A DNA stretch of 64,000 nucleotides from the IMG/VR virus record IMGVR_UViG_3300037088_000888. The stretch is one strand, 5' to 3'. The position numbers were made by a program, and so were the translations under genes. The stretch comes from an uncultured virus (IMG/VR IMGVR_UViG_3300037088_000888). Lineage: Duplodnaviria > Heunggongvirae > Uroviricota > Caudoviricetes. Below, piece after piece: positions 1-64,000 of this stretch; position 1 is the first letter of the stretch, and each line of letters starts with the position of its first letter. The notes below the pieces were generated by a model that saw nothing but the letters and a program-made list of their open reading frames with translations, did not search any database and was not told where the DNA came from.

Positions 1-576
1 TTCATAATCTGGACGATGTGATTTGAATAATTTAACTTTTTTTGATTCGTCAATCTGATTGAACATGTGAAAAGCAACTGATGCCATTTTACCTTTCTGT
101 GCTTCTCCATACCCGTATACATTGAAAAACTTCAGACCATACCAGTTTGGTGGTTGTTGCTCTTGAATTTCTGCCCATATATCAAATTGTTGTTTTGACC
201 AGCCATATGGATTTAATGGTTTAAGATTAATAATATCCTTCTCATCATCAAATCCTTCTTTACCATCACCATATGTTGCTGCAGAACTTGCATAAATCAA
301 TGGTATACCCCAATCTGAACATAAATTCCAGATAAAAATTGAAGATTCAACATTATATTCATCGAATAAACTCTTATTCATTTCAGTAGTATCGGTAATT
401 GCTCCAAGGTGAAATATACAATCAATTTGATCAGCATAGGTTAAAAGCCAAGAATAAATAAAACCAAGATTTTCGGTTTTTGTATCAAGACTTACAACAC
501 CAATATTGCCCTGTCTTTCCAACTCTTTAACAAGATTTTTGCCAATAAATCCTTCACCACCTGTTACTACTATCAT
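1..576 (-). CDS. hldD: ADP-L-glycero-D-manno-heptose 6-epimerase-like SDR; 3' end runs off the window
   Basis: Not in the ORF track. Manual translation from ATG at 576: MIVVTGGEGFIGKN...FHLGAITDT...YASSAATYG...PLNPYGWSK...GLKFFNVYG. ATGA overlap with the upstream gene; next to heptose genes. Confidence 0.85.
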   Translation of the reverse strand, partial: MIVVTGGEGFIGKNLVKELERQGNIGVVSLDTKTENLGFIYSWLLTYADQIDCIFHLGAITDTTEMNKSLFDEYNVESSIFIWNLCSDWGIPLIYASSAATYGDGKEGFDDEKDIINLKPLNPYGWSKQQFDIWAEIQEQQPPNWYGLKFFNVYGYGEAQKGKMASVAFHMFNQIDESKKVKLFKSHRPDYE

Positions 577-1007
577 GAATTTTTAATTTTTTCAATAATA
601 TTTGTTGTTGACCTCTCGTCTACTTTATAATAGATTACACCATATTTCGAATTCTCATGTCCAATTACTTCTTTATCTTGATATTGATTACCAACAATCA
701 TATAATCAATACTCAATTCTTTAACTAATTGTCGCAGTTCATCATCTGTATTAAATATAAATACTTCATCAACCATTCTCAAATTACGCATTATTGTTAA
801 ACGTGTGTCAATGTCATTTATTGGTCGTTTATCTCCTTTTAAATTTTTAACTCTTTCATCACTATCAAGTCCAACAAATAAAGTGTTGTGAACAATAAGT
901 GGTGTATAAAATATTTCAAAATCTGGATTAAACATCTTTGCATAATTCAATAACTCAATATGCCCTGTATGTAAGATGTCAAAACAACCATTAGTCCAAA
1001 TATTCAT
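573..1007 (-). CDS. rfaE2: Heptose-1-phosphate adenylyltransferase (HldE domain II/RfaE2-like)
   Basis: NGCFDILHTGH (HxGH), GLDSDERVKNLKGDKRPIN, C-terminal RSTT. Confidence 0.85.
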   Translation of the reverse strand: MNIWTNGCFDILHTGHIELLNYAKMFNPDFEIFYTPLIVHNTLFVGLDSDERVKNLKGDKRPINDIDTRLTIMRNLRMVDEVFIFNTDDELRQLVKELSIDYMIVGNQYQDKEVIGHENSKYGVIYYKVDERSTTNIIEKIKNS

Positions 1008-1294
1008 AATTCATTAATTTTAAACGCTTTATCATCGATAATTCTATCATATGCAGGTTTGCTACTCATATCTAGTTTATGATGCAAACATCCCCAATCT
1101 CTCAGTTGTTTACGAGTTAAAATTGACCAATTTTTACGTGTAACTCTGCCACGAGCAGTCCAATAAACAATCGTATTGCCTTCATTATAAAGTCGATTTA
1201 TTTTATCAATATTTTCTTGAATCGGTTTGGAATTCTTATAATCACTATCAATAGTTGTACAAATTGTGTTATCAATATCTACGTAAATTAACAT
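1004..1294 (-). CDS. Small HAD-family phosphatase (capsule-biosynthesis type)
   Basis: YVDIDNTI (DxD), WTARG, KP...IDDKA. Confidence 0.75.
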   Translation of the reverse strand: MLIYVDIDNTICTTIDSDYKNSKPIQENIDKINRLYNEGNTIVYWTARGRVTRKNWSILTRKQLRDWGCLHHKLDMSSKPAYDRIIDDKAFKINEL

Positions 1295-1665
1295 TGACTA
1301 TCTCCTTTCTCTATTCTATAACTATCATTATCATTATGTGGTGTGCTTACTTCAAATATTTCACTTTCTTCAAGTGCTTCCAGTTGATGTGGAGTATTGC
1401 GTTCAATATGAATAATATCTCCTTCTACAAGACTAATATGCTGTCTTGCAGCAGTTCTTGTATCAATTGTGGTTAAGTTAAAAATACCTTTATTAACATA
1501 AAATGATTCCGTCTTTAAAGAATGAAAATGTAGGCTGAACATACCACCTTTTCTAAAACGCAATAATTTTCCACAATAATCTTCTCCATTGTGAATAATA
1601 ACTTCTTCGCCCCATGCTTTCGGTACGTGTATTTTTTTATTTGTTACATGTGTAATTTCTATCAT
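1288..1665 (-). CDS. Cupin-fold sugar isomerase-like protein
   Basis: VPKAWGEE, SLHFHSLKTESF, PHQ, EVST. Start moved to ATG 1665 to avoid overlap with the kinase gene. Confidence 0.7.
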   Translation of the reverse strand: MIEITHVTNKKIHVPKAWGEEVIIHNGEDYCGKLLRFRKGGMFSLHFHSLKTESFYVNKGIFNLTTIDTRTAARQHISLVEGDIIHIERNTPHQLEALEESEIFEVSTPHNDNDSYRIEKGDSQC

Positions 1666-1666
1666 A

Positions 1667-2449
1667 TTATTTAATTTTATATCTATCAACCACTGCCACA
1701 CCTTTTTGCGTTACTGCCCAAGCAGCACATTTGTTTGCAAATATAATTGCATCACAAATATCGTTATTTTCTATGAATTTCGCAACAAGTCCTGCAAAAA
1801 AAGTATCACCTGCACCTGTAAGATCACGTACAGGATGTTCATTAACATTTGGATACATCTCAGTTCTACATGCGCCATTATCATTATAATAACGCATCGC
1901 ACCAGCTTCACCTAATGTCACAATAACGTCATTTGGAAAATGAAGTGTTAAATAACCTTCATTTTGATCAAACTCTTTTTTATTTATTTTAATGAATTTT
2001 ATAAATGTTGCCCAATTGCTAATATTCTTCTTGGTATCCATGAACGTCAATGGATTGCTAATTGCAATACGTTTAATCATTTTTTCACTTAATAAACCTT
2101 TATCATAATCAGATATAACTACTGCATCATATGCACTATAATCAAAATTCATGATTTTATCATACATTCTTGGACTCGTAAAAATCATATCATTTTCATC
2201 AACTCGGAGTAGCATTTGATTACTGATTTCATCAACATAACGGGTTTTTGTAATACCGCTTTCGGTTAAAATATCGCATTCAACACCTAATGCTTTAAGA
2301 TTATTATAAACATTCACTGCCATGCCACCATTATTATTTGCTTTTGTTGGTTTAAATATAGGTACTGGTGCTTCAGGACTTAACCTTTCACACTTTCCAT
2401 ATTGAAACACATCTTTGCAACCGTCACCAATTACTAATACTTTTTTCAT
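1667..2449 (-). CDS. rfaE1: Heptose-7-phosphate kinase (HldE domain I/RfaE1, PfkB family)
   Basis: RLSPEAPVP, ISDYDKG, DLTGAGDTF. Confidence 0.85.
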   Translation of the reverse strand: MKKVLVIGDGCKDVFQYGKCERLSPEAPVPIFKPTKANNNGGMAVNVYNNLKALGVECDILTESGITKTRYVDEISNQMLLRVDENDMIFTSPRMYDKIMNFDYSAYDAVVISDYDKGLLSEKMIKRIAISNPLTFMDTKKNISNWATFIKFIKINKKEFDQNEGYLTLHFPNDVIVTLGEAGAMRYYNDNGACRTEMYPNVNEHPVRDLTGAGDTFFAGLVAKFIENNDICDAIIFANKCAAWAVTQKGVAVVDRYKIK

Positions 2450-3465
2450 TATAAATTTTTTAATATCTTCATTATTTTTTCTGCAGCATGTCCATCACCA
2501 AATGGACATTCTACATTTATTTTATAATTATTAATGTGATGTATAAATGCCCCAATTAACATATTTGGTCTTTCAACCATAAAAGTGCTTAATCCAATTG
2601 CTTCTGGACGTTCTGTTACAATTCGGCAAGTTAAACATTTTTTATTGAAAAAGCAAGATTCTTCTTGAAGTCCACCACTATCAGTAATTACAAGTCTGCA
2701 TTGAACCAGTAAATCAAGCATTTTCTCATATGGAAGTGGGTCAATAATCACAACATTCTTTAATAAATGCTTCCATTTTTGTACATTTGGATTAGGATGA
2801 ATTGGTAGAATAAATTCATATTCTGGATATAATTTAGCCAAATTATCTAATTCAATGAACCATTTGTCCATCCAGTGATGATTCTCACGCCTATGTAGAG
2901 TAACTAAAATCTTATTAGTATATTCACATTTATCTTTATAAGATAATAAATTATCGATCACTGTGTTGCCAACCACATAAATATCATCATCAATTCTTTC
3001 ATTCAATAAATTTTGTTTTGCTAATTCTGTCGGACATAAATGAATATCAGCAATTTCTGAAATAATTCTCCTGTTTACTTCTTCAGGATATGGATTTTTT
3101 TTATCATATGTTCTAAGTCCTGCTTCCAGATGAATAACTTTTATACCATGATGATATGCAGATAATGCAATTGCCATTGCTGATGTGGTATCTCCCTGAA
3201 CCATTACATGAGTTATATTATCATAAAACATTTTTGCTCCCGTAAACACGCCCATTATTGATTGAACGATTTCGTCTAATCTATTCTCTTGAATACCCGA
3301 ATTAATGATGCTGGTTACATAATTTGCGGGACATTCTTTTAATAAATCCACATGTTGACCAGTAAATAATGTTTTAAATAAAAAATTATTTTTATTCAAT
3401 TCATTAATTATTGGTTTAGTTTTGACAAACTCAGGACGAGTTCCATATGCAATAAGTAAATTCAT
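2449..3465 (-). CDS. wecB: UDP-N-acetylglucosamine 2-epimerase (non-hydrolysing)
   Basis: GTRPE, TGQH, QGDTTS, HLEAGLRT, PEEVNR, TLHRREN, DSGGLQEE. Confidence 0.92.
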   Translation of the reverse strand: MNLLIAYGTRPEFVKTKPIINELNKNNFLFKTLFTGQHVDLLKECPANYVTSIINSGIQENRLDEIVQSIMGVFTGAKMFYDNITHVMVQGDTTSAMAIALSAYHHGIKVIHLEAGLRTYDKKNPYPEEVNRRIISEIADIHLCPTELAKQNLLNERIDDDIYVVGNTVIDNLLSYKDKCEYTNKILVTLHRRENHHWMDKWFIELDNLAKLYPEYEFILPIHPNPNVQKWKHLLKNVVIIDPLPYEKMLDLLVQCRLVITDSGGLQEESCFFNKKCLTCRIVTERPEAIGLSTFMVERPNMLIGAFIHHINNYKINVECPFGDGHAAEKIMKILKNL

Positions 3466-3914
3466 ATTAATTTGTTTTTATAGTATTCAACGTTATCGCT
3501 ACATATACCAAAAATATTCTTCGGTATTGTAAAGTTCTCGTCTTTTGCAAATTTAAGTAATATTGAACGTTCTGTCAACGATTTTTCAGGATACGTCCAA
3601 ATATATTTATGTGATGTTAATGTACAATTATCATTTTGATGAAAAAAACAATTAATTTCAAAATATTTTAATAATTCATTTAAAGTATAAATATCTTTAG
3701 CATGACACCAAAGAAACACTGAAAATTGCTGTAAAAAAGCTAATGAAATTTTATACTCAAAATTATCGTGTCCCAAATAAAATGAATTATCTTTATACCA
3801 CATATCAATTTCCACATCAAAACCCCCTTCTATTGCTGAAACAATATATTCTAACGTATTTTCTTTTTCAATTTCAACACCATTAATGTTACCTCTATGT
3901 GCAATAAATTTCAT
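3462..3914 (-). CDS. Short glycerophosphodiester phosphodiesterase-like protein
   Basis: IAHRGN...ENT...DVEID...LGHD; ends GICSD. Confidence 0.65.
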   Translation of the reverse strand: MKFIAHRGNINGVEIEKENTLEYIVSAIEGGFDVEIDMWYKDNSFYLGHDNFEYKISLAFLQQFSVFLWCHAKDIYTLNELLKYFEINCFFHQNDNCTLTSHKYIWTYPEKSLTERSILLKFAKDENFTIPKNIFGICSDNVEYYKNKLI

Positions 3915-4639
3915 TATAAATATTTTTTATTTACATAAATTACATCTGCTTCTGTTTGCTGTGGTTCTGGTTTCGATTCAAGTAAGTGAAAATTCTTATT
4001 CAATAATATATCCAATTCTGATTTCATTGTGGCATTTTTATATAATGCCTGAAGTTCAACCTCTGTGGCGATACCATCTACATCATTCAAAAAATGTCCC
4101 ATGCCTTCAAAAACAAGTTTTTCAACACCTTGAACATCTGCCCAAATTAAATCAACTTTATTTATATTATTTTCTTTTAACCAATCTTCCAATCTAACAC
4201 ACTCAATTTCAATTTCTTTTTGTGCCCATCCACTTGAACGTGGGTGACCACTGGTTAATAAAAATGAACTTGCTCCCACGTTACCATTTATTACTTCATA
4301 AAATTTAGATTTTCCATTAAATGAACTAACTGCTTTGGGTATAATTGTAATATTAGGAATGTTTTTTGTTGTGTTTCTACACCATGCAATATTAGATGGT
4401 ACTGGTTCAAACGCATAAATCTTTGTATTTGGAAACCATCTGTTAAACTCTAATGTTTGACATGCATCCCTTGAACCGATATCCAGAATAACTTTAATGT
4501 TATCGAATTTAAGATACTTTGACATATGTGTAATAAATGAATATGTTAATATATTACACACACCATCCCAATTTCTAAAACAACCATGTTTTAATTCATC
4601 AGGAGTAAATGCATTGTTAATGTAATCGAGATTTCCCAT
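3914..4639 (-). CDS. FkbM-family SAM methyltransferase
   Basis: LDIGS, YAFEP, DLIWADVQGVE. Confidence 0.85.
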   Translation of the reverse strand: MGNLDYINNAFTPDELKHGCFRNWDGVCNILTYSFITHMSKYLKFDNIKVILDIGSRDACQTLEFNRWFPNTKIYAFEPVPSNIAWCRNTTKNIPNITIIPKAVSSFNGKSKFYEVINGNVGASSFLLTSGHPRSSGWAQKEIEIECVRLEDWLKENNINKVDLIWADVQGVEKLVFEGMGHFLNDVDGIATEVELQALYKNATMKSELDILLNKNFHLLESKPEPQQTEADVIYVNKKYL

Positions 4640-5815
4640 TTATTTTTTTCCCCATGTTTTAATTGCCAGATAATATTCTTTCCGATATGTTTTATCAATT
4701 GCTTGTCTCATTGCCAAACAACCAGCATATGTACCATTAGGATGCCCGTGTAACGCACCACCAACATTTGCCATATAATCTACCCCAATTTTATTATTAA
4801 TGTACTCAATCAAACCCGGATGCATTCCACAACTAAGTGCAGGGGTAACATTATTCTCGGTCAACACCTTTAATGCTTTTAATAATTCAACTTCATCATT
4901 GTCCATATAACCACCAATCATGCCAGCATGAATTGAATCAACGCCCATGTATGATGCTAATTTACATATCACGTACCAATCAATATGAAAATCGTGTGTT
5001 TTACTTGTTAAAATTTTATCACCACTTTTCTGAAAATGAATAAAAATTGGTAAATCTAAATCTCTAACAGATTTATAAACACCCATTCCAGACCAAAAAT
5101 TAATATGAACTGAATTGCCACCAAGACAATAAACGGTTTTAACCCTGTTCAACACATACATTGGGTCTGAATTAATACATACGGAATATATCACATTTTT
5201 TCCTATTAAATAATTCATTATTTTCGGTACTCTATCAGTTATTTTACAGAATTCTGGATTTCCCAATATTTCATCTTCTTTTATAAAATTTACACCACCA
5301 TCAACCATTTCCTTTACCATATCCAATAATACTCCACTTGATATACCAGTCTTTGGCTTAACAATACCACCAAAAAATGGTTTATTATATGTGTTTGTAT
5401 ATTCTCTAAATCCAGTTAAACCAAACTTAGGTTTCTTAAAATTATTAACAATTGAGTCAGGAAATTCAATATCCAAAACATGACATTTAATTATATCATC
5501 AATGTCTAATTGACCACCCATTATAAAACATAGTAATTGTGAAATACCATCTGTATTCCAATCGATATTTACTTTTGGAAAAGCTATATTTACAATACCT
5601 CTTTTAAGTAATTTTAATTCGGCTTCATCAGCAATTACCAATGCTGAATATTTTTCAAACAATTCATCTGTTTCCCACTTATTTCTAACATTTGGATTAC
5701 CAACACTTTGACCAATAGCTAAACTCCAAGCTGCAGTTCTTAACGATGTCTTTGATTCTAAAAAATATTTAACTATAATATAGTCATTTTTATTTATTTC
5801 CTCTTTAAATATCAT
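4640..5815 (-). CDS. RuBisCO-like protein (form IV/RLP)
   Basis: PKFG, GIVKPKTG (K175/K177 equivalents), GVNFIKEDE (carbamylated Lys/Mg motif), PALSCG, GGALHGHP. Confidence 0.88.
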   Translation of the reverse strand: MIFKEEINKNDYIIVKYFLESKTSLRTAAWSLAIGQSVGNPNVRNKWETDELFEKYSALVIADEAELKLLKRGIVNIAFPKVNIDWNTDGISQLLCFIMGGQLDIDDIIKCHVLDIEFPDSIVNNFKKPKFGLTGFREYTNTYNKPFFGGIVKPKTGISSGVLLDMVKEMVDGGVNFIKEDEILGNPEFCKITDRVPKIMNYLIGKNVIYSVCINSDPMYVLNRVKTVYCLGGNSVHINFWSGMGVYKSVRDLDLPIFIHFQKSGDKILTSKTHDFHIDWYVICKLASYMGVDSIHAGMIGGYMDNDEVELLKALKVLTENNVTPALSCGMHPGLIEYINNKIGVDYMANVGGALHGHPNGTYAGCLAMRQAIDKTYRKEYYLAIKTWGKK

Positions 5816-5820
5816 GTCTT

Positions 5821-6144
5821 TTATTTTACAACATATTTATCATTTTTAAATGAACCGTCTCTGGATATGATAAGTTCACAATCAGTTAAATACTCAGGTT
5901 CAACAATTTCGTTAGGATATATTATGAAAATATCACCAACTTCAAGTAATTCTCCATGTATTTTCATTTGACCACTTATAACATAATTTATCTCAGTTGT
6001 TAACATATGATAATGTTTATCCCATTGCTGACCTTTCTTATATTTATGATAACCAACTTCAAATTTTTCTGTATGAAATGCTGTTGGCATAAAATCACCA
6101 ACAAACCATCCACCCTTCATGTCACTTATTTTGAGTTTTTCCAT
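5821..6144 (-). CDS. Small cupin protein
   Basis: GGWFVGDF, HYH..TTEINYVISG. Confidence 0.7.
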   Translation of the reverse strand: MEKLKISDMKGGWFVGDFMPTAFHTEKFEVGYHKYKKGQQWDKHYHMLTTEINYVISGQMKIHGELLEVGDIFIIYPNEIVEPEYLTDCELIISRDGSFKNDKYVVK

Positions 6145-6878
6145 TGTAAATATTTTTTTAAATCTTCTGGGTCACCGACAGAAAAATGCTGATTTGGTTT
6201 TAATTTATATGTTTTAATTTTATATCCATCATTAATCATTTGATTATATGTCATGGAAACATAAAATTCATTTTTTATTCTAATGTTTTTTAAAATCATT
6301 TTTTCTGCCGATTCTACAAAATATTTTCCCATTTTCCAATAATGTATTCCGTTTAATGGTTGGTCACTTATAATTTCTTTCTCAACCAATCTTATTCCAT
6401 ATCCATTTTCATCCAATTCAATAAAACTTTCAGTAGTTGCAATTTTATTCCATGTTACTACCAAACCATCAACATCTTCTTGATTTATAGCATTCAAAAA
6501 ATCTTGAGAATTCCAATAGGATATTCTATCACAATTTGTAATAATTAATGGTTTGTTATTATTAATTAATTCTTTTGCTAATAATACACTACAAGCAGGA
6601 CCTTCAGTCACATGATTAATTTGAATTATATCACAATCAGGTGTTACTTCAGATAATATATTATTTAATTCAATATTTAATGAATGGTCATCATACTTTC
6701 TTGTAATATATATATAATTTCCGTCAAGTTTTAAACTATTAATAGCATGCCAAACCATTGCTTTGTCATCAATTTTTATGAGTGGTTTTGGTAGATTAAA
6801 TTGACTAAATCTTCCGCCACGACCAGCCATTGGCATTACAATATTTATTTTATTGTTTGTAAACATAACAAATATCAT
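6126..6878 (-). CDS. Sugar-phosphate nucleotidyltransferase
   Basis: PMAGRGGRF..PKPLI, TEGPAC, NCD, EKE, NEFYV. Confidence 0.85.
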   Translation of the reverse strand: MIFVMFTNNKINIVMPMAGRGGRFSQFNLPKPLIKIDDKAMVWHAINSLKLDGNYIYITRKYDDHSLNIELNNILSEVTPDCDIIQINHVTEGPACSVLLAKELINNNKPLIITNCDRISYWNSQDFLNAINQEDVDGLVVTWNKIATTESFIELDENGYGIRLVEKEIISDQPLNGIHYWKMGKYFVESAEKMILKNIRIKNEFYVSMTYNQMINDGYKIKTYKLKPNQHFSVGDPEDLKKYLQWKNSK

Positions 6879-7440
6879 TTTTATATATTGATAATTTAAT
6901 TTGTTTTTTTAACCACAAAACATCATTCACATTATTTAAATTTTTACCAAAAAATTCAATGTTTTTATTTAATTGTTTTTTCCTAATATTATTAGTTAAT
7001 GCAATTTCGGCACACCATACATTAATATTAGTAAAATTCCACATATCGTATATTTTATCGGTTTCCCCTTCCATTATATAATCAACATAATAATCTCCAC
7101 TGTCATGAAAAAAAAACATATTTATTGCATTTAAAAGAAATAATTTAACAAATTCATCGGTATTTGTTGGAATCATATCACTTCTCCATTTCAACACTCT
7201 TTCATATTTTAATTCTTTTGCCTTTAATATGCCATTTAATGTTGTTTTCTGTTGTAACATAACATTTCCAACACCACGTACTGAAGGCATTTCATTAAAT
7301 ACAACAATATCTTCTTTATTATATTTACTTTCATTACCTATCCATGTTGACCATATTAATGAATTTCCTGACCATGCTTTTTTAAGTTCATTAACATAAT
7401 CAGATTGACCCTGTATAACAATTGCACCGCTATAATTCAT
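6850..7440 (-). CDS. WavE-like polysaccharide synthesis protein
   Basis: AIVIQG, IWSTW, QQKTTLNG, LKWRSD. Confidence 0.5.
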   Translation of the reverse strand: MNYSGAIVIQGQSDYVNELKKAWSGNSLIWSTWIGNESKYNKEDIVVFNEMPSVRGVGNVMLQQKTTLNGILKAKELKYERVLKWRSDMIPTNTDEFVKLFLLNAINMFFFHDSGDYYVDYIMEGETDKIYDMWNFTNINVWCAEIALTNNIRKKQLNKNIEFFGKNLNNVNDVLWLKKQIKLSIYKNDICYVYKQ

Positions 7441-8470
7441 TTACTTGTTTATTAATCCAATTATATGTTTTTACTAATCCTGCTTCTAATGGTTGACTTA
7501 CTTCCCAACCAATTTTTTCACGATAAAGTTTATTATCTGAATTTCTGCCACGAACTCCTTCAGGACATTTAAAAGTATATTTATCAATAAATACCTGTCC
7601 TGCAATATTTTTAATCTTAAGATTTTTACCAGAAATATCAATTGTCATTTGAGCTAATTGATTAATGCTCACCATTTCTTCTGAACCAATATTAAGTGGT
7701 TCAATACAATCACTTGCCATTAATCTTTGAATAGCCTCAAGACATTCATCAACATATAGAAATGAACGGGTTTGTTGACCATCGCCCCAAACTTCAATTT
7801 CATGTGAGATCAGATCATTAGTGTGTTCTGCAACCTTTCTACACATTGCTGCAGGTGCTTTCTCTTTACCACCACGCCAAGTACCAAATGTGCCAAATAT
7901 GTTGTGAAACCTTGCTATTCTCACATTTAAACCATAGTTTCTGTGATAAGATAAATATAATCTTTCACTAAATAGTTTTTCCCAGCCATATTCACTATCA
8001 GGTGCTGCGGGATATGCTGAAGATTCTGCACAATTTGGATTATTTGGGGTAAGTTGATTATATGCTGGGTACATGCATGCCGAAGAAGAATAAAAAAGTT
8101 TTTTTACTCCTTTTTTAACTGCTTCGTGTACTACGTTTAAGTTAATTAATGTCGAATTGTGCATAACATCAGCATCATGTTCTCCAGTAAAAATATATCC
8201 CGCACCACCCATGTCTGCTGCAAGTTGATATACTTCATCAAATGCATTTTCGTCACCATTTACACTTTGTTTCGGAGCAAACATTACTCTTGAAACCAGC
8301 ATTGGGTCACGAAGATCACCAAGAATAAATTCATCAGAAATTTCTTCGTGAGAAAAGTATTCGTGATTTTTTATGTCAACAATTCTTACCCAATTACCTT
8401 CTGATTTTAAACGTTTTCCAAGATGACCACCGATAAAGCCACCGCCACCTAAAATTAATATTCTTTTCAT
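7430..8470 (-). CDS. NAD-dependent epimerase, GDP-mannose 3,5-epimerase-like
   Basis: GGGGFIG, LAADMGGAG, SSACMYP, YGWEK, EKAPAAMCRK, GVRGRNSDN. Confidence 0.85.
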   Translation of the reverse strand: MKRILILGGGGFIGGHLGKRLKSEGNWVRIVDIKNHEYFSHEEISDEFILGDLRDPMLVSRVMFAPKQSVNGDENAFDEVYQLAADMGGAGYIFTGEHDADVMHNSTLINLNVVHEAVKKGVKKLFYSSSACMYPAYNQLTPNNPNCAESSAYPAAPDSEYGWEKLFSERLYLSYHRNYGLNVRIARFHNIFGTFGTWRGGKEKAPAAMCRKVAEHTNDLISHEIEVWGDGQQTRSFLYVDECLEAIQRLMASDCIEPLNIGSEEMVSINQLAQMTIDISGKNLKIKNIAGQVFIDKYTFKCPEGVRGRNSDNKLYREKIGWEVSQPLEAGLVKTYNWINKQVNEL

Positions 8471-9396
8471 ATTTTAAATTGTTTTTTATAAATATTATAA
8501 AACTTTAACGTTTTTGCGGGTAATAATTGTTCAAAATTATTTAAATTTTTAATCAACGTCAAGGTATTTCTGTAACCAATTATCTCATTTTCCAAATTAG
8601 TTATCAAATCTTGGATATTTCTTTTTTGATAAACCGATGCTTTATTATATATTACTGAATTTGGAAAATAATGTTGTAATATATATGAACCCCAAATATC
8701 GTCCATTCTGCCAATGTATGGAAATACTGCATAATACGGAATTACTTCTCTTGACAAAAAAGTATTTTGTGAATTAAACGGTGCTATTCTGTCCGAACAA
8801 TATGGTGCAGTAATATTAGAGTATTTTACAATTGGTTTAAATGATAGTCTTGCAAGAGCATCAATATCTGGGTCACCATCCCACAAATCTGCTTGAACCA
8901 ATACCTTTCTTTTTGTTTTACCACGATATTCAACCATATGACGTTCTTGAAGATATTCAATTGGAAATCCTCTATGCCAAATGTAATTATCTTTAGTTAT
9001 TGATAAAGGATCGAAAACATCTAACTTTGGATGATATAAATCAACTTCAATTTCTTGATTAACAAAAATTTCATTTCCCCACGAATCATATGGAATATTA
9101 TCGTCATCAGATGATGCAATAATTTCAGCACCCAAATTATATGCTTCGAGAAATCCAATATTTCTGCGCTGAGAACAATTCCAGCCAATGGCTTCACTTA
9201 ATTCTTTATATTCATTTTTTTGATATTCTGGCGTTAAATATTTAACATTTGAAAATTGTTTTTCAAGTTTATAATATTCTTCATGTGGTGTTTTTAAATC
9301 ACCCACTATTATAAAAAACCAATCTCTTTTTTCACAAAATTTAAATATTGCTTCACTTGGTTTGTTGATTGTTGTTATTATTATATATTTTTTCAT
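8467..9396 (-). CDS. STELLO/DUF288-like glycosyltransferase-related protein
   Basis: IITTIN, VGDLKTP, RRNIGFL, DDDN, WHRGFP, GDPDIDA, FNSQNT, RMDDIW. Confidence 0.65.
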   Translation of the reverse strand: MKKYIIITTINKPSEAIFKFCEKRDWFFIIVGDLKTPHEEYYKLEKQFSNVKYLTPEYQKNEYKELSEAIGWNCSQRRNIGFLEAYNLGAEIIASSDDDNIPYDSWGNEIFVNQEIEVDLYHPKLDVFDPLSITKDNYIWHRGFPIEYLQERHMVEYRGKTKRKVLVQADLWDGDPDIDALARLSFKPIVKYSNITAPYCSDRIAPFNSQNTFLSREVIPYYAVFPYIGRMDDIWGSYILQHYFPNSVIYNKASVYQKRNIQDLITNLENEIIGYRNTLTLIKNLNNFEQLLPAKTLKFYNIYKKQFKI

Positions 9397-9411
9397 ATTT
9401 GAGATTTTTAA

Positions 9412-9813
9412 TTACCAACTTATTTCCCAATCTTTAAAATTGACAGCAAGACAATCGATTTTATAATCTTTTCTTCCGCCAACAATTTCCTGTACTTTAT
9501 TTTTTGCCACATTTCTAATACCATTCAATCCATGTGTTAATTCAAGATTATTGCCATCTTTAATTCCTTTTCTATAATTAGATTCATTATGCCAAATATG
9601 TAGATTCATTTGTGCTAACACAATAATTGCTCTAATAGTTTCAGCATTTATTTTGTTGTTTGATTCTTCAAGTATAAGATTAATGTCACTAACAATATCT
9701 TTAATTTCTTGTGCATATTCTTCTTTATGTTCTGGAATAAACACTTCTTTTAATTGTACTATTGATAATCTATCAATTAATTCCGCTAATGTGGGTAAAT
9801 ATTTTCTATCCAT
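9412..9813 (-). CDS. Helical hypothetical protein (DUF4254-like)
   Basis: LAELIDRLSIVQLK, NLHIWHNE; in operon. Confidence 0.45.
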   Translation of the reverse strand: MDRKYLPTLAELIDRLSIVQLKEVFIPEHKEEYAQEIKDIVSDINLILEESNNKINAETIRAIIVLAQMNLHIWHNESNYRKGIKDGNNLELTHGLNGIRNVAKNKVQEIVGGRKDYKIDCLAVNFKDWEISW

Positions 9814-9814
9814 C

Positions 9815-10417
9815 TTATCTATTTTTTATTAAATTTTTATATTCATTAAAAGAAATTAATTGTAATAATTCATTTCTATTTTCATTAAAATAATTCCAAG
9901 AAATATTATCAATATTATCAATGTTATAATCCAATGATCTATTTTCAAGTATTTTTCTTCTTGTTAAAATTCCACATCCGAAATCTTCATCAATAACAAA
10001 ACAGCACCAATCTTTTAATTCTTGTTTTAATCGTATAATAGTTTTAAAAACCATTCCATTATCTGATTCCAAATTTAAATGCGCTTCATCTGGGGGATTA
10101 CAGTCGTGCATTACAATAAATCCATCTTCTGAAATATGTTTAGTTGAATTAATTGCATCTCTATATGACTGTTCATATGTATGTAAACCATCAATAAAAA
10201 TTATGTCGTATTTTTGTTCTCCAACATGATTTTTAAAAAATTCATCGCTCGTCATATTATATGTATATTTTCCATTCGGATTTGGGTCAACGCCATACTT
10301 AAATGCCGCATTAATTATATTATAATTATCATTCGGGTTTCTTACTCCAATCTCAAGATAAGTTTTAAAATTATAATTTAAAAAAAGCATGTTAATTATA
10401 TCAGTTCTTAATATCAT
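9815..10417 (-). CDS. Class I SAM methyltransferase
   Basis: YLEIGV, GVDP, DIIFIDGLH, VMHD. Confidence 0.8.
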   Translation of the reverse strand: MILRTDIINMLFLNYNFKTYLEIGVRNPNDNYNIINAAFKYGVDPNPNGKYTYNMTSDEFFKNHVGEQKYDIIFIDGLHTYEQSYRDAINSTKHISEDGFIVMHDCNPPDEAHLNLESDNGMVFKTIIRLKQELKDWCCFVIDEDFGCGILTRRKILENRSLDYNIDNIDNISWNYFNENRNELLQLISFNEYKNLIKNR

Positions 10418-11385
10418 ATTCTTCTTTTTATGTCATCATAAATTATTTTTAATCCGTCCATCAACGATGTTTTTGCTTTCCATCCATATATTTTTTCAGC
10501 TAAATTACAACTACACCATTGACTCCAGATTTTAGTTTCTTTTGTTTTATCATATTCAATTATAATATTTTTATTGGATATTTTAATGATATTTTCAGCA
10601 ATTTCAGCAATTGTATTACGTTCTTCTTTTCCAACATTTACTTTTACTAATCGCATGTTATCTAAACCATCAATCATTAATTCCATACAATCTAATGCAT
10701 CATCAATAAAACAATATGATCTGATTTCTGTACCGTCACCAAAAACATTAAAGGGAATTTCTGGATATTTTATTGCTTTATGTGAAAATACCGGAATTAC
10801 TGACCCCGTTTCTAACTGATAATCTTGATTTGTTCCATATATTCCAATAAATCTTGCAATTGCTGCATTAAAATTTGGATATTCCTCACATGCATATTCT
10901 ATTTGTTTTTCACCAATTAATTTTGCCCAACCATACGACAATTCACAATCAACAGGATATGCATCTTCTTCAAACATTTTTGGTGAATCTTTAAACATTT
11001 GTAATTGCTTGGGGTAAATGTGTGCACTGGAAGCATAAAAATACTTATTTATATTATTTTTTAGTGTTGCTTTTAGAACATTAGAATCAATTATTATATT
11101 ATTTGATATTATATTATATGGTTTTGATAAATATACACCAATTCCCCCGACTTTAGATGCTAAATGTACTACAACATCAATATTTTTGAAATATGGCTCA
11201 ATTAAATTATAATCACGCAAATCTAAATTTAAAAATGTTATGTTATCCAAGACATCACTAATGTTTTCAATATTACCTCTTTCGAGATTATCAATCACAA
11301 TTACATGATATCCTTTATTTATTAATCTTTTGATTAAGTGTGACCCGATAAAACCAACACCGCCAGTAATTAAAATTTTTTTCAT
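10414..11385 (-). CDS. NAD-dependent sugar epimerase/dehydratase
   Basis: TGGVGFIG, ASSA, YGWAK; likely start MKKILITGG at 11385. Confidence 0.85.
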   Translation of the reverse strand: MKKILITGGVGFIGSHLIKRLINKGYHVIVIDNLERGNIENISDVLDNITFLNLDLRDYNLIEPYFKNIDVVVHLASKVGGIGVYLSKPYNIISNNIIIDSNVLKATLKNNINKYFYASSAHIYPKQLQMFKDSPKMFEEDAYPVDCELSYGWAKLIGEKQIEYACEEYPNFNAAIARFIGIYGTNQDYQLETGSVIPVFSHKAIKYPEIPFNVFGDGTEIRSYCFIDDALDCMELMIDGLDNMRLVKVNVGKEERNTIAEIAENIIKISNKNIIIEYDKTKETKIWSQWCSCNLAEKIYGWKAKTSLMDGLKIIYDDIKRRI

Positions 11386-11390
11386 AAACA

Positions 11391-12329
11391 TTATTTTTTT
11401 TGTAAATACCAATCAATTGTTTTTTTTATACCTTCTTTTACAGAAGTATTTGGTACGTAACCGATTGCTTTTTCAAATCTACTCATATCATAAAACCTTC
11501 TAGGTTGTCCATCAGATTTACTTGAATCCCATACGATTTTACCATCGTAATTTGTTAATTCTGCAATTATTTCAACTAATTCTTTTATTGTTGTTTCAAC
11601 CCCCGTTCCCAGATTAAGAAAATCTCTATCATTATATTTTTCTGCAACATCTAAAATTGCTTTTACCGTATCACGAACATATAAAAATTCTCTTGATGCC
11701 ATACCTGTTCCCCAAACAGTAACAATTTTTTCATTATTTTCTTTTGCTTCTAAAATTTTTCTTATAAGCGCAGGAACAACATGTGATGTATCCAAATTAA
11801 AATTATCATATTTGCCATATAGATTAGCGGGTAAAAGAACTGATGAATTAAATCCATATTGGTCTCTATACGCCCATGATTGAATTATCAAATTTTTCTT
11901 AGCTAATGAATAACCATACGAATTTTCATCAGGAAATCCCATCCAAAAATCTTCTTCCTTATATGGTGTTTCCAATAACTTAGGATAACCACATCCTGCA
12001 GCCAAAGAAACCAATTTTTCGACTCCATTAATAAATGAATAATGTGTTACTAACGTGTCCATCATAATATTTTCATAAAAAAATTCTGCAGGTTTTGCTT
12101 TATTAATACCAATTCCCCCCACCCTTCCAGCTAAATGAATAACAATATTTGGTTTATTTTCATTGAAATATTTTTTAACTTCTTCTTCTATAGTTAAATC
12201 ACACTCCTTTTTATTTGGCGTTAAAACATTATTAATGCCTCTTTTAATTAATTCATTTATTAAATTAGTCCCAACAAATCCGTGTGCACCAGTGACCAAT
12301 ACTTTCTTGTTTTCCCAAAATTTTTTCAT
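11391..12329 (-). CDS. fcl: GDP-L-fucose synthase-like epimerase-reductase
   Basis: HLAGRVGGI, YSLAK, NLYG.YDNF...SHVVPALIRK, WGTG.ASREF. Confidence 0.85.
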   Translation of the reverse strand: MKKFWENKKVLVTGAHGFVGTNLINELIKRGINNVLTPNKKECDLTIEEEVKKYFNENKPNIVIHLAGRVGGIGINKAKPAEFFYENIMMDTLVTHYSFINGVEKLVSLAAGCGYPKLLETPYKEEDFWMGFPDENSYGYSLAKKNLIIQSWAYRDQYGFNSSVLLPANLYGKYDNFNLDTSHVVPALIRKILEAKENNEKIVTVWGTGMASREFLYVRDTVKAILDVAEKYNDRDFLNLGTGVETTIKELVEIIAELTNYDGKIVWDSSKSDGQPRRFYDMSRFEKAIGYVPNTSVKEGIKKTIDWYLQKK

Positions 12330-12333
12330 TGTT

Positions 12334-13275
12334 TTATAGATTTGTAAAATTCTTATTTTTATGCTTTACTATCATTTTATATGCTTTAATTAATTCGCAT
12401 ATTCCATCTTCAATTGAATTAGTTGCTTTCCAACCATAACTCTCCAACTTCTCATTTGAAACAACATAATTACGCTTATCCATATCTTGTTTAAATTCAG
12501 TTTCAACAACCACCAATTCGGGAATAAATTTTTTAATTCGATCAACTAATTCTTTTTTTGATATGTTTGCATTTGATAATCCAACATTAAAAACTGCATT
12601 ATTCATTTTCTCATAATTTTCAATACAAAATAAAAATGTATTTGCAATGTCTCTTACATGAATATAATTCCTTATAAAATTAGACTCGAATAGAACCAAA
12701 AAACCATCAGTTACTGCTCTATATACAAAATCATTAACCAATAAATCAGTTCTCATTCTTGGCGAAGCACCAAAAGCAGTTGCCAATCTTAAACAAATAC
12801 CATTACTACTATTTAAAATATATTTTTCAGCATCGCATTTAGTTATAGCATAATGTGATAATGGGTTAAATGGGCTTTCTTCAGTAATTATGGTATTTGA
12901 ACTACCATATTGACTATTTGTGTTTGGCATAATTAACCGCTGACTTTTATTTAAAACATTAACAATTGATTTAATTTGATTAAAATTAATTTCTGTTGCT
13001 AAACTTTTATTAACATCACATGCAGGAGCACCTACGATAGCAGCCAATGGAATTATTACATCGAAACTATTAATAAACTCTTTGTTATTAACGTAATGCA
13101 TTACGTTATCATCAATCAATGAAAAATTTTTATTATTACAAACATGCAGTAATGATATTTGATTATAAAGTAAATTGTCAATAACTGTTACATTATAGTC
13201 TTTCGATAATAATAATTCAGTTAAAACTGAACCAATATATCCCGCACCACCCGTAATTAATACTTTTGTTTTCAT
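12334..13275 (-). CDS. NAD-dependent sugar epimerase/dehydratase
   Basis: TGGAGYIG, LAAIVGAPAC, YAITK, RLATAFGASPRMR. Confidence 0.85.
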   Translation of the reverse strand: MKTKVLITGGAGYIGSVLTELLLSKDYNVTVIDNLLYNQISLLHVCNNKNFSLIDDNVMHYVNNKEFINSFDVIIPLAAIVGAPACDVNKSLATEINFNQIKSIVNVLNKSQRLIMPNTNSQYGSSNTIITEESPFNPLSHYAITKCDAEKYILNSSNGICLRLATAFGASPRMRTDLLVNDFVYRAVTDGFLVLFESNFIRNYIHVRDIANTFLFCIENYEKMNNAVFNVGLSNANISKKELVDRIKKFIPELVVVETEFKQDMDKRNYVVSNEKLESYGWKATNSIEDGICELIKAYKMIVKHKNKNFTNL

Positions 13276-14154
13276 AAAATATATTTATTATAAAAATGTT
13301 TTGTTGTATAATTATTTATTGCTCTATTATAAGCATTATCTGCAATTATTTTATACTTATCATAATTACTTAGAATTTCATTAATAATTTCTTTCAGATT
13401 ACTATCATCAAAATATATAAATTCTTTCTTCACATCAAAAATATCTTCAATGATGTTAAATTCATCAGATTTACACAAAATAATACTTCGGCAAAATGCT
13501 GCTTCAATAACTCTACTCTTATGCTGAGTCAATTTATTATTTCTAATTTCTAATATATCATTTATATTGCTAAAATTTTTTAAAAAATTAAGTGCATCCC
13601 CATTTAAAACATATTCGTTGGTACATATTGATATTTTTGACATTGATATTAAATTAAGTTTTTCAACATATGATACAAAGCCACGTGTTGCTTTAGGATT
13701 TACTTTACCAATAAGAACATTTTTTTTATTATCCCATTGAATTTTATTTAAATATTCGAAAGGAGCATTTCCAACATAAATAACATCAATTGTTTTTTTG
13801 TTTTCCGGCAAAATATATTGTTCTGAAAATGGATGAAATACATATATATAATTCATTATTTAAAATTCTATTTCGTTTTTGTACAAGATATGGACATATT
13901 GAAAATATTTTATTAAACCTCTTTTCGTCAAAAAATCCAATTTCTCTCGTATTATAATTTATAAATACATTTGGAGTTTCGGTATTTAAATGATAATGTA
14001 TTAAGCCATCAACAAAAAATTTATTTTCTTCTACACCACCATATGATAAATGCAGGCAAACATTTTTTGTTCTCTCATCATTTAATGCAAACAAAAAATC
14101 TAATTTATGTATTGGGTCTTCTGAAAAAGTACGTGAATTATAAAATGTTTTCAT
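13272..14154 (-). pseudogene. CgeB-like glycosyltransferase apparently split by a frameshift in an (AT)n tract (ORFs 13786-14154 and 13272-13856)
   Basis: The two ORFs overlap by 71 nt. One extra AT at 13842-13850 fuses them (...NNELYIYVFHPF...). C-terminal half has KSRVIEAA and a GT-B tail. Confidence 0.55.
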
Positions 14155-14978
14155 TAACCAATTTCTATTAATTTTTTCGATATTATATTTTTAGGATAAT
14201 TAATAAATCCCCAATTTGGTTTATTCACATATCCGTTTGTATTATAAATACCATCGGTATGAACACCAATTTTACTATGATTAATATGCCAATAATCTGC
14301 TTGTAGAAACATTAATGTAATTCCTTTATGATGTAAATTCCAAAGAATTTCACCATCCATACCAGTTTGTGAAGTAACCCGATGTCCCATATTTGTTTCA
14401 TCATACCCATCACCAGATTCAATAAAAAAATTTTTATTTATAATTAAAATATCACCAGAGCAATAACCGCAAATAATAGCATCTGGATTATTCGGATAAT
14501 GAATACATTCCCTTTTTAATATATTTAAATTAATATCTATTTGAACTCTATTTATTAATCTATAAAAATGCTTCTCATCATGTTTCTCATGAAATAAATT
14601 AATTATTTCTCTCATTGTTTCTGGTGGTATGATAATATCTGAATTAAGTAATATTAATACCTCATATTTACTTATTCTGACACCAACATTTTTTGCAAAA
14701 TATTCAAAAAATTTATTTGAATTAAGATTTTCACTTACTGCAACATTTGATTTAACAACAACATCAATTAAATTTTTATTTAAAAATAATTGTCGAAATT
14801 TTTCATTATTAATTAGATAATTTTTTATTGGACTCCATTCAACAACCAAATATTCATACTCAACATTAAATCGTTCTAATATTTCAATATTTTTTGACAG
14901 TGATATGTATAATCTATCTAAAAAATTACCGCCACCGCCATAATCATCATCTCTGCCTGTAGTTATAAAACTTATCAT
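14154..14978 (-). CDS. GT-A fold glycosyltransferase-like protein
   Basis: GRDDDYG, AKNVGVR, LNSDII, SGD, GYDE. Confidence 0.6.
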   Translation of the reverse strand: MISFITTGRDDDYGGGGNFLDRLYISLSKNIEILERFNVEYEYLVVEWSPIKNYLINNEKFRQLFLNKNLIDVVVKSNVAVSENLNSNKFFEYFAKNVGVRISKYEVLILLNSDIIIPPETMREIINLFHEKHDEKHFYRLINRVQIDINLNILKRECIHYPNNPDAIICGYCSGDILIINKNFFIESGDGYDETNMGHRVTSQTGMDGEILWNLHHKGITLMFLQADYWHINHSKIGVHTDGIYNTNGYVNKPNWGFINYPKNIISKKLIEIG

Positions 14979-15742
14979 TTTAGTAAATATTTAGCGTCAA
15001 ATATACATTGTTTTTTCTCTGAAAAATGGTGGTTAACAATATTATATGTTTGAATTACATTATATTTATATTTATAAAATATCCAATTTTTTGCTGTTTG
15101 TTCTGCACAATGCCACGAATGTACCTTTAAATCAGAAACATCAATAATATCAACAGCAGCCATTTTATGATAAACTTGGTCTAAATCATTTACTTGAAAC
15201 ATTAGTGGCATTCCCAAAAGACCAACATTATATATGGGATAATCAATATTACCCACTGTATTGATCGATGACATAATTTCACCCATTTTAGGATTTCCCT
15301 GCATTAATTTTCTTTCATATTTCCAAACCAAAACATCTTTACTGTCATTATTCATTGTTGGAATTGCATTGAAAAAAGTTAAATCACAATCAATTTTAAT
15401 TGTGTATTCAGTTTTGCTTCTCGCAAAAAGAATAAAATTGTGTAAAATGTCAAAACTATATTTTAAATTGCCAGCATATTTGTTTAATTCTTCACTATAG
15501 TCATAATAAATAATATTATTTGTGTTTATATTGTATTTTGATATTTTTTCTTTCATCAACTCAACATCATCAGTATATAAATGAAGCATTAAACTTGGAT
15601 TTTTATCAATAAATGTCGCATATGATGCTGCCGAATATTCAGAAATAAATTCTTTGTTAACATATATATCTTTTGCCCAAAATCTTCCAATTTCAAACAA
15701 TTTAATCATATCATATGCAAAACTTAATGTTATTACTTTCAT
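14975..15742 (-). CDS. Putative glycosyltransferase
   Basis: LYTDD, KIDCD (DxD), YNVG, EQ; operon context. Confidence 0.45.
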   Translation of the reverse strand: MKVITLSFAYDMIKLFEIGRFWAKDIYVNKEFISEYSAASYATFIDKNPSLMLHLYTDDVELMKEKISKYNINTNNIIYYDYSEELNKYAGNLKYSFDILHNFILFARSKTEYTIKIDCDLTFFNAIPTMNNDSKDVLVWKYERKLMQGNPKMGEIMSSINTVGNIDYPIYNVGLLGMPLMFQVNDLDQVYHKMAAVDIIDVSDLKVHSWHCAEQTAKNWIFYKYKYNVIQTYNIVNHHFSEKKQCIFDAKYLLK

Positions 15743-16415
15743 TTTTAATATATTTTCTCAACACTCTATTTGTATATTCCACATTGTTAATTTTAACAAT
15801 TGCTTCATTTACAATGTCACTGTTTTTAGTGTTCCAATTATTATTTTCGACATCGTTTGTAATTTTTAAAATTGGTTTTTTATTTAAAATATTACCAATT
15901 AAGTTACATAATATAATTACATTTAATTTTTCAATACCAGAAAAGTTTAATATTTCATGATTAATTTTATTTTTACAATAATTGACAACCATTACTAAGT
16001 CTTCAATATCTATCAATGCTCTTTCAACATCATTATACACAATAATTTCCAAATCATTATTTATAGAATGTTTTAAAAAATTTACTAAATTGTTTGAATT
16101 ACCACGGTTACCAATTATTTGTGGAAGTCTAAAAATAATATAGTTAGCTGCGTAAGTTTTTATTAATTCTTCAATTTCTAATTTTGCAGTGTAATATTTA
16201 TTTTTTGAAATTTCAACTAATATACTACTAAAATAAATTAGTTTTAATCTTTTATATTTATTAATTATTTCTAATATTATTTTTTTTTCACGATCAAACT
16301 CATTTTTGTTAATTTCTTTTGAATTTGAAACGCCAGATGCAAATATAAGATAATCCACATAATCTTCACTATGTAAATTAAATTCAGATGCTATCATTCC
16401 ATTTCCTACTATCAT
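15711..16415 (-). CDS. Short NAD-dependent epimerase-like protein
   Basis: MIVGNGMIA, FASGVSNS, YFSS, YYTAK; likely start at 16415. Confidence 0.65.
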   Translation of the reverse strand: MIVGNGMIASEFNLHSEDYVDYLIFASGVSNSKEINKNEFDREKKIILEIINKYKRLKLIYFSSILVEISKNKYYTAKLEIEELIKTYAANYIIFRLPQIIGNRGNSNNLVNFLKHSINNDLEIIVYNDVERALIDIEDLVMVVNYCKNKINHEILNFSGIEKLNVIILCNLIGNILNKKPILKITNDVENNNWNTKNSDIVNEAIVKINNVEYTNRVLRKYIKNESNNIKFCI

Positions 16416-16416
16416 T

Positions 16417-17034
16417 TTATTTTCTAATAAAAAATCCATCACCCCAAGATATACCAGCCCAATTTTGTTCAACTAATTGAAACCCCAACGATGATAAAAA
16501 TTCAACTAATTTATTAATTTCAACACAATTTATATATTCTAATGGTTTCTCAGGAATGTTTCTATTAATTTCACTCATAATATAATCCATGTGTTCCAAT
16601 GTTTTAACAGAACCTTTTAACACCTCTAATTCATATCCTTGAACATCAATATTCATGAAATTATAATCGTTAAAATCAAATTCAATATCGTCAAGACGTT
16701 TCATTTGAACAATTTCACCATAATTAAATTTTACATTTTTATAATTATCGCTTGGTTTTAATAAAGATGAACACCCATATGCGTCTGCTTCTTCAACATA
16801 CATTTCAATTTCTTTATTTTCATTACCTAAAGCATAATTAAATAAATTAGCATTATTACCAACCCTTTCTTTTAATTTTTTAAATGTTTTACCAACTGGT
16901 TCAAAATACGATATTTTATTAATATTTAATAACTTATATATATTTTGCTCTTCTCCAAAATGTGCACCAATATGAATAACACCATGAATTTTCATATTAT
17001 ATTTTCTATGTAATTCGTTTAAATTTAATATCAT
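16417..17034 (-). CDS. FkbM-family methyltransferase
   Basis: HIGAHFGEE, FEP, NIDVQGYELEVLKG. Confidence 0.88.
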   Translation of the reverse strand: MILNLNELHRKYNMKIHGVIHIGAHFGEEQNIYKLLNINKISYFEPVGKTFKKLKERVGNNANLFNYALGNENKEIEMYVEEADAYGCSSLLKPSDNYKNVKFNYGEIVQMKRLDDIEFDFNDYNFMNIDVQGYELEVLKGSVKTLEHMDYIMSEINRNIPEKPLEYINCVEINKLVEFLSSLGFQLVEQNWAGISWGDGFFIRK

Positions 17035-17732
17035 AATTTTCCTCTTTTATTAACATCTATCTTATATTCAGCAAACAATTTATTTAATTGTATGCCATAT
17101 TCTCTCATATTCCATTTACCACCACCAATTGCTGTTGCAATATATGGATATACATTACTATCATAATGAGCACTACCACGTTTGTTTTCATCATCATAAT
17201 GATAAGCACCCTTCATATTAAGTCCAATCATTCTATTACGATAATCACCATCAGTTTCCAGCCATCCTTTACTTTTTACAGTGTTCATTAATAATATATT
17301 ATCTGAAGTTCTCCAGATAGTTGCTTGCATTGAAAAAATGTTCGGATTTGTACTTTCAATTTCATATAACGTTGAAGAAATTTTTTTATTATTAAGATTT
17401 CCAGACTTTAATAATCTTACAAATGAATATTTAGAATTATTCTTCAAGAATTCAACATATTCATCGATTTTATTTTGATTAACATCTGCATATAATACAA
17501 AATCTTCCTGTAAATAAATAAAAAAATCCTTACCAAACATCTGTGCTGCTTCTACCCAAACCTTATAGTATGGCTCATCATTAGTATACTTCAAAAAATT
17601 ATTATGATAATTCTCTGGAAGTTTGTCTGAAATAAAATACAAAGGCATTTTACAATGCTTCTCATTTTGTTTAATAAACATTTCCCATAAATCTGAGCAG
17701 TTCGAATTTGTATATACTATTTGATTGATCAT
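17031..17732 (-). CDS. Putative glycosyltransferase
   Basis: YLQEDF, FSMQATIW, GGKW; operon context. Confidence 0.45.
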   Translation of the reverse strand: MINQIVYTNSNCSDLWEMFIKQNEKHCKMPLYFISDKLPENYHNNFLKYTNDEPYYKVWVEAAQMFGKDFFIYLQEDFVLYADVNQNKIDEYVEFLKNNSKYSFVRLLKSGNLNNKKISSTLYEIESTNPNIFSMQATIWRTSDNILLMNTVKSKGWLETDGDYRNRMIGLNMKGAYHYDDENKRGSAHYDSNVYPYIATAIGGGKWNMREYGIQLNKLFAEYKIDVNKRGKL

Positions 17733-17733
17733 A

Positions 17734-18462
17734 TTACCAAATACAAGTTTGTCTTAATGTATTTGCGCCTTGTAGATAACCTCTGGTTGTTCCAAGACCC
17801 ATTCTACTGTCAAGCGTAGAACCTGTGTCCAAATAAGTATTGTTTAGTGAAGATTTAAAACACTCATGAATCAAAATGTTTGAAAACGGTCCTGCACAAA
17901 ACAAAAACATATGTCCTTTGATTTTATTATCTTCAATATATTTTTTCATTTTATCCACTAAATCATAATTGGACATCCAAGCATTTGTACCGACACGAAA
18001 TGTCTTTACAATCTTATTAGCAAAAGGTAAATAATCCAAAATTGCTTTATTATTTACTACCATAATCATTTTGTAATTACTATATTCTGGTAATATTTTC
18101 TCAATATAAAGCGGATAATTTGAATTAACAAATATATTTCCCCATGTAAGATGTTCTTCATCTTGACCAGTTAATGCTTTTAATTTTTCGTGCTTTTCAT
18201 TACCCACACAACATCTACAAGCAATGCCGACATAGTAATTATCAGCTTTATATTGTGCAGATTCCAGTAGTTTTTCTCTAAAAAATCTATGTTCTACCTG
18301 CTGGGGATTATAAATGAATTCTCCATTACATTTATTTCGAATATCAATAAATTCGTTAAATAAAATAATCATTTCACCGTCATTATTTCTTGAAATTGCA
18401 AACGACTGATGTTCTTTCACCATTTTTGCAAATTTTGCAAAGTCTTGTTTAAAGTCTTTCAT
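17734..18462 (-). CDS. GT-D fold (DUF1792)-like protein
   Basis: SRNNDGE, FCAGP, YLDTGS; likely start MKDFK at 18462. Confidence 0.5.
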   Translation of the reverse strand: MKDFKQDFAKFAKMVKEHQSFAISRNNDGEMIILFNEFIDIRNKCNGEFIYNPQQVEHRFFREKLLESAQYKADNYYVGIACRCCVGNEKHEKLKALTGQDEEHLTWGNIFVNSNYPLYIEKILPEYSNYKMIMVVNNKAILDYLPFANKIVKTFRVGTNAWMSNYDLVDKMKKYIEDNKIKGHMFLFCAGPFSNILIHECFKSSLNNTYLDTGSTLDSRMGLGTTRGYLQGANTLRQTCIW

Positions 18463-18463
18463 T

Positions 18464-19198
18464 TTATATAATACTATTAACTGTTTTCCAACCATTATTT
18501 ATACAATATTCACAAATTCTATCCCTTTCAACATAATGATTTCCTAATCTAAATGACGCATTTTCATCACCACCAATTTCTCTTCCAAGATTAAAATCAG
18601 AACTCCACAAATCTTTATTATCTTCAGGATGCGGTGGAACAAATGTATTTATACCACCATATTTTTGAGCCAGATATGAAAACATAATATCCTCACCATT
18701 ATTCCAGTCAAATGGTTTTTCATACCACAGATATTTTGCCCATTCTTGTCTAAAAAACCAAGCATGACCAACCAAGTCAACTCTTTCTGTGGTATTCACA
18801 TGTTTACTACTCCATCCAAAATTAATTTGTGGAACGTATTTTTTTTCTAATAAAATAACACCAGTACCACCAAGAATTCCATTTGTTTCTGGTTTTTCAA
18901 TTGTTTCCAAACAATTCTTAAACCAATCTTTTTTTGGTATTGTATCATCGTCAAAGATTGCAGCATATGGCGTTCTTACTAAAAGAGATATTGTAAACCT
19001 GCCAAAAAATTTAGTGTTCCAGCTACAAGCATATGTTTTTATAGTCTTATCCTGTGGAAAATGTTGTGCTACATCACTCCTATTATACCAAACATGAATG
19101 TTTTCAGCTTTCACTGTAACTGATTGATTTTTTATTGCTTCAATTTGTCTTTCAAGAGTATGTGGTCTCTTATACACATTTAAAATTACGCTTATCAT
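18464..19198 (-). CDS. Family 2-like glycosyltransferase
   Basis: ISVILNVYKR, IFDDD, GED. Confidence 0.75.
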   Translation of the reverse strand: MISVILNVYKRPHTLERQIEAIKNQSVTVKAENIHVWYNRSDVAQHFPQDKTIKTYACSWNTKFFGRFTISLLVRTPYAAIFDDDTIPKKDWFKNCLETIEKPETNGILGGTGVILLEKKYVPQINFGWSSKHVNTTERVDLVGHAWFFRQEWAKYLWYEKPFDWNNGEDIMFSYLAQKYGGINTFVPPHPEDNKDLWSSDFNLGREIGGDENASFRLGNHYVERDRICEYCINNGWKTVNSII

Positions 19199-19918
19199 TT
19201 ATGCATTATAATTAACAGTATTAAAATTTATTTTACCACTACCATTTGGACGATTTTTAAAATATAAAGGATATTTTTTAGATTGTAACATTAATCCTAA
19301 TTCTGGAAACATGTCAATATGTACAACTCTAATGTTTTCAATTTTTTTCAATTCATAACCACGCTTACGCATTTCGGCATTTAAATTAAAATCCCAAAAT
19401 TGTGTTTCATCAACAATCCATGAATTAATTTCTTCAACAACTTTTCTTCTCTGCATATTAACGCATGTCACAATTTGTGAATCTCCAAATATAATACCTT
19501 CATAATCAATTTTATTTGATATTTGTAATACATTAGTAACACCATTTCTTTTAAGCATTAATTGACCGATTTTTGGGAATGCATCCATGATTTTAACCAT
19601 GTTAGCCAAAAAATGAGGAGTAATCGGAACAGCATCATTGTCTTGCTGAATTACGTACTCACAATCTTCATCAAGATTATCATAACCAAGTTTTGTACCA
19701 CCAAAATCACCAAGATTTTCATTAGAATAAATAGGTTTTATTTTATAATATCCTTCTTTCACCAAAGATTTTAGCCATTCTCTTGTACCATCGGTACTTG
19801 CTTGGTCAATCATTATTACTTTGTAATTATCGTAACCTGCTAAACGATCTATTTCTCTTAATGTTAAAACGCTGTATTCCAGACGGTTAAAACACCTCAT
19901 TAAAAAGTTCACTCTCAT
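19199..19918 (-). CDS. Family 2 glycosyltransferase
   Basis: FNRLEY, IDQASTDGT, QDND. Confidence 0.8.
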   Translation of the reverse strand: MRVNFLMRCFNRLEYSVLTLREIDRLAGYDNYKVIMIDQASTDGTREWLKSLVKEGYYKIKPIYSNENLGDFGGTKLGYDNLDEDCEYVIQQDNDAVPITPHFLANMVKIMDAFPKIGQLMLKRNGVTNVLQISNKIDYEGIIFGDSQIVTCVNMQRRKVVEEINSWIVDETQFWDFNLNAEMRKRGYELKKIENIRVVHIDMFPELGLMLQSKKYPLYFKNRPNGSGKINFNTVNYNA

Positions 19919-20823
19919 ATGCCTTTATTTATTAAATAATTATAATATTTTTTAAATTTCTCTCTTTTACGTAGTAATCCAATCTCACTATTTTTATAAA
20001 TCAATTCATATAAATTTATAATTGATGTTTGTTTATTAATTCTAAATAATGAGCATTTTCCATTTTTATTTACTCTATTTTTTATTATATATTCTATTTT
20101 ATTTTCACTTAAATAATTTGCAAATGTTGACCAATCATAATTATATGTTGAACTAAATTCTACTCTTCCGCTAATGTTTTTATATGTTTTATAGGTTGTA
20201 TTTATACAGCCATCACCATCAAACAAACCCAAAATAAATAATGACTTTAAATGCTGCGGAATAATATTAAATATTTTATTGAAATTAGTTTTCGATTTAA
20301 TATCGTAATTCATAATTTTAAAAAAATTAAATAACTCAATCGAATATGATTTAATCAGTTTTTGATTTCTAACTTGCTTTTTATTACCAAATTTATCAAT
20401 GGAATAAACAGGAATTGAGTTACTTATTGTCCAAACATTACCATTTATTTTTTTTACAATATTATTAAATAAATACTCAGCATCTTTTTCAACTAAAGAT
20501 ATTGATGATTTATGTGTATTTCTTTTTATTATGTTGCCATCTGCCCAAAAATAACCTAAAAAATATGCAGTTTCTGGAGTTCTTGGATTTATATATTCTT
20601 CTGGAGAATATTTTTTAAAATTATTTTCTTGTTGTGACTTAGATTGTAATTCTCGTAATTTTTGCTCAGAAACTTTAAGACCTAATGATTTTGCTTTTCT
20701 AAAAATAACATATTTTGATATATTTAATTTTTTAAAACAAAATTTTAATCCTTCATTAGAATAATTTGCTAATAAAAAATTAGTTTCGTCTTCATTCCAT
20801 ATTTTTCTAACAGAAATGTTCAT
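19915..20823 (-). CDS. Free-standing double-motif LAGLIDADG homing endonuclease
   Basis: AYFLGYFWADG and FILGLFDGDG; C-terminal LLRKREK. Confidence 0.85.
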   Translation of the reverse strand: MNISVRKIWNEDETNFLLANYSNEGLKFCFKKLNISKYVIFRKAKSLGLKVSEQKLRELQSKSQQENNFKKYSPEEYINPRTPETAYFLGYFWADGNIIKRNTHKSSISLVEKDAEYLFNNIVKKINGNVWTISNSIPVYSIDKFGNKKQVRNQKLIKSYSIELFNFFKIMNYDIKSKTNFNKIFNIIPQHLKSLFILGLFDGDGCINTTYKTYKNISGRVEFSSTYNYDWSTFANYLSENKIEYIIKNRVNKNGKCSLFRINKQTSIINLYELIYKNSEIGLLRKREKFKKYYNYLINKGI

Positions 20824-20826
20824 ATA

Positions 20827-21456
20827 TTATAAATTATGTTTTATTCTAATAATATTATATGCGTCTACTTGTGAATTATTTTTTGATGTTTGTCCATCAT
20901 CATTAAAAAATGCCAGAAATTTTATATTGGGTACAAAAATACCAGTTTTGCCCTGCTCTAACATACTTAACCACATTGACCAATCCTGAAATCTCTTTAA
21001 TGTTTCATCAAAACCAATAAAAGCTATTTTTTTAATTAATGCCATTGTACTAATATAATTATATTGTCTAAGCACGCTTGCATTAAAAATCTGACTTTCT
21101 ATAACAAAATTATAATTAGGTTCAACATTAGGATTCATTGCTATGCCATAATAGCCTGTGTAGGCATAATCAGCATTACTGTTTTCAAGGGTAGTAAGAA
21201 GCATTTTAAGAAAACCTTGTGGCATAACGCAATCATCATCCCAAAACATAAGATACTTCTGTGTAGCTTTCTCTGCACCTATATTACGCTGATGCGGTGC
21301 TGACCCTTCATTCATGACCTTAATAATTTCTATTGGTTCGTTATTTTCAATCATTGGTAATACGTGTGCTTCCAAAAATGCTTTACGTTTTAACATTGTT
21401 GGTACTATTACGCTTATGGGTAAACCTTCATCAACTTTATCTACTTTTATTGACAT
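20827..21456 (-). CDS. Family 2 glycosyltransferase
   Basis: ISVIVPT, RNIGA, FWDDD, GFDE, QDW. Confidence 0.82.
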   Translation of the reverse strand: MSIKVDKVDEGLPISVIVPTMLKRKAFLEAHVLPMIENNEPIEIIKVMNEGSAPHQRNIGAEKATQKYLMFWDDDCVMPQGFLKMLLTTLENSNADYAYTGYYGIAMNPNVEPNYNFVIESQIFNASVLRQYNYISTMALIKKIAFIGFDETLKRFQDWSMWLSMLEQGKTGIFVPNIKFLAFFNDDGQTSKNNSQVDAYNIIRIKHNL

Positions 21457-21467
21457 GATTAATATAT

Positions 21468-22160
21468 TTACTTATAATTATCCAAATCTATTGGTAGTTC
21501 GTTTTTATATTTATTTACAAATTGCTGTCTACTTGCTTCCCATTGCTCATTTGTCATGCCAATTGATTGATGAATTATCCTTATATCAGTCGTTACGCCA
21601 ATATTGCATCCCGCAATAAAATTCGGAATTGATAGCGATAAATCATAAAAATGGAAGCCTTTAAACTCTTCATCAAATTGATGTTCAATGTTATTGCAAT
21701 CGACTGCCATAAATACTCCATCAACCAAAACTACTGGTGTAACCTGACCTTTACGCTCATGAGAATATTCACTCACCCATGTACTAATACTATCGGTATG
21801 TTCAACTATTCCTGTCATGGCTGCCCGATTAGTCCACCAAATTGCATTATCTGTTAGAATTTTTGAACCAGCAACGCCAATTATGGAATATGAGAGTGCA
21901 TTAAATTTACTTAATAATAACCTACCCCATGTGCGGGTTTTAATAAAAATATCCGGGTGGCAAAATACAAAGATTGCATCAGGACTGTTATGTTCTTTAA
22001 TTGCTTTATTGTATAATTCAGTAAGACTGAACTGATTATAATTAGTATAACATATCGTTGTATGTTTAACTCCAATTGTGTTATCAATATGCTCTATAAA
22101 TTTATTATTAATTTCATCGCCTAAGTGTGAAGAAAAGACCACAATAATATTATTTTTCAT
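21468..22160 (-). CDS. Glycosyltransferase-like protein; first gene of the cluster
   Basis: YNKAI, FCHPD, VDGVFMA, FHFYD; likely start MKNNII at 22160, downstream of a promoter. Confidence 0.7.
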   Translation of the reverse strand: MKNNIIVVFSSHLGDEINNKFIEHIDNTIGVKHTTICYTNYNQFSLTELYNKAIKEHNSPDAIFVFCHPDIFIKTRTWGRLLLSKFNALSYSIIGVAGSKILTDNAIWWTNRAAMTGIVEHTDSISTWVSEYSHERKGQVTPVVLVDGVFMAVDCNNIEHQFDEEFKGFHFYDLSLSIPNFIAGCNIGVTTDIRIIHQSIGMTNEQWEASRQQFVNKYKNELPIDLDNYK

Positions 22161-22180
22161 GTTTACAATTTTAGCAACTG

Positions 22181-22212
22181 CAAACATAGTCATTTTAATT
22201 TAGATTGTCAAG
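22181..22212 (-). promoter_or_regulatory. Bacteroidota-type housekeeping promoter at the head of the glycan cluster
   Basis: Minus strand cTTG-N20-TATGTTTG matches the -33 TTG/-7 TAnnTTTG consensus. Confidence 0.65.
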
Positions 22213-22214
22213 TA

Positions 22215-22529
22215 TTATTGCGTTTTAAATGCGGTTAATATTGCTTCATAGTCTCCTTTGACCTTAGTTAAAGGGAAGGGTATGCGTAAAAGTGTGCCGT
22301 CTGGTATGTCAAACTCGCTCACAAACTGACCATTAGCATACATTATAAAGAAGTCATAAAATGGATTTCCATAATATTTTTGGCTAAGTTTATCCATCCT
22401 GCTAAAATCTGAATTCCAATATTCATATTTATCACTCGGATTTACAGGTAAATTAACATATGGCATCGCATCAACAGTGCCATCACCATTTCTTAATATT
22501 GCATATCTGTCATAATCTATATTTGGCAT
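22215..22529 (-). CDS. Small baseplate protein (gp53/tail-X/LysM-like)
   Basis: RMDKLSQKYYGNP..IMYAN...IPDGTLLRIP. Confidence 0.65.
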   Translation of the reverse strand: MPNIDYDRYAILRNGDGTVDAMPYVNLPVNPSDKYEYWNSDFSRMDKLSQKYYGNPFYDFFIMYANGQFVSEFDIPDGTLLRIPFPLTKVKGDYEAILTAFKTQ

Positions 22530-22637
22530 AATGGTATATAATAATATTTTATTTTATAAAGGCATTATCTTTATTGGGTTTATCACAACCCTCTATTGAA
22601 TATTATTGGTTTTAACCAATCGTTTCCAATTTCTTTT
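22530..22637 (-). ncRNA. Orphan copy B of a tnpB 3' end/omegaRNA-like structured element
   Basis: Aligns closely to 31174-31292 with conserved hairpins; ends TATACCATT immediately before the ATG at 22529. Confidence 0.6.
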
Positions 22638-22727
22638 ATTTTTATCCGAGCATGACTCAAACTTTTTAATTAATATTAAGTTTTCAGCCAACCTTACTCA
22701 TTGCCATATTATTAATATGGGTCTTTT

Positions 22728-22735
22728 ATAAATAC
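22728..22735 (-). promoter_or_regulatory. GTATTTAT candidate late promoter
   Basis: Same motif precedes many structural genes on their coding strand. Confidence 0.55.
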
Positions 22736-22777
22736 TTTAATTTTTAAATTTATAAACATAATTAAAAATTTTTAAAT

Positions 22778-25700
22778 TTATCTTCCTATTAAAAGATTTT
22801 GTATTACAGTATTAGTTATCAGTTTTACTGTATAATCATCATAACTTCTACCTAATGTTTGTTGTTCAGCAGTCAATATTTGTTTAATAAATGACTCTTG
22901 TTTATCAGCCTCACTTGAAGGCAACTTATACATACCAGCATTTGTAAATGAAGAGTTTGCATAATAATTGAAAGTAACTGCATTCTGCAAAGCATCGATA
23001 GGACCTTTCAATGACTGACCACCAATTAACTTCAATTGTAATGTAACTTTTGCTAACATTGGTTGCATGCCAAAACCTTCTGGGTTCATATCCCAAGTAG
23101 TATCAGAATAGTCAACTGTATAGTTTTCAATTATAACCTTTGTGTAGAAAAAGTCACCTACTCTAAGAATACATATTGGCTGACGACCAAACACTGAATT
23201 TCTTGCTGTTAAACTACCACCTCCTGTAGCATTTGTGGGGTCAGGACTATTCCATCTTTTTGAAGCACCTTGTCTTTGACATTGGTGTAAAAATGTTAAC
23301 CTTTTATGCATATCTTCAGGTGTTTGGCTATGAAATACGGGATAATAATAATTACCACTAATTGAATCAAAACCATGAAGAATTCCTGTATCAGTAGTAC
23401 CGTTTGCAGTAGTCGTTCCTCTCTCATTTAATACACAAGATAAGCTGGTTTTTATTTGTCTGATCTGAGTCTTGGTAGCTTCAATTTGTGATTGTAATTT
23501 TGCAATATTGGTTGTGTCTGTTGGACTTAAATCTGCCTTTACTGGTGGTAACGTTCTACCATTCTTATGAATATCAATTTCTGCATATCTCGCTTGTTTA
23601 GTTTCTTTATATGGAATAGCTGCTTTTGTAGCAGTACTATCGCTTGCCTGAACATCACCAACGCTTTCACCAAGCACAGTATCCCAAGTAACTTCAATAT
23701 TATCACCAATGGATTGTCCAAACATTGCAACCAATTTTGCTCTTACTAAAGCCTGTGCTGCTTGTGCTCTTCTTTCACCTAATGCCTCATTATATTGAGT
23801 CCCACCAGCAGATAAATATAATTTTGATGCAGCACCATGAATATAAACACTATAAACTATTCTATTATTTTCATCATTAAAAATATTAAAAAGTGCATTA
23901 TTTAATACATTTTGTCCCTCTTGATCAGTGAGTCCTGTTGCTGTATATTGAGAAATTGATGTTGGCGTTAAAGTATATGTTTGGTTTCCATTAACAATTG
24001 CAGATTTTGTTATACCTGTTTTAAAATAACTATCAATATTTAACCCCCAACTTGTAATATCTGATGAAGGTAATCCATCGTAAATTTCATAAGTATATTT
24101 TGTATATAAATCATCAATAATTGTATTAAGATTATCATTTACTGAAGGTACGTCATTTGGAAATACAATTGTAATTTTTGTTTCTGGAAGATCATTTGGT
24201 TCTGCAGGTTTTGTTTTTCCTTTAATTGTTTCAATATCACTTTGTAATTTGGCAATTTTGAATTCATAATTTTCAATTGATACAAATTTATCAATATATG
24301 GGTCACCGCCAAATGCAAAAAACTCAGCAATTTCTCTTTGTTTGCCTGTCGTATTAGCATAATTCTTTAATTGCTGTGGATAATCAACAAGTAATGTAAA
24401 ACTAAGTGTTGCCCCTCTTTCTGAACTTATATAGTTATACATTGGTTCATTTCTACCAATTATCATTGTTGGTTCGAATTTAGCACTACTTGTTTCCTGA
24501 ATTTCAAGATTATATGGAGGAAACCACATGATTCGCCCATTAAACGGACCGACCTCACACGCAGGTATTGGTGAACCATATTCATCATCAATAATACCAT
24601 ATGTATCTTTACTTAATACCCTAACTGCAAGATTTTCAATTGAAAACATTAAGTTTTTTGGATTAATTGTTCCGTCTTTCTCAAGTGTTGGATGAATACG
24701 TGGTATTACTGATTTATAAATTACAGAATCTTTATTTCCGCCATAAACCTGATTGCCATCAAATCTTATTGCTTTTGCAAATCTGTCATATTGATCTAAA
24801 ATACTATGTTGACGTACACCAGTTATGCCAGCAATATTATTATTGGGGTCACTTGCATATGTACTTGAATTAGCTTTCCATAATGCAGAACCGTTAAAAC
24901 CATCAACTTTCCCACTATTAGTAAATGCTTTTCTTGTCATGTCAACAACTTTTCCATTTGTTGCATTTAATAAATTTCGGGTATATTCTAATAATCCTGC
25001 ACGTATTTTATATTGACTGTTTATTGAGTTAGAAGGAGTTACTTGTCCATCAGCAGCATTATTTGTACCACGCAAATCATTAATATTATTATTTGCATCA
25101 GCAGTAATACCATCTCTACCCCAGACAAGTTTATTACTTATATTATCATTACCAAATTCTTTGTCATTATTAATCCAAGGATTTTGAGCATTATCATTCC
25201 AGACATTATTAGTATCAACTGTTTTTTCAGTATTACCAAAATTATTATCTATAAAGTCTTGATTAGGAGCATACTCAGGACTATCGCCTTCTTCATTAAT
25301 ATATGCAGTAATCATGCTTATATTTGCATTAGTAATTGAAATACTACTTTTTGCAAAATCATGTGATATATAAGCGTTAAAATATTTATTATCAAAATTA
25401 AAAAATCTTTTATCGTCTTGACCAGTACCTACTTGTTTGTCATTTCCACCTAAAACAATACCTCTCGGTAATATTTTTGCACCAGCACTGTTTGCTGCGC
25501 TATAAAGTGCGCTACTATCCAATTTACTTTCTTTATATATGTTTTTATTTATAGCATCATATAGTTTTCCTAATTGTCCAGCACCTGTATTATTGATATA
25601 ATCATCATTTGTTGGATTTTTAGTAAAAGGATTTTTGTTTGTTGGATTATTATATATTAGGTCATCGAGAAAATTTTGAAATCCTGATTGCGGTACTTTA

Positions 25701-26152
25701 GTTATTTTATAATCGACATTCTTTTTAAATAATTGTCCACCTTTAAGAAAACCGCCCAAATCAATTTGTGGTAATGTTTGTTGTGCAACATGCGAAGAAA
25801 AATTCATTGCAAATTGTTTACCTAACATCACCAAACCAATTTCGCTCAATGGTGTACTGTTACCAATAAGACTTGCAACTCTGCCAATTACTGTATTATT
25901 TAAGTCAAATCCTTGAAATGGAGCAAGTGCTGAACCAATACTACTAATAGCATTTACAACTTTTTGTACACTATTTGGACTAAGCGGATATTCAACATCA
26001 GGAGTATATAGATTTCTTGATTCCAGTACATTTCTTAAATTAGCTGAATTAGCCAATAATCTTGAATTCCCACCATTATTAGTAAGATCATTACTTGAAG
26101 TAGTGCCAGCAAAAATTGTTTGTGGTTGGTTTATGCTATTATCGTTTGCCAT
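22778..26152 (-). CDS. Large baseplate/tube-initiator-like protein with an internal OmpA-like domain
   Basis: Follows the tape measure gene; GAAS...YNEALGERRAQA...ARYAEI OmpA-like motif flanked by coiled coils. Confidence 0.55.
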   Translation of the reverse strand: MANDNSINQPQTIFAGTTSSNDLTNNGGNSRLLANSANLRNVLESRNLYTPDVEYPLSPNSVQKVVNAISSIGSALAPFQGFDLNNTVIGRVASLIGNSTPLSEIGLVMLGKQFAMNFSSHVAQQTLPQIDLGGFLKGGQLFKKNVDYKITKVPQSGFQNFLDDLIYNNPTNKNPFTKNPTNDDYINNTGAGQLGKLYDAINKNIYKESKLDSSALYSAANSAGAKILPRGIVLGGNDKQVGTGQDDKRFFNFDNKYFNAYISHDFAKSSISITNANISMITAYINEEGDSPEYAPNQDFIDNNFGNTEKTVDTNNVWNDNAQNPWINNDKEFGNDNISNKLVWGRDGITADANNNINDLRGTNNAADGQVTPSNSINSQYKIRAGLLEYTRNLLNATNGKVVDMTRKAFTNSGKVDGFNGSALWKANSSTYASDPNNNIAGITGVRQHSILDQYDRFAKAIRFDGNQVYGGNKDSVIYKSVIPRIHPTLEKDGTINPKNLMFSIENLAVRVLSKDTYGIIDDEYGSPIPACEVGPFNGRIMWFPPYNLEIQETSSAKFEPTMIIGRNEPMYNYISSERGATLSFTLLVDYPQQLKNYANTTGKQREIAEFFAFGGDPYIDKFVSIENYEFKIAKLQSDIETIKGKTKPAEPNDLPETKITIVFPNDVPSVNDNLNTIIDDLYTKYTYEIYDGLPSSDITSWGLNIDSYFKTGITKSAIVNGNQTYTLTPTSISQYTATGLTDQEGQNVLNNALFNIFNDENNRIVYSVYIHGAASKLYLSAGGTQYNEALGERRAQAAQALVRAKLVAMFGQSIGDNIEVTWDTVLGESVGDVQASDSTATKAAIPYKETKQARYAEIDIHKNGRTLPPVKADLSPTDTTNIAKLQSQIEATKTQIRQIKTSLSCVLNERGTTTANGTTDTGILHGFDSISGNYYYPVFHSQTPEDMHKRLTFLHQCQRQGASKRWNSPDPTNATGGGSLTARNSVFGRQPICILRVGDFFYTKVIIENYTVDYSDTTWDMNPEGFGMQPMLAKVTLQLKLIGGQSLKGPIDALQNAVTFNYYANSSFTNAGMYKLPSSEADKQESFIKQILTAEQQTLGRSYDDYTVKLITNTVIQNLLIGR

Positions 26153-26165
26153 TAATAGTTTTTTA

Positions 26166-26173
26166 ATAAATAC
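26166..26173 (-). promoter_or_regulatory. GTATTTAT candidate late promoter
   Basis: 13 nt upstream of ATG 26152. Confidence 0.55.
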
Positions 26174-26201
26174 TTGTAATATGAATTTTAAAAAATAGAA
26201 A

Positions 26202-28733
26202 TTATTGGTTCACATTTTGGGTACGTAATTCTTCCTGATGCGTAATTGCCGTATTTGCTTTAAAAATTTTATTCATAAATCTTTGACCGTCAATATTTAA
26301 AGTAATATCATTTGCAAGTTGAACGTTTTTATCTGCAAATTCTACTTTTAATGGAGTTTTTAATAATGATGCTATTTGTGCAAATGCTGAACCACCTTTA
26401 GTATTCATAGTTGAAATCGCATTAACAGCATTTTCAACAGCAAGAAAATCTTCTTTACTACCATGCATAACAGCATTAATTTCCTTAAATGCTTCACCAA
26501 CTTGAGCTATTGCTTCAGAATTTTTTGCAATTCTATTTAATGTTGCAGAAAATGCAATTAAGCCTAATCCACCAACAGTAAATAATGCCATACCTGCAGC
26601 CATTGCAGCAATACCACCACCTAATTCCAACATATCTTTACCAGAACCTTTAGCTGAAACAGACAATTTAGAAAGACCTTCACCCATAACTCCAATACCT
26701 GCAGCAGCAGCACCAATACCTACACCAACTAATGCAACTGCACCACCAAATGCCAAGAGACCGGGGGCAGCAGCCGTTGATGCACCACCAAATAACATAA
26801 TTGCACCCGCAACAGCAGCACCAATTCCCACAACTATTGATATTGATTTAACAATACTTCCTAATGTTTTTGCCTGTTCTGGAGTTAATTTAGCCATTGC
26901 AGTAGCAAGTAAACTAATACCTGCAGCAGCAGCACCAATACCAGCACCTACACCTAATGCAGCAGCACCAATACCAGCACCTGCACCAGCAAACATTTTT
27001 CCTTTTCCAGCCATTGCAGCACCTGCACCTATACCTCTGCGTTGATCAGCCAAACCACTAAGACCCTTTTTACCTAAATCTTCAGCAACTGCTTCACCTT
27101 CTTTCCCAGCACCTTTGCCAAGAACACCACCAAGACCTCCACCTCCTCCACCACTAATTACTTTTCCTGCTCCTGTTACAAATCTATCAGCAACACGACC
27201 TAATCCAAGTGTTATAACTTTCCATACTCCACCTGCAGCAAGTAAAGTTAATGCTGCACCAGCTATACCTAAACCGCTTTTACTTAAAAAGTTTGCAAGT
27301 GGCACAATTGTAACACTCATTACTTTATTAATTGTAGTTAATAATGGTAATAATGATGCTTTAAGCATTTCTATAGTAGCCTTGAATGTTTGATCAAATG
27401 TCATTGCTTGTTCAGCACGTTCCTGTAAAGTTTTTCGTTCCTGTATAAATGAATTTGTCTGATCTGAAGTTAAAGTACTAATGTCTTTCATAGTACCACC
27501 AAGAGATACCTGAAGTTGATTAGTCTTTGAATTTAATACCATTGCACCAGTAATCCACTCTTTTTGTTTAGAGGTTAATCCTTTACCACCCATTTGTCTT
27601 TCAGATAAATCTAATTCTGCACGTCTTTGTGCAATTTTAGTCATTTCTTCAGCACTAATACCAAGTGCTTTACCTGCTTGTTCAAGTCTCTGTCTATCTG
27701 CAGGACTTATAAATTTTTCAAATACACCTTCACTATTTTTTTTAAAGGTAATAATACCTTTAGTCATTTTTGAAATTTCTTCCTGCCATTTTTCTGGTTC
27801 GTTACGAGCTAAATAAAACGCTTGAAACGGGTCAGTCTTTGCAAAATTACCACCCATAACCTGTAAATTTGCAAACATATCAATAGCACCTTCAAGACTT
27901 TTTGCAATTGTTGCAGAATTAAGTGCAGACTCTACACTAACTTGTAATTTTTCAGCATTTTCAGCCATTTTAGCTATACCCTTGACACCGGAAACAAAAC
28001 TAAATGTATTTACTTTTTTAAAATTATCTATAATATTTTTTAATACTTTAGTTGTATTAACACCCATTCTTTCTGAAGTATCAACAATACCCTGTGTATA
28101 ATCCATTGCAGATTTAGCATCAGCACCCATAAATTCAAATTGCGCTCCAAGTTTTGTTGCCTGTTCAATACCCAGACCAGTACCTTTACCAATTAAAGTA
28201 ATATCTTCAAGCATACTTGCAGTTAAAGCACGTGCTCTACCTGTTTCATCAGCATATCCTTGTTGAATTGTTTGTAAATCGGCAAGACTTCCGCCTATTC
28301 TGGCTGCAAATACTGCAGATTTTTCAAAAGCTGCTCGCATTGCTTCAGCTTTTGCACCACTCATTCCAAGATTAAGAATGGTATTTTTTATTGTTTTATC
28401 AGATTCTTGTAAATATCTCCAACCTTCTTTTATTGCATTACCCAAATCTCTGGCTAAACTAACAACCTTTTCCCTACTTTTTTGTTGTTTAACTAATTCT
28501 TCATTAATACTCTTTTCATTAGCAATTGCCTTATTTTGTTCGTTAACAAGGTCTTGTAAATATTTCTTTTGATCATCTTCTAAAGTGGCAGCATTAGACA
28601 ATAATTCATTAATTACTTTTTGTCTTTCACTAATAAGTAATTGGGTTTTACTTCTTTCACTTTCCGACTCATTAAGTCGTTTTACCAAATCAAGTGATTT
28701 CTGATATTCGTCAACTGATCTTGCTGTTGCCAT
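26202..28733 (-). CDS. Tail tape measure protein
   Basis: 843 aa, helical, Ala/Gly-rich hydrophobic C-half, downstream of a chaperone-like gene. Confidence 0.8.
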   Translation of the reverse strand: MATARSVDEYQKSLDLVKRLNESESERSKTQLLISERQKVINELLSNAATLEDDQKKYLQDLVNEQNKAIANEKSINEELVKQQKSREKVVSLARDLGNAIKEGWRYLQESDKTIKNTILNLGMSGAKAEAMRAAFEKSAVFAARIGGSLADLQTIQQGYADETGRARALTASMLEDITLIGKGTGLGIEQATKLGAQFEFMGADAKSAMDYTQGIVDTSERMGVNTTKVLKNIIDNFKKVNTFSFVSGVKGIAKMAENAEKLQVSVESALNSATIAKSLEGAIDMFANLQVMGGNFAKTDPFQAFYLARNEPEKWQEEISKMTKGIITFKKNSEGVFEKFISPADRQRLEQAGKALGISAEEMTKIAQRRAELDLSERQMGGKGLTSKQKEWITGAMVLNSKTNQLQVSLGGTMKDISTLTSDQTNSFIQERKTLQERAEQAMTFDQTFKATIEMLKASLLPLLTTINKVMSVTIVPLANFLSKSGLGIAGAALTLLAAGGVWKVITLGLGRVADRFVTGAGKVISGGGGGGLGGVLGKGAGKEGEAVAEDLGKKGLSGLADQRRGIGAGAAMAGKGKMFAGAGAGIGAAALGVGAGIGAAAAGISLLATAMAKLTPEQAKTLGSIVKSISIVVGIGAAVAGAIMLFGGASTAAAPGLLAFGGAVALVGVGIGAAAAGIGVMGEGLSKLSVSAKGSGKDMLELGGGIAAMAAGMALFTVGGLGLIAFSATLNRIAKNSEAIAQVGEAFKEINAVMHGSKEDFLAVENAVNAISTMNTKGGSAFAQIASLLKTPLKVEFADKNVQLANDITLNIDGQRFMNKIFKANTAITHQEELRTQNVNQ

Positions 28734-28767
28734 TAATAATAAATTTTAGTTATATAATATAAATACA

Positions 28768-28798
28768 AAAGATCGAGTTTTTTATTATCTCGATCTTT
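28768..28798 (-). terminator. Hairpin (AAAGATCGAG/CTCGATCTTT) followed by a GTATTTAT motif at 28759-28766
   Basis: 10-bp perfect stem between the chaperone extension and the tape measure gene. Confidence 0.5.
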
Positions 28799-28811
28799 CT
28801 ATTATTTTATT

Positions 28812-28985
28812 TTATCTTCTTCTATTTGCTTTTCTTTGTGCCTGATCTTGAAGTTTTTCAATTTCTTCATTTTCTTTTTGTAATAAATATAAAAAGTGTC
28901 GTCTACGATATATGGGTATATTTTCTATATAATCTGCTTGAAACTTAGCGTGCTTGGTCAATATATATATTTCTTCGTTGACCAT
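28812..28985 (-). CDS. 57-aa ORF; probable -1 frameshift extension of the tail assembly chaperone
   Basis: Not in the ORF track. MVNEEIYILTKHAKFQADYIENIPIYRRRHFLYLLQKENEEIEKLQDQAQRKANRRR; frame is open back to the slippery site at 29015-29023. Confidence 0.7.
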   Translation of the reverse strand: MVNEEIYILTKHAKFQADYIENIPIYRRRHFLYLLQKENEEIEKLQDQAQRKANRRR

Positions 28986-29002
28986 CTTTTTATACTCTGA
29001 CG

Positions 29003-29917
29003 CTAAGTTCTTGGGAAAAAAAAGTCTACGCCCACAGCTAAAGTTGCAGTAAATTTATAATTATCTTTTGTTATAAATTCATATGCCATATCAACATCAG
29101 GACTTACAGTTAATATTTTTTTACGTATCACATAAGCATCTAATGCTGGCATTGCATCAACAAATTTATCGATGTATGTTCTATCTGTTTTATCATCAAT
29201 TGCAACAATATGTGCTTTTAATTTCATGGTACTATATTCATTAATTTCACTGTGATATGCTTCTTTAATAGCTTCAGCTTTTTTTGAAATTATTGTATCT
29301 TCCCCAGAAGTAAGTAACCTGAGAGTAACTTTTTTCTTACGCATTATAAGATCAACAAAAAAATGACCAGCTTGATCAGGTAGTTCTTCAACCTCTTTAT
29401 ATTGTAATTTTAATAAATCAACTACAGTATTAAATGGTATGCCTGTTCTTGGGTCAGATACTGTAACGGTATAATTGGGACCGTAACTTGAACAGCGTAA
29501 AAATAAAATAATTGCATTCCTATCACCTTCCAATAAATTATCAATTATTACTCCGTCTGTTTTAATTTTTCTTTTAAGAAGCATATTAAGAACATTTCCG
29601 CTATCAATTAAAGAAGGGGTTGTTAATAAATCTTCATCTTTTGAAGTCATGTATTCAACATTAACTTGAGAAAGACCATCTGGATAAAATACACCTTTTG
29701 AGGGTAATTTTACAATTTCATACGAAGTCATCAAATCGGGGTCAGTTTCTTTGGACATCGTTTTTTCAAACTCCTGTGGATTAAAATTTGATTTTGGCAT
29801 TGTAGGAATTGCCATTGGTCTGTTTTCATTATCAGAAAGACCATGTTCTTTTTTGTACTTTTCTAATGACGCAGCTATACTTTCTTTTTGAGGTGCGTTT
29901 TCTAATTCGTTTGCCAT
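29003..29917 (-). CDS. Tail assembly chaperone/baseplate hub assembly protein (T4 gp26-like)
   Basis: VKLPSKGVFY, MTSKDEDLL, GDRNAI; ends DFFFP; directly upstream of the tape measure gene. Confidence 0.65.
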   Translation of the reverse strand: MANELENAPQKESIAASLEKYKKEHGLSDNENRPMAIPTMPKSNFNPQEFEKTMSKETDPDLMTSYEIVKLPSKGVFYPDGLSQVNVEYMTSKDEDLLTTPSLIDSGNVLNMLLKRKIKTDGVIIDNLLEGDRNAIILFLRCSSYGPNYTVTVSDPRTGIPFNTVVDLLKLQYKEVEELPDQAGHFFVDLIMRKKKVTLRLLTSGEDTIISKKAEAIKEAYHSEINEYSTMKLKAHIVAIDDKTDRTYIDKFVDAMPALDAYVIRKKILTVSPDVDMAYEFITKDNYKFTATLAVGVDFFFPRT

Positions 29918-30085
29918 AAAATTATAATTTTTTATACTTTATTATTATTGTTTCGATAAATACTGCAAAAAAAATTTTTTAAAAATAATTCAAGATTTTT
30001 AATTAAAATACGTATTAACATATAATGACTATAGATATAGTCACAGAATTATATTTATAGTCAGAGAACTAAATAAATAGTCATA

Positions 30086-30376
30086 ATGGAAGCAAAAATT
30101 TTGGTAATATATATTGGTATTGGCGGTATTAGAAGCGAAGATATTGACACTTATATGAAAAAAGTAACAAAAAAAATCACACCAACTACTTTTGAAGGCG
30201 AGATTATCGTTCTGCCAACACAGTTATTGGTAGCACCAGATACAAGAATTGAATGTATTAATCCTATTTATATTACTGATGTTGAATTGGTAAAACAACA
30301 TACAATAATGATAAAAAAATTACAAGATGAATTACAAATTCAACTTGATATATTAAAACAAAAGAACAATGAGTAA
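30086..30376 (+). CDS. Hypothetical protein
   Basis: ORF with ATG, overlapping the next gene. Confidence 0.55.
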   Translation: MEAKILVIYIGIGGIRSEDIDTYMKKVTKKITPTTFEGEIIVLPTQLLVAPDTRIECINPIYITDVELVKQHTIMIKKLQDELQIQLDILKQKNNE

Positions 30377-31118
30377 AAAATTAAGAGTGGGGATTGACAT
30401 TAACGAAGTCCTACGTGCAAAATGGTTTCAGTTTGATAAATTTTATATAGAAGAATTTGGTGAAGAAGGTGCTCCAAAAGGACAACCATATGTATATGAT
30501 TATTTCAATTCATATGAATTTAAAGACACTGTTGAAGTGGGTAAAGAATTAAAAGAACCTGAAGATATGCCACAAAATATCAATCCTCTGGACTATCAGA
30601 TAGATGAAAAACTTGGTGAACCACCAGCAGATATCTTTTTATTTAAAGCACCTGTGAAAACTGAATTAACAGCAAGAGAAGTTTATAATCGTTTTATAAA
30701 TCAGGATTTTCTTTTTGAAATTCATGGTGCTGCAGCAATGATGTATAGAAATATGGATGTAGATGTTAATAAATTTCTTGAAAAATATCAGAAGTTTGCA
30801 GACTTTACAGTAGTATCGATTGAAAATAAATTTACAATACCACCAACAATGTTTTTCCTGAGTAAAATATCTATGAGATTCAGAAATTACAAATTTGTTG
30901 ATTATGCAAGTGAAATGTGGCAACACATGGACGTGTTAATAACAAGTGACCCTGCAATTCTTAGTAGAAAGATTCCTTGGTTTAAAAAATTAATCAAAAT
31001 AACAAGACCTTACAACGAAAATATAACTGCAGGGTCAATTGAAGTAAAGCAAGTTGCCAATTTAATTGACAACAAAATTTTCGAAAAAATAATTAAATAT
31101 AAAACGCATTTAATATAA
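30369..31118 (+). CDS. HAD-like 5'(3')-deoxyribonucleotidase-related protein
   Basis: VGIDINEVL, DVLIT, RPYN. Confidence 0.45.
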   Translation: MSKKLRVGIDINEVLRAKWFQFDKFYIEEFGEEGAPKGQPYVYDYFNSYEFKDTVEVGKELKEPEDMPQNINPLDYQIDEKLGEPPADIFLFKAPVKTELTAREVYNRFINQDFLFEIHGAAAMMYRNMDVDVNKFLEKYQKFADFTVVSIENKFTIPPTMFFLSKISMRFRNYKFVDYASEMWQHMDVLITSDPAILSRKIPWFKKLIKITRPYNENITAGSIEVKQVANLIDNKIFEKIIKYKTHLI

Positions 31119-31135
31119 TTATTTAATGTTTCTAT

Positions 31136-31292
31136 ATTAACGCTGACATTAATGGTAGTATTAACATATTAAGAAAAGAAATTGGAAACGATTGGTTAAA
31201 GCCAATCCTATCCAATAGAGGGTTTGTGGTAGACCCAATAAAGGTAGTGCCTTTATAAAATAAAACATTATTATAGTGTTTTATATACCATT
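31136..31292 (+). mobile_element. IS200/IS605-type tnpB 3' remnant with right-end hairpin (copy A, omegaRNA-like)
   Basis: 31136-31258 translates to INADINGSINILRKEIGNDWLKPILSNRGFVVDPIKVVPL* (TnpB RuvC-III NADxNG motif), followed by the hairpin TAAAACATTATTATAGTGTTTTA. Confidence 0.75.
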
Positions 31293-31343
31293 AAATATAA
31301 AAAATAAATAAAAGAAATAATATTAAATATAAAAAATAAAAAA

Positions 31344-32591
31344 ATGAGTGAAGAATTATTAAACAATGAAGCACAAAAAGCTGAATTAGAAAAAATTGAA
31401 AAGATCAAAGTATCTTTAGCTAAAATTACAAATAAGAAATCAAAATTCTTGTTTTGTATACCTGAATCACAAAGTCCAACAGCTTCTGTATATGAACTTT
31501 ATTTTCATGCTACAGTCGTAAAAAACATGGGATATGAGGTAGTTATTATGGTTGAAAAAGGTGATTATGTTCCACCTGTTTGGATTGAAAAAGAATTAAC
31601 AAATCATAAACATGTATCAATGGCAGACCCTAAATTGACGGTAGGTCCTGAAGACGTAATGGTAATTCCTGACATATATTCAAATGTTATGGAACAAACA
31701 AAAAAATTACCTTGTGTAAGAATTGGTTTTTTACAATCGGCTGATTATATGACTTCGGCTCTAATCCCGGGCACAGACTGGACATCATTTAATATTCAGG
31801 ATGTTATTACAACCTCACCAGTACTTAAAGAATGGCTTGAAACATTTTACAGCAAAGGTAAATATAATATTAGAACATATAATATTGGTATTCCAGATTA
31901 TTTTGAAAAATCAGACGTACCTCAGAAACCAATAATATCCATTATGGGTAGAAACGCAAATGAAATTTCAAAACTTGTAAAACTGTTCTTTGCTAAATAT
32001 CCTCAATATTCTTGGGTAACTTTTGACCCAATGTTAACAAAAAGCAAACCACCACAGGCAATGCGCAGGGTTGATTTTGCAAAAAGATTACAGGGAAATT
32101 TTGCTGCAGTCTGGGTTGATAGAATTTCATCATTTGGTACATTTCCACTTGAATGTATGAAGTCTGGAGTTATTCCAATTTGTCTTAAACCAGATATTAT
32201 GCCAGAATATATGCTCGAAAGAGATGAAAAAGGTGTTGCAACTAAAATTGTTGAAGGTGCTGGTATCTGGACAGAAAATTTTTATGATCTTCCAGTATTA
32301 ATTGGTGAAGTACTTGTTAAATTTCTTGATGATGCAATAAAACCTGAATTATATGAGAGTATGAGTAATGTTGCAAGCAAATATTCTCAGGAAGCAAGTG
32401 AAAAACGTCTAAATGAAATTTATGGTGAAATAGTTAATCAAAGAATTGCACTTTTTAACAGTGCACTTCAACCAGTTCAATCAGTTATACCCTCAACACC
32501 AGTAGCAGTAGCAATATTAAGTGGTGATACTGTACAAATACCAACGCAAACGGTTGATATATTATTACCACCAGTTAATGAAGAAAAATAA
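31344..32591 (+). CDS. GT-B fold glycosyltransferase-like protein
   Basis: VMVIPD, SSFGTFPLECMKSG (ExFG/E-like motif). Confidence 0.6.
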   Translation: MSEELLNNEAQKAELEKIEKIKVSLAKITNKKSKFLFCIPESQSPTASVYELYFHATVVKNMGYEVVIMVEKGDYVPPVWIEKELTNHKHVSMADPKLTVGPEDVMVIPDIYSNVMEQTKKLPCVRIGFLQSADYMTSALIPGTDWTSFNIQDVITTSPVLKEWLETFYSKGKYNIRTYNIGIPDYFEKSDVPQKPIISIMGRNANEISKLVKLFFAKYPQYSWVTFDPMLTKSKPPQAMRRVDFAKRLQGNFAAVWVDRISSFGTFPLECMKSGVIPICLKPDIMPEYMLERDEKGVATKIVEGAGIWTENFYDLPVLIGEVLVKFLDDAIKPELYESMSNVASKYSQEASEKRLNEIYGEIVNQRIALFNSALQPVQSVIPSTPVAVAILSGDTVQIPTQTVDILLPPVNEEK

Positions 32592-32613
32592 TTTTAAATA
32601 AAAAATAAATAAA

Positions 32614-33441
32614 ATGAATATTACAACAATAATTCCAATACATGAAATTGATGAAAAAATTTCAAGTTTTTTAGATAAAGCAATTGAATCAGTACAGAAA
32701 CAAGAAGGTATTGCAGAAAAACCAAAAATTGTGGTTGTTTATGCAGCAAATATAGCAGATAAAATGATGAAATATTTATCACCACTAGCACTTAAACAAG
32801 CCGCAGATTTTGATGGCGTTGGCATTAATAATTCTCTTGTTGCAAATAGTGGTAAAACCGATTATCAATCACAAGTTAACTTTGCTGTTAAGAAGATAGC
32901 TACCGATTATTTCTCTGTACTTGAATTTGATGATGAATATAGTACAACATTTTTTAAAAATGCCGAAAAATATATCAACTCATATCCAGAGATTGATGTT
33001 TTTTTAACAATGATGATTGAAGTTAATGAGAAGAATGAAGGCATAAAAATGACAAATGAAACAGTTTGGGCACAACAGTTTGTTGGAGAAAACGGTGAAA
33101 TGGGTTATTTGAATGTCAAAGCACTTCAGCAATATACTGACTTTAAATTATCAGGTGCTGTTATTAAAAAATCAGAATTCGAAAATCTTGGAGGATATAA
33201 ATCAAATATTAAATTAACTTTTATGTATGAATTCTTGCTCAGAGCATTAAATAATGCTTGCAAAATATTTTCAATGCCAAAAATTGGTTATAAACATCTT
33301 GCAACAAGAGAAGGTAGTTTATTTGATGGCTATATGAAAACAATGCCAGCAAATGAAAGAAAATTCTGGTTTGAAACAGCAAATAAAGAAGCAAACATAA
33401 TGGGCGACAGAGCAATTGATATGTCAAGACTTCAAAAATAA
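32614..33441 (+). CDS. Family 2-like glycosyltransferase
   Basis: ITTIIPIH, VLEFDDEY, GGYK, YEFLLR. Confidence 0.65.
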   Translation: MNITTIIPIHEIDEKISSFLDKAIESVQKQEGIAEKPKIVVVYAANIADKMMKYLSPLALKQAADFDGVGINNSLVANSGKTDYQSQVNFAVKKIATDYFSVLEFDDEYSTTFFKNAEKYINSYPEIDVFLTMMIEVNEKNEGIKMTNETVWAQQFVGENGEMGYLNVKALQQYTDFKLSGAVIKKSEFENLGGYKSNIKLTFMYEFLLRALNNACKIFSMPKIGYKHLATREGSLFDGYMKTMPANERKFWFETANKEANIMGDRAIDMSRLQK

Positions 33442-33464
33442 TCTTTATGTCAATTTGTAATTAA

Positions 33465-34340
33465 ATGAAGAAAAAAGTTAATGATGTAGCTAACGTACCA
33501 TATTTTGCAGAAAAGGAAGAACAAGCGGTTATAGATTATATCAATGCAACTACGGCTGAAGAGAAAAACAAGATTTATAACGAAATTTTATTAGTACCTT
33601 TTCGTAAAATGATAGAATCGATATTAAGACGATATCCTATACATATTGGTAATTATGATATTGTGGAAGTAGAATCTAATGCCCGTAGCCATTTGATTGA
33701 ACATATGATTAAGTATAGACCATTTATTATTGAATATAATGAAACTGGCTCTTTAAAATGGATTAAATCAAATATTTATAAGTATTTTCTTGTTGAAGAA
33801 GCTAATGAAAAATTAAAATCTTTAATTAAGAAAAATGATTTTAATTATAGATTATTTAATTCTAAGGCATATAGTTATTGTCAAACAATAATTCGAAATT
33901 ATTATAAAGATCATAGCAAAAAAAGCTACATTGAAAAGAAGATAAATTTATCTTTTGATGATCATATCGATGAAATTAATGAAAATATTGAATATTCCTA
34001 TGAACTTGAACTGGAAACCCATCAACAATATGAACAATTAATTAATACTGTTGTTGAAAAGATTGAAACAAAAATTAACGATAATGACACCACAATGAAA
34101 AGAAACGAAGTTATTGTAGGTGATGCAATTGTAAATGTTTTGAAAAATTGGCACATATTATTCATGGAAGACACACCAGAAGGAAAATATAATAAAAGAA
34201 TTACAAATAAATTTGCCAAAAATAAGATTTTATTGTTTTTAAAAGAACAAACTGGTTTATCTACTAAAGAAATACGAATTGCAATCAAACCGTTTAAAGA
34301 AATGTATTTTATAGAGAAAATGGACTACTTAGAGGATTAA
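33465..34340 (+). CDS. Phage sigma-factor-like protein (candidate late sigma)
   Basis: Region-2-like KAYSYCQTIIRNYY; C-terminal HTH-like LKEQTGLSTKEIR. Confidence 0.5.
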   Translation: MKKKVNDVANVPYFAEKEEQAVIDYINATTAEEKNKIYNEILLVPFRKMIESILRRYPIHIGNYDIVEVESNARSHLIEHMIKYRPFIIEYNETGSLKWIKSNIYKYFLVEEANEKLKSLIKKNDFNYRLFNSKAYSYCQTIIRNYYKDHSKKSYIEKKINLSFDDHIDEINENIEYSYELELETHQQYEQLINTVVEKIETKINDNDTTMKRNEVIVGDAIVNVLKNWHILFMEDTPEGKYNKRITNKFAKNKILLFLKEQTGLSTKEIRIAIKPFKEMYFIEKMDYLED

Positions 34341-34342
34341 AA

Positions 34343-34840
34343 ATGATCAAAGTATATCAAAACATTGTAGATGTAAAACATGGTAATTGTATGCAAGCTG
34401 CTATTGCCAGTCTTTTTGAACTTCCTTTAGAAAAAGTACCTAATTTTCTTGAATTAGGAGAAAATTGGTTTGGAGTATTTTATAAGTTTGTTCGGGAGCA
34501 AGGATATGAGTTTGATGGTACACTTTATAATTACAATCAATGGCGCATAATTAACAAAAGAGAAAGAGTACCAACAGCAAAGGGACTTAGAAACAGGTTG
34601 TATAAGATAAAGAAAATGGAAGGTGTAATGGGTTACTTTTTTGCAAGCGTATATTCGCCAAAGTATTATAACTCAAAAGATAAGTCACCAGTAACGCATG
34701 CAGTTATAATTGATAAAAACTTTAATATTGTTCATGACGTTAATCCTGCTAATGATAGATCAATATCTTATCCTGAAAGTAAAAAATTAAAATATAATGG
34801 TATTCTTGATATTTATATGATAAATCCACTTTCAAAATAA
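34343..34840 (+). CDS. Hypothetical protein
   Basis: GNCMQAAIASL...HAVI...VHDVNP; possible Cys-His-Asp triad. Confidence 0.5.
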   Translation: MIKVYQNIVDVKHGNCMQAAIASLFELPLEKVPNFLELGENWFGVFYKFVREQGYEFDGTLYNYNQWRIINKRERVPTAKGLRNRLYKIKKMEGVMGYFFASVYSPKYYNSKDKSPVTHAVIIDKNFNIVHDVNPANDRSISYPESKKLKYNGILDIYMINPLSK

Positions 34841-34874
34841 CCCGTATTTATATGTACTAAAACTATAGACCAAT

Positions 34875-35291
34875 ATGAGACCAATAAGAAAAGTAATAGC
34901 GTTTGATGAAGAAAGTGCGAATAAACTTCTTCAGGAAATATATAACGATAGTTATAATCAAAAAGCAAAAATTACCAGACTTTTTACTAAATGGGAATTA
35001 AAAGTAAAAGAAGGTGCTGAAATTCAAGCAATCGGTGATCAAATAATTAAAGTAATTGCATTGGAAGCAAAAAACGTTGATCAAAAAATTATGCTTCTTA
35101 AATTTTTAAAAGAAGTGGTTTTTGATAACAATGTTAAATCAGGTAATGCTACAAATGGTAATTCTAATATCAATGCTTCAAAATCTTCTTCTGATGAAGA
35201 CGGTGATATTACTGCAGAAAGAAGACTTGAATTACTTACTATGGTTCAAGAACATTTTGAAAAAGAAGAAGATAAGAAACTAAAAAAATAA
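34875..35291 (+). CDS. Hypothetical protein
   Basis: ORF preceded by GTATTTAT at 34844-34851. Confidence 0.55.
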   Translation: MRPIRKVIAFDEESANKLLQEIYNDSYNQKAKITRLFTKWELKVKEGAEIQAIGDQIIKVIALEAKNVDQKIMLLKFLKEVVFDNNVKSGNATNGNSNINASKSSSDEDGDITAERRLELLTMVQEHFEKEEDKKLKK

Positions 35292-35293
35292 AA

Positions 35294-36616
35294 ATGAGCT
35301 TAAGTGACGACAAAAAAAATATTTTCACAACCATTGGTTCATATACTTCAGTAATTCAAGCAACGAATATACCTGATACTACTAATCTATTTCCTTCAGT
35401 TAACAATAAAAATGATATTGTACCATTATTGCTCGACATTTTAAAAGTTGTTGCTGGTACTGATGCTTTACAGTCATTAACAGGTGAATTATTTACTAAA
35501 TTTATTGACAAGATTGAACCCGAAATGAAAAGTGCTTTAAAAAATCAAGTAACACAATATAATGCTGGTGACAATCTTCCAAGTTATTTTGTTTCGGGAG
35601 GTACTGGCGTAAGAGTAAAAGTAAAAGATATTGACATTTCAGGTAAATTCAAAGCAAATCCAACTTCTCAGGCAGGTCAATTATTATATGATAATTCAAA
35701 ACCTAATTTCGATAGTTCAGTATATGATGCAATAAAAAATGGCAATGCTGATTTTGGTGTTTTACATATGTCTCATGATGCAATAACTGATGAATTGGTG
35801 CTGAAAGGAAATATTACTCCCAGCACTGCAACGATCGGCACTTGGCTAAATAAACATATTGATAATCTTACAATTATTGACAAAAAAGAATTTTTAAGTA
35901 AGGTTATGAATAAAATATATGGTACAATTACAAAAAATCAAGGTAGGACTGTTAATGATGCACACAACGAATTGGTAGTTAATCAATTAATTGACCAGTT
36001 AGTTAATGGTGATGACAGTTTTGAAATTTCACCTGAAGATAATGCAGCATTGCTTCTACGTGCAGAAGAAATAATAAATGGTATTGTTAATTATGATTTA
36101 GGTTGCGGAGTTATGGCAGCAAGTTTACCATTAAGTGGTTTAACCAGTTTAATTGGAAATATATCTGGCACTACTGGACAGGCAACTGACCCAAATTATG
36201 TCGGTAATCAAATAAATAATACGATTGCTCAGAGTGTAGCTGATAAAGATGTAGCAAATACTAATAAAGAAACGATTAAAGATGGTTTCTTTCAAAAATT
36301 AATTAAATTAATTACACAGGCATTAGCAGAGGCATTAACGACTAATCCTCAAATACGTGCAATATTGGCAATTGTAAGTGCATTTCAAAATCAGGGCAAT
36401 GTAAAAATTGGTCAGGCAAAAGATGATCTAAAAAATTTTAAAGTATTTTTGAAATGTAGTGCCAATACTGCAATGAAATTAATAAACGAATTTATATTTA
36501 ATTTAATTAAAAAGTTTTTAGTGGCTCTTTTAAAACCACTAATATTAAAAATAATAAAAGAAAAAATAAATCAATTTACAGATATTATTAAAAGTTTAAT
36601 ACCAGCAAAAACATGA
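35294..36616 (+). CDS. Hypothetical, probably virion protein
   Basis: 440 aa, in the same operon as the spike gene. Confidence 0.5.
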   Translation: MSLSDDKKNIFTTIGSYTSVIQATNIPDTTNLFPSVNNKNDIVPLLLDILKVVAGTDALQSLTGELFTKFIDKIEPEMKSALKNQVTQYNAGDNLPSYFVSGGTGVRVKVKDIDISGKFKANPTSQAGQLLYDNSKPNFDSSVYDAIKNGNADFGVLHMSHDAITDELVLKGNITPSTATIGTWLNKHIDNLTIIDKKEFLSKVMNKIYGTITKNQGRTVNDAHNELVVNQLIDQLVNGDDSFEISPEDNAALLLRAEEIINGIVNYDLGCGVMAASLPLSGLTSLIGNISGTTGQATDPNYVGNQINNTIAQSVADKDVANTNKETIKDGFFQKLIKLITQALAEALTTNPQIRAILAIVSAFQNQGNVKIGQAKDDLKNFKVFLKCSANTAMKLINEFIFNLIKKFLVALLKPLILKIIKEKINQFTDIIKSLIPAKT

Positions 36617-36831
36617 TAGTAGATCAAAAATTAAACAAACAGTTTCTTGGCGTATATCTCATTGATAATGGTGACTTAAACGGCACACAACTCGCAACAA
36701 CAGTTAAACCAAACTGGTTCAGGATACTGATGACAAAATGGCTTTTAGGTTGGAAATGGATAAACATTAGAGAATTAAAAACAACTCAAGCAGCAACAAA
36801 AATCGTTCTTGAAGAAGTAAAAGTAAAATAA
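36613..36831 (+). CDS. Hypothetical protein
   Basis: ATGA-coupled ORF. Confidence 0.5.
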   Translation: MIVDQKLNKQFLGVYLIDNGDLNGTQLATTVKPNWFRILMTKWLLGWKWINIRELKTTQAATKIVLEEVKVK

Positions 36832-36833
36832 AA

Positions 36834-37241
36834 ATGGCAACCGATTTCAATAATGTTGATTCAATCATTGGTGCGTTTAATAAAATATTAAACCTATCCT
36901 CAATTGGCGGACCGCCCGTAGTGCCAACTCCATTAATATTAATTGGAGTAGCTCAACGTTCTGGATTATCACCAATAAAAATTGCATCACGTATAATTGC
37001 TCGTAAAAGTGAAGCGGGATTACCAGTTGGTGTTTTACCTTCTGGCGGTGTTGCTCCAGATGAAATTATGGAAAGAATTAGAGCCGAAGAATATATTAAA
37101 GCATTTCAACAAGATGCAGTAATAACAGTAGCAATACCACCCGGAATAACACTAACAGCAGCAGGTATATCACCAACGGGACCCGTTACCGTATTTGGTT
37201 CAACTATTTATTATGCAAAAGGTTATGGAGTAATACAATAA
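36834..37241 (+). CDS. Hypothetical, probably baseplate-associated
   Basis: Pro/Gly-rich 135 aa ORF upstream of the spike gene. Confidence 0.5.
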   Translation: MATDFNNVDSIIGAFNKILNLSSIGGPPVVPTPLILIGVAQRSGLSPIKIASRIIARKSEAGLPVGVLPSGGVAPDEIMERIRAEEYIKAFQQDAVITVAIPPGITLTAAGISPTGPVTVFGSTIYYAKGYGVIQ

Positions 37242-37447
37242 TGGAAAATTTAAGTAAATATACACCAATTGAATTAAATAAAATGCTTAATGATATCAAA
37301 TTAAAACATGATACGTTAAAACAGGAGATTATTAATTGTACTTATGATGCTGAAGAACTTGAAAAGAAAATTAATGAAAAAATTAAAGTATTAACTGAGA
37401 TAGAAAATTCTTATGTTTTATTAATTGAAGAAATGGAGAAAAGATAA
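37241..37447 (+). CDS. Small coiled-coil protein
   Basis: Coupled ORF with a heptad pattern. Confidence 0.5.
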   Translation: MENLSKYTPIELNKMLNDIKLKHDTLKQEIINCTYDAEELEKKINEKIKVLTEIENSYVLLIEEMEKR

Positions 37448-38347
37448 ATGGCAGGATTTGATAAACCAATAATACAAACAAGTAATCCTTTTAAGAAAAT
37501 AGGTACTTACGAAGTCACCAGAACGATTTATTATGGTGAGGTGATATCTATTGACGACCCGACAGATGGTGGCAGAATTCAAGTTAAAATACCTGATTTG
37601 GATAATCAGACAGGAAATTCTGATTTACCTTATTGTTATCCTATGTTACCAAAATTCTTCTTTCTTCTTCCACAAGTAGGCGAAATGGTTAGAATTTTTA
37701 TTGAAAACATAAAATATCCTCAAAGAAGTAGATTTTGGATGGGTAGTATTATATCACAACCACATAAAATTGGATTCGATACAATTTATACAGCATTATC
37801 AACAACAAATATGGGATTAACTCTTCCAGAAACAGCACCTTCAACACTTCCTGATGCAATTGGAGTATATCCTTTACCAAGCGATGTTGCAATAGTGGGT
37901 AAGGTCAATACTGATGTTATTTTACGAACAAACGAAGTTCATATAAGGGCAGGTAAACATGAAAATGGCAATGTATTAAAATTAAATACAAAAAATCCAG
38001 CATCAATTAATCTTGTCTTCGAACCAGAAAATTTGATCGCAACAACTCCTACTTATCAAAGCAGTACCGTTATATTGAGCGGTAAAATTGCTTTAATATC
38101 ACATACTGGTAAACCACAATTTAAAGCAGCAGAATTAACAGCAGAAGACAGAGCAAGAATATTTTCTGAAGGTCATCCGGTTGCAAGAGGTGATGTACTG
38201 GTGGTAGCATTAAAAATAATTATAAACGCACTTATCAATCATATTCATGGATATTCAGGTCTGCCAGCAGATAAAAATGCATTAATAAATGACTTGGAAA
38301 AAATTAATCTTGATAATATTTTACAAAAAAACATTGTGGTTAATTAA
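37448..38347 (+). CDS. Baseplate central spike (gp5/gpV-like)
   Basis: GEVISIDDPTDGGRIQVKIP OB-fold, PQVGEMV, C-terminal HIH metal-binding tip motif. Confidence 0.75.
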   Translation: MAGFDKPIIQTSNPFKKIGTYEVTRTIYYGEVISIDDPTDGGRIQVKIPDLDNQTGNSDLPYCYPMLPKFFFLLPQVGEMVRIFIENIKYPQRSRFWMGSIISQPHKIGFDTIYTALSTTNMGLTLPETAPSTLPDAIGVYPLPSDVAIVGKVNTDVILRTNEVHIRAGKHENGNVLKLNTKNPASINLVFEPENLIATTPTYQSSTVILSGKIALISHTGKPQFKAAELTAEDRARIFSEGHPVARGDVLVVALKIIINALINHIHGYSGLPADKNALINDLEKINLDNILQKNIVVN

Positions 38348-38363
38348 AATTTAAGTACTTTTG
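38333..38363 (+). promoter_or_regulatory. Bacteroidota-type promoter
   Basis: aTTG-N19-TACTTTTG, 5 nt before ATG 38369 (possibly near-leaderless). Confidence 0.5.
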
Positions 38364-38368
38364 CATTC

Positions 38369-39163
38369 ATGAATACTGATTTTCCTATACCCAATGAATT
38401 ATTTACAGCATTTAATGATGTAACATTTTATGATGAACCACATAAATATTATCTTGACGGTAAAGAATTAATATCTGTAACTACATTAATACATAAGTAT
38501 CAAGAAGAATTTAATGAAGAATATTGGTCTGAATATAAAGGAAATCAATTTGGTATAAATCCTGAAGAAATACTCAGAGCATGGAAATTCATAAATAAAA
38601 AAGGTACAATCAGAGGTTCGGCAATACATGATTATGCTGAAAACTTATTTCAAAATAAAAAATTTGAATATCCTAAACAATTAATATTAAACGAATTTGG
38701 TTTTGACCCCGTACAACATACATATGATATCTGTAAAAAACATGTGGATAAATTTTATAATGATGTTCAGGGTAAATTAATACCAATTCGAACAGAAATG
38801 ATTGTATATGACAAAGAAACATTAATTGGGGGAATGCTCGATATTTTATTTTATAATGTAAAAGCAAAAGAATTTCAAATCTGGGACCATAAAACCAACA
38901 AGGACTTTACATATGAAATGAAAAGTAGACATTTACTTAATGAATTGTTTGTTTTAGAAGATTGCGATCTTGAATTATATTCATTACAACTTGGTCTCTA
39001 TAAATATATTATAGAAAAAAACATATCAATTAAACTTGGTAAATCATATATTGTTTGGTATTCACACAATAATGACAACTATAAAATAATTGAAGCAAAA
39101 GACATGTCATATTATATTGGTATTATTGCAAAAAATAGAATTAACGAATTATTAACTGCATGA
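38369..39163 (+). CDS. PD-(D/E)XK exonuclease
   Basis: FYDEPHKYY, SVTT, GSAIH, GMLD, WDHKTN, YSLQLGLY. Confidence 0.8.
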   Translation: MNTDFPIPNELFTAFNDVTFYDEPHKYYLDGKELISVTTLIHKYQEEFNEEYWSEYKGNQFGINPEEILRAWKFINKKGTIRGSAIHDYAENLFQNKKFEYPKQLILNEFGFDPVQHTYDICKKHVDKFYNDVQGKLIPIRTEMIVYDKETLIGGMLDILFYNVKAKEFQIWDHKTNKDFTYEMKSRHLLNELFVLEDCDLELYSLQLGLYKYIIEKNISIKLGKSYIVWYSHNNDNYKIIEAKDMSYYIGIIAKNRINELLTA

Positions 39164-39199
39164 AATTTTCAGAAAATTCATGCAATTTTAATAGATAAA

Positions 39200-39832
39200 A
39201 TGATACTAACAGGAATATATAAAATATTAAATAAAATAAATAATAAAGTTTATATTGGTAGTGCTACCGATATTAGAAAAAGATGGCGTGATCATAAATG
39301 GTATTTAAATCACAATATACATCATAATTCACATTTACAATCTTCATGGAATAAATATGGTGTTGAAGCATTTGAATTCACAATATTATTGGAATGTTCA
39401 ATTGATGAATTATTGGAGAAGGAGAAGGAATATACATTAAAATATAATTCTTTAAATAATAATTGTGGATATAATGTAAATGAACCACAAAAAGTCTTTT
39501 TAAACAGAAAATGTTCTGAATTAACAAAGAAAATTTCATCAAAACGTATGTTAGGTAAAAATAATCCAATGTTTGGTAAATTTGGTATAGAACATCCTAA
39601 ATTCAATATAAGTCCTTCAATTAAAATGCGAAATCATTTGTCTTTAATAAAAAAAGGAATACCAACCCATAGGCGAACGCACGTTAAATTAATACCAAAT
39701 GATATTATTAATATACGTAAAATGTATAATGAAGAAAAAATTTCACAACCTAAAATAGCTGTAAAATATAATGTGTGTTGTACAACAATAAATCAAATAA
39801 TTAATAATAAAATTTGGGCTGACGTAAAATAA
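39200..39832 (+). CDS. GIY-YIG homing endonuclease
   Basis: GIYKI...VYIGS...RWRDH; NUMOD-like GKNNPMFGK; C-terminal HTH. Confidence 0.88.
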   Translation: MILTGIYKILNKINNKVYIGSATDIRKRWRDHKWYLNHNIHHNSHLQSSWNKYGVEAFEFTILLECSIDELLEKEKEYTLKYNSLNNNCGYNVNEPQKVFLNRKCSELTKKISSKRMLGKNNPMFGKFGIEHPKFNISPSIKMRNHLSLIKKGIPTHRRTHVKLIPNDIINIRKMYNEEKISQPKIAVKYNVCCTTINQIINNKIWADVK

Positions 39833-39858
39833 AAAAGCCACAACTAAGTGACTTTTTT
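39831..39858. terminator. Bidirectional intrinsic terminator
   Basis: AAAAAAGCCAC-aactaa-GTGACTTTTTT between convergent genes. Confidence 0.65.
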
Positions 39859-39887
39859 ATTTTTTTTCGTAACATGTAACTACTTGA

Positions 39888-40376
39888 CTACATGTTCAAT
39901 ATGCACCTCCAAGGCTGTAAAGTGAGTTGTATGGTTGTTAAACCATCTTCTTCATAACTGTTTTCACCAAAATCAATTGCTGTAATCATACATTGTTCCA
40001 AAGTCCATTTTTCAACTTCAACACCTGTTGGGTCAACTGCTTTTAAAAGAACATTTTTCTTATAACCTGCTGCATAACCCATACGACCTGTAAGTGATTC
40101 TGCGTGTAAACGTACCCACTCCATCAATTGTTGTGATGTAGACGGTCCGATTGGGTCATAGAATGTTAATTGCATTTCTTCCCAACTATATCTGCCAGCA
40201 ACATAGTCCTGTTCGTTCATGAATTGAATCTGAACTGAGTTAATTTTCATTGAAGGTCTTTTGAATTTTTGGATTTTCCAAACTTCAATACCTAAATCAT
40301 CACTAAATTCTGCGAAGAATCTATTTATCCTCTTGGGTTCATATTGGAAGGGGATACTTCTTATCATTTCTGCCAT
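39888..40376 (-). CDS. Tail tube protein (T4 gp19-like)
   Basis: EPKRINRF, AGRYSWEEMQLTFYDPI, VEKWTL; directly downstream of the sheath; GTATTTAT at 40416-40423. Confidence 0.85.
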   Translation of the reverse strand: MAEMIRSIPFQYEPKRINRFFAEFSDDLGIEVWKIQKFKRPSMKINSVQIQFMNEQDYVAGRYSWEEMQLTFYDPIGPSTSQQLMEWVRLHAESLTGRMGYAAGYKKNVLLKAVDPTGVEVEKWTLEQCMITAIDFGENSYEEDGLTTIQLTLQPWRCILNM

Positions 40377-40441
40377 ATCATTGTCTGTTTTAAATTATAT
40401 ATGCTTATTTTTATTATAAATACTTACGTCTTAAAAATCTA

Positions 40442-43216
40442 TTATGCACCAATATCAGCGAATGATGCTCCAGAAGGAGTAATTGTAAATGTGATTCCAA
40501 TGAATTCAACAGCACGTGTTGGTTTCAAGTATAAATCACCATACAATTCATTTCTGTCCATACTTTCTTGACTGTTATTGCTATTATCCATCTTGATTTT
40601 GTAATCATTCAAACCTCTTTCTCTCTTAATTGTATCAAGAACTGGAGTAGATTTAGTTATGAATTGATCAATTGTTGTTTGGTCACCTTGTTCAAATACA
40701 AGTCTGATTGCGATATTTGCAATAAGAACTTTAATTTGAAGTAATAATCTACGAACATTGATTCTGTCAAGAGCACTTTCTTTAACTTGTAATGTTTTTT
40801 GTCCAAATATTGCTGTACCTGCATCTGCAAAATCAGCCAATGGGTTAATTCTACCTTTGTATAAAACGTCACGAGCATCCTGTGACAATTTGAACATTGA
40901 TTTTCTTGCATCAGTTACACCACGATTCAAACCAGCAGGTGCGAACCAAGGGAATGCAGTATTGTCAGTAAATGCCATTGCTTTTACAACTTCACCTGTA
41001 GGTGGAAGATATACGTTAACATTATTCTGAGTATCTACTATCTGTATCCAAGGGAAGTATGTACATGAATAACTACTGTCAATACCAGTGTCATTAAGCA
41101 ATCCAGCAACGTCTGTTGCAAATTGAACATCTTGTTTTGGTTGACCAACTAATTGTGGATTTCCAATATTTGGAGCATCAATAACATATAATGTATCTGC
41201 TCTGTCCTGTTCAATTACATCAATTGTGTCTTCAACCAAAACAGTATTATCTGACCAGTTAATACCCGGGGTTGCAAAAAGATTGATTGTTACTTCTTCA
41301 GGATTTGAAAAAGTGTTAATTGCAGTCTGCCATGCTTGGAAGTCATTTAATGCTGTTTTTTGTTTTTCACTAATAATATTTCCATCATAAATTGCTCCTT
41401 GATTGTAGAAATCACCATATGAACGGTAACCTCTGTTCACATCCCAGCCATCAAAACCACCAGCAGGAACAAGTGTGAATTTTCTTGAATTAATATCAAA
41501 ATAAGGATTAGCTGGGTCTACAACATCATTAACAGTTTGGAACTTACCAGCACCTGTTTCAAATGTACCAATAACAATAGTTCCTTCAGTATAACCAGTT
41601 CCAGTTGCGCCAGAATCCATATGGAAACCACTACTTTTTGTAAAACCAGATGTTGCGTTACTTCCATCGTTTCTTAAACCATTAAAATTAAAGAAATTTT
41701 GATTAATGCCGCTTCCAATTGAAGTTGCGGTTGAATATCCATTTTCAGATATGCCCAAATATACTTTTCTAAGTTTATCTGTCTGTGTATAACTTGTTTT
41801 ATAGAAAATTTTAGGTGGAATACCATTTACACCAGATGTTGTTTTTGTTATGGCTGAAGTATAGTTATTAAATTCATATCCTTCAAAACCAGCAGGGAAT
41901 AAATCAGGAGAAAGATTATCTGCAAGTTCAACCATAACATAATCACTTACGATATCATATACGCCATCTACAGTACCAATACGCTGTCCGATAAAAGTTG
42001 TTAATCCCTGAATTAATGAACATCTTGTGTATGATTCTAATACGATTGGATTTGCATCAGTATCGTTAAAATCACGAATTACTACGTCAAATTCCAAAGT
42101 TATTGGATTAATGTTTGCTATGCTGATTTTAATTTCTTGGTTAGCAGCATCACCATCTGAAATACTGACAAATTTAAATAATCTGTCGATTTCACTACCT
42201 TTTAATTGAGATACAACCCAAGGAGTTTCAGGAGTCTGAAAAATTGTTTTATAATTTGTATAAACGTCAGATTTGCAATCAATCAATTTGGTATTAATAC
42301 CATATCCATATCCGTTAGCATCTAACAAGTTAATTAAATCTGGATATGCTTCTTGAACCCAAATCTTAGTGTTTTTATCTTTTGGTAAAGAACCAACTAC
42401 ATTTGGTAAGAAACTACTTGAATTTGGATTTAAAGTAGCTGTATATTTTGTGCCATCTGATGTTTGTAATGTAAATTGTGCAAACAAATCACCAGTACCT
42501 AAATTTGTGTTATTTGCTATTACTGTAAGACCAGTTGTATAAAATGTTGTTGTTGATGGAGCATTTACATTATCAGTTACATTACCTCTACTTCTAATTA
42601 CAGCGAGTACCATATTTTCATATTTACTATATGAAGTACCTGTCATTACAGTTACCACATCACTAACAGTACCACTTGTACCACCAGTTATTGTAAGTAC
42701 TTTAAATGTGTGTAAATGTCCAGTAAATTTAGTAGTTCCACTTGTTTTAATGTAACCATTAAATGATGTACCTGTTTGACCAGTTAAACTTAATGAAACA
42801 CCTAAATAACTACCACCAGTAAATCCAGAAGTACCAGTAGTTGCTGTTGATTTTCCTTCTGTTTTTGGATCAATACTAGCACTTAATGTAATTGCCCATG
42901 CTTTACCTGCGTCATATCCAGATAATCCCAATACTCTTGTTACATATAACTGATTGGTTTCTTCCAAATATGCATTTGCCACATATGGTAATTGATATTT
43001 AAGACCCTTATCGCCACTTGCAAATCTTTCAATGCTTTGAGCACCGAATCTTGTTTGAAATTGACCTTTATCTTGAATAAAGATATGTTCAAATGCAGGT
43101 CCTTTTAATGTTTCACCAACTAAACCTAAAGTGGTTATGCCTACGTTACGTGTTACAAATGTTAAATCACGTTCTCTAAATTTTGCTCCCGGAGAGACAA
43201 ATACAAATTCTGCCAT
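40442..43216 (-). CDS. Contractile tail sheath protein (T4 gp18-like)
   Basis: FVSPG, PWFAPAGLNRG, INP, FGQKTL, LDRINVRRL, KPTRAVEFI; GTATTTAT at 43269-43276. Confidence 0.93.
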   Translation of the reverse strand: MAEFVFVSPGAKFRERDLTFVTRNVGITTLGLVGETLKGPAFEHIFIQDKGQFQTRFGAQSIERFASGDKGLKYQLPYVANAYLEETNQLYVTRVLGLSGYDAGKAWAITLSASIDPKTEGKSTATTGTSGFTGGSYLGVSLSLTGQTGTSFNGYIKTSGTTKFTGHLHTFKVLTITGGTSGTVSDVVTVMTGTSYSKYENMVLAVIRSRGNVTDNVNAPSTTTFYTTGLTVIANNTNLGTGDLFAQFTLQTSDGTKYTATLNPNSSSFLPNVVGSLPKDKNTKIWVQEAYPDLINLLDANGYGYGINTKLIDCKSDVYTNYKTIFQTPETPWVVSQLKGSEIDRLFKFVSISDGDAANQEIKISIANINPITLEFDVVIRDFNDTDANPIVLESYTRCSLIQGLTTFIGQRIGTVDGVYDIVSDYVMVELADNLSPDLFPAGFEGYEFNNYTSAITKTTSGVNGIPPKIFYKTSYTQTDKLRKVYLGISENGYSTATSIGSGINQNFFNFNGLRNDGSNATSGFTKSSGFHMDSGATGTGYTEGTIVIGTFETGAGKFQTVNDVVDPANPYFDINSRKFTLVPAGGFDGWDVNRGYRSYGDFYNQGAIYDGNIISEKQKTALNDFQAWQTAINTFSNPEEVTINLFATPGINWSDNTVLVEDTIDVIEQDRADTLYVIDAPNIGNPQLVGQPKQDVQFATDVAGLLNDTGIDSSYSCTYFPWIQIVDTQNNVNVYLPPTGEVVKAMAFTDNTAFPWFAPAGLNRGVTDARKSMFKLSQDARDVLYKGRINPLADFADAGTAIFGQKTLQVKESALDRINVRRLLLQIKVLIANIAIRLVFEQGDQTTIDQFITKSTPVLDTIKRERGLNDYKIKMDNSNNSQESMDRNELYGDLYLKPTRAVEFIGITFTITPSGASFADIGA

Positions 43217-43611
43217 GTCTATAATTATTAATGTTTTCTATTATTATTAACTTTTACTACTTTTTCAAATAAATACTAAAAAAATATGCAAAAGGTAATT
43301 TTATAAAATTAATATAACGATGATATTCTCACTCATAAATGCAGATTTTAATGTTTTTGATATTTTTATCTTTAAATTTTAGATTTTTTTGATTTTTTTG
43401 CCCCAAATTTTTTCAAATTTCGAAGAAAAAAATTTTTTACTTTTTTGAAAAATAATTATTTTTTTTATAATATTTTAGAATGCTGTACATATATCGATTT
43501 CTATTATGCCAATATTTAAATAAATATGTTATAATTTATAATAAATATTTATTATTGCTTTTTATTTAAAGATAAAGTATTTATCTTTGTAACAGTAAAT
43601 ATTATAAACAT

Positions 43612-45474
43612 ATGAAAAATGCTATATTAAATGTGATAAAGGATAATAAAGGAAATATTCAAACACGTAGAATTACAGAATCTTATTTTAAGAAAAATTA
43701 TTTTGAATTATATTTTCAAATAAATAATTCATTTGATTCGTCATTATCATTTAATGCTAAACTCTATCTGATATATAATGAAATAAACGAAAAGCCAAAA
43801 TGTGTTATTTGTGGAAATGATGTTAAATTTAAAAAATTTAGTCAGGGTTTTTCAAAATATTGTTCAATGAAATGTATTGGAAATGACCATGAAGTACAAA
43901 TAAAAAGAGAAAACACTACTGAAAATTTATATGGTAGTAAACATATATTAGCATCGCCAAATTTTATTAAAAATATAAAAGAAACTAATCTAAAAAAATA
44001 TGGTGTTGAATATCCGCAACAATTAGAATCAATTAAAGAAAAAACAAAACAAACTAATATAGATAGACATGGTGTTGAATATCCGCAACAATCAGAATCA
44101 ATTAGAAAAAAAACAATAATAACAAATTTATATAAATATGGTGTTGAAAATGTTAATCAAAATAATGAAATACGTGATAAAGCAAAAAAAACTAAACTGA
44201 AAAAATACGGTAATGAAAATTATAACAACAAATTAAAAACTAAAAATACCAATCAAGAAAAATATAATGTTGATTTTATATTTCAATCAAAATCTATTCG
44301 TGATAAGATAAAAAACACTAATCTAAAAAAATATGGATTTGAACAATCATCACGAAATAAATTAATAAAGGAAAAAATAAAAAATACAAATATAGAAACA
44401 AAACAAATAAATGGCAAATCTTTTTGGTCAAAAAAATTAAATTTGAATAATACTGATATTAACTATAATGAATTTGGTGAAATTATTATATCAAATTTAT
44501 GTAAAATACATAATACGTTTATAATAAGTAAATCATTATTAAAAAATCGTTTAAGAGAAAATATTGAAAATATTTGCACGCAATGTAATCCTATTAATGA
44601 AAATGTATCAATTAAGGAAAACGAAATCCGTGATTTTATTGAAAACGAATTAAATATAAAAACAGAAAAAATTAGAATAAATAATAGAGAAATAGATATC
44701 TACATACCTGATCATAAATTAGGAATCGAATTTAATGGTTTATATTGGCATAGTCATTTATATAAAGATAGTGATTATCATTTGAATAAAACAAAAGAAT
44801 GCGAGAAACAAGAAATACAACTAATTCAAATATTTGAAGATGAATGGGTTAATAAAAAAGAAATTATTAAAAGTATTATTAAAAGTAAATTAGGATTAAT
44901 TGAAAATAAAATATTTGCAAGAAAATGTGAAATAAAAGAAATCAATAATAATATATGTAAAGAATTTTTAGAAATTAATCATATTCAAGGTAATATTAAC
45001 TCATCCATCAAGATAGGTTTATTTTATAATGATGAATTAGTTTCGATTATGACATTTGGTAAAAAACGTGCAAGTTTAGGGAGTAAAAATATTAATAATG
45101 AATATGAGTTATTACGATTTTGTAATAAACTTAATACTACAACTATTGGCGGAGCAGATAAATTATTAAAATATTTTATAAAACATTATCTGCCAAACAA
45201 TATTTTAACTTATGCCGATAGAAGGTATTCACAAGGAAATTTATATAAGCAATTGAGATTTAAATTTATAGGTAATACTAAACCAAATTATTGGTATTTT
45301 AATAATAAAACAAAAGAATTAAAAAGATATTATAGATATTCATATAGAAAGAATATTTTAATTAAACAAGGATTTGATATACAGAAAACCGAACATCAAA
45401 TTATGGAAGAAAGAGGATATTTAAGAATTTATGATTGTGGACATATGAAATATGAAATGTTTTTAAAAAATTAA
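43612..45474 (+). CDS. Putative homing endonuclease (Zn motif, KYGV repeats, Vsr/DUF559-like nuclease, GNAT-like C-terminus)
   Basis: CVIC...YCS..C; repeated TNLKKYGVE; EIDIYIP..LGIEFNGLYWH; IFEDEW; LRFCNK..GGADKLL..YADRRYS. Confidence 0.7.
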   Translation: MKNAILNVIKDNKGNIQTRRITESYFKKNYFELYFQINNSFDSSLSFNAKLYLIYNEINEKPKCVICGNDVKFKKFSQGFSKYCSMKCIGNDHEVQIKRENTTENLYGSKHILASPNFIKNIKETNLKKYGVEYPQQLESIKEKTKQTNIDRHGVEYPQQSESIRKKTIITNLYKYGVENVNQNNEIRDKAKKTKLKKYGNENYNNKLKTKNTNQEKYNVDFIFQSKSIRDKIKNTNLKKYGFEQSSRNKLIKEKIKNTNIETKQINGKSFWSKKLNLNNTDINYNEFGEIIISNLCKIHNTFIISKSLLKNRLRENIENICTQCNPINENVSIKENEIRDFIENELNIKTEKIRINNREIDIYIPDHKLGIEFNGLYWHSHLYKDSDYHLNKTKECEKQEIQLIQIFEDEWVNKKEIIKSIIKSKLGLIENKIFARKCEIKEINNNICKEFLEINHIQGNINSSIKIGLFYNDELVSIMTFGKKRASLGSKNINNEYELLRFCNKLNTTTIGGADKLLKYFIKHYLPNNILTYADRRYSQGNLYKQLRFKFIGNTKPNYWYFNNKTKELKRYYRYSYRKNILIKQGFDIQKTEHQIMEERGYLRIYDCGHMKYEMFLKN

Positions 45475-45510
45475 TAAAATATGAAACTATTTATTGAAAA
45501 TGGTTAATGT

Positions 45511-47757
45511 ATGAATAAATCACAACGTATTCAATTAAACAGCAATACAATAAATTCAGATAATTATGTAATAGTAAAACTTGATCAGGATGTTGATACT
45601 CTTGAATTTCTTTCTATGAATCTCAGCACTAAAGATATTTATCAGAGTTTTAACGCAGATTATGGTGTATTGGTAGGAAGAGTTATTGCAAATGGTGGTA
45701 TTGGTGTACCAAATGCTAAAATAAGTATTTTCATTCCATTAGATACCACCGATGCAAACGATAGTGAAATATCCAGCATTTATCCTTATACAACTCCAAG
45801 AGATAAAAACACTGATGGTAAAAGATATAATCTATTACCACGTGTTGCACAGATCGAACAAGCAACAGGTGAATATAAACCAAAACAACCATTTGGCTCG
45901 TTTCCGATTAAACCAGAATTAGTAACCAATCAAACATTTTTAAATGTATATAAAAAATATTATAAATATACTGCATTAACAAATGACAGTGGTGATTATA
46001 TGATTTTTGGCGTACCAATAGGTACACAAACAATTCACCTAAGTGTAGATATTACTGATATTGGTAAGTATAGCATGACACCAACAAGCATGATAACTGC
46101 TGGTTATCCTGCAAATTTATTTGTTGGTGGTGGTAAATCAATAAAACCAAGCACGGATTTGAGTGATTTACCCAATATCGAAACACAAGAAATTTCTGTT
46201 GAAATTATGCCGTTTTGGGGAGATACTACAAATTTTACAATTGGTATTACTCGTCAAGACTTTAGAATTCGTGCAATACTTCAAGCAAGTTTCACAATAT
46301 TTGGTACTTCAATGACAATGGGAACCGATGCAGTTTTTGGTGATCCTGATCTTAGTGAAAATGATAAAGCACTTTATTCAATAAGTCAAATTCAAGAAAA
46401 TAATATTGATATTAGGGTGAACAGAAGCACACCAATTGATTTTAAAATATTTACATACGGAACAAATGTTGACATGTCACAAGTTGATGAATTTCTTATT
46501 AGTGGAAGCACATTACCAGTTAATCCAGATGTTGATATTCGTGAATTAGATCAGTCAGAATATTTTATCTATAATAATAATGGTAACTTTTTACTTACAG
46601 TTCCATGTAATAGAAATAAAGTTATCACAGACGAATTCGGCAATGAAACACCAGTTCCAGATAATTATTCTTCTGGGGTATTTACTAAATTCTATGGAAT
46701 GGCACTCGTAAGATACGATGATAATATCAGTACAATTCCAATAACTAAAACATTCTCAGATGAATACAAAACCAATCACCCGGGTCACACAACACGCTGT
46801 AGTTGGCTTAAAATACCACAATATACTCCGTTTGAATATGAAGCAGACGTTAATTCACCAACAGTAGATAATAGTAAATGGAGATTAAAATATGCAACAT
46901 TTATTGGTGGTGAAGTATACAGCGTTGCACAATTCTTTCCAATAAGAAATACAAGAGGGGCAAATACTTTAACTGGCTTATATATTGATACTGGTTTTCA
47001 AAACACAATTAACTATTTGAGTGCTTCTGAAATGAATGCAAATAGATTTAATATGGCTGGATTATTGATTAAAGTTGGTGGAACTGACGGTGTAACACAG
47101 GATAAGTTGGATGAACAAAATTACCTTGGCACACCACCCTCAGAAGTTCAAACCACTTTCAGATATGATTTTTCGCCTAATGCTAATTTTATTGACACAA
47201 ATAGTGTAACCAATTATTATTTTGGAGGGCAATGGTTAAACTTTTGTCTTGCATTTCCACAATTTACATATAACGTCAGTACCGATGTAGAACCTAATAG
47301 ATATTTTGGTGTTGCAGACGTTTTTACACAATATTTCTTCGCAGCAGTTTCTAATTATTTCAGAGCAGATAACCAACAGAAATTAATTGGTGGTTATAAG
47401 AACTCAAAATTTGTAATAAGAGGTGATGCTTTTAATACCGATTTTGTAAATATATCGAAAAATGATCTGACCAAACTTAATAATGTACATTTAAAGGGTT
47501 TGAATATTAGAAAATGGAATTTAAATGCTGAATCTATTTCCAATAACACAAATATTATTATTAGTGCTAAAGGTTTAAAATATTTAAATCCAAGTTCAGT
47601 ACCCACAAGTCAGGCAATTTGGAATCAGGCAGGTTGGGATGCGTATTATTCAGGATATGGAACAATACCTGCAGGTGAACCCGTAACAGCGTTTATTTTT
47701 AAAGGCACATATGATAGTGATTGTGTTCAAATGCTTGCAGATTTTAATGTAATATAA
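45511..47757 (+). CDS. Large hypothetical virion protein
   Basis: 748 aa; N-terminal GRVIANGGIGVPNAKISIF beta-sandwich; CTATTTAT upstream. Confidence 0.5.
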   Translation: MNKSQRIQLNSNTINSDNYVIVKLDQDVDTLEFLSMNLSTKDIYQSFNADYGVLVGRVIANGGIGVPNAKISIFIPLDTTDANDSEISSIYPYTTPRDKNTDGKRYNLLPRVAQIEQATGEYKPKQPFGSFPIKPELVTNQTFLNVYKKYYKYTALTNDSGDYMIFGVPIGTQTIHLSVDITDIGKYSMTPTSMITAGYPANLFVGGGKSIKPSTDLSDLPNIETQEISVEIMPFWGDTTNFTIGITRQDFRIRAILQASFTIFGTSMTMGTDAVFGDPDLSENDKALYSISQIQENNIDIRVNRSTPIDFKIFTYGTNVDMSQVDEFLISGSTLPVNPDVDIRELDQSEYFIYNNNGNFLLTVPCNRNKVITDEFGNETPVPDNYSSGVFTKFYGMALVRYDDNISTIPITKTFSDEYKTNHPGHTTRCSWLKIPQYTPFEYEADVNSPTVDNSKWRLKYATFIGGEVYSVAQFFPIRNTRGANTLTGLYIDTGFQNTINYLSASEMNANRFNMAGLLIKVGGTDGVTQDKLDEQNYLGTPPSEVQTTFRYDFSPNANFIDTNSVTNYYFGGQWLNFCLAFPQFTYNVSTDVEPNRYFGVADVFTQYFFAAVSNYFRADNQQKLIGGYKNSKFVIRGDAFNTDFVNISKNDLTKLNNVHLKGLNIRKWNLNAESISNNTNIIISAKGLKYLNPSSVPTSQAIWNQAGWDAYYSGYGTIPAGEPVTAFIFKGTYDSDCVQMLADFNVI

Positions 47758-47782
47758 TTAAAAAACTTGAATTCGGGGTAGT

Positions 47783-48307
47783 TCACTTAAAATTATTAAT
47801 TGGTAGACTTATCCCCATTATCAATGAAAGTCCTTTTGTAAAGTCTCGAAAACCTGTGGGTGCTTTTCTGAATATTATATCTGTACCTGCTGTAGTTCCG
47901 ATGTAATCAAATTTTTGTCCATTAGCTATATTATATGAAGCATCAAAAAGACTGTATCTCAAGAATGCGTAATCGAGAATATAACCGTACCATTTATGTT
48001 TATCATATTTCATTAAAAATGGACTTGCTACAAGTGTACCAATACTTAGAGCATTACAAGCATGTCCCCATGTTTTATGATTGTTGTTATTCAAACCATC
48101 CCCAACGCCATTGAGAATTATCGAAGTACTATATATTAGTATAGTCTTTAATGCTTCATCATGATATACTTTAACTGGTTTATAGTCAGAATTGAATTTT
48201 TGATTATAATAATTATAATCCAAACCTGTTGCTGTTTGTGTTTGCGCAAATAATATTGTTGTTAACACTAACATTGTGGACATTAAAAATAAGATTTTTT
48301 TCATCAT
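47783..48307 (-). CDS. Secreted/membrane hypothetical protein
   Basis: Signal-peptide-like MMKKILFLMSTMLVLTTILFA; further hydrophobic segments. Confidence 0.6.
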   Translation of the reverse strand: MMKKILFLMSTMLVLTTILFAQTQTATGLDYNYYNQKFNSDYKPVKVYHDEALKTILIYSTSIILNGVGDGLNNNNHKTWGHACNALSIGTLVASPFLMKYDKHKWYGYILDYAFLRYSLFDASYNIANGQKFDYIGTTAGTDIIFRKAPTGFRDFTKGLSLIMGISLPINNFK

Positions 48308-48332
48308 TATAAATTTAAGTTAATACTATATT

Positions 48333-48565
48333 TATCTCTTATACGTAATCTGATTCAAAAAAGTTACAAATTTCTCGGATTTATTATATATTTCAATTTT
48401 TACAAAATAGTTTCAATAATTGAATTGTTTCTGCATCAGTCAAAAATTGATCGAATGGTTCTGGTTGTAAATAATAAATCTTTTTCATAATTTCGATTTT
48501 AAGTTAATAAAACTGATTAGTAAATAATATCTCTTATACGTAAAGTAATTCAAAAAAGTTACAAA
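48333..48565 (-). repeat. Two 38-bp direct repeats (48333-48370, 48528-48565); candidate promoters
   Basis: TATCTCTTATACGTAA-N4-ATTCAAAAAAGTTACAAA in both copies; each lies upstream of a minus-strand ORF. Confidence 0.75.
48393..48488 (-). CDS. 31-aa small ORF
   Basis: MKKIYYLQPEPFDQFLTDAETIQLLKLFCKN; downstream of one repeat copy. Confidence 0.4.
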   Translation of the reverse strand: MKKIYYLQPEPFDQFLTDAETIQLLKLFCKN

Positions 48566-48609
48566 AATCATAAAAAATTTTTAAGGTATTTATAATAAAG
48601 TCATAAAAA

Positions 48610-49791
48610 GTGAAGATATTGCTCAATAGCCTAAAAAATGTTGCTTCTGTAAACGTTGATAATTACGAAAAAATTCAATTATCAAACAAATTATCATTAA
48701 TCAACGAATACGATATTAGGAACATACTTAGTGCTACCGAAATATTTGATAGTGAGAGAGAAGCAAGTGAAATTTATAGAATTTACGGTAAAATTGACTA
48801 TATTTCGCTATTGAATGGATTAAAAAACAACTACACTCAATTCTCAGACTTTTTTTATCCACAATTCAGTGGTAATAGTAAAAATATTCTTAATTCTTTT
48901 GACTTTTATCTTGTTAAACCAGCAAGTAGTGGTTATACACAAATTCTTAGCGGAGGAAGTACAATATTATGGACAAGATATTTTCAGGTAATTGCAACAC
49001 CAAATGAATTTGAAATATTTCCTGCTGGTTTTTCAAATAATGTATATGGAGAACAAGCATATGCATTTACATTTAATAAAGATTTTGATGTTTCGCCATA
49101 TCTTGATCAGTTCGGATTTCCATTAACCGAATTATTTTTATATGCACAATATAAGCCAACAGCCAATGGTTTAAACGCACCAGAAATGTTATCAGGTACA
49201 GTCTGGTCAGCAAGTGGTATTTCAAGCAGTTTTGCGTTTGCACCAATAGCATTAAACATCGGTGATTATGTTGAATCATTTTTTGGTGCTAAAATCGGTG
49301 ATTTAATTGAATATTCAAATATAGACTTTCTTCAGGTACAATTATTGCCACAAACATTTTATATTCAAACACCTTATAAAGACATCAGTGGTAATAGCAA
49401 AAATCTAATCTGGAAATACAATCCATTTATTTCATTTCCATTAAGATATTTTGCAGATGAATTAAATCAGGTAAACACTGGCAGTACCTCATACGATCAA
49501 ACAATAGCAATACCATATTATGCAACACCAATTGATATTTATGGTAATTTTGTATGGAGAGATATATTATCACAAGGATATACTGACCCAACAACCAATT
49601 TAGGGGTTAATTATCCTTTCATGAATAAAAAAAGATATTTATTTTCAAATTTTGTATTAGATATAACACCAGATTTGAATGATACGGACACTTTAGCTGC
49701 ATTTGCAGAAGTATGGTATAGCAGATATGCCACAAAAATAACAACAGTACCGATTACTGATATTAGTAACATTGGAAAACCATGTCTATAA
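48610..49791 (+). CDS. Hypothetical virion protein
   Basis: 393 aa; GTATTTAT at 48586-48593. Confidence 0.55.
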   Translation: MKILLNSLKNVASVNVDNYEKIQLSNKLSLINEYDIRNILSATEIFDSEREASEIYRIYGKIDYISLLNGLKNNYTQFSDFFYPQFSGNSKNILNSFDFYLVKPASSGYTQILSGGSTILWTRYFQVIATPNEFEIFPAGFSNNVYGEQAYAFTFNKDFDVSPYLDQFGFPLTELFLYAQYKPTANGLNAPEMLSGTVWSASGISSSFAFAPIALNIGDYVESFFGAKIGDLIEYSNIDFLQVQLLPQTFYIQTPYKDISGNSKNLIWKYNPFISFPLRYFADELNQVNTGSTSYDQTIAIPYYATPIDIYGNFVWRDILSQGYTDPTTNLGVNYPFMNKKRYLFSNFVLDITPDLNDTDTLAAFAEVWYSRYATKITTVPITDISNIGKPCL

Positions 49792-50654
49792 TTAGAGAAA
49801 AAATAAGATTTAATACCAGCTTGGTTAGTATTAGTGGTAACACAGGCAATACATTTACTGGTAATACAATGAATTTAATAATTTCATTAGGTTCAAATGA
49901 AAATTTTATTGAATATGGAGAAGACATTGATAATTTAACACAATTTATTGCTCTTGATTTAGTAAATCCAGTAATCGATGGAGAAGTACGAAGATTTAAA
50001 TTAGTTCCTGCACCAACAAATGATATTTTACTTCAATTTTTCTTTTATAATGTAACTGCAAGCACATATCAGACAACATTTACTGCTGCTGGCTTTACAA
50101 ATGATGAAATAAGTAATAATAATGATAATTTACTTAACAGCTTCTTTATTTTAGATTTTTATGATACAGCCGATCTTAATAGTCAAACAAAAATATTCAC
50201 AACATATTTAACAAAAATTTTACAACCATATCATATTTCATTATCAACATACACTCCAGAATATCTCATTGGAACAACTGTAAGCAATCAATTATATCCT
50301 TGGTATATTCCATTATCATATATAAATGCACAAACTGGTTCGACTGTTATTGGATATGTTAAATTTAGTTTTTATAATGCCAAAACTGGCAACATAACAC
50401 CATTTTATAATCAAGATAATGAAAGTCTGACAACATCTGAAAGAATATTTTTTAAAGCACAATTGGATTTAACCAATATGACTTGGAAAATGTTAACTAC
50501 TGTATATTCGTATATTAAAGCAAAAGAAATTGCTAATAATAATTTATATGTTAATAAGGTTAATAATACTGTAGGTAATATGGATAATTTGCAACAAAAT
50601 CCACCAAGCGGTAATACATATAATTATAAGACAAACACTTATATTATTACGTAA
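49782..50654 (+). CDS. Hypothetical virion protein
   Basis: 290 aa, coupled to the previous gene. Confidence 0.55.
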   Translation: MSIIREKIRFNTSLVSISGNTGNTFTGNTMNLIISLGSNENFIEYGEDIDNLTQFIALDLVNPVIDGEVRRFKLVPAPTNDILLQFFFYNVTASTYQTTFTAAGFTNDEISNNNDNLLNSFFILDFYDTADLNSQTKIFTTYLTKILQPYHISLSTYTPEYLIGTTVSNQLYPWYIPLSYINAQTGSTVIGYVKFSFYNAKTGNITPFYNQDNESLTTSERIFFKAQLDLTNMTWKMLTTVYSYIKAKEIANNNLYVNKVNNTVGNMDNLQQNPPSGNTYNYKTNTYIIT

Positions 50655-50698
50655 CCTATTCTTGTTTTCCTTGATGTTTTTATATTTGATAATTTAAT

Positions 50699-53533
50699 TT
50701 AAAACCACCATAATGTTCTCCACATTTCCTGACCAGTGTGACGCATTATATATACATATTTAAGACCATCAACGGTAGTTAATACTTCCATTCTATTACC
50801 AATAATTGGAGTACTATGATTATATGGTGGTTGACCGATATTATTTACAGTTAATTTATTAACGTCAAGAACAAATGTTCTTTGTGTTGCAGCAGCATCA
50901 CCTCTGTGTATTACAATATTATTAACACCATCATAACTATACATACAACCTGTAGTAAAAATTTCTGTTTGTGGTTGAATATAAATTGATAAATCCCAAG
51001 TGTTTTTGGTTATATCATATCTGTCAAAAACATTAGAACTACCACCTCTTGTACACCATATATATCTTCCTTTATTAGCTGTTACTGTTGTTCCATATAC
51101 CCAAATTGGTTTTATCGATGCGCCTCTTGCTGGAACACCTAATATTGTATATGTAGATGTTGTATCGGGTGCTGTAATAGAACCAAATGTTAATACTGTT
51201 GCCGTATTTGAGGCTATTAATGATTCTTGACACAAACCAGTCCCTGAAGTTATTCTGACTTTTTTGGCTGCCCATTGATTTACCGTCCAGTTTTTTGTCG
51301 TATCACCTAATGTAGTTGCAGCAACGTTACCAGTAACTAAGCCAAATGTATCCATTATTATATATTTGGTTGTATTGTCTGGTGTAAATGTTTGAAGACC
51401 ATATTTTAATGCGGTTGCAGTATTTCCAGTAATTGCAACTTCGCTACCAACACCAGTACCAGCAAGTATTCTATATTTATAACCATTCCATTGATTTGAA
51501 TACCATGCTTTTGTGGTATCTGCCAACGTATATGTAGTACCACTAACTGCTCTACCAACATTAATATAATTACTTGCTTTCCATTGTTCATCTCTACCAA
51601 ATGCTTCTGGTTGTGCTATCACATATCTTGACGCAACTGTGGCTGAGGTGATTGTTGCTACAACTAAAGACGTTGCAGTATTTGAAGTAATTCTTCTGAT
51701 TTGTGTTGTTGTAGGAGCATAACTTGCATTATATAATGTTACTAATTTACCTGTATGTTCATTAGCTGTCCAGTTTTTTGATGCATCAACAATTAACGTG
51801 GTTGTCTGAGATAATGATGCTGCTGCACTTCCTGCTGCTGTTATTATAATATCAAATGTTGTTATTGAATCACAAGCTAATATTGAATATGTTGTATTCC
51901 AAGTAGCACCACTACAACCACCAACAGTAATGCTGTTTCCCACATAAAAATTATGACTTGTTGAAGTTGTGATTCTACCAACAGTACCAGTAGTTGTTAT
52001 GTTTACGGTTAGTGCATTATCGCCACCACCACTAATTTTTGTTGTTGATTTACCAGCACCAGTTGTATAAGTTAATCCAGCCGAGTATAATTCAACCCCC
52101 GTAACAACACCAGCAGTCACTGATGTCACCCTGCCTTTACCAACAGTACCACCAGCAGTAATATTAAATGTATCACCCACAGCATATCCTGTGCCACCAA
52201 CAGTTGGAGTAGCATTCAATGCTGTTATTCCACCAGTATTTCTAACCCCCGTTGACATTTCAATAGGAGCTTGACTACCATAAATGATTGAAATATTATT
52301 AGTATTTCCATAATCAATATACGGTGAAGTACACCACATATCTGCATTAATCAAATAATTATACATGGATGCTTGCGCATGTCCAGCTAAATGTATTAAA
52401 TTTGTATTACCCCAGATTTCAAAAACACTGGTATTATTTGGTTGAGTTTTCCAAGGTCTGGAAATTTCGAATAAAGTAGATGTGTTTCCAACAATTTTCT
52501 CAAACTGTCCAATACCAACACCACCCGTAATTTTTACTCCATAATTTGAATAAGCATCAACAGTATACGTATCACCACTTTTTGATATTGTTCTTGCACC
52601 ACCACTTGTTGCTGTTCTTCCTGTTAAAAATGCGCCACTCTTTTCATCAATTGTTTCAATGCTTGCATCTGTACTTATAACAGCAAGAATATTTTGTGCC
52701 AATCCTGTTTTATTTATCCAAGTATCTGATAAAACATCATAATATTGCAATGCTGCAGTTGTGCCTATTCCACTAAATAACCATATACCTCCAGTTAAAA
52801 GCATAAATGTTGATGTGGCATCTGGAACAGGACTCATTGTAGGTACTGTAATTGTTGTTGATTCAATATAATATAAGGTTTGTGAAGCAGCAGCAGCAGA
52901 TGGTACGGTATAAGGTGTAATAATGCTAAATGACATATTATTCCAATTATCAATATGCTGAAAATTTGCATCATAAAGATATAAGTTTGTTGCATCATTA
53001 TATATTACTTTTCTTATTTGGCTTGCACCACCACCATAAACAAGCCTAACCTGATATCCAACCCATTGATTTATTCTCCATCTTTTTGTTGTATCTGTAA
53101 GTTGTGAAGCAGTTGCTGTTGTTGGTGTTCCGTGGTCTTCAATATTATTAACGGCTGTTGAGGATATTGTTAGTTCTTGACCAAGACCAGTACCTGAAGT
53201 TATTCTTATTTTATTACCTGTTAATATGTCTGATTGTATTCCTGCAATTTTTAATGTTGTTGACGTAGCAGCTAAAACATTACCACGATTACCCTGTTTT
53301 GTTTGATATTTTAAACTTGCCACAACAGTTGGTGTTTGATTGGGTGTGGCTAATTGCTGCCAAGTATCTGCCCATGCATCAAATCTCCAAAATGTTGTAC
53401 TAAAATAATAAAAATATCTAACATCATCACTACATGTTGCTGATATTGCTGCTGTTGCAACTGGAGCAAATCTTGTCCATTCCCAAACAGGTGCATCAAC
53501 TATTTTTCTTAAATTATTACTTAAAATACCCAT
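50699..53533 (-). CDS. Tail fibre/receptor-binding-like protein (beta-propeller ends, Thr/Gly-rich repeats)
   Basis: Repeated D(T/A)(T/S)KxWxxN(Q/E) and RITSGTG motifs; Kelch-like YD...W blades. Confidence 0.55.
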   Translation of the reverse strand: MGILSNNLRKIVDAPVWEWTRFAPVATAAISATCSDDVRYFYYFSTTFWRFDAWADTWQQLATPNQTPTVVASLKYQTKQGNRGNVLAATSTTLKIAGIQSDILTGNKIRITSGTGLGQELTISSTAVNNIEDHGTPTTATASQLTDTTKRWRINQWVGYQVRLVYGGGASQIRKVIYNDATNLYLYDANFQHIDNWNNMSFSIITPYTVPSAAAASQTLYYIESTTITVPTMSPVPDATSTFMLLTGGIWLFSGIGTTAALQYYDVLSDTWINKTGLAQNILAVISTDASIETIDEKSGAFLTGRTATSGGARTISKSGDTYTVDAYSNYGVKITGGVGIGQFEKIVGNTSTLFEISRPWKTQPNNTSVFEIWGNTNLIHLAGHAQASMYNYLINADMWCTSPYIDYGNTNNISIIYGSQAPIEMSTGVRNTGGITALNATPTVGGTGYAVGDTFNITAGGTVGKGRVTSVTAGVVTGVELYSAGLTYTTGAGKSTTKISGGGDNALTVNITTTGTVGRITTSTSHNFYVGNSITVGGCSGATWNTTYSILACDSITTFDIIITAAGSAAASLSQTTTLIVDASKNWTANEHTGKLVTLYNASYAPTTTQIRRITSNTATSLVVATITSATVASRYVIAQPEAFGRDEQWKASNYINVGRAVSGTTYTLADTTKAWYSNQWNGYKYRILAGTGVGSEVAITGNTATALKYGLQTFTPDNTTKYIIMDTFGLVTGNVAATTLGDTTKNWTVNQWAAKKVRITSGTGLCQESLIASNTATVLTFGSITAPDTTSTYTILGVPARGASIKPIWVYGTTVTANKGRYIWCTRGGSSNVFDRYDITKNTWDLSIYIQPQTEIFTTGCMYSYDGVNNIVIHRGDAAATQRTFVLDVNKLTVNNIGQPPYNHSTPIIGNRMEVLTTVDGLKYVYIMRHTGQEMWRTLWWF

Positions 53534-53547
53534 TATTATATTATTTG

Positions 53548-54084
53548 TTAATTAAATATTATATTGCTTCTTAATGTATTATACGCAACCCTTGCCCAAT
53601 CAATAATTTGATATCTTGAATCAACTCCTGCGAGTTGTCCCACTGATGTTACAGTACCTGCACTTGTTAATGTACCGCTTACTGCTGTTGTTGGTGCAGA
53701 ACTTACTGTTATTGATGGCATTACTTCAACAGCTATTTTTTGTCTATTATTAGAATCAACCGTTCCGTTTGATTCCATTACATCAATTAATCTTCTTAAT
53801 AATATTGCTTCTTCTGAACGTTTCGTGTCTTGAAGAATATCATCATAAAATATTTCCAATGCATCATAATTATTCATTGCTGTTGTATTATATCCTAATG
53901 TAACAATATTATTAACAACTGTTGCTGTTAATCCTGTATTATTAAATTGATATAATACTGGTTTTGCAGAATTACTTACATTTGTTATCATCAACAAACC
54001 TTGTAGATATACTAAAGTATAATCATTAAAGACAATTGTTTTTGCTGCTGCGTTAAAATTATAATTGGTTATTAGTAATTTCAT
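53548..54084 (-). CDS. Hypothetical fibre-associated protein
   Basis: Coupled ORF between two fibre-like genes. Confidence 0.5.
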   Translation of the reverse strand: MKLLITNYNFNAAAKTIVFNDYTLVYLQGLLMITNVSNSAKPVLYQFNNTGLTATVVNNIVTLGYNTTAMNNYDALEIFYDDILQDTKRSEEAILLRRLIDVMESNGTVDSNNRQKIAVEVMPSITVSSAPTTAVSGTLTSAGTVTSVGQLAGVDSRYQIIDWARVAYNTLRSNIIFN

Positions 54085-56336
54085 GACATTGCTATTTGAT
54101 ATGCAATCATATTATTATTTATTTGTGCTATACATGAAATAAATACTTGTGTTTGTAAAAAAGAATTGGCTAAATTACCGCCAAGACATAATGAATTTCC
54201 AGCAGTTGTTGCGCATACTGCTGTACCACCAGATAACAAATAACCTGCAGCTAATACTCCATTTAAACAAGTTGCATTAGTAGCAGTTATTGTACTGCCT
54301 GTATTAAGATAGTATGCACTTAAATGATTATTTAATTTATTTGAGTCACTTGCACAAGCAACAGTAATAGTAGAACCTGTATTAAGATAATATGATGCAG
54401 ATTTATTATTTAATTTTGCTGAATCTGCTGCACAAGCATTTATGCCTAAGAAACAAGAAGGTACACATCCATAAAGAGCTAGTGAATTTATACTTGTTGA
54501 ACCAGTATTAAGATAATAAGCAGGTAATTGATTATTTAATTTAGCACTATCACTTGCACAAGCATTTACTCCAAGAAAACAAGTAGGTACACAACCGCAT
54601 AAACCCAATGAATTTGCTGCAGTACTGCCACTTAAAAGAAAACTTGTTGGTACGCATCCACAAAGATTTTTTGCACCGACTGCACAAGTTGCACATATTG
54701 CAGTACTACCTGTATTAAGATAATATGCGGGTAACTTGTTATTTAATTTTGCTGAATCGGCAGCACAAGCAGTTGTACCAAGAAAACACGATGGTGAACA
54801 GTTACAGAATATTGTTGAACCAGTATTAAGATAATATGATGCACTTTGATTATTTAATTTTGAACTGTTAATTGCCGTGTCACCTGACAAAAGAAATGAA
54901 GCAGGTACACAACCACAAAGATTTTTAGCACCAACTGCACAAGTAGCGCATATTGCTGTACTACCAGATAATAAAAATGATAATGGAACACAACCACATA
55001 ATGCTTTTGAATTAATACTACTTGTCGAACATAATGCTGTTGAACCCGTATTAAGATAATATGATGCACTTTGATTATTTAATTTTGAACTATTAACAGC
55101 AGTTCCACCTGATAAAAGAAAACTTGCAGGTACACAACCACAAAGTGCTTTTGAATTAATAGAACTTGTTGCACAGATAGCTGTACTACCTGTATTAAGA
55201 TAGTATGTAGGTAATTTATTATTAAAACAAGTTGAATTTACAGAATTAGTCGCACAAATAGCTGTACCACCTGATAATAAGAAACTTGCAGGTACACAAC
55301 CACATAATGCTTTTGAATTAATACTTGAAGTTGCACATATCGAAGTACCACCACTAAGTAAAAATGATGCTGGTACACAACCACATAATGTCAATGAATT
55401 TATTGCAGTTGTTGCACATATTGCAGTGCCACCACTTAACAAATATTGATTATGAGTGTGTCCAGTGTTACTTTTACCAGCTAAAGCATTAACAAGTCCC
55501 GTTACTTGATTTTGAGTAATTGTAATTCCTGATTGTTTAAAATGAATTGTTGTATCGCCCGTATGTGAAACAAATGCAATATTAGGTGCATAAATTCCTG
55601 TGTGGGTATGTCCAGTACTTGATTTTCCTGCTAAATCTAACACTAAATTAGTTACTTGTCTTTCTGCAATAGTTATACCACTTTGTTTGAAATGTATCGT
55701 AGAATCACTTGTATGCCCCGTTAAATCCGATTCAAGTGCATAGATATCTAAATTTGGTAAATTTGTAAGTCCACTATAAGGATGCGTATGTATTAAATTC
55801 GCTTTCTCTGATAATAAATTTGGAATTGTTGTACCAGTAAAAGCATTAAAATTGATGTTAGTAACACCAGAACCAGCAGCAATGATATTATTAATATTTA
55901 ATCCACTATCAACTAAACTACCGTTTGTAGTGATTGTTGGAATATTATTAATAATTCCATCAGCAATTTTATTGATTTTATTTTCGGTTTTACCACTAAT
56001 AGATTTGATATTGGTATTTAATGGTATTATTGTTTGAAATAATTGATTTAATGTAATATTATCTGATAATACTGTTGTTCCTGTTAATTGATTGTAATTA
56101 GTAACATCAATAATATTTGATGGTGATATGTGATTTATCCATTCTGATATATTATTTTCTAAATTATTAACAATTGTTGTTCCAACAACTCTCCAGAAAT
56201 AAATTGGTTGTATTTCATTCAGAATAAAATCAGAATATAATGATTGTTCTGTTCCACCTGTTGATGTATCAGAACTATTTTTTCTAATAATAGTGTTACC
56301 AAAATCTGTTCTATATATGTAATACAAATTAGTCAT
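54081..56336 (-). CDS. Tail fibre-like protein with His-Thr-His motifs and a Cys-rich repeat region
   Basis: Three HxH motifs; 7x LCGC, 7x YYLNTGST, 8x LLSG(G/S/D)T. Confidence 0.65.
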   Translation of the reverse strand: MTNLYYIYRTDFGNTIIRKNSSDTSTGGTEQSLYSDFILNEIQPIYFWRVVGTTIVNNLENNISEWINHISPSNIIDVTNYNQLTGTTVLSDNITLNQLFQTIIPLNTNIKSISGKTENKINKIADGIINNIPTITTNGSLVDSGLNINNIIAAGSGVTNINFNAFTGTTIPNLLSEKANLIHTHPYSGLTNLPNLDIYALESDLTGHTSDSTIHFKQSGITIAERQVTNLVLDLAGKSSTGHTHTGIYAPNIAFVSHTGDTTIHFKQSGITITQNQVTGLVNALAGKSNTGHTHNQYLLSGGTAICATTAINSLTLCGCVPASFLLSGGTSICATSSINSKALCGCVPASFLLSGGTAICATNSVNSTCFNNKLPTYYLNTGSTAICATSSINSKALCGCVPASFLLSGGTAVNSSKLNNQSASYYLNTGSTALCSTSSINSKALCGCVPLSFLLSGSTAICATCAVGAKNLCGCVPASFLLSGDTAINSSKLNNQSASYYLNTGSTIFCNCSPSCFLGTTACAADSAKLNNKLPAYYLNTGSTAICATCAVGAKNLCGCVPTSFLLSGSTAANSLGLCGCVPTCFLGVNACASDSAKLNNQLPAYYLNTGSTSINSLALYGCVPSCFLGINACAADSAKLNNKSASYYLNTGSTITVACASDSNKLNNHLSAYYLNTGSTITATNATCLNGVLAAGYLLSGGTAVCATTAGNSLCLGGNLANSFLQTQVFISCIAQINNNMIAYQIAMS

Positions 56337-56340
56337 TTTT

Positions 56341-57726
56341 TTATATTTTTTCTATTCTTATCCACGATTCGTTCGGTACTGATAGAGCACTTCCACTGTC
56401 ACCGATTCTAAAAACCATTAATTCTATATAATCATTAGCATATAATAATTTTGTATATGTGGGTATTTGACTTGTCCCCTCATTATCAAAGGTATTAATA
56501 TCTCCAGATGTGGTCGTTAATTGCGCAACATAATTAATTCCATTTTTTCTTACTGAACTACCAATAAGTTTTATACCCTCTGATTGATTAAGAATAGTTA
56601 CCGAGTATGATATATTATAATGACCAGTAGTTGTTATGTAAATACGAGAACCACCAGTAAAACTTATACTTTTTCCGCTATATTCCTGCGTGTCCCAATT
56701 AATTGGTGTTGGTATAATGTCATTTACTTCCAAATTTCCGACACTATCAACTAATTGAATGAATGAATTTAATGTTGAAGCATTAAATATTAAACTATTT
56801 GTTGTGGCAGATATTGACATATTAGAACCAGCCACTAACGATTTATTATTTACATTATTATTTATAATACCCACACTTAAAACATATCTATTACCTAAAT
56901 TAGCAACATTTCTAATATTAGAAGCATATATATTTCCAGCATTATATACTGCTCCGTGAGAACTTACTGTTTTAATACTGATTTTTGGTTTTCTTGATGT
57001 TTTAACAATTTCGAATTCTTTTTCGTCTTGGATAAAACCTAATATTTTCAAAGCATACTTGCTGACAAAAAATCTATCACCGTCAATATTTTCAATTGGA
57101 TTTGCTTCAGCAAAACCTTCAAAAAGTAATGGTAAAGGATTACCCTTAATAAAAAGATATTCCTGACGTGAAGCAAAGTTTTTCAAAACTTGTTCATCAT
57201 ATGTGTTAACATCAACTCTATATTTAGTAAACAACGCAACTTCGTATATCATATCAACATTGGTGGGTTCTGGCATTTTAAATCTTAAATAAATAACTTC
57301 ACCATTGTCCAATATTGGCACATCCATATATCTGAATTTACGTGGCTGTGGTATACGATATTTTTTACCAAGACGTGTACCTGCCTGCTTGTCGATACGT
57401 CTGATTGTAATATATGGCGTGGGAACATTGTGGTCTAAATCACTAAATTTCCATGTCTTACTGAATTCACCCCATCTGTCATTATCCATATAAAAAGTAG
57501 GGACGTTTCTATTATCAATAACTAATTTCATTCCGGTATCATTAACATAATCGAATAGTCCCTGATCTAAATCTTCAAGCAATATGGTTCTTGGAAAATA
57601 TTTGGTGTTAACATCTGTCAAACGCATCAATTCTTCAATTCTATCTATACCATACTTAAGATATTCAGTACCAATTTTTGGTGGGTTGATATCAAGGGTT
57701 AATTTTACTTTTTTTGGTAGTGACAT
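56341..57726 (-). CDS. Neck/tail-completion-like protein fused to a C1q/BclA-like C-terminal domain
   Basis: N-half (EDLDQG, RWGEF, P.ITIRR, VDMIYEV) resembles neck proteins; C-terminus ITTTGHYNISYSV...ANDYIEL; GTATTTAT at 57741-57748. Confidence 0.5.
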   Translation of the reverse strand: MSLPKKVKLTLDINPPKIGTEYLKYGIDRIEELMRLTDVNTKYFPRTILLEDLDQGLFDYVNDTGMKLVIDNRNVPTFYMDNDRWGEFSKTWKFSDLDHNVPTPYITIRRIDKQAGTRLGKKYRIPQPRKFRYMDVPILDNGEVIYLRFKMPEPTNVDMIYEVALFTKYRVDVNTYDEQVLKNFASRQEYLFIKGNPLPLLFEGFAEANPIENIDGDRFFVSKYALKILGFIQDEKEFEIVKTSRKPKISIKTVSSHGAVYNAGNIYASNIRNVANLGNRYVLSVGIINNNVNNKSLVAGSNMSISATTNSLIFNASTLNSFIQLVDSVGNLEVNDIIPTPINWDTQEYSGKSISFTGGSRIYITTTGHYNISYSVTILNQSEGIKLIGSSVRKNGINYVAQLTTTSGDINTFDNEGTSQIPTYTKLLYANDYIELMVFRIGDSGSALSVPNESWIRIEKI

Positions 57727-57811
57727 GAAAATAATTTATTATAAATACTTGTATATTACTTATATTTTTTGTAATATTGCAAGTATTTATGTATAGCAAA
57801 TAATAGACAAT

Positions 57812-57970
57812 ATGAAAAATTTAAATAAAATCAAAATGCTTACTGTCAGAATTGATTCTGATTTAAATGAAAAATTTCAAAAGCATTGTAAAAAAAATGG
57901 ATATGCGATATCAAAAAGAATAAGAATATTAATGGAAAACGATATAAATGGAAATAGAAATATTAGTTAA
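57812..57970 (+). CDS. Ribbon-helix-helix DNA-binding protein (52 aa)
   Basis: Not in the ORF track. MKNLNKIKMLTVRIDSDLNEKFQKHCKKNGYAISKRIRILMENDINGNRNIS. Confidence 0.65.
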   Translation: MKNLNKIKMLTVRIDSDLNEKFQKHCKKNGYAISKRIRILMENDINGNRNIS

Positions 57971-59654
57971 TGAAAAAGGTGATTGTATTAAAGAAATTTA
58001 CTTAAAAAGGGATAATATTACTTTGCATAAGGAAATTAATAAATTTAATTTAATTTTTAATAATAATAATTTTATTTGGAGTCATAAAGTTTATAATTAT
58101 ATAAACAATATCACGGAAATACCTAAATGTTCAATATGTAAAAAAGATTTAAATTTTTTATCATTTAAATCTGGATATAGAAAATATTGTTCAATTAAAT
58201 GTGCTGTTAATTCTTCTGAGTTTAAAGCAAATAAAGAAAAAACGATGATTAAAAATTATGGGGTTAAAAATCCTTCACAATCTAATATAATTAAAGAAAA
58301 AAAAGAAAAAACGTTATTAAAAAACTATGGTGTTACGCATCCATTAAAATCTGACATAATTAAAGAACGTGTAATTCAAACAAACATTAAACATTGGGGA
58401 GTAGAAAACGTATCACAATCAGATATTGTTAGTGAAAGAAAGAAAAATACATTCTTAAAAAATTATAATGTTGAATATGGTTTTCAGTCAGAAGAAATCA
58501 AAGATAAAATAACTACAACAATACAAAATAAATATAATGTTGATAATTACGTGCAATCCAAAGAAAATAAATTATGTATTAAAAATAGCATGGATATAAA
58601 AAGAAAAAATTTCTGGTCAGATTATTTAAAAATTGATGCTTCAAACATAATTATTAGTGGCAGTACAATTACAATAAAAAATTTATGTAAATTACATGAC
58701 AGTTTTGAAATTAACAGATATAATCTTTACAACAGAACAATTGTGTATTTGCTTGAAAACATATGTACAAAATGTAATCCAATATCTGAACAATCGTCAA
58801 TTAAAGAAAATGAAGTTCGTAATTTTATTGAAAACGAATTGGATATTAAAACTGAAAAAATTAGAATAGATAATAAAGAAATTGATATTTATATGCCAGA
58901 TTATAAATTAGGTATTGAATTTGATGGCTTATATTGGCACTCTGATAATCAAAAAGATAGTAAATATCATTTGAACAAAACTGAATTATGCGAAAAAGAA
59001 AGAATACAATTATTACATATTTTTGAAGACGAATGGATATTTAAAAAAGATATTGTAAAATCAATTATAAGGTCTAAGTTAAATATTATTGAAAATAAAA
59101 TATTTGCTCGTAAATGTATAATAAGAGAAATTGATAATAATCTTACAAAAGAATTTTTAATTAATAATCACATTCAAGGTAGTGTAAATAGTAAAATTAA
59201 ATTAGGTTTATTTTATAATAACGAGTTGGTTAGTATAATGACTTTCGGTAAAAAACGTATTAGTATGGGTAATAAAATCAGAACTGATGGCGAATATGAG
59301 ATGTTGAGATTTTGTAACAAACTTAATACTCAAGTAATTGGAGGTGCAAGTAAACTATTAAGTTATTTTATTAAAACATATAATCCAAAGTCAATTTTAA
59401 CTTTTGCAGATAAACGCTATAGTCAAGGCAAGCTATATATAAATTTGGGATTTGAATTTGTCTGTGATACTCAGCCTAATTATTTTTATTTTAAACCAAG
59501 CGAAATGATTAGGTATTATCGTTTTAAATTTAGAAAAGATGTGTTGGTTAAAGAAGGTTATGATTCATCAAAAACTGAATTTCAAATTATGAATGAACGT
59601 GAATATTTAAGAATTTATGACTGCGGTCACATGAAATTTGAAAAAATTCTTTGA
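57948..59654 (+). CDS. Putative homing endonuclease, paralogue of 43612-45474
   Basis: Same architecture; near-identical motifs (SIKENEVRNFIENEL, GIEFDGLYWH, YLRIYDCGHMK). Confidence 0.7.
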   Translation: MEIEILVNEKGDCIKEIYLKRDNITLHKEINKFNLIFNNNNFIWSHKVYNYINNITEIPKCSICKKDLNFLSFKSGYRKYCSIKCAVNSSEFKANKEKTMIKNYGVKNPSQSNIIKEKKEKTLLKNYGVTHPLKSDIIKERVIQTNIKHWGVENVSQSDIVSERKKNTFLKNYNVEYGFQSEEIKDKITTTIQNKYNVDNYVQSKENKLCIKNSMDIKRKNFWSDYLKIDASNIIISGSTITIKNLCKLHDSFEINRYNLYNRTIVYLLENICTKCNPISEQSSIKENEVRNFIENELDIKTEKIRIDNKEIDIYMPDYKLGIEFDGLYWHSDNQKDSKYHLNKTELCEKERIQLLHIFEDEWIFKKDIVKSIIRSKLNIIENKIFARKCIIREIDNNLTKEFLINNHIQGSVNSKIKLGLFYNNELVSIMTFGKKRISMGNKIRTDGEYEMLRFCNKLNTQVIGGASKLLSYFIKTYNPKSILTFADKRYSQGKLYINLGFEFVCDTQPNYFYFKPSEMIRYYRFKFRKDVLVKEGYDSSKTEFQIMNEREYLRIYDCGHMKFEKIL

Positions 59655-59680
59655 ACTTAAAAATTAAATGATTACATTTG
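59650..59680 (+). promoter_or_regulatory. Bacteroidota-type promoter
   Basis: TTTG-N19-TACATTTG upstream of ATG 59699. Confidence 0.65.
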
Positions 59681-59698
59681 CGTAATTAATATAAATTT

Positions 59699-60073
59699 AT
59701 GTTAGCAGAGCGTAAAGAAATTCTTAATGAGGATAAAAGTTTAGGATACATAGAATCAGTATTTGAATCTGATAATGTATTAAAAACTACATATTTCCCT
59801 AATAATCAAAGACTTTATATTGCATTTAATCGTGGCGAAACTTATTCGTATAGTAATGTCACACCAGAAATGTATAAAGAATTTGAAGAAGCGGAATCTC
59901 AGGGCAAATGGTTTTTTAAACGAATCAACAAGAATCCAAGGCATCCATACCGTAAAGAATTTACTTTATATCCAAATGAAGTAAAAGAACTTAAGGAAAT
60001 TGTAGAAGCAAAAAAATTATCTCAAATTGAGAAAGATCAGATAGATAAAATAATGAAAAACGAAAATGAATAG
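59699..60073 (+). CDS. KTSC-domain protein
   Basis: SDNV...Y..NNQRLYIAFNRGETYSYSNV....Y.EF..AESQGKWF. Confidence 0.75.
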   Translation: MLAERKEILNEDKSLGYIESVFESDNVLKTTYFPNNQRLYIAFNRGETYSYSNVTPEMYKEFEEAESQGKWFFKRINKNPRHPYRKEFTLYPNEVKELKEIVEAKKLSQIEKDQIDKIMKNENE

Positions 60074-60398
60074 TATCGAAGAACTTCAGAATCTTATTGA
60101 ATTACTTAAACAGGCATTAAATTTTTATGCTAATGGTGAAAACTATAAAGGTAATAAAAGTGCAAGTAGTTGTTGTAGTGGTATATCAGTATCAAAAGTT
60201 GAAATGGACGAAGGTATTCAGGCACGCTTTGCGTTAAAACAAGCAGAAGAATTGATTGAAACAAATCGTAAAATGCAAGAAGATTATGATAGACTTATGT
60301 CTGCTGCAGATCAACTTCAAGCAACCGGTGATATGGCAGACCCACAAGAATTAATTAAAGCATTTAAAATATTAGGAAATGAAGATAAAAATGTTTAA
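60066..60398 (+). CDS. Hypothetical protein
   Basis: Coupled helical ORF. Confidence 0.55.
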   Translation: MNSIEELQNLIELLKQALNFYANGENYKGNKSASSCCSGISVSKVEMDEGIQARFALKQAEELIETNRKMQEDYDRLMSAADQLQATGDMADPQELIKAFKILGNEDKNV

Positions 60399-60433
60399 TT
60401 AATATAATTTTAAATCAATAATAAAAACATACT

Positions 60434-60622
60434 ATGAAAGGCACAACTGGAAAGAAAATGAGAAGGGAGAATGCCAAGAAAATGCTTGAAGCACAACTCC
60501 TTAGAGGTACAAAACCCGAAAAAGTAAATGGTAAAACAACCAATAATATGATACCACTGACTACTGGTGATATCACCCGCATCAATCGTGAGATTGAAGA
60601 AATAAATAATAAGAAGAAATAA
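60434..60622 (+). CDS. Small basic hypothetical protein
   Basis: ORF co-oriented with its neighbours. Confidence 0.5.
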   Translation: MKGTTGKKMRRENAKKMLEAQLLRGTKPEKVNGKTTNNMIPLTTGDITRINREIEEINNKKK

Positions 60623-60809
60623 TACCATTACTGATTGAATTTAAAGATGAAATACCAATAATTTTTGATAATATTATAATATAACAATGGGTTGAATGAT
60701 AGTAACTAAAATATGGTACAATATTATACAAATGTGAACATTTAATAACTTATTTTTAATAATTGTATAGCATTTCAACTCATTGGAGTATTTATAATAA
60801 AATATTTGA

Positions 60810-61409
60810 ATGATTGGAATTAAAGAAGCAGCAAAATTACTTGGAATTACTCCCAAAACATTAAGAATATGGGAGAAGGAAGGTAAAGTTATCAGTCACA
60901 GGACTGAAGGGGGACATAGAAGATATAATGTTTCTGAACTTATTGGTAGTCATGGAGATAAATTATTAACAATTGCATACGCAAGAGTATCAAGCAGTGA
61001 CCAAAAAGAAGATTTAAAAAGACAAGAAATGGTGTTGGAAAATTATTGTGCAAACAAAGGATTTGAATTTGAATTGATTTCTGATTTAGGTTCTGGAATG
61101 AACTACAAGAAAAAAGGACTTGTCAGATTAATAAAATTAATTTGTAGTAATCAAATTGACAGATTAGTAATCACGCATAAAGACAGATTATTGAGATTTG
61201 GAAGTGAATTAATATTTATGCTTTGTGAAATATTTGCTGTTGAGGTTTGTATAATCAATAGAAGTGAAGATAGTACCCTTGAAGAAGACTTAGCCAATGA
61301 TGTATTGGAAATTATAACTGTCTTCAGTGCAAGATTATATGGAAGTAGAAGTCATAAGAATAAACAAATAATACAACAGTTGAAACAAGTAGCCAAAGAA
61401 TTAAAATGA
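60810..61409 (+). CDS. tnpA: IS607 serine recombinase transposase
   Basis: MerR-like HTH, YARVSS, DLGSG, DRLLRFG, FSARLYG. Confidence 0.93.
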   Translation: MIGIKEAAKLLGITPKTLRIWEKEGKVISHRTEGGHRRYNVSELIGSHGDKLLTIAYARVSSSDQKEDLKRQEMVLENYCANKGFEFELISDLGSGMNYKKKGLVRLIKLICSNQIDRLVITHKDRLLRFGSELIFMLCEIFAVEVCIINRSEDSTLEEDLANDVLEIITVFSARLYGSRSHKNKQIIQQLKQVAKELK

Positions 61410-62581
61410 AATCAATTAAAGTAAGATTGGAACTAAATAATAAGCAAATCACACTTGCAAATAAACACGCAGGAGTGACAAGATATGCTTATAATTGGGG
61501 AAAATCTGTTTGTGATTTGGCAATACAAAATGGTGAACACCGACCATCAGCAATTGATTTGCATAAGAAATTTGTTGCAGAAGAAAAAAGCGTTAAACCT
61601 TATTTATATGAAGTTTCTAAATGGTCTTCTCAACAAGGTTTGAGAAATCTGGATGAAGCATATAAAAGAATATTTAAAGTTAAAGGTAGTCGTTTTCCTA
61701 AGTTCAAAAAGAAAGGACAATATGATAGTTTTTACTTGGAAGGTGATATCAAAACAAATAACAATAAAATTAAAGTGCCTAAGTTTGGTTGGTTGAGATG
61801 CTCAGAAATATTACCAGAATGTCAGATTAAAAATGTGGTTATTAGTAAAACGGCTAATCAATGGTTCATTGCTTTTAAAATACCTTTTGAACCAGAAATA
61901 ATTAATAAAACAAATGGTATTGTCGGTATTGATTTAGGTATTAAAACATTAGCAACATTATCAGATAGTAAAATATTTGAAGCAGTTAAACCATATAAAA
62001 AGAACAAGAGAAAATTAAAAATATTACAAAGAAAATTAAGTAAGAAACAGAAAGGTAGCCAAAACAGAAAAAAAGCAGTATTGAAAGTTGCAAAATTGCA
62101 TTATAAAATTAGTTGTATTCGTAAAGATACCACACATAAATTGACAACATATTTAAGTAAAAACCACACTGAATGTGTAATTGAAGACCTTTGTGTTCGT
62201 GGTATGAGTAAAAATCACAAACTTGCATCAGCCATATTGGATGGTGGATTTTCAGAGTTCAGAAGACAATTGGAATATAAATGCCAATGGTATGGTAGTA
62301 TTTTGACCATTGTTGATAGATTCTATCCGAGCAGTAAGACATGTTCAAATTGTGGTAATATTAAAAAAGAACTGAAACTATCTGAGAGAACTTATGTTTG
62401 TGAGAATTGCGGTCTGGTAATTGACAGAGATTTAAATGCTGCAATTAATTTAAGAAATAAGTCGGCAAGTTATGCCGAATCAGCCTGTGGAGTGCCTAAA
62501 CAATTAAACTCTTTTGAGTTTAATGGTGCAATGAATCAGGAAGTAAACAGCAATGTTCAACATTGTGTAAGTTTTATATAA
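61406..62581 (+). CDS. tnpB: TnpB RNA-guided endonuclease
   Basis: GIDLG, IEDL, DRDLNAA (RuvC D-E-D intact); CSNC/CENC zinc finger. Confidence 0.93.
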   Translation: MKSIKVRLELNNKQITLANKHAGVTRYAYNWGKSVCDLAIQNGEHRPSAIDLHKKFVAEEKSVKPYLYEVSKWSSQQGLRNLDEAYKRIFKVKGSRFPKFKKKGQYDSFYLEGDIKTNNNKIKVPKFGWLRCSEILPECQIKNVVISKTANQWFIAFKIPFEPEIINKTNGIVGIDLGIKTLATLSDSKIFEAVKPYKKNKRKLKILQRKLSKKQKGSQNRKKAVLKVAKLHYKISCIRKDTTHKLTTYLSKNHTECVIEDLCVRGMSKNHKLASAILDGGFSEFRRQLEYKCQWYGSILTIVDRFYPSSKTCSNCGNIKKELKLSERTYVCENCGLVIDRDLNAAINLRNKSASYAESACGVPKQLNSFEFNGAMNQEVNSNVQHCVSFI

Positions 62582-62860
62582 CGGAAATATCAATTTTCAT
62601 TTGATATTCCAATCGATTCAGATTTATTATTGGCTATCAAACTTGCTATAGAAAAACGTGATAGAACATTTGATGATTTGGCTACATGTATAAAAACAGG
62701 TGGAATGCTTAAAGAAAATAGAAACGAAATGATTGTTAAACTGGATACTATTTTAGAGCAGAATGAAAGTATTAAATTAATGGAAGATGCTCTGGTTGCA
62801 GTAAGAACATATAAACTTGAATTGAAAAATAATGAAGAAAATAAAAAATAATTACGTTGA

Positions 62861-63115
62861 ATGATAATACTATACATATTGCTTATATTATTAGCATTAG
62901 CCGTTCTCTTTCTTTCTCTTGCAATATATTATTTTTTAAAAAAGGGAGTATTTATTTCTGATAAGGAAAAAGAATTTATTGTATTTGTTATTGATATATT
63001 TGAGCAATATGGTGATGATCTTGGTATTCAATCAAAAGAACAACAGAAAAAATTGGTTGATGAACTTGAAAAGATAAAAAATAAATATTTTAAAATAAAA
63101 AAGGAGTCTAATTGA
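62861..63115 (+). CDS. Small membrane-anchored protein
   Basis: N-terminal hydrophobic helix. Confidence 0.55.
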   Translation: MIILYILLILLALAVLFLSLAIYYFLKKGVFISDKEKEFIVFVIDIFEQYGDDLGIQSKEQQKKLVDELEKIKNKYFKIKKESN

Positions 63116-63123
63116 CTCCTTTA
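63099..63123. terminator. Bidirectional intrinsic terminator
   Basis: AAAAGGAGTC-taatt-GACTCCTTTT between convergent genes. Confidence 0.75.
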
Positions 63124-63147
63124 TTATTATTTATTATAGTTTCATTG

Positions 63148-63399
63148 TTAAATCGGAGTATTTCCAACATAAAAATCTTTACTTTGATCATAAGAACCTA
63201 CTGTATCTCCTGAAGTAACAAAATCTGCATCAAGTGCAATCTTTTTTTGATTTGCTACATTCAGTGCATCTATTGCTGCAAGTTCAGTATCAAAATCTGT
63301 TTGTGCCTGTACAGGATTAGTTTCAAAATCAGCAATTTTTCCCGAATAAATACCTGTTCTAAGAAAAAATCTATCTGTTATTATTGTTAATGCTTTCAT
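63148..63399 (-). CDS. Hypothetical protein
   Basis: 83 aa; shares LRTGI...FDxExAAI with the upstream gene's C-terminus. Confidence 0.5.
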   Translation of the reverse strand: MKALTIITDRFFLRTGIYSGKIADFETNPVQAQTDFDTELAAIDALNVANQKKIALDADFVTSGDTVGSYDQSKDFYVGNTPI

Positions 63400-63407
63400 A
63401 ATTATAA

Positions 63408-64000
63408 TTATAAACCCATTGCTGTTAATTCTTCAGGTGTATATGTTACTGCAAGATAAACAGTATGAGCAATTGCAGCAAATTCAGCATCAAATGCTGA
63501 TATATCACCAATACCTGTTCTTAAATATAAATCGTAACCAGTTGTTGACACTTCTGTTGTCATTGCAAGAAATTTTATTTGATCTCCATAAGAAGTTCCG
63601 TCAGAATTTGTAACATAAGCACGTGCATAATATGTAGCATTTTTTGTTAATCCAGTTAATGTACTTATAAAAATACCCGTAGTACCTGTTTGAATAGTTT
63701 TACTATTTCCAGTTGTTGGATTAGAAGATGTACCCCAAACAACACCACGATGAACTATTGAAGCACCTACTGTAACATTACCACCACCACTTGCATTTAT
63801 TTCTGTTATTTTTGTTATTGGTGTTGTAATAATTGTTGCTAATGCTGGTAATGTTGTAAATGTTACTTGATTTCCATAAGCAGTTCCCACACTATTGGTT
63901 GCATAAGCACGAACATAATATAAAGTATTTAATGCTAATCCTGTTAATGAACTTGTAAATATTCCACTTCCTGTACCGTTTGTTGTTTTACTATTACTTA
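63408..64000 (-). CDS. Fibronectin type III-like repeat protein; 5' end outside the window
   Basis: Frame is open to the window edge; two repeats of TGL..N..YY.RAY.TNS.GT.YG. Confidence 0.7.
   Translation of the reverse strand, partial: SNSKTTNGTGSGIFTSSLTGLALNTLYYVRAYATNSVGTAYGNQVTFTTLPALATIITTPITKITEINASGGGNVTVGASIVHRGVVWGTSSNPTTGNSKTIQTGTTGIFISTLTGLTKNATYYARAYVTNSDGTSYGDQIKFLAMTTEVSTTGYDLYLRTGIGDISAFDAEFAAIAHTVYLAVTYTPEELTAMGL

Follow-up and report, generated by a model that had tools for sequence, protein, structure and literature searches.

Gene content and layout of the locus

The window analysed was a 64,000-nucleotide stretch of DNA from an uncultured virus (IMG/VR record IMGVR_UViG_3300037088_000888). 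ORF calls placed five closely packed genes on the minus strand between positions 3462 and 6878 (Table 1). In the order of transcription, these encode a 4EVW-type nucleotidyltransferase (NTPtr), a cupin, a RuBisCO-like protein (RLP), an FkbM methyltransferase and a GDPD-like protein. The NTPtr and cupin ORFs overlap by 19 nt, the cupin and RLP ORFs are separated by 5 nt, the RLP and FkbM ORFs abut (0 nt), the FkbM and GDPD-like ORFs overlap by 1 nt, and the GDPD-like ORF shares a 4-nt overlap with the next gene downstream.

According to Pfam scans, this module belongs to a glycan island of 22 kb in a phage that resembles myoviruses. The rest of the island consists of four SDR epimerase/dehydratases, methyltransferases, glycosyltransferases of GT2, GT-like and GT25 type, and unknown ORFs, which would consume the activated sugar or alter it further. 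The ADP-heptose-like set downstream was matched by the NCBIfam models TIGR02198 (128 bits), TIGR02199 (99 bits) and TIGR02197 (196 bits), all under cut-off, and none of the downstream genes accompanies the RLP in 13 other viral loci. The phage label is supported by a T4 baseplate domain, and the sheath protein matches tail sheaths in 2673 phage records.

Table 1. Features of the window, with the basis of each assignment.
Feature	Position	Strand	Length and basis
NTPtr	6126..6878	-	250 aa; PF12804 below cut-off, PDB 4evw match
Small metal cupin	5821..6144	-	107 aa; H44-x-H46-x4-E51 motif
RLP	4640..5815	-	391 aa; PF00016, PF02788
FkbM-family SAM methyltransferase	3914..4639	-	241 aa; PF05050, TIGR01444
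Miniature GDPD-like protein	3462..3914	-	150 aa; conserved motifs, model, weak Foldseek matches
Rest of glycan island	7430..22193	-	Pfam scans
Downstream genes, same gene train	1..3465	-	Pfam, NCBIfam
UDP-GlcNAc 2-epimerase	2449-3465	-	Pfam
HldE domain I-like kinase (ADP-heptose-like set)	1667-2449	-	Pfam/NCBIfam
Cupin of ADP-heptose-like set	1288-1701	-	Pfam
HAD (ADP-heptose-like set)	1004-1294	-	96 aa; Pfam
HldE domain II-like adenylyltransferase (ADP-heptose-like set)	573-1007	-	Pfam/NCBIfam
HldD-like epimerase (ADP-heptose-like set)	1-576	-	Pfam/NCBIfam
T4 baseplate domain	29003-29917
Sheath protein	40442-43216		924 aa

Fold and active-site residues of the RLP

The RLP was matched by PF00016 (109.4 bits, E 2.7e-31) and PF02788 (22.2 bits). 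Its closest solved relative by sequence was Geobacillus MtnW (PDB 2oej), aligned over residues 13-376 with E 9.9e-34. The top NCBIfam match was form III RuBisCO with 162.8 bits (cut-off 497); the two MtnW equivalog models scored 127.3 and 146.9 bits (cut-offs 513.6 and 409) and OiaX 123.1 bits (cut-off 700), so that the protein stays under every one of these cut-offs. Since form III scores are similar to or higher than those of MtnW, the RLP is roughly equidistant from both families.

Active-site residues were mapped against a form I large subunit, five other RLPs and PDB entries 8dht and 2oej. The sequence-only reading had recognised by eye conserved KPK and KEDE motifs and altered motifs IHFQK, IGGYM and IGQSVG. 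All are present in the translation (GGIVKPKTG, NFIKEDE, IHFQKSG, MIGGYM, AIGQSVGNP), and the alignment bore out the positions assigned to them: in form I numbering, E60 is lost (G35), H294 and R295 correspond to Q262 and K263, and K334 to Y303. Further substitutions are T65 to N40, N123 to G101, T173 to I151 and H298 to D266. Among 72 clade members, K175, K177, K201, D203, E204, S379, G381 and G403 are kept without exception, the replacements E60=G, T65=N, N123=G, T173=I, H294=Q and K334=Y are uniform, and H327 is histidine in 66. The five other RLP references all keep H294 and carry a basic residue at position 334 (K in four, R in one); the replacement of these two residues is thus specific to the clade.

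By alignment, the RLP gene is intact, and the protein retains its enolisation core as well as the cradle for the P1 phosphate. The claim that it does not carboxylate was upheld on the same alignment basis: with the carboxylation residues replaced, the protein cannot be expected to fix CO2. With K or R at position 295 and H at position 327, the substrate could still carry a second anionic group, a point against the role proposed below.

Phylogenetic placement

A tree was calculated with OiaX-type references; it contains neither MtnW nor DeepYkrW. The window RLP grouped with proteins of phages, Beckwithbacteria, Patescibacteria, DPANN, SAR11 and Legionella in a single clade (SH-aLRT support 100), and the OiaX-type references formed a separate clade. 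A protein from a Beckwithbacteria MAG (54% identical) and a Patescibacteria protein share its sub-clade, with supports of 97-100.

Phage (Myoviridae) and Beckwithbacteria 'form IV-like' RuBisCO-related proteins were described by Jaffe, Castelle, Dupont and Banfield 2019 (Mol Biol Evol, PMC6389311), whose function is left open in the available part of that paper. The clade found here is most likely the same, an identity drawn from the Beckwithbacteria and IMG/VR membership common to both; that there is a divergent phage RLP clade is not new. The window RLP resembles the published proteins, many of whose contigs are in IMG/VR, in being phage-borne and highly divergent, in lying on a myovirus-type contig, in missing several catalytic residues and in grouping with Candidate Phyla Radiation proteins. 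It differs in the link to a nucleotidyltransferase, a cupin and a GDPD-like gene and in the fusions reported below, which are unmentioned in the available part of that paper. No function of the RLP cassette was found in the literature searched.

Enzymes encoded next to the RLP

The Pfam match of the NTPtr to PF12804 (23.7 bits) was under the cut-off of 27. As a single sequence it aligned end-to-end with PDB 4evw (E 6.7e-5), and a profile of 14 homologues again gave 4evw as top match (2.4e-31), followed by mannose-1-phosphate guanylyltransferases (1e-10 to 3e-13) and RmlA (5e-9) over profile positions 2-174. IspD and LicC matched over the first 60 or so positions only. By these comparisons the protein is closest to sugar-1-phosphate nucleotidyltransferases.

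For the cupin, PF07883 scored 17.2 bits, under cut-off. H44 and E51 were invariant and H46 nearly so in 21 homologues. The closest solved folds to its AlphaFold model (pLDDT 96.2) were the minimal phosphomannose isomerases of Thermococcus (7zvm, 7zvy; E 6e-6, TM 0.63, 26% identity); the CapF cupin domain and KgdF came next. The cupin is probably an isomerase or epimerase of sugar phosphates or NDP-sugars. The FkbM ORF was matched by PF05050 (61.1 bits) and, over cut-off, by TIGR01444 (81.6 bits). FkbM genes also adjoin the cassette in loci L003, L004/L011, L005, L031 and L083, and the methyltransferase probably acts in O-methylation of a sugar or glycan.

The 150-aa protein had been labelled a phosphodiesterase in the sequence-only reading. 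No Pfam or NCBIfam match was obtained, and the label has three lines of weaker support. The HRG, EN, ExD and GHD motifs are conserved in 21/21 aligned homologues, in which H6, R7, G8, N9, N19, E35, D37, H49, D50, H71 and K73 are invariant; a sequence search of the PDB gave a weak match to GDPD (E 0.073); and a Foldseek search with the AlphaFold model (pLDDT 96.1) returned GDPDs as best matches, though weakly (E 6.8e-3, probability 0.97, TM about 0.5). The His/Arg/Glu/Asp/His residues that are catalytic in glycerophosphodiester phosphodiesterases are all retained, and the protein is predicted to be GDPD-like. In a Woesearchaeota locus (L031), a full-length PF03009 GDPD occupies the place of the miniature gene.

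Conservation of the gene linkage and variant cassettes

A conserved linkage of the RLP to glycan genes, to which the earlier reading had looked, was found. With a clean NTPtr profile, an NTPtr lay within 5 kb of the RLP in 58/60 non-self loci, which are not phylogenetically independent (viral 13/13, cellular 45/47), and within 300 nt in 35/60; where at least 3 kb of flank was available on both sides, the count was 40/41. The cupin was present at 25/60 loci and the GDPD-like gene at 35/60. In two naturally fused proteins, P0121 (813 aa) and P0122 (817 aa), one polypeptide contains RLP (1-391), NTPtr (398-637) and cupin (711-812). The cupin and the GDPD-like gene are missing from many RLP loci, an observation that speaks against the role proposed below.

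Mutases and kinases were rare at RLP loci: HAD_2 was found in 3/13 viral and 1/47 cellular loci, and PMM and GHMP kinase each in 3/13 viral and 0/47 cellular loci. Most RLP loci thus have no mutase or anomeric kinase, which leaves the origin of a glycosyl 1-phosphate unexplained. Among the best 80 of at least 584 IMG/VR NTPtr loci, 11 carried an RLP; a beta-phosphoglucomutase-like HAD was present in 3/11 of these and in 66/69 of those lacking an RLP. The RLP therefore looks, from gene content, like an exchangeable add-on to a wider NTPtr cassette. In RLP-less cassettes of Pseudomonas and Rhizobium plasmids and of cyanophages, the NTPtr is present twice and is accompanied by a GDPD-like gene, a HAD and a cupin; compared with other 4EVW-type NTPtr cassettes, the window module is missing the beta-PGM-like HAD and has the RLP.

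In cyanophage S-SKS1, the NTPtr is fused to a DHBP synthase (PF00926, 218.9 bits), an enzyme that converts ribulose 5-phosphate and releases a 1-deoxy-ketose 4-phosphate. A cassette on an E. coli IncR plasmid (L154) encodes a phosphoribulokinase-like domain (NF005655, 205.5 bits, cut-off 236), a HAD with ribulose-1,5-bisphosphate 5-phosphatase as best match (NF053830, 168 bits, cut-off 330) and a class II aldolase-family protein, next to tandem NTPtr, GtrA, GT2 and a GDPD-like gene. The haloarchaeal non-carboxylating pentose bisphosphate route includes the same phosphatase family (NF053830). L154 resembles this route in its PRK-like kinase, phosphatase-matching HAD and class II aldolase-family protein beside NTPtr, but its scores are under the curated cut-offs and the haloarchaeal route is catabolic; none of the three kinds of gene was found in the window. 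Both of these rare variants have ribulose-phosphate enzymes in the position of the RLP and point to ribulose phosphates, and L154 suggests ribulose 1-phosphate or RuBP as entry metabolite. Each of them is a singleton, which weakens this pointer: no DHBP synthase, PRK-like domain, RuBP-phosphatase-like HAD or class II aldolase was found elsewhere (0/142 other loci and 0/80 of the NTPtr loci).

The NTPtr also aligned end-to-end with a 247-aa 'capsular biosynthesis protein' (24% identity, pairwise E 6e-15) from a trio of capsule genes (HAD, APH-like kinase, NTase) on an E. coli plasmid. In the Pasteurella multocida type B capsule genes bcbE/F/G, the fructose side chain requires bcbE and bcbG, according to the available part of Smallman et al. 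2026 (PMC13552107). A ketose (fructose) link of the window NTPtr through a putative homology to BcbE would be a lead only.

Proposed role and alternative explanations

The proposal starts from what is observed: an intact gene, its fold and residue pattern, its clade membership, the conserved adjacency and the fusions. Since it lacks the residues for CO2 fixation and is linked to a sugar-activating enzyme, in some other genomes within one polypeptide, the RLP most likely remodels a sugar phosphate that goes into a surface sugar chain. In its specific form, to which we give an even chance of being right, the RLP would be a non-carboxylating, enolising isomerase or epimerase that supplies a rare sugar phosphate to the NTPtr. 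If true, such remodelling for a surface sugar chain would be a role never shown for the RuBisCO family. The sequence-only reading is thus supported in part, in the loss of carboxylation residues, the distance from MtnW and the conserved glycan linkage, while its branched or keto sugar phosphate stays a suggestion.

Abstraction of a proton next to a carbonyl is the first partial reaction of RuBisCO. In the RLP, a ketose phosphate would be held by its phosphate in the P1 cradle (S379, G381, G403, G404), its carbonyl would bind to Mg2+ on carbamylated K201, D203 and E204, and the proton adjacent to the carbonyl would be removed. With the residues for CO2 addition and adduct cleavage lost (E60, N123, T173, H294, K334), the enediolate would be reprotonated to an epimerised or carbonyl-shifted ketose phosphate. 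The PMI-like cupin could then perform a second isomerisation and the NTPtr attach the nucleotide; the FkbM methyltransferase, the GDPD-like enzyme and the glycosyltransferases of the island would complete the residue and attach it to a glycan, either of the infected cell or of the virion. That the catalysis is an enolisation, in what order the steps follow and to which class the substrate belongs are what we infer; our leading guess is a ketopentose phosphate, for example ribulose 1-phosphate, ribulose 5-phosphate or ribulose 1,5-bisphosphate.

The gene neighbourhoods also accommodate an unlikely alternative, in which a CDP-activated ketol or polyol phosphate is made and installed as a phosphodiester decoration instead of a glycosyl residue. 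RLP and cupin, which are reportedly paired in Rhodospirillum rubrum, would act as they do there and shift the carbonyl of a ketose 1-phosphate, e.g. 5-deoxy- or 5-methylthio-ribulose 1-phosphate derived from SAM by-products, to give a deoxy-ketose omega-phosphate, which the NTPtr would join to CMP through its primary phosphate. A LicD-family phosphotransferase adjoins RLP and NTPtr in 4/47 cellular loci and fits a CDP-alcohol type donor better than a glycosyl donor, but all four loci are from Legionellaceae. This explanation would also suit the frequency of the phosphodiesterase-like gene, the lack of a mutase or kinase at most loci, the product of the DHBP synthase in the S-SKS1 fusion, weak IspD or NTP_transf_3 Pfam matches in some NTPtr homologues and radical-SAM genes near the RLP in L007, L010, L031 and L057. 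Against it, the NTPtr profile follows sugar-1-phosphate transferases over about 170 positions and IspD and LicC over about 60 N-terminal ones, and neither LicD nor MTA or 5-deoxyadenosine salvage genes were found among the window ORFs scanned.

It is rather improbable that the RLP acts after activation, with the NTPtr making an NDP-sugar that RLP and cupin then epimerise or isomerise in its nucleotide-bound form. The NTPtr lies between RLP and cupin in the fusions, CapF-domain-type cupins act on NDP-ketosugars, and all of the P1-closing N-domain residues T65, W66 and E60 as well as loop-6 K334 are replaced, which could open the site to a larger phosphate ester. The glycine-rich P1 cradle is unchanged, however, and no NDP-sugar 4,6-dehydratase is consistently linked. 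To our knowledge, moreover, every RuBisCO-family member that has been characterised works on free phosphates of sugars or ketoacids (cf. the available part of Sekowska 2018).

Returning to the non-carboxylating isomerase or epimerase, the top match to form III and an adenine phosphoribosyltransferase adjoining the RLP in L007, L008 and L010 could instead suggest a form III-like carboxylase in nucleotide salvage or an OiaX/OiaC-like (de)carboxylase in acid-sugar catabolism. This is very improbable, given that E60, N123, T173, H294 and K334 are replaced in 72/72 members, that scores are far from the form III and OiaX cut-offs, that OiaX-type references branch separately, and that the four-carbon acid sugar kinase that follows 4/6 reference genes (L146, L149, L150, L151) is missing here.

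MtnW (YkrW of Bacillus and Geobacillus; PDB 2oej, 2oek) is the 2,3-diketo-5-methylthiopentyl-1-phosphate enolase, a non-carboxylating enzyme that enolises a ketose-derived 1-phosphate, and it has the same fold, K201/D203/E204 metal site and glycine P1 cradle as the RLP. An auxiliary metabolic gene for this step of methionine salvage is hardly credible despite the 2oej match, as the equivalog scores fall far below cut-off (127/147 against 514/409 bits), form III scores no lower, the base Lys98 aligns to Q102 (among 72 clade members, 63 have Q here, 8 have H and 1 has N), and no MtnA, MtnB, MtnK, MtnX or MtnD was found among 51 window ORFs or 149 neighbour proteins scanned; the earlier reading, which had weighed nesting in this family against its own proposal, is favoured on this point. 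The KPK motif kept throughout the RLP clade is aligned with K-G-M in 2oej, and the RLP has glycan genes, not mtn genes, around it.

Gene module and phage setting

The five genes of the module (window 3462-6878) overlap or abut. They are listed below with the other features of the window that are mentioned in the text. The module is part of a single gene train running from about position 22193 down to position 1, for which Pfam and NCBIfam searches returned SDR epimerases/dehydratases, methyltransferases, glycosyltransferases, a UDP-GlcNAc 2-epimerase and an ADP-heptose-like set. Its neighbours are two very large ORFs and the genes for a T4-type baseplate protein and for the tail sheath. The latter product matched sheaths in 2673 phage records, and the window is, as judged from its genes, a myovirus-like phage. 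IMG/VR contains this DNA as contig L001. Its G+C content is about 29%. Public runs containing the stretch were labelled as peat metagenomes, and no RNA run was listed among them.

Features of the window, with order in transcription and domain scores
Feature	Position	Strand	Remarks
Nucleotidyltransferase of PDB 4EVW type (NTPtr), 250 aa	6126-6878	minus	First in transcription order; Pfam score under cut-off
Cupin, 107 aa	5821-6144	minus	Second; Pfam score under cut-off
RuBisCO-like protein (RLP), 391 aa	4640-5815	minus	Third; PF00016 109.4 bits (cut-off 30.1), PF02788 22.2 bits (cut-off 20.7)
FkbM methyltransferase, 241 aa	3914-4639	minus	Fourth; Pfam 61.1 bits
150-aa ORF, glycerophosphodiester phosphodiesterase (GDPD)-like	3462-3914	minus	Fifth; no Pfam match
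ADP-heptose-like set	1-2449	minus	HldD-like epimerase (truncated by window end), HldE domain II-like adenylyltransferase, 96-aa HAD, 137-aa cupin, HldE domain I-like PfkB kinase; every NCBIfam score below equivalog cut-off
302-aa ORF	19915-20823	minus	LAGLIDADG_3 domain, 37.6 bits; flanked on either side by a GT2 glycosyltransferase gene of the island
DUF7487 protein, second	43612-45474		
568-aa protein	57948-59654	plus	DUF7487, REase_MTES_1575 domain and Mom-like domain
TnpB/IS605 OrfB-type gene	61406-62581	plus	PF01385, PF07282 and HTH domain

Active site of the RuBisCO-like protein

Active-site positions were tabulated from an alignment of 72 clade members with one form I large subunit and five other RLPs from annotated plasmids, and cross-checked by HMMER alignments to PDB 8dht and 2oej. 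Positions are given in form I numbering; their functional roles we take from textbook RuBisCO enzymology. K175, K177, K201, D203, E204, S379, G381 and G403 were retained in all 72 members, G404 in 70 and H327 in 66. Six replacements were invariant (E60G, T65N, N123G, T173I, H294Q and K334Y; 72/72 each). Position R295 was occupied by K in 61 members, R in five and S in six, and H298 was replaced by D in 58. The sequence-only reading had called Q/K at 294/295, Y at 334 and a missing E60 by eye; the 72-member alignment therefore bears out all of these calls.

The pattern, with the KPK motif kept and both H294 and K334 lost, is specific to the clade, because the five reference RLPs retain H294 (5/5), carry K (four) or R (one) at position 334, and have all lost K177. 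The carboxylation residue set of bona fide RuBisCO (forms I-III) is incomplete in the window protein, which has G35, G101, I151, Q262 and Y303 in place of E60, N123, T173, H294 and K334. K179 of the window protein corresponds to K201, and K263, D266 and H296 make up its putative P2 site.

Family placement

The RLP exceeded the cut-offs of both large-subunit domain models, which places it in the RuBisCO large-subunit superfamily, and aligned to PDB 2oej over residues 13-376. All subfamily models were scored below their cut-offs: form III (TIGR03326, 162.8 bits vs 497.45; NF003252, 152.6 vs 438; NCBIfam), MtnW (TIGR03332, 127.3 vs 513.6; NF007095, 146.9 vs 409) and OiaX (NF042437, 123.1 vs 700). 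Solved structures were almost equally distant, with 120 bits for MtnW, 116 bits for a form III enzyme and about 100-110 bits for other RLPs; PDB 2qyg, an RLP2, matched at an E-value of 2.2e-16, a weaker match than those to MtnW and form III. In Geobacillus MtnW, Lys98 is the general-base lysine; at the position of K98 of 2oej, the window protein has Q102 (Q in 63, H in eight and N in one of the 72 members). The mtnA, B, K, X and D families were found neither among the 51 ORFs of the window nor among 149 neighbour proteins of 19 related loci. Nesting within MtnW and methionine salvage, which the sequence-only reading had named as evidence against itself, was thus not indicated by the scores, the glutamine at the base-lysine position or the gene neighbourhood.

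A quick maximum-likelihood tree was calculated from 78 sequences, comprising the 72 locus RLPs, four OiaX-type plasmid RLPs (one annotated as OiaX), a Thiodictyon RLP and a form I outgroup; MtnW, DeepYkrW, IV-GOS and IV-AMC references lay outside its scope. The 72 NTPtr-linked RLPs formed one clade (SH-aLRT 100) with the five RLP references outside, and OiaX grouped separately with the three similar plasmid RLPs. A four-carbon acid sugar kinase gene, found downstream of four of six reference genes, is not present in the window. By equivalog score, clade and adjacent kinase, the window RLP is not of the OiaX/OiaC type. Its own sub-clade also took in one protein from a Beckwithbacteria MAG and one from Patescibacteria. 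Viral and cellular sequences were interleaved in the tree, requiring at least seven to eight label changes, and repeated transfer is therefore indicated. The phage RLP clade may correspond to Tabita's IV-GOS clade, a name that appeared in a single review in the literature covered.

The accessible part of Jaffe et al. (2019; PMC6389311) describes about 80 phage 'form IV-like' sequences, some of them from Myoviridae, and leaves their function open. The window RLP fits the published description of this phage/Beckwithbacteria clade, being encoded by a myovirus-like phage, clustering with IMG/VR contigs and a Beckwithbacteria protein, and lying apart from the RLP references in the tree.

Conserved neighbours and fusion proteins

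Neighbours were counted with clean profiles from curated alignments in 60 loci (13 viral, 47 cellular), the window's own locus being excluded. The sequence-only reading had asked whether homologues keep the nucleotidyltransferase, cupin and GDPD neighbours; the linkage recurred as tabulated.

Loci with a module gene within 5 kb of the RLP gene
Neighbour	All loci	Flanks of at least 3 kb	Viral	Cellular
NTPtr	58/60	40/41	13/13	45/47
GDPD-like	35/60	23/41	5/13	30/47
Cupin	25/60	19/41	10/13	15/47

The NTPtr gene lay within 300 nt of the RLP gene in 35 of the 60 loci, and at least two NTPtr domains were present within 5 kb in 20. The loci without NTPtr were L015 and L035, the latter on a 3.1-kb contig. 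Anywhere in the locus, a GDPD-like gene was found in seven of 13 viral loci.

Three natural RLP fusions were found among longer proteins. P0121 (813 aa) and P0122 (817 aa) consist of an RLP (1-391), an NTPtr (398-637) and a cupin (711-812); in P0123 (724 aa), the RLP is followed by a 339-aa C-terminal part that matched no family.

Loci with two or more NTPtr domains included SAR11 (L034, L038-L041, L043, L044, L046) and DPANN loci (L030-L032, L036, L037, L045, L047, L049, L063), most of them without a cupin. In the SAR11 loci, two paralogous NTPtr copies flank the RLP, one on each side.

Partner proteins

The NTPtr profile aligned PDB 4evw end to end (E-value 2.4e-31), followed by mannose-1-phosphate guanylyltransferases, RmlA, GlmU and HddC, with which it shares about 170 aligned positions. 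IspD and LicC aligned only over its N-terminal 60 or so positions, and the NTPtr is therefore considered closest to sugar-1-phosphate nucleotidyltransferases. The cupin model (pLDDT 96.2) was nearest to Thermococcus minimal phosphomannose isomerases, then to the CapF cupin domain and KdgF, and contains the metal motif H44, H46 and E51. The GDPD catalytic residues of the 150-aa protein were kept in 21 of 21 homologues; its model (pLDDT 96.1) ranked GDPDs at the top, weakly, and a Woesearchaeota locus encodes a full-length PF03009 GDPD in its place.

The wider nucleotidyltransferase cassette

An NTPtr-anchored scan of the collections with a seven-sequence alignment returned at least 584 related stretches in IMG/VR, of which the best 80 loci were counted. 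A beta-phosphoglucomutase (beta-PGM)-like HAD was present in 69 of these 80, mostly fused to the NTPtr N-terminus, a GDPD-like gene in 56, a cupin in 15 and an RLP in 11. The HAD occurred in 3/11 loci with an RLP versus 66/69 without. The RLP looks like an exchangeable addition to this broader NTPtr cassette. The window module conforms to this 4EVW-type nucleotide-sugar cassette (NTPtr plus GDPD-like plus HAD and/or cupin) in having NTPtr, GDPD-like protein and cupin; the typical beta-PGM-like HAD is missing from it. The cassette HAD came closest to sugar phosphatases and the beta-PGM family, without reaching any cut-off. Plasmids of Pseudomonas and Rhizobium, and cyanophages such as S-CAM9, contain cassettes devoid of RLP (two NTPtr, GDPD-like, HAD, cupin).

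In two rare variants, enzymes of ribulose phosphates take the place of the RLP. Synechococcus phage S-SKS1 (NC_020851.1, L064:6001-7428) encodes a 475-aa protein composed of an NTPtr (1-252) and a DHBP synthase (259-447; PF00926, 218.9 bits). The E. coli IncR plasmid NZ_CP145712.1 (L154:523-9485) carries a serotype-conversion-like cassette with tandem NTPtr, GtrA, GT2 and a GDPD-like gene. Alongside these it encodes a 660-aa protein containing a phosphoribulokinase-like domain, a HAD whose best match is ribulose-1,5-bisphosphate 5-phosphatase, a protein of the class II aldolase family and a 586-aa protein without assignment. All NCBIfam scores for the ribulose variants were below cut-off. DHBP synthase, phosphoribulokinase-like protein, RuBP-phosphatase-like HAD and class II aldolase were found in none of 142 other loci. 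Known ligands of the RuBisCO family are RuBP and ketose 1-phosphates; together with the two variants, they tentatively suggest a ribulose phosphate as entry metabolite.

Downstream of the S-SKS1 fusion lie a 118-aa HAD annotated as 'phosphoheptose isomerase' and a transaldolase. On the E. coli ST131 plasmid NZ_CP103510.1 (L152:3991-6741), a 131-aa HAD, a 536-aa APH-like kinase and a 247-aa NTPtr form a trio in a group-2-like capsule region, adjoining a CDP-glycerol glycerophosphotransferase-family gene and Capsule_synth genes. The window NTPtr is homologous to this 247-aa protein from end to end (24% identity, pairwise E-value 6e-15). A search of E. coli genome DNA with the trio did not reach a named K4/kfo locus. 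According to the accessible part of PMC13552107, P. multocida BcbE is required for the capsule fructose side chain, a possible link of the cassette to a ketose residue.

Distribution

In a large protein collection, 2564 RLP matches were obtained at an E-value of 0.001 or better; the best 120 of these were 64-100% identical, many of them on long contigs. IMG/VR contained 13 further RLP loci, and contigs of a one-genome-per-species set contained 49. Cellular carriers comprised a complete Candidatus Pelagibacter genome, many SAR11 single cells, three Legionella species, a Tatlockia MAG, Azospirillum oleiclasticum, Verrucomicrobia, Patescibacteria, Beckwithbacteria and Woese-, Nano- and Micrarchaeota. 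Among GenBank phages, tblastn found no relative of the RLP, and window 1-20000 had no nucleotide match. The RLP was absent from the nearest genome record (G001), and control genomes were free of such loci.

An origin from pelagimyophages was dropped, since the nearest cellular RLPs in the tree were not from SAR11 and the DNA occurs in peat metagenome runs. The accessible text on pelagimyophages (PMC7029224) places glycan genes in host-recognition clusters and does not mention RuBisCO.

Proposed function and alternatives

The simplest account, proposed with moderate confidence from the sequence comparisons, is that the RLP acts as an enolising epimerase or isomerase and provides a rare sugar phosphate that is then activated with a nucleotide, because the enolisation machinery and phosphate cradle are kept, the residues for CO2 addition and cleavage are lost, and the RLP is, in two natural proteins, fused to a sugar-1-phosphate-type NTPtr and to a cupin resembling phosphomannose isomerase. 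This is close to the sequence-only reading, which saw a non-carboxylating RLP in a biosynthetic context, perhaps making an unusual sugar phosphate. A more specific scheme is put forward tentatively and is rather unlikely: the RLP clade would be the entry enzyme of a new anabolic route, in which a ribulose phosphate (ribulose 1-phosphate, ribulose 5-phosphate or RuBP) is epimerised or rearranged by the first partial reaction of RuBisCO and passed to the dedicated NTPtr, yielding a nucleotide-activated ketopentose (e.g. xylulose) or other rare ketose donor for surface-glycan side branches in phages, SAR11, Legionella, CPR and DPANN. In that case, RuBisCO 'misfire' chemistry would have been recruited for biosynthesis, and it would supply a donor for ketofuranose residues in capsules and O-antigens.

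In four Legionellaceae loci, a LicD-family gene adjoins RLP and NTPtr. That the cassette makes a CDP-ketol/polyol phosphodiester donor is regarded as unlikely. Mutases and kinases are scarce in RLP loci (HAD_2 in 3/13 viral and 1/47 cellular loci; PMM and GHMP kinase each in 3/13 viral loci). An action of the RLP on an NDP-sugar is doubtful. A carboxylase or decarboxylase would be highly improbable, as E60, N123, T173, H294 and K334 are replaced throughout the clade, which argues against carboxylation. An MtnW role, with sub-threshold scores, Q102 at the base-lysine position and no mtn genes found nearby, has hardly any likelihood.

A scheme of methionine-salvage paralogues (RLP as MtnW, HAD as MtnC, cupin as MtnD, class II aldolase as MtnB) was rejected, the HAD being beta-PGM-like and not MtnC-like and an MtnB-like gene occurring on one plasmid only; by analogy with the portion of Sekowska (2018) available, it was attractive.

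RuBisCO-like proteins are a textbook example of one fold gaining new reactions. To our knowledge, the functions so far assigned to RLPs all lie in catabolism or salvage (methionine salvage, the MTA-isoprenoid shunt, apiose catabolism). If the proposed preparation of a sugar phosphate for activation is correct, the RuBisCO fold would gain its first role in anabolism and glycan building. It could reveal the route by which unusual sugars, possibly ketoses, become activated, a question that also arises for the fructose branches of the Pasteurella and E. coli K4 capsules. It would strengthen the case that large myoviruses bear full surface-glycan remodelling pathways. It would also supply a function for the phage RLPs of Jaffe et al. 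(2019).

The RLP clade itself is already in print, as the accessible part of that paper documents. In the literature covered, which did not extend to subscription journals and bioRxiv supplements, neither the RLP cassette nor a function of the clade was found, and nothing was found linking RuBisCO-like proteins with cupin and nucleotidyltransferase or with viral polysaccharide biosynthesis; papers retrieved for RuBisCO-like protein and nucleotide sugar were irrelevant by title and abstract. New in this analysis are the active-site table for 72 members, the inverse relation of RLP and HAD, the profile comparison of the NTPtr, the LicD genes next to RLP and NTPtr, the two variants centred on ribulose and the link to the 2026 Pasteurella paper.

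Other features of the window

The ADP-heptose-like set lacks a SIS-type GmhA isomerase, for which its 137-aa cupin may stand in. Its 96-aa HAD-like ORF lies 2.2 kb downstream of the module and scored 30.3 bits with TIGR01689 (cut-off 162). The heptose genes were not companions of the RLP in the 13 other viral loci. The window also encodes a TnpB/IS605 OrfB-type protein and two DUF7487 proteins, and the 302-aa LAGLIDADG_3 ORF is probably a free-standing homing endonuclease.

Follow-up and report, generated by a model that had tools for sequence, protein, structure and literature searches.

Two homologous copies of a tnpB 3' end, here called A and B, are in all likelihood (we put the probability at about 0.8) PATE-like, protein-less and non-autonomous derivatives of a TnpB-only IS200/IS605-family element that circulates in phages. 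Both lie in the window, the whole 64-kb stretch of DNA analysed here, which represents part of an AT-rich phage genome of ~350 kb in all. We used the near-identical IMG/VR records G001 and G002 to look beyond the window, and the searchable phage DNA then came to ~163 kb in sum (window, G001 and G002). A near-identical overlap of 24 kb suggests that the window and G002 belong to a single genome.

Positions 31166-31292 (+) and 22530-22644 (-) are homologous, with 81 of 92 nucleotides (88%, global identity) the same in a 92-nt core. They lie where the initial annotation had placed them and form the mutual best inverted match in the window; the repeat search returned the pair as inverted matches I1 and I2 (59 nt at 88% and 55 nt at 89%), and MAFFT concurs. 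The two copies score nhmmer E values of 1e-39 and 3e-29 against a profile built from the same two copies. The pairing-preserving differences that had been noted between them are real: an inner-stem U.G pair is replaced by U-A, an outer-stem G-C by G.U, and GGGTT/GACCC stands against GGGTT/AACCC. Both copies end in TATATACCATT, as had been described, and divergence begins after one further common base (A). The claim that copy A still encodes a TnpB C-terminus also holds, as 31136-31258 (+) translates to INADINGSINILRKEIGNDWLKPILSNRGFVVDPIKVVPL followed by a stop, i.e., a tnpB 3' remnant of 40 codons and stop that includes the RuvC-III motif NADING. This tail aligns with the last residues of a 412-aa ORF product from a different viral contig, L132 (85% over 41 positions, tblastn E 3e-16), which is a full-length TnpB with the Pfam domains OrfB_IS605 and Cas12f1-like_TNB. 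The reading frame of copy B is shifted, giving IKEIGNDWLKPIIFNRGL with two stops, and aligns to the L132 TnpB at 82% over 17 aa plus 73% over 11 aa in the shifted frame. ORFs of at least 40 aa that touch either element are solely antisense or chance overlaps. Reading the pair as the tnpB 3' end with the right end of an element, that is, the omegaRNA region without its nuclease gene, was right. The idea that just this 3' part had been kept was wrong, as each copy is a bounded insertion in which left-end sequence is also present.

Element A is a 198-nt mini-element (31095-31292, +) made up of a left-end remnant, the last 40 tnpB codons and a right end, as defined by the gap in sister loci and by homology to L132. 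Element B (22530-22759, -) corresponds to 230 nt missing in sister loci and has decayed further than A. In sister phages, the proteins flanking the insertion sites are 95% identical. Element A is absent from L005, L006, L007, L083 and further sister loci, which show clean gaps of ~198-250 nt, and L085, L086, L087 and L088 lack exactly 230 nt at site B, again as a clean gap. Across the other loci, nhmmer at E<=1 found the element in 0 of 79 at site A and 0 of 21 at site B. The register can shift by 13 nt at A, where a 13-nt repeat occurs at both junctions, and by 6 nt (ATTATG) at B. With the right end set at CCATT, the left flank of A ends in TAATT (31090-31094, +), a candidate target or TAM motif, and so does that of B (22760-22764, -); these registers were picked among 14 and 7 options, respectively. 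TAATT also occurs upstream of the tnpB genes of L132 and L215, picked in AT-rich intergenic DNA as a putative left flank, and the left flank of a further copy, C2, would suit TAATG. For scale, the 64-kb window contains 387 and 375 TAATT motifs on its two strands. On the right side, the sequences part directly after ..CAT(T/G) in A/B, C1/C2 and L214/L215, with C1 and C2 diverging after TATGTACCATG(A) and L214 and L215 after ..CATT.

The left-end remnant of A (31095-31140, +) contains two hairpin arms, TTAATATA (31110-31117) and TATATTAA (31133-31140), and an exact 11-mer of it, TTTCTATATTA, recurs in L132, in the 3' arm of the hairpin that precedes tnpB at the left end. A deletion junction probably lies within element A. 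The omegaRNA-like scaffold core (31170-31261, +) is recognized by our covariance model R1 with 107.7 bits and is supported by MFE folds and by family covariation; it comprises the nested hairpin H1 (31181-31216), H2 (31220-31236) and H3 (31238-31256). In the fold, a fourth hairpin, H4 (31260-31284), follows and together with the right-end terminus ATACCATT occupies 31260-31292 (+). H4 is found also in C1, C2 and L132, and the terminus motif TTTA..(A/C)CAT(T/G) is common to A, L132, L195, L207, L214 and L215. The MFE fold of 31166-31300 has a z of -5.35. Beyond the right end, the flank AAATATAAAAAATAAATAAA (31293-31312, +) is the putative guide. Site A additionally carries a tandem duplication of ~32 nt that scarless IS200/IS605 insertion does not explain. 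The repeat search and guide scan place a second copy of the gene leader at 31322-31343 (+), inside which the guide-A target recurs with a 16/16 match (31325-31340), here after ATATT and not TAATT; the leader is single-copy in sister loci and tandem in the window.

Element B has the left-end homology TTAAAGTATTTATAA (22726-22740, -), an exact 15-mer that recurs immediately before the start of the resident tnpB (locus L215). It is followed by a palindrome, CCATATTAATAATATGG (22704-22720, -), a putative left-end hairpin or 5' RNA stem, whose counterpart in C2 (contig L223) is CCACATTAATAATGTGG, with both arms changed and pairing kept. The scaffold core of B (H1-H3; 22551-22641, -) scores 92.1 bits with R1. 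Within it a 1-nt deletion in H2 breaks the frame and H3 is weakened; farther downstream, H4 has lost its 3' arm, and the fold is weak (z -2.35). The right end of B directly adjoins the ATG of the downstream gene, and its putative guide flank, ATGCCAAATATAGATTATGA (22510-22529, -), consists of the first codons of a 104-aa baseplate-like ORF (22215-22529; weak match to phrog_7145, baseplate wedge, E 6e-4). Both A and B lie directly upstream of, and co-oriented with, the start codons of two late structural genes, the one near site A encoding a conserved 415-aa late protein. Sequence searches of the PDB with this protein and with the L132 TnpB gave no match.

The different downstream "guides" of the initial annotation are confirmed; each is simply the flank of its own insertion site, which accounts for the difference. 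TAATT followed by a 16/16 match to guide A is present at the empty site in 9 of 72 sister loci (21/21 by eye at L007), and the same holds for guide B in L085 and L086 (2 of 21). Each guide matches its own empty site alone and no foreign target, as would be so for any transposon of this type.

The part common to both copies folds as four hairpins, three of which covary strongly across 33 distinct family members. R1 has 34 matches, including every full-length family 3' end searched, and within the window it picks out the two orphans alone. Pairing holds for 86.2% of cells over the 33 distinct rows, compared with 61.7% in shuffles, none of 500 shuffles reaching the observed value, in an alignment that was fitted to R1 and thus flatters the structure. 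Change on both sides is seen in 22 of 25 pairs, and slid controls pair at 32-53%. The H2 arms pair 5/5 in all 16 distinct codon strings, using six different arm sequences. Copies C1 and C2 have lost the stop codon and keep H3 via changes in both arms (GAAGG/CCTTC and GAAGAT/ATCTTC vs AAAGG/CCTTT). The G.U pairs seen on the sense strand point to RNA rather than DNA as the structured molecule. Copy A looks intact as RNA, and copy B, which has lost the guide-proximal hairpin H4, is probably dead. Rfam gave no match at gathering score across the window, and at E<=10 on L004 and L084 it gave eight weak matches, none overlapping the element. A sigma-70 promoter scan found 54 candidates with 51 expected. 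We also considered and rejected a tRNA or tmRNA, a MITE with terminal inverted repeats (none were seen by eye) and a T4-type promoter/stem-loop cassette, the last because tnpB homology accounts for the sequence.

Two more gene-less copies, C1 and C2, are present in the 2.6-kb metagenome contig L223. For the ORFs of this contig, neither the window nor the compared loci contain a homologue, and the gene-less copies thus number four in two unrelated contexts. They came from a single metagenome scan that otherwise returned only the L132 record again; four IMG/VR pattern scans found only the window's own contigs and full-length TnpBs (L132, L229 and L224). Distant-mode blastn of both regions against the phage collection gave no match, and a DNA search of five phage records returned, copy B aside, short AT-rich chance matches only. 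A scan of genome contigs yielded 35 loci, but nhmmer at E<=0.01 supported none of them, so neither a bacterial copy nor a clue to the host was found.

The window contains an unrelated IS607-type pair recognized by Pfam (60810-62581, +), a serine recombinase TnpA (60810-61409) and a 391-aa TnpB (61406-62581). As had been noted, neither copy matches the end of this tnpB: R1 is silent there, and the protein is 24% identical to the L132 TnpB; on these grounds we rejected a link to the IS607 element. A TnpB of the cognate type (tail RKEIGxDWLKP) was not found in the ~163 kb of window, G001 and G002. Neither copy is flanked by a TnpB-like ORF, no nuclease-dead (TldR-like) gene lies nearby, and tblastn found no full-length tnpB at either site in sister phages. 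The parent TnpB clade is very large (E<=1e-30 in 7990 of 8000 candidates scored); its aligned sequences have no CxxC zinc-finger cysteines, and the acidic residues of RuvC, D/E/D (IDLG / EESYTSK / NADING), are retained in those full-length family members that were inspected. A Y1 (HUH) TnpA, PF01797, was found in 0 of 5 phage records, with control genomes positive. Non-autonomous members do not require a Y1 TnpA on board.

On the favoured reading, an internal deletion would have removed ~370 tnpB codons, leaving the final ~26-40 codons of the gene flanked by a short left-end remnant and by the right end. These remnants would encode an omegaRNA scaffold of four hairpins ending ..TATACCATT, and the 16-20 nt past the right end would act as a guide that by construction matches the element's own empty site. 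The RNA may arise from read-through or from a local promoter. A compatible TnpB supplied in trans may then cut the empty allele, either after excision or in a co-infecting sister phage, and recombination would restore or spread the element. Such use in trans is possible, and there is no sign of a benefit to the phage. The initial annotation had suggested domestication from the keeping of just this part, of which we saw no sign; both copies are instead whole elements in miniature, with remnants of the left end, and sister phages have the same sites unoccupied. Such anatomy is ordinary for non-autonomous, PATE-like IS200/IS605 derivatives.

A stronger version, in which the copies are working guide cassettes, we consider doubtful. 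Here a resident TnpB would load the orphan RNAs and cut insert-free sisters in the start regions of the 415-aa late gene and the baseplate-like gene, leading to homing or to exclusion of competitors. A candidate nuclease is encoded on the near-identical contig G002, some 81 kb beyond the window start: a full-length family TnpB of 427 aa with intact D/E/D motifs, 49% identical to the cognate-type TnpB of L132. The 3' end of its gene has the same hairpin layout and matches R1 end to end (27.7 bits), the right end of the element stops at ..GACATT, TAATT lies upstream of the tnpB start, and copy B has its 15 left-end nt in common with this element; downstream of the resident gene, the gene order differs in G003 and G006. 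The TAATT-preceded 16/16 targets in 9/72 and 2/21 sister loci also suit such cutting, as does the ATATT next to the second target copy in the window. Against it, the 3' scaffold region of the resident element is only 55-59% identical to the orphans, copy B has no H4 and a weakened H3, there are only two copies per ~163 kb, and nuclease and cassettes share a genome only if the 24-kb overlap indeed joins G002 to the window. As no TnpA was found, homing would be the only visible route of spread, and it is tempting to speculate, unlikely as it is, that in a phage lineage with no visible transposase RNA-guided homing is all that maintains and spreads the protein-less omegaRNA cassettes, which travel as passengers: the resident 427-aa TnpB would load them in trans and cut insert-free sister phages at TAATT plus target in essential late-gene leaders. 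If so, the cassettes would work as a gene drive and, as a side effect, as a weapon among co-infecting jumbo phages, with the ATATT next to the window's duplicated target as a scar of self-protection.

Plain decay in place, in which two full-length tnpB elements inserted, each lost its gene separately and the remnants now drift as inert sequence, appears quite unlikely. It would accommodate the frameshift in copy B, the missing H4 3' arm and the z of -2.35, the 12% divergence and unequal left parts of A and B, and the failure to find either a cognate TnpB or a TnpA in the searched phage records. However, C2, in an unrelated contig, has the left architecture of B, including the palindrome with its compensatory both-arm change, with GCTGAAAAC and ATAAAAATAAAAG joined to the scaffold. 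The deletion is therefore older than these insertions, and at least the B-type form has spread as a short element. The retention of H3 by both-arm changes in C1 and C2 despite the lost stop codon, and the absence of a full-length gene at either site in sister phages (tblastn), likewise argue against decay in place. A very improbable alternative is that the copies were domesticated, as a leader or regulatory RNA acting in cis or as a guide of the TldR type, to control the downstream late genes. The co-oriented position of both copies directly before start codons, with the right end of B adjoining the ATG, would fit this, but TAATT-rich leaders account for the position, no nuclease-dead TnpB lies nearby, the guides match their own flank only and there are no Rfam family matches. 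Nor is the leader-RNA role that had been proposed likely, given that sister phages, whose proteins are 95% identical, lack the insert and still express these genes.

Nearest to the mini-elements described here are PATEs, which are known from haloarchaea, and PATE-like minimal IS200/IS605 elements. PATEs often encode omegaRNAs that require TnpB in trans, according to the Meers et al. 2023 preprint (10.1101/2023.03.14.532601), in which the trans-use idea is thus already in print, and in-trans omegaRNA activity is reported in the Zedaveinyte et al. 2023 preprint. As described for PATEs (Meers 2023, 10.1101/2023.03.14.532601), A and B are short and protein-less, keep the left and right ends of a TnpB element, and pair an omegaRNA scaffold with a flank-derived guide, TnpB and transposase coming from elsewhere. 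In contrast, they reside in a ~350-kb phage from peat-type metagenomes and not in a bacterial or archaeal chromosome, in only two copies and with a Y1 TnpA in 0 of 5 phage records searched, and their A-type and B-type left-end hairpins are poorly conserved. With canonical TnpB-omegaRNA systems (ISDra2/IS605-type) they share a scaffold overlapping the tnpB 3' end and the right end, a putative guide that begins at the right-end boundary and a predicted target composed of left-flank motif plus right flank; donor-joint cutting by canonical TnpB is described as aiding transposon retention (Meers preprint). They differ in that the nuclease gene is deleted, the parent clade is without CxxC zinc-finger cysteines in the aligned sequences, and the putative TAM TAATT derives from two mapped and two unmapped sites. 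TldR systems, as presented in PMC10705468, likewise use omegaRNA-derived guides and occur in phages, whereas here no TldR gene lies beside the RNA, the family proteins keep RuvC D/E/D, and the guides aim at their own empty site, whereas a host promoter is the target in TldR systems. The free-standing genes for homing endonucleases in large phages, as portrayed in PMC13565253, show the same presence/absence polymorphism at conserved late genes among sister phages and may similarly spread by cutting the empty allele in co-infection; here, recognition would be RNA-guided and the element encodes no protein. Since protein-less omegaRNA elements are already known, A and B are a well-documented new example and no new system or principle. 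They provide a clean natural case of a modular TnpB/omegaRNA arrangement in a phage, with empty and filled alleles and a covariation-backed scaffold, which can be used to test the upkeep of guide-only elements by nucleases encoded elsewhere in the virus.

Copies A (window 31095-31292, plus strand, 198 nt) and B (22530-22759, minus strand, 230 nt) form the best inverted repeat of the window, in aligned blocks of 59 nt (88% identity) and 55 nt (89%), with 81 of 92 core positions (88%) in common. On alignment, they show the pairing-preserving differences described in the initial annotation, and both copies terminate in TATATACCATT and diverge beyond it. A pattern scan of IMG/VR led to a locus, L132, in which the orphan-type sequence is the end of a 412-aa ORF with Pfam matches to OrfB_IS605 and Cas12f1-like_TNB. 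The proposal that copy A encodes a TnpB C-terminus was borne out, its in-frame translation (INADINGSINILRKEIGNDWLKPILSNRGFVVDPIKVVPL followed by a stop codon) being 85% identical to the L132 C-terminus; copy B carries a 1-nt deletion and translates as IKEIGNDWLKPIIFNRGL followed by two stop codons. Neither copy matches the tnpB end of the IS607-type unit in the same window (60810-62581, plus strand), in which a 199-aa MerR-HTH serine recombinase overlaps a 391-aa TnpB with HTH_OrfB_IS605, OrfB_IS605 and TNB domains: this TnpB is 24% identical to that of L132, its 3' end gives no match to the covariance model R1 described below, and it represents another TnpB lineage of the same phage, unrelated to the first. 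All factual statements made earlier about A and B hold.

Sister phages with 95% identical flanking proteins have short leaders at both sites. At site B they read ..TTTAATT ATGCCAAAT and the window is longer by exactly 230 nt, with a register ambiguity of 6 nt (ATTATG); at site A they read ..ATAATTAAATATAAAAAATAAAAAAATG, and the window has CGCATTT...TATATACCATT inserted, with the 13-nt repeat ATTAAATATAAAA at both junctions. A profile of A and B found no match in 79 other site-A and 21 other site-B loci, a few of them with short upstream stretches, and tblastn with the L132 TnpB detected no full-length tnpB at either site in relatives. On these comparisons, A and B are bounded insertions. When the right end is placed at CCATT, the left flanks of both copies end in TAATT, a putative TAM that also occurs upstream of the tnpB genes of L132 and of the resident element of contig G002; we infer the left boundaries and the TAM from few sites.

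The insertions also touch the neighboring genes. Element B pushed the original start-codon context of a 104-aa gene 230 nt upstream (window 22713-22759, minus strand), where it opens a 15-codon mini-ORF (MFINLKIKVFIKDPY and a stop codon) reaching into the element, and the gene now starts directly 3' of the right end (..CCATT ATG). Insertion A, in alignments read by eye, alters the 3' terminal codons of the 249-aa ORF upstream (31095-31118) from ..AAA TAT AAA AAA TAA in sisters to ..AAA TAT AAA ACG CAT TTA ATA TAA, so that the stop codon comes from the element. Downstream of A, the leader of a 415-aa gene (ATTAAATATAAAAAATAAA..) is tandemly duplicated (~32 nt, window 31290-31354) in the insert-bearing genome only, and the distal leader copy retains the 16-nt target of guide A with ATATT replacing the TAATT of the sisters. 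Possible explanations for this duplication are a by-product of repair, restoration of a promoter/leader, and a self-protection change.

The initial annotation held that just the 3' part of the gene had been kept, a view that has to be abandoned, as both copies retain left-end sequence. The first 46 nt of copy A contain a hairpin (TTAATATA..TATATTAA), and its left part has TTTCTATATTA in common with the 3' arm of a 13-bp hairpin that, in L132, sits in the gap separating the upstream gene from the start of tnpB; tnpB homology picks up again at codon 372. The left part of copy B contains an exact 15-mer, TTAAAGTATTTATAA, that recurs 19 nt before the start codon of the resident tnpB. Each copy is thus a left-end remnant joined across a deletion to the 3' end of tnpB and the right end.

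A single metagenome scan yielded L223, a 2.6-kb contig carrying two additional gene-less copies, oriented alike: C1, interrupted by the contig end, and C2, which is complete. Neither the window nor any locus retrieved contains a homologue of the L223 ORFs. The left architecture of C2 matches that of B (AAAAGA, a palindrome, GCTGAAAAC, then ATAAAAATAAAAG fused to the scaffold), and the palindrome, CCACATTAATAATGTGG in C2 versus CCATATTAATAATATGG in B, is altered on both arms with pairing retained. On this shared architecture, the B-type deletion is older than these insertions, and the B form moved as a short element. In C1 and C2 the stop codon is gone, yet hairpin H3 is retained by matching alterations in its two arms (GAAGG/CCTTC and GAAGAT/ATCTTC, compared with AAAGG/CCTTT in A and AAAGGTG/CACCTTT in L132). 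Immediately beyond its right end, C2 is followed by a G+C-rich hairpin (CCCGG CAATGT CCGGG; L223:316-260, minus strand) and then a T-rich stretch, an arrangement resembling a terminator, where a convergent ORF ends.

Four hairpins make up the fold of copy A (z -5.35, 31166-31300): H1, which is nested, then H2, H3 and the guide-proximal H4. This layout recurs in C2, in L132 and in the preserved part of C1 and has an analogue in the 3' region of the resident tnpB. In copy B the fold is weak (z -2.35), and the 3' arm of H4 is missing. The covariance model R1, built on H1-H3 from six sequences, matched end to end at 34 places, among them all the full-length family 3' ends searched, and within the window hit only A and B. 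Covariation was evident: in 33 distinct rows, 86.2% of cells form a standard pair compared with 61.7% in shuffles (0/500 reaching the observed value) and 32-53% in slid controls, and 22 of 25 pairs changed on both sides, figures that are somewhat inflated because the alignment was fitted to R1. The count for H2 is codon-anchored and independent of model fitting. Its arms, a Gly codon plus two bases and an Asn/Trp/Ser/Tyr codon plus CC, pair at 5/5 positions in all 16 distinct sequences, and take six different sequences, some with amino-acid changes that preserve the helix. Frequent sense-strand G.U pairs favour structure in RNA. According to a preprint (Meers et al. 2023, 10.1101/2023.03.14.532601), the omegaRNA scaffold overlaps the tnpB 3' end, and the orphan structure is as expected for such a scaffold.

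At up to three mismatches, the putative 16-nt guides of A and B, the flanks 3' of the right ends, have no other meaningful match in the window except a second target of A, a perfect copy 32 nt downstream preceded by ATATT, not TAATT. Among sister loci, 9 of 72 at site A and 2 of 21 at site B have TAATT and a perfect 16-nt target at the homologous position, a count that drops six site-A loci in which the match does not begin at residue 1 and one with less than 60 nt upstream. The guides are thus of the ordinary kind, aimed at the element's own empty site and not at a foreign gene.

The window is AT-rich (24-36% G+C over 64 kb), has no detected tRNA genes across its 64 kb, and encodes tail sheath, tail tube and baseplate proteins, glycosyltransferases and several homing-endonuclease-like genes. 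Of 92 candidate IMG/VR stretches, 89 contain relatives of the 415-aa protein downstream of copy A; some lie in contigs of 349-363 kb that the database lists as 100% complete, which makes the window part of a phage genome of roughly 350 kb. Two IMG/VR contigs resemble the window closely: copy A is present at 100% identity in G001 (51 kb), and copy B in G002 (112 kb), where the flanks read identically in the compared stretch; from a ~24 kb near-identical overlap, we infer that G002 and the window represent one genome. Selfish nuclease genes of several classes are present in this genome, including a LAGLIDADG-domain ORF (window 19915-20823) and a GIY-YIG homing-endonuclease ORF (39200-39832). Two paralogous genes (43612-45474 and 57948-59654), 14.19 kb apart with 71-78% nucleotide identity over several blocks, both bear 23-aa 'KYGVENPxQ'-type repeats (DUF7487), and Mom-like and REase_MTES_1575 domain matches were additionally obtained for the latter; both genes are possibly mobile and nuclease-like. 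Repeats also make up a 751-aa ORF (54081-56336, minus strand; 81-nt or 27-aa units, phage-tail-repeat match), and Gly/Ala-rich repeats occur in an 843-aa ORF adjoining the baseplate hub gene (26202-28733, minus strand).

No TnpB of the cognate type (tail RKEIGNDWLKPILSNRGFVVDPIKVVPL) was found in the ~163 of roughly 350 kb covered by the window, G001 and G002, but G002 does encode, at full length, a TnpB of 427 aa that belongs to the family of the orphans (G002:C1:105301-106584; L215:1501-2784), ~81 kb beyond the window start, with IDLG, EESYTSK and NADING motifs intact and 49% identity to the L132 TnpB. Its element has a right end ..GACATT, a boundary confirmed against a second copy (L214), and its 3' region shares no more than 55-59% identity with the orphans. 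Public data do contain cognate-type TnpBs: identity is 64-75% for the closest non-self relatives, and of 17 relatives retrieved (P0002-P0018), 13 have an orphan-like RKEIG[DN]xW.. ending; the family is very large (7990 of 8000 scored candidates at E<=1e-30). A search of five phage records for a Y1 transposase came up empty, while control genomes were detected. No CxxC..CxxC zinc-finger cysteines lie between EESYTSK and NADING in L132, L215, L214, L229 or L135. One TnpB subfamily, 52-54% identical to L132, occupies many different sites in viral IMG/VR contigs of ~55-109 kb (L135-L193) and has sharp ends (left (G)GTAACTATATAG.., right ..TATATAATTACC(A)), providing ready material for TAM and end mapping of the clade.

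The resident TnpB could conceivably use the A and B cassettes for homing into sister phages or for excluding them; the case is circumstantial and draws on the ..CATT right-end terminus common to orphans and resident element, the left-end word that the latter shares with copy B, TAATT upstream of each tnpB and the matching targets available in sister phages. For domestication, a leader role or a TldR-like (nuclease-dead, repressor) function, as raised in the initial annotation, we found nothing in support. The simplest account is that A and B are PATE-like, protein-less derivatives of an IS200/IS605-family element that was TnpB-only. According to Meers et al. (2023), PATEs frequently encode omegaRNAs dependent on TnpB supplied in trans, and in-trans omegaRNA activity is reported for a mini-IS in another preprint (Zedaveinyte et al. 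2023). Copy A retains an intact structure and could function given a compatible TnpB; copy B, in contrast, is probably dead.
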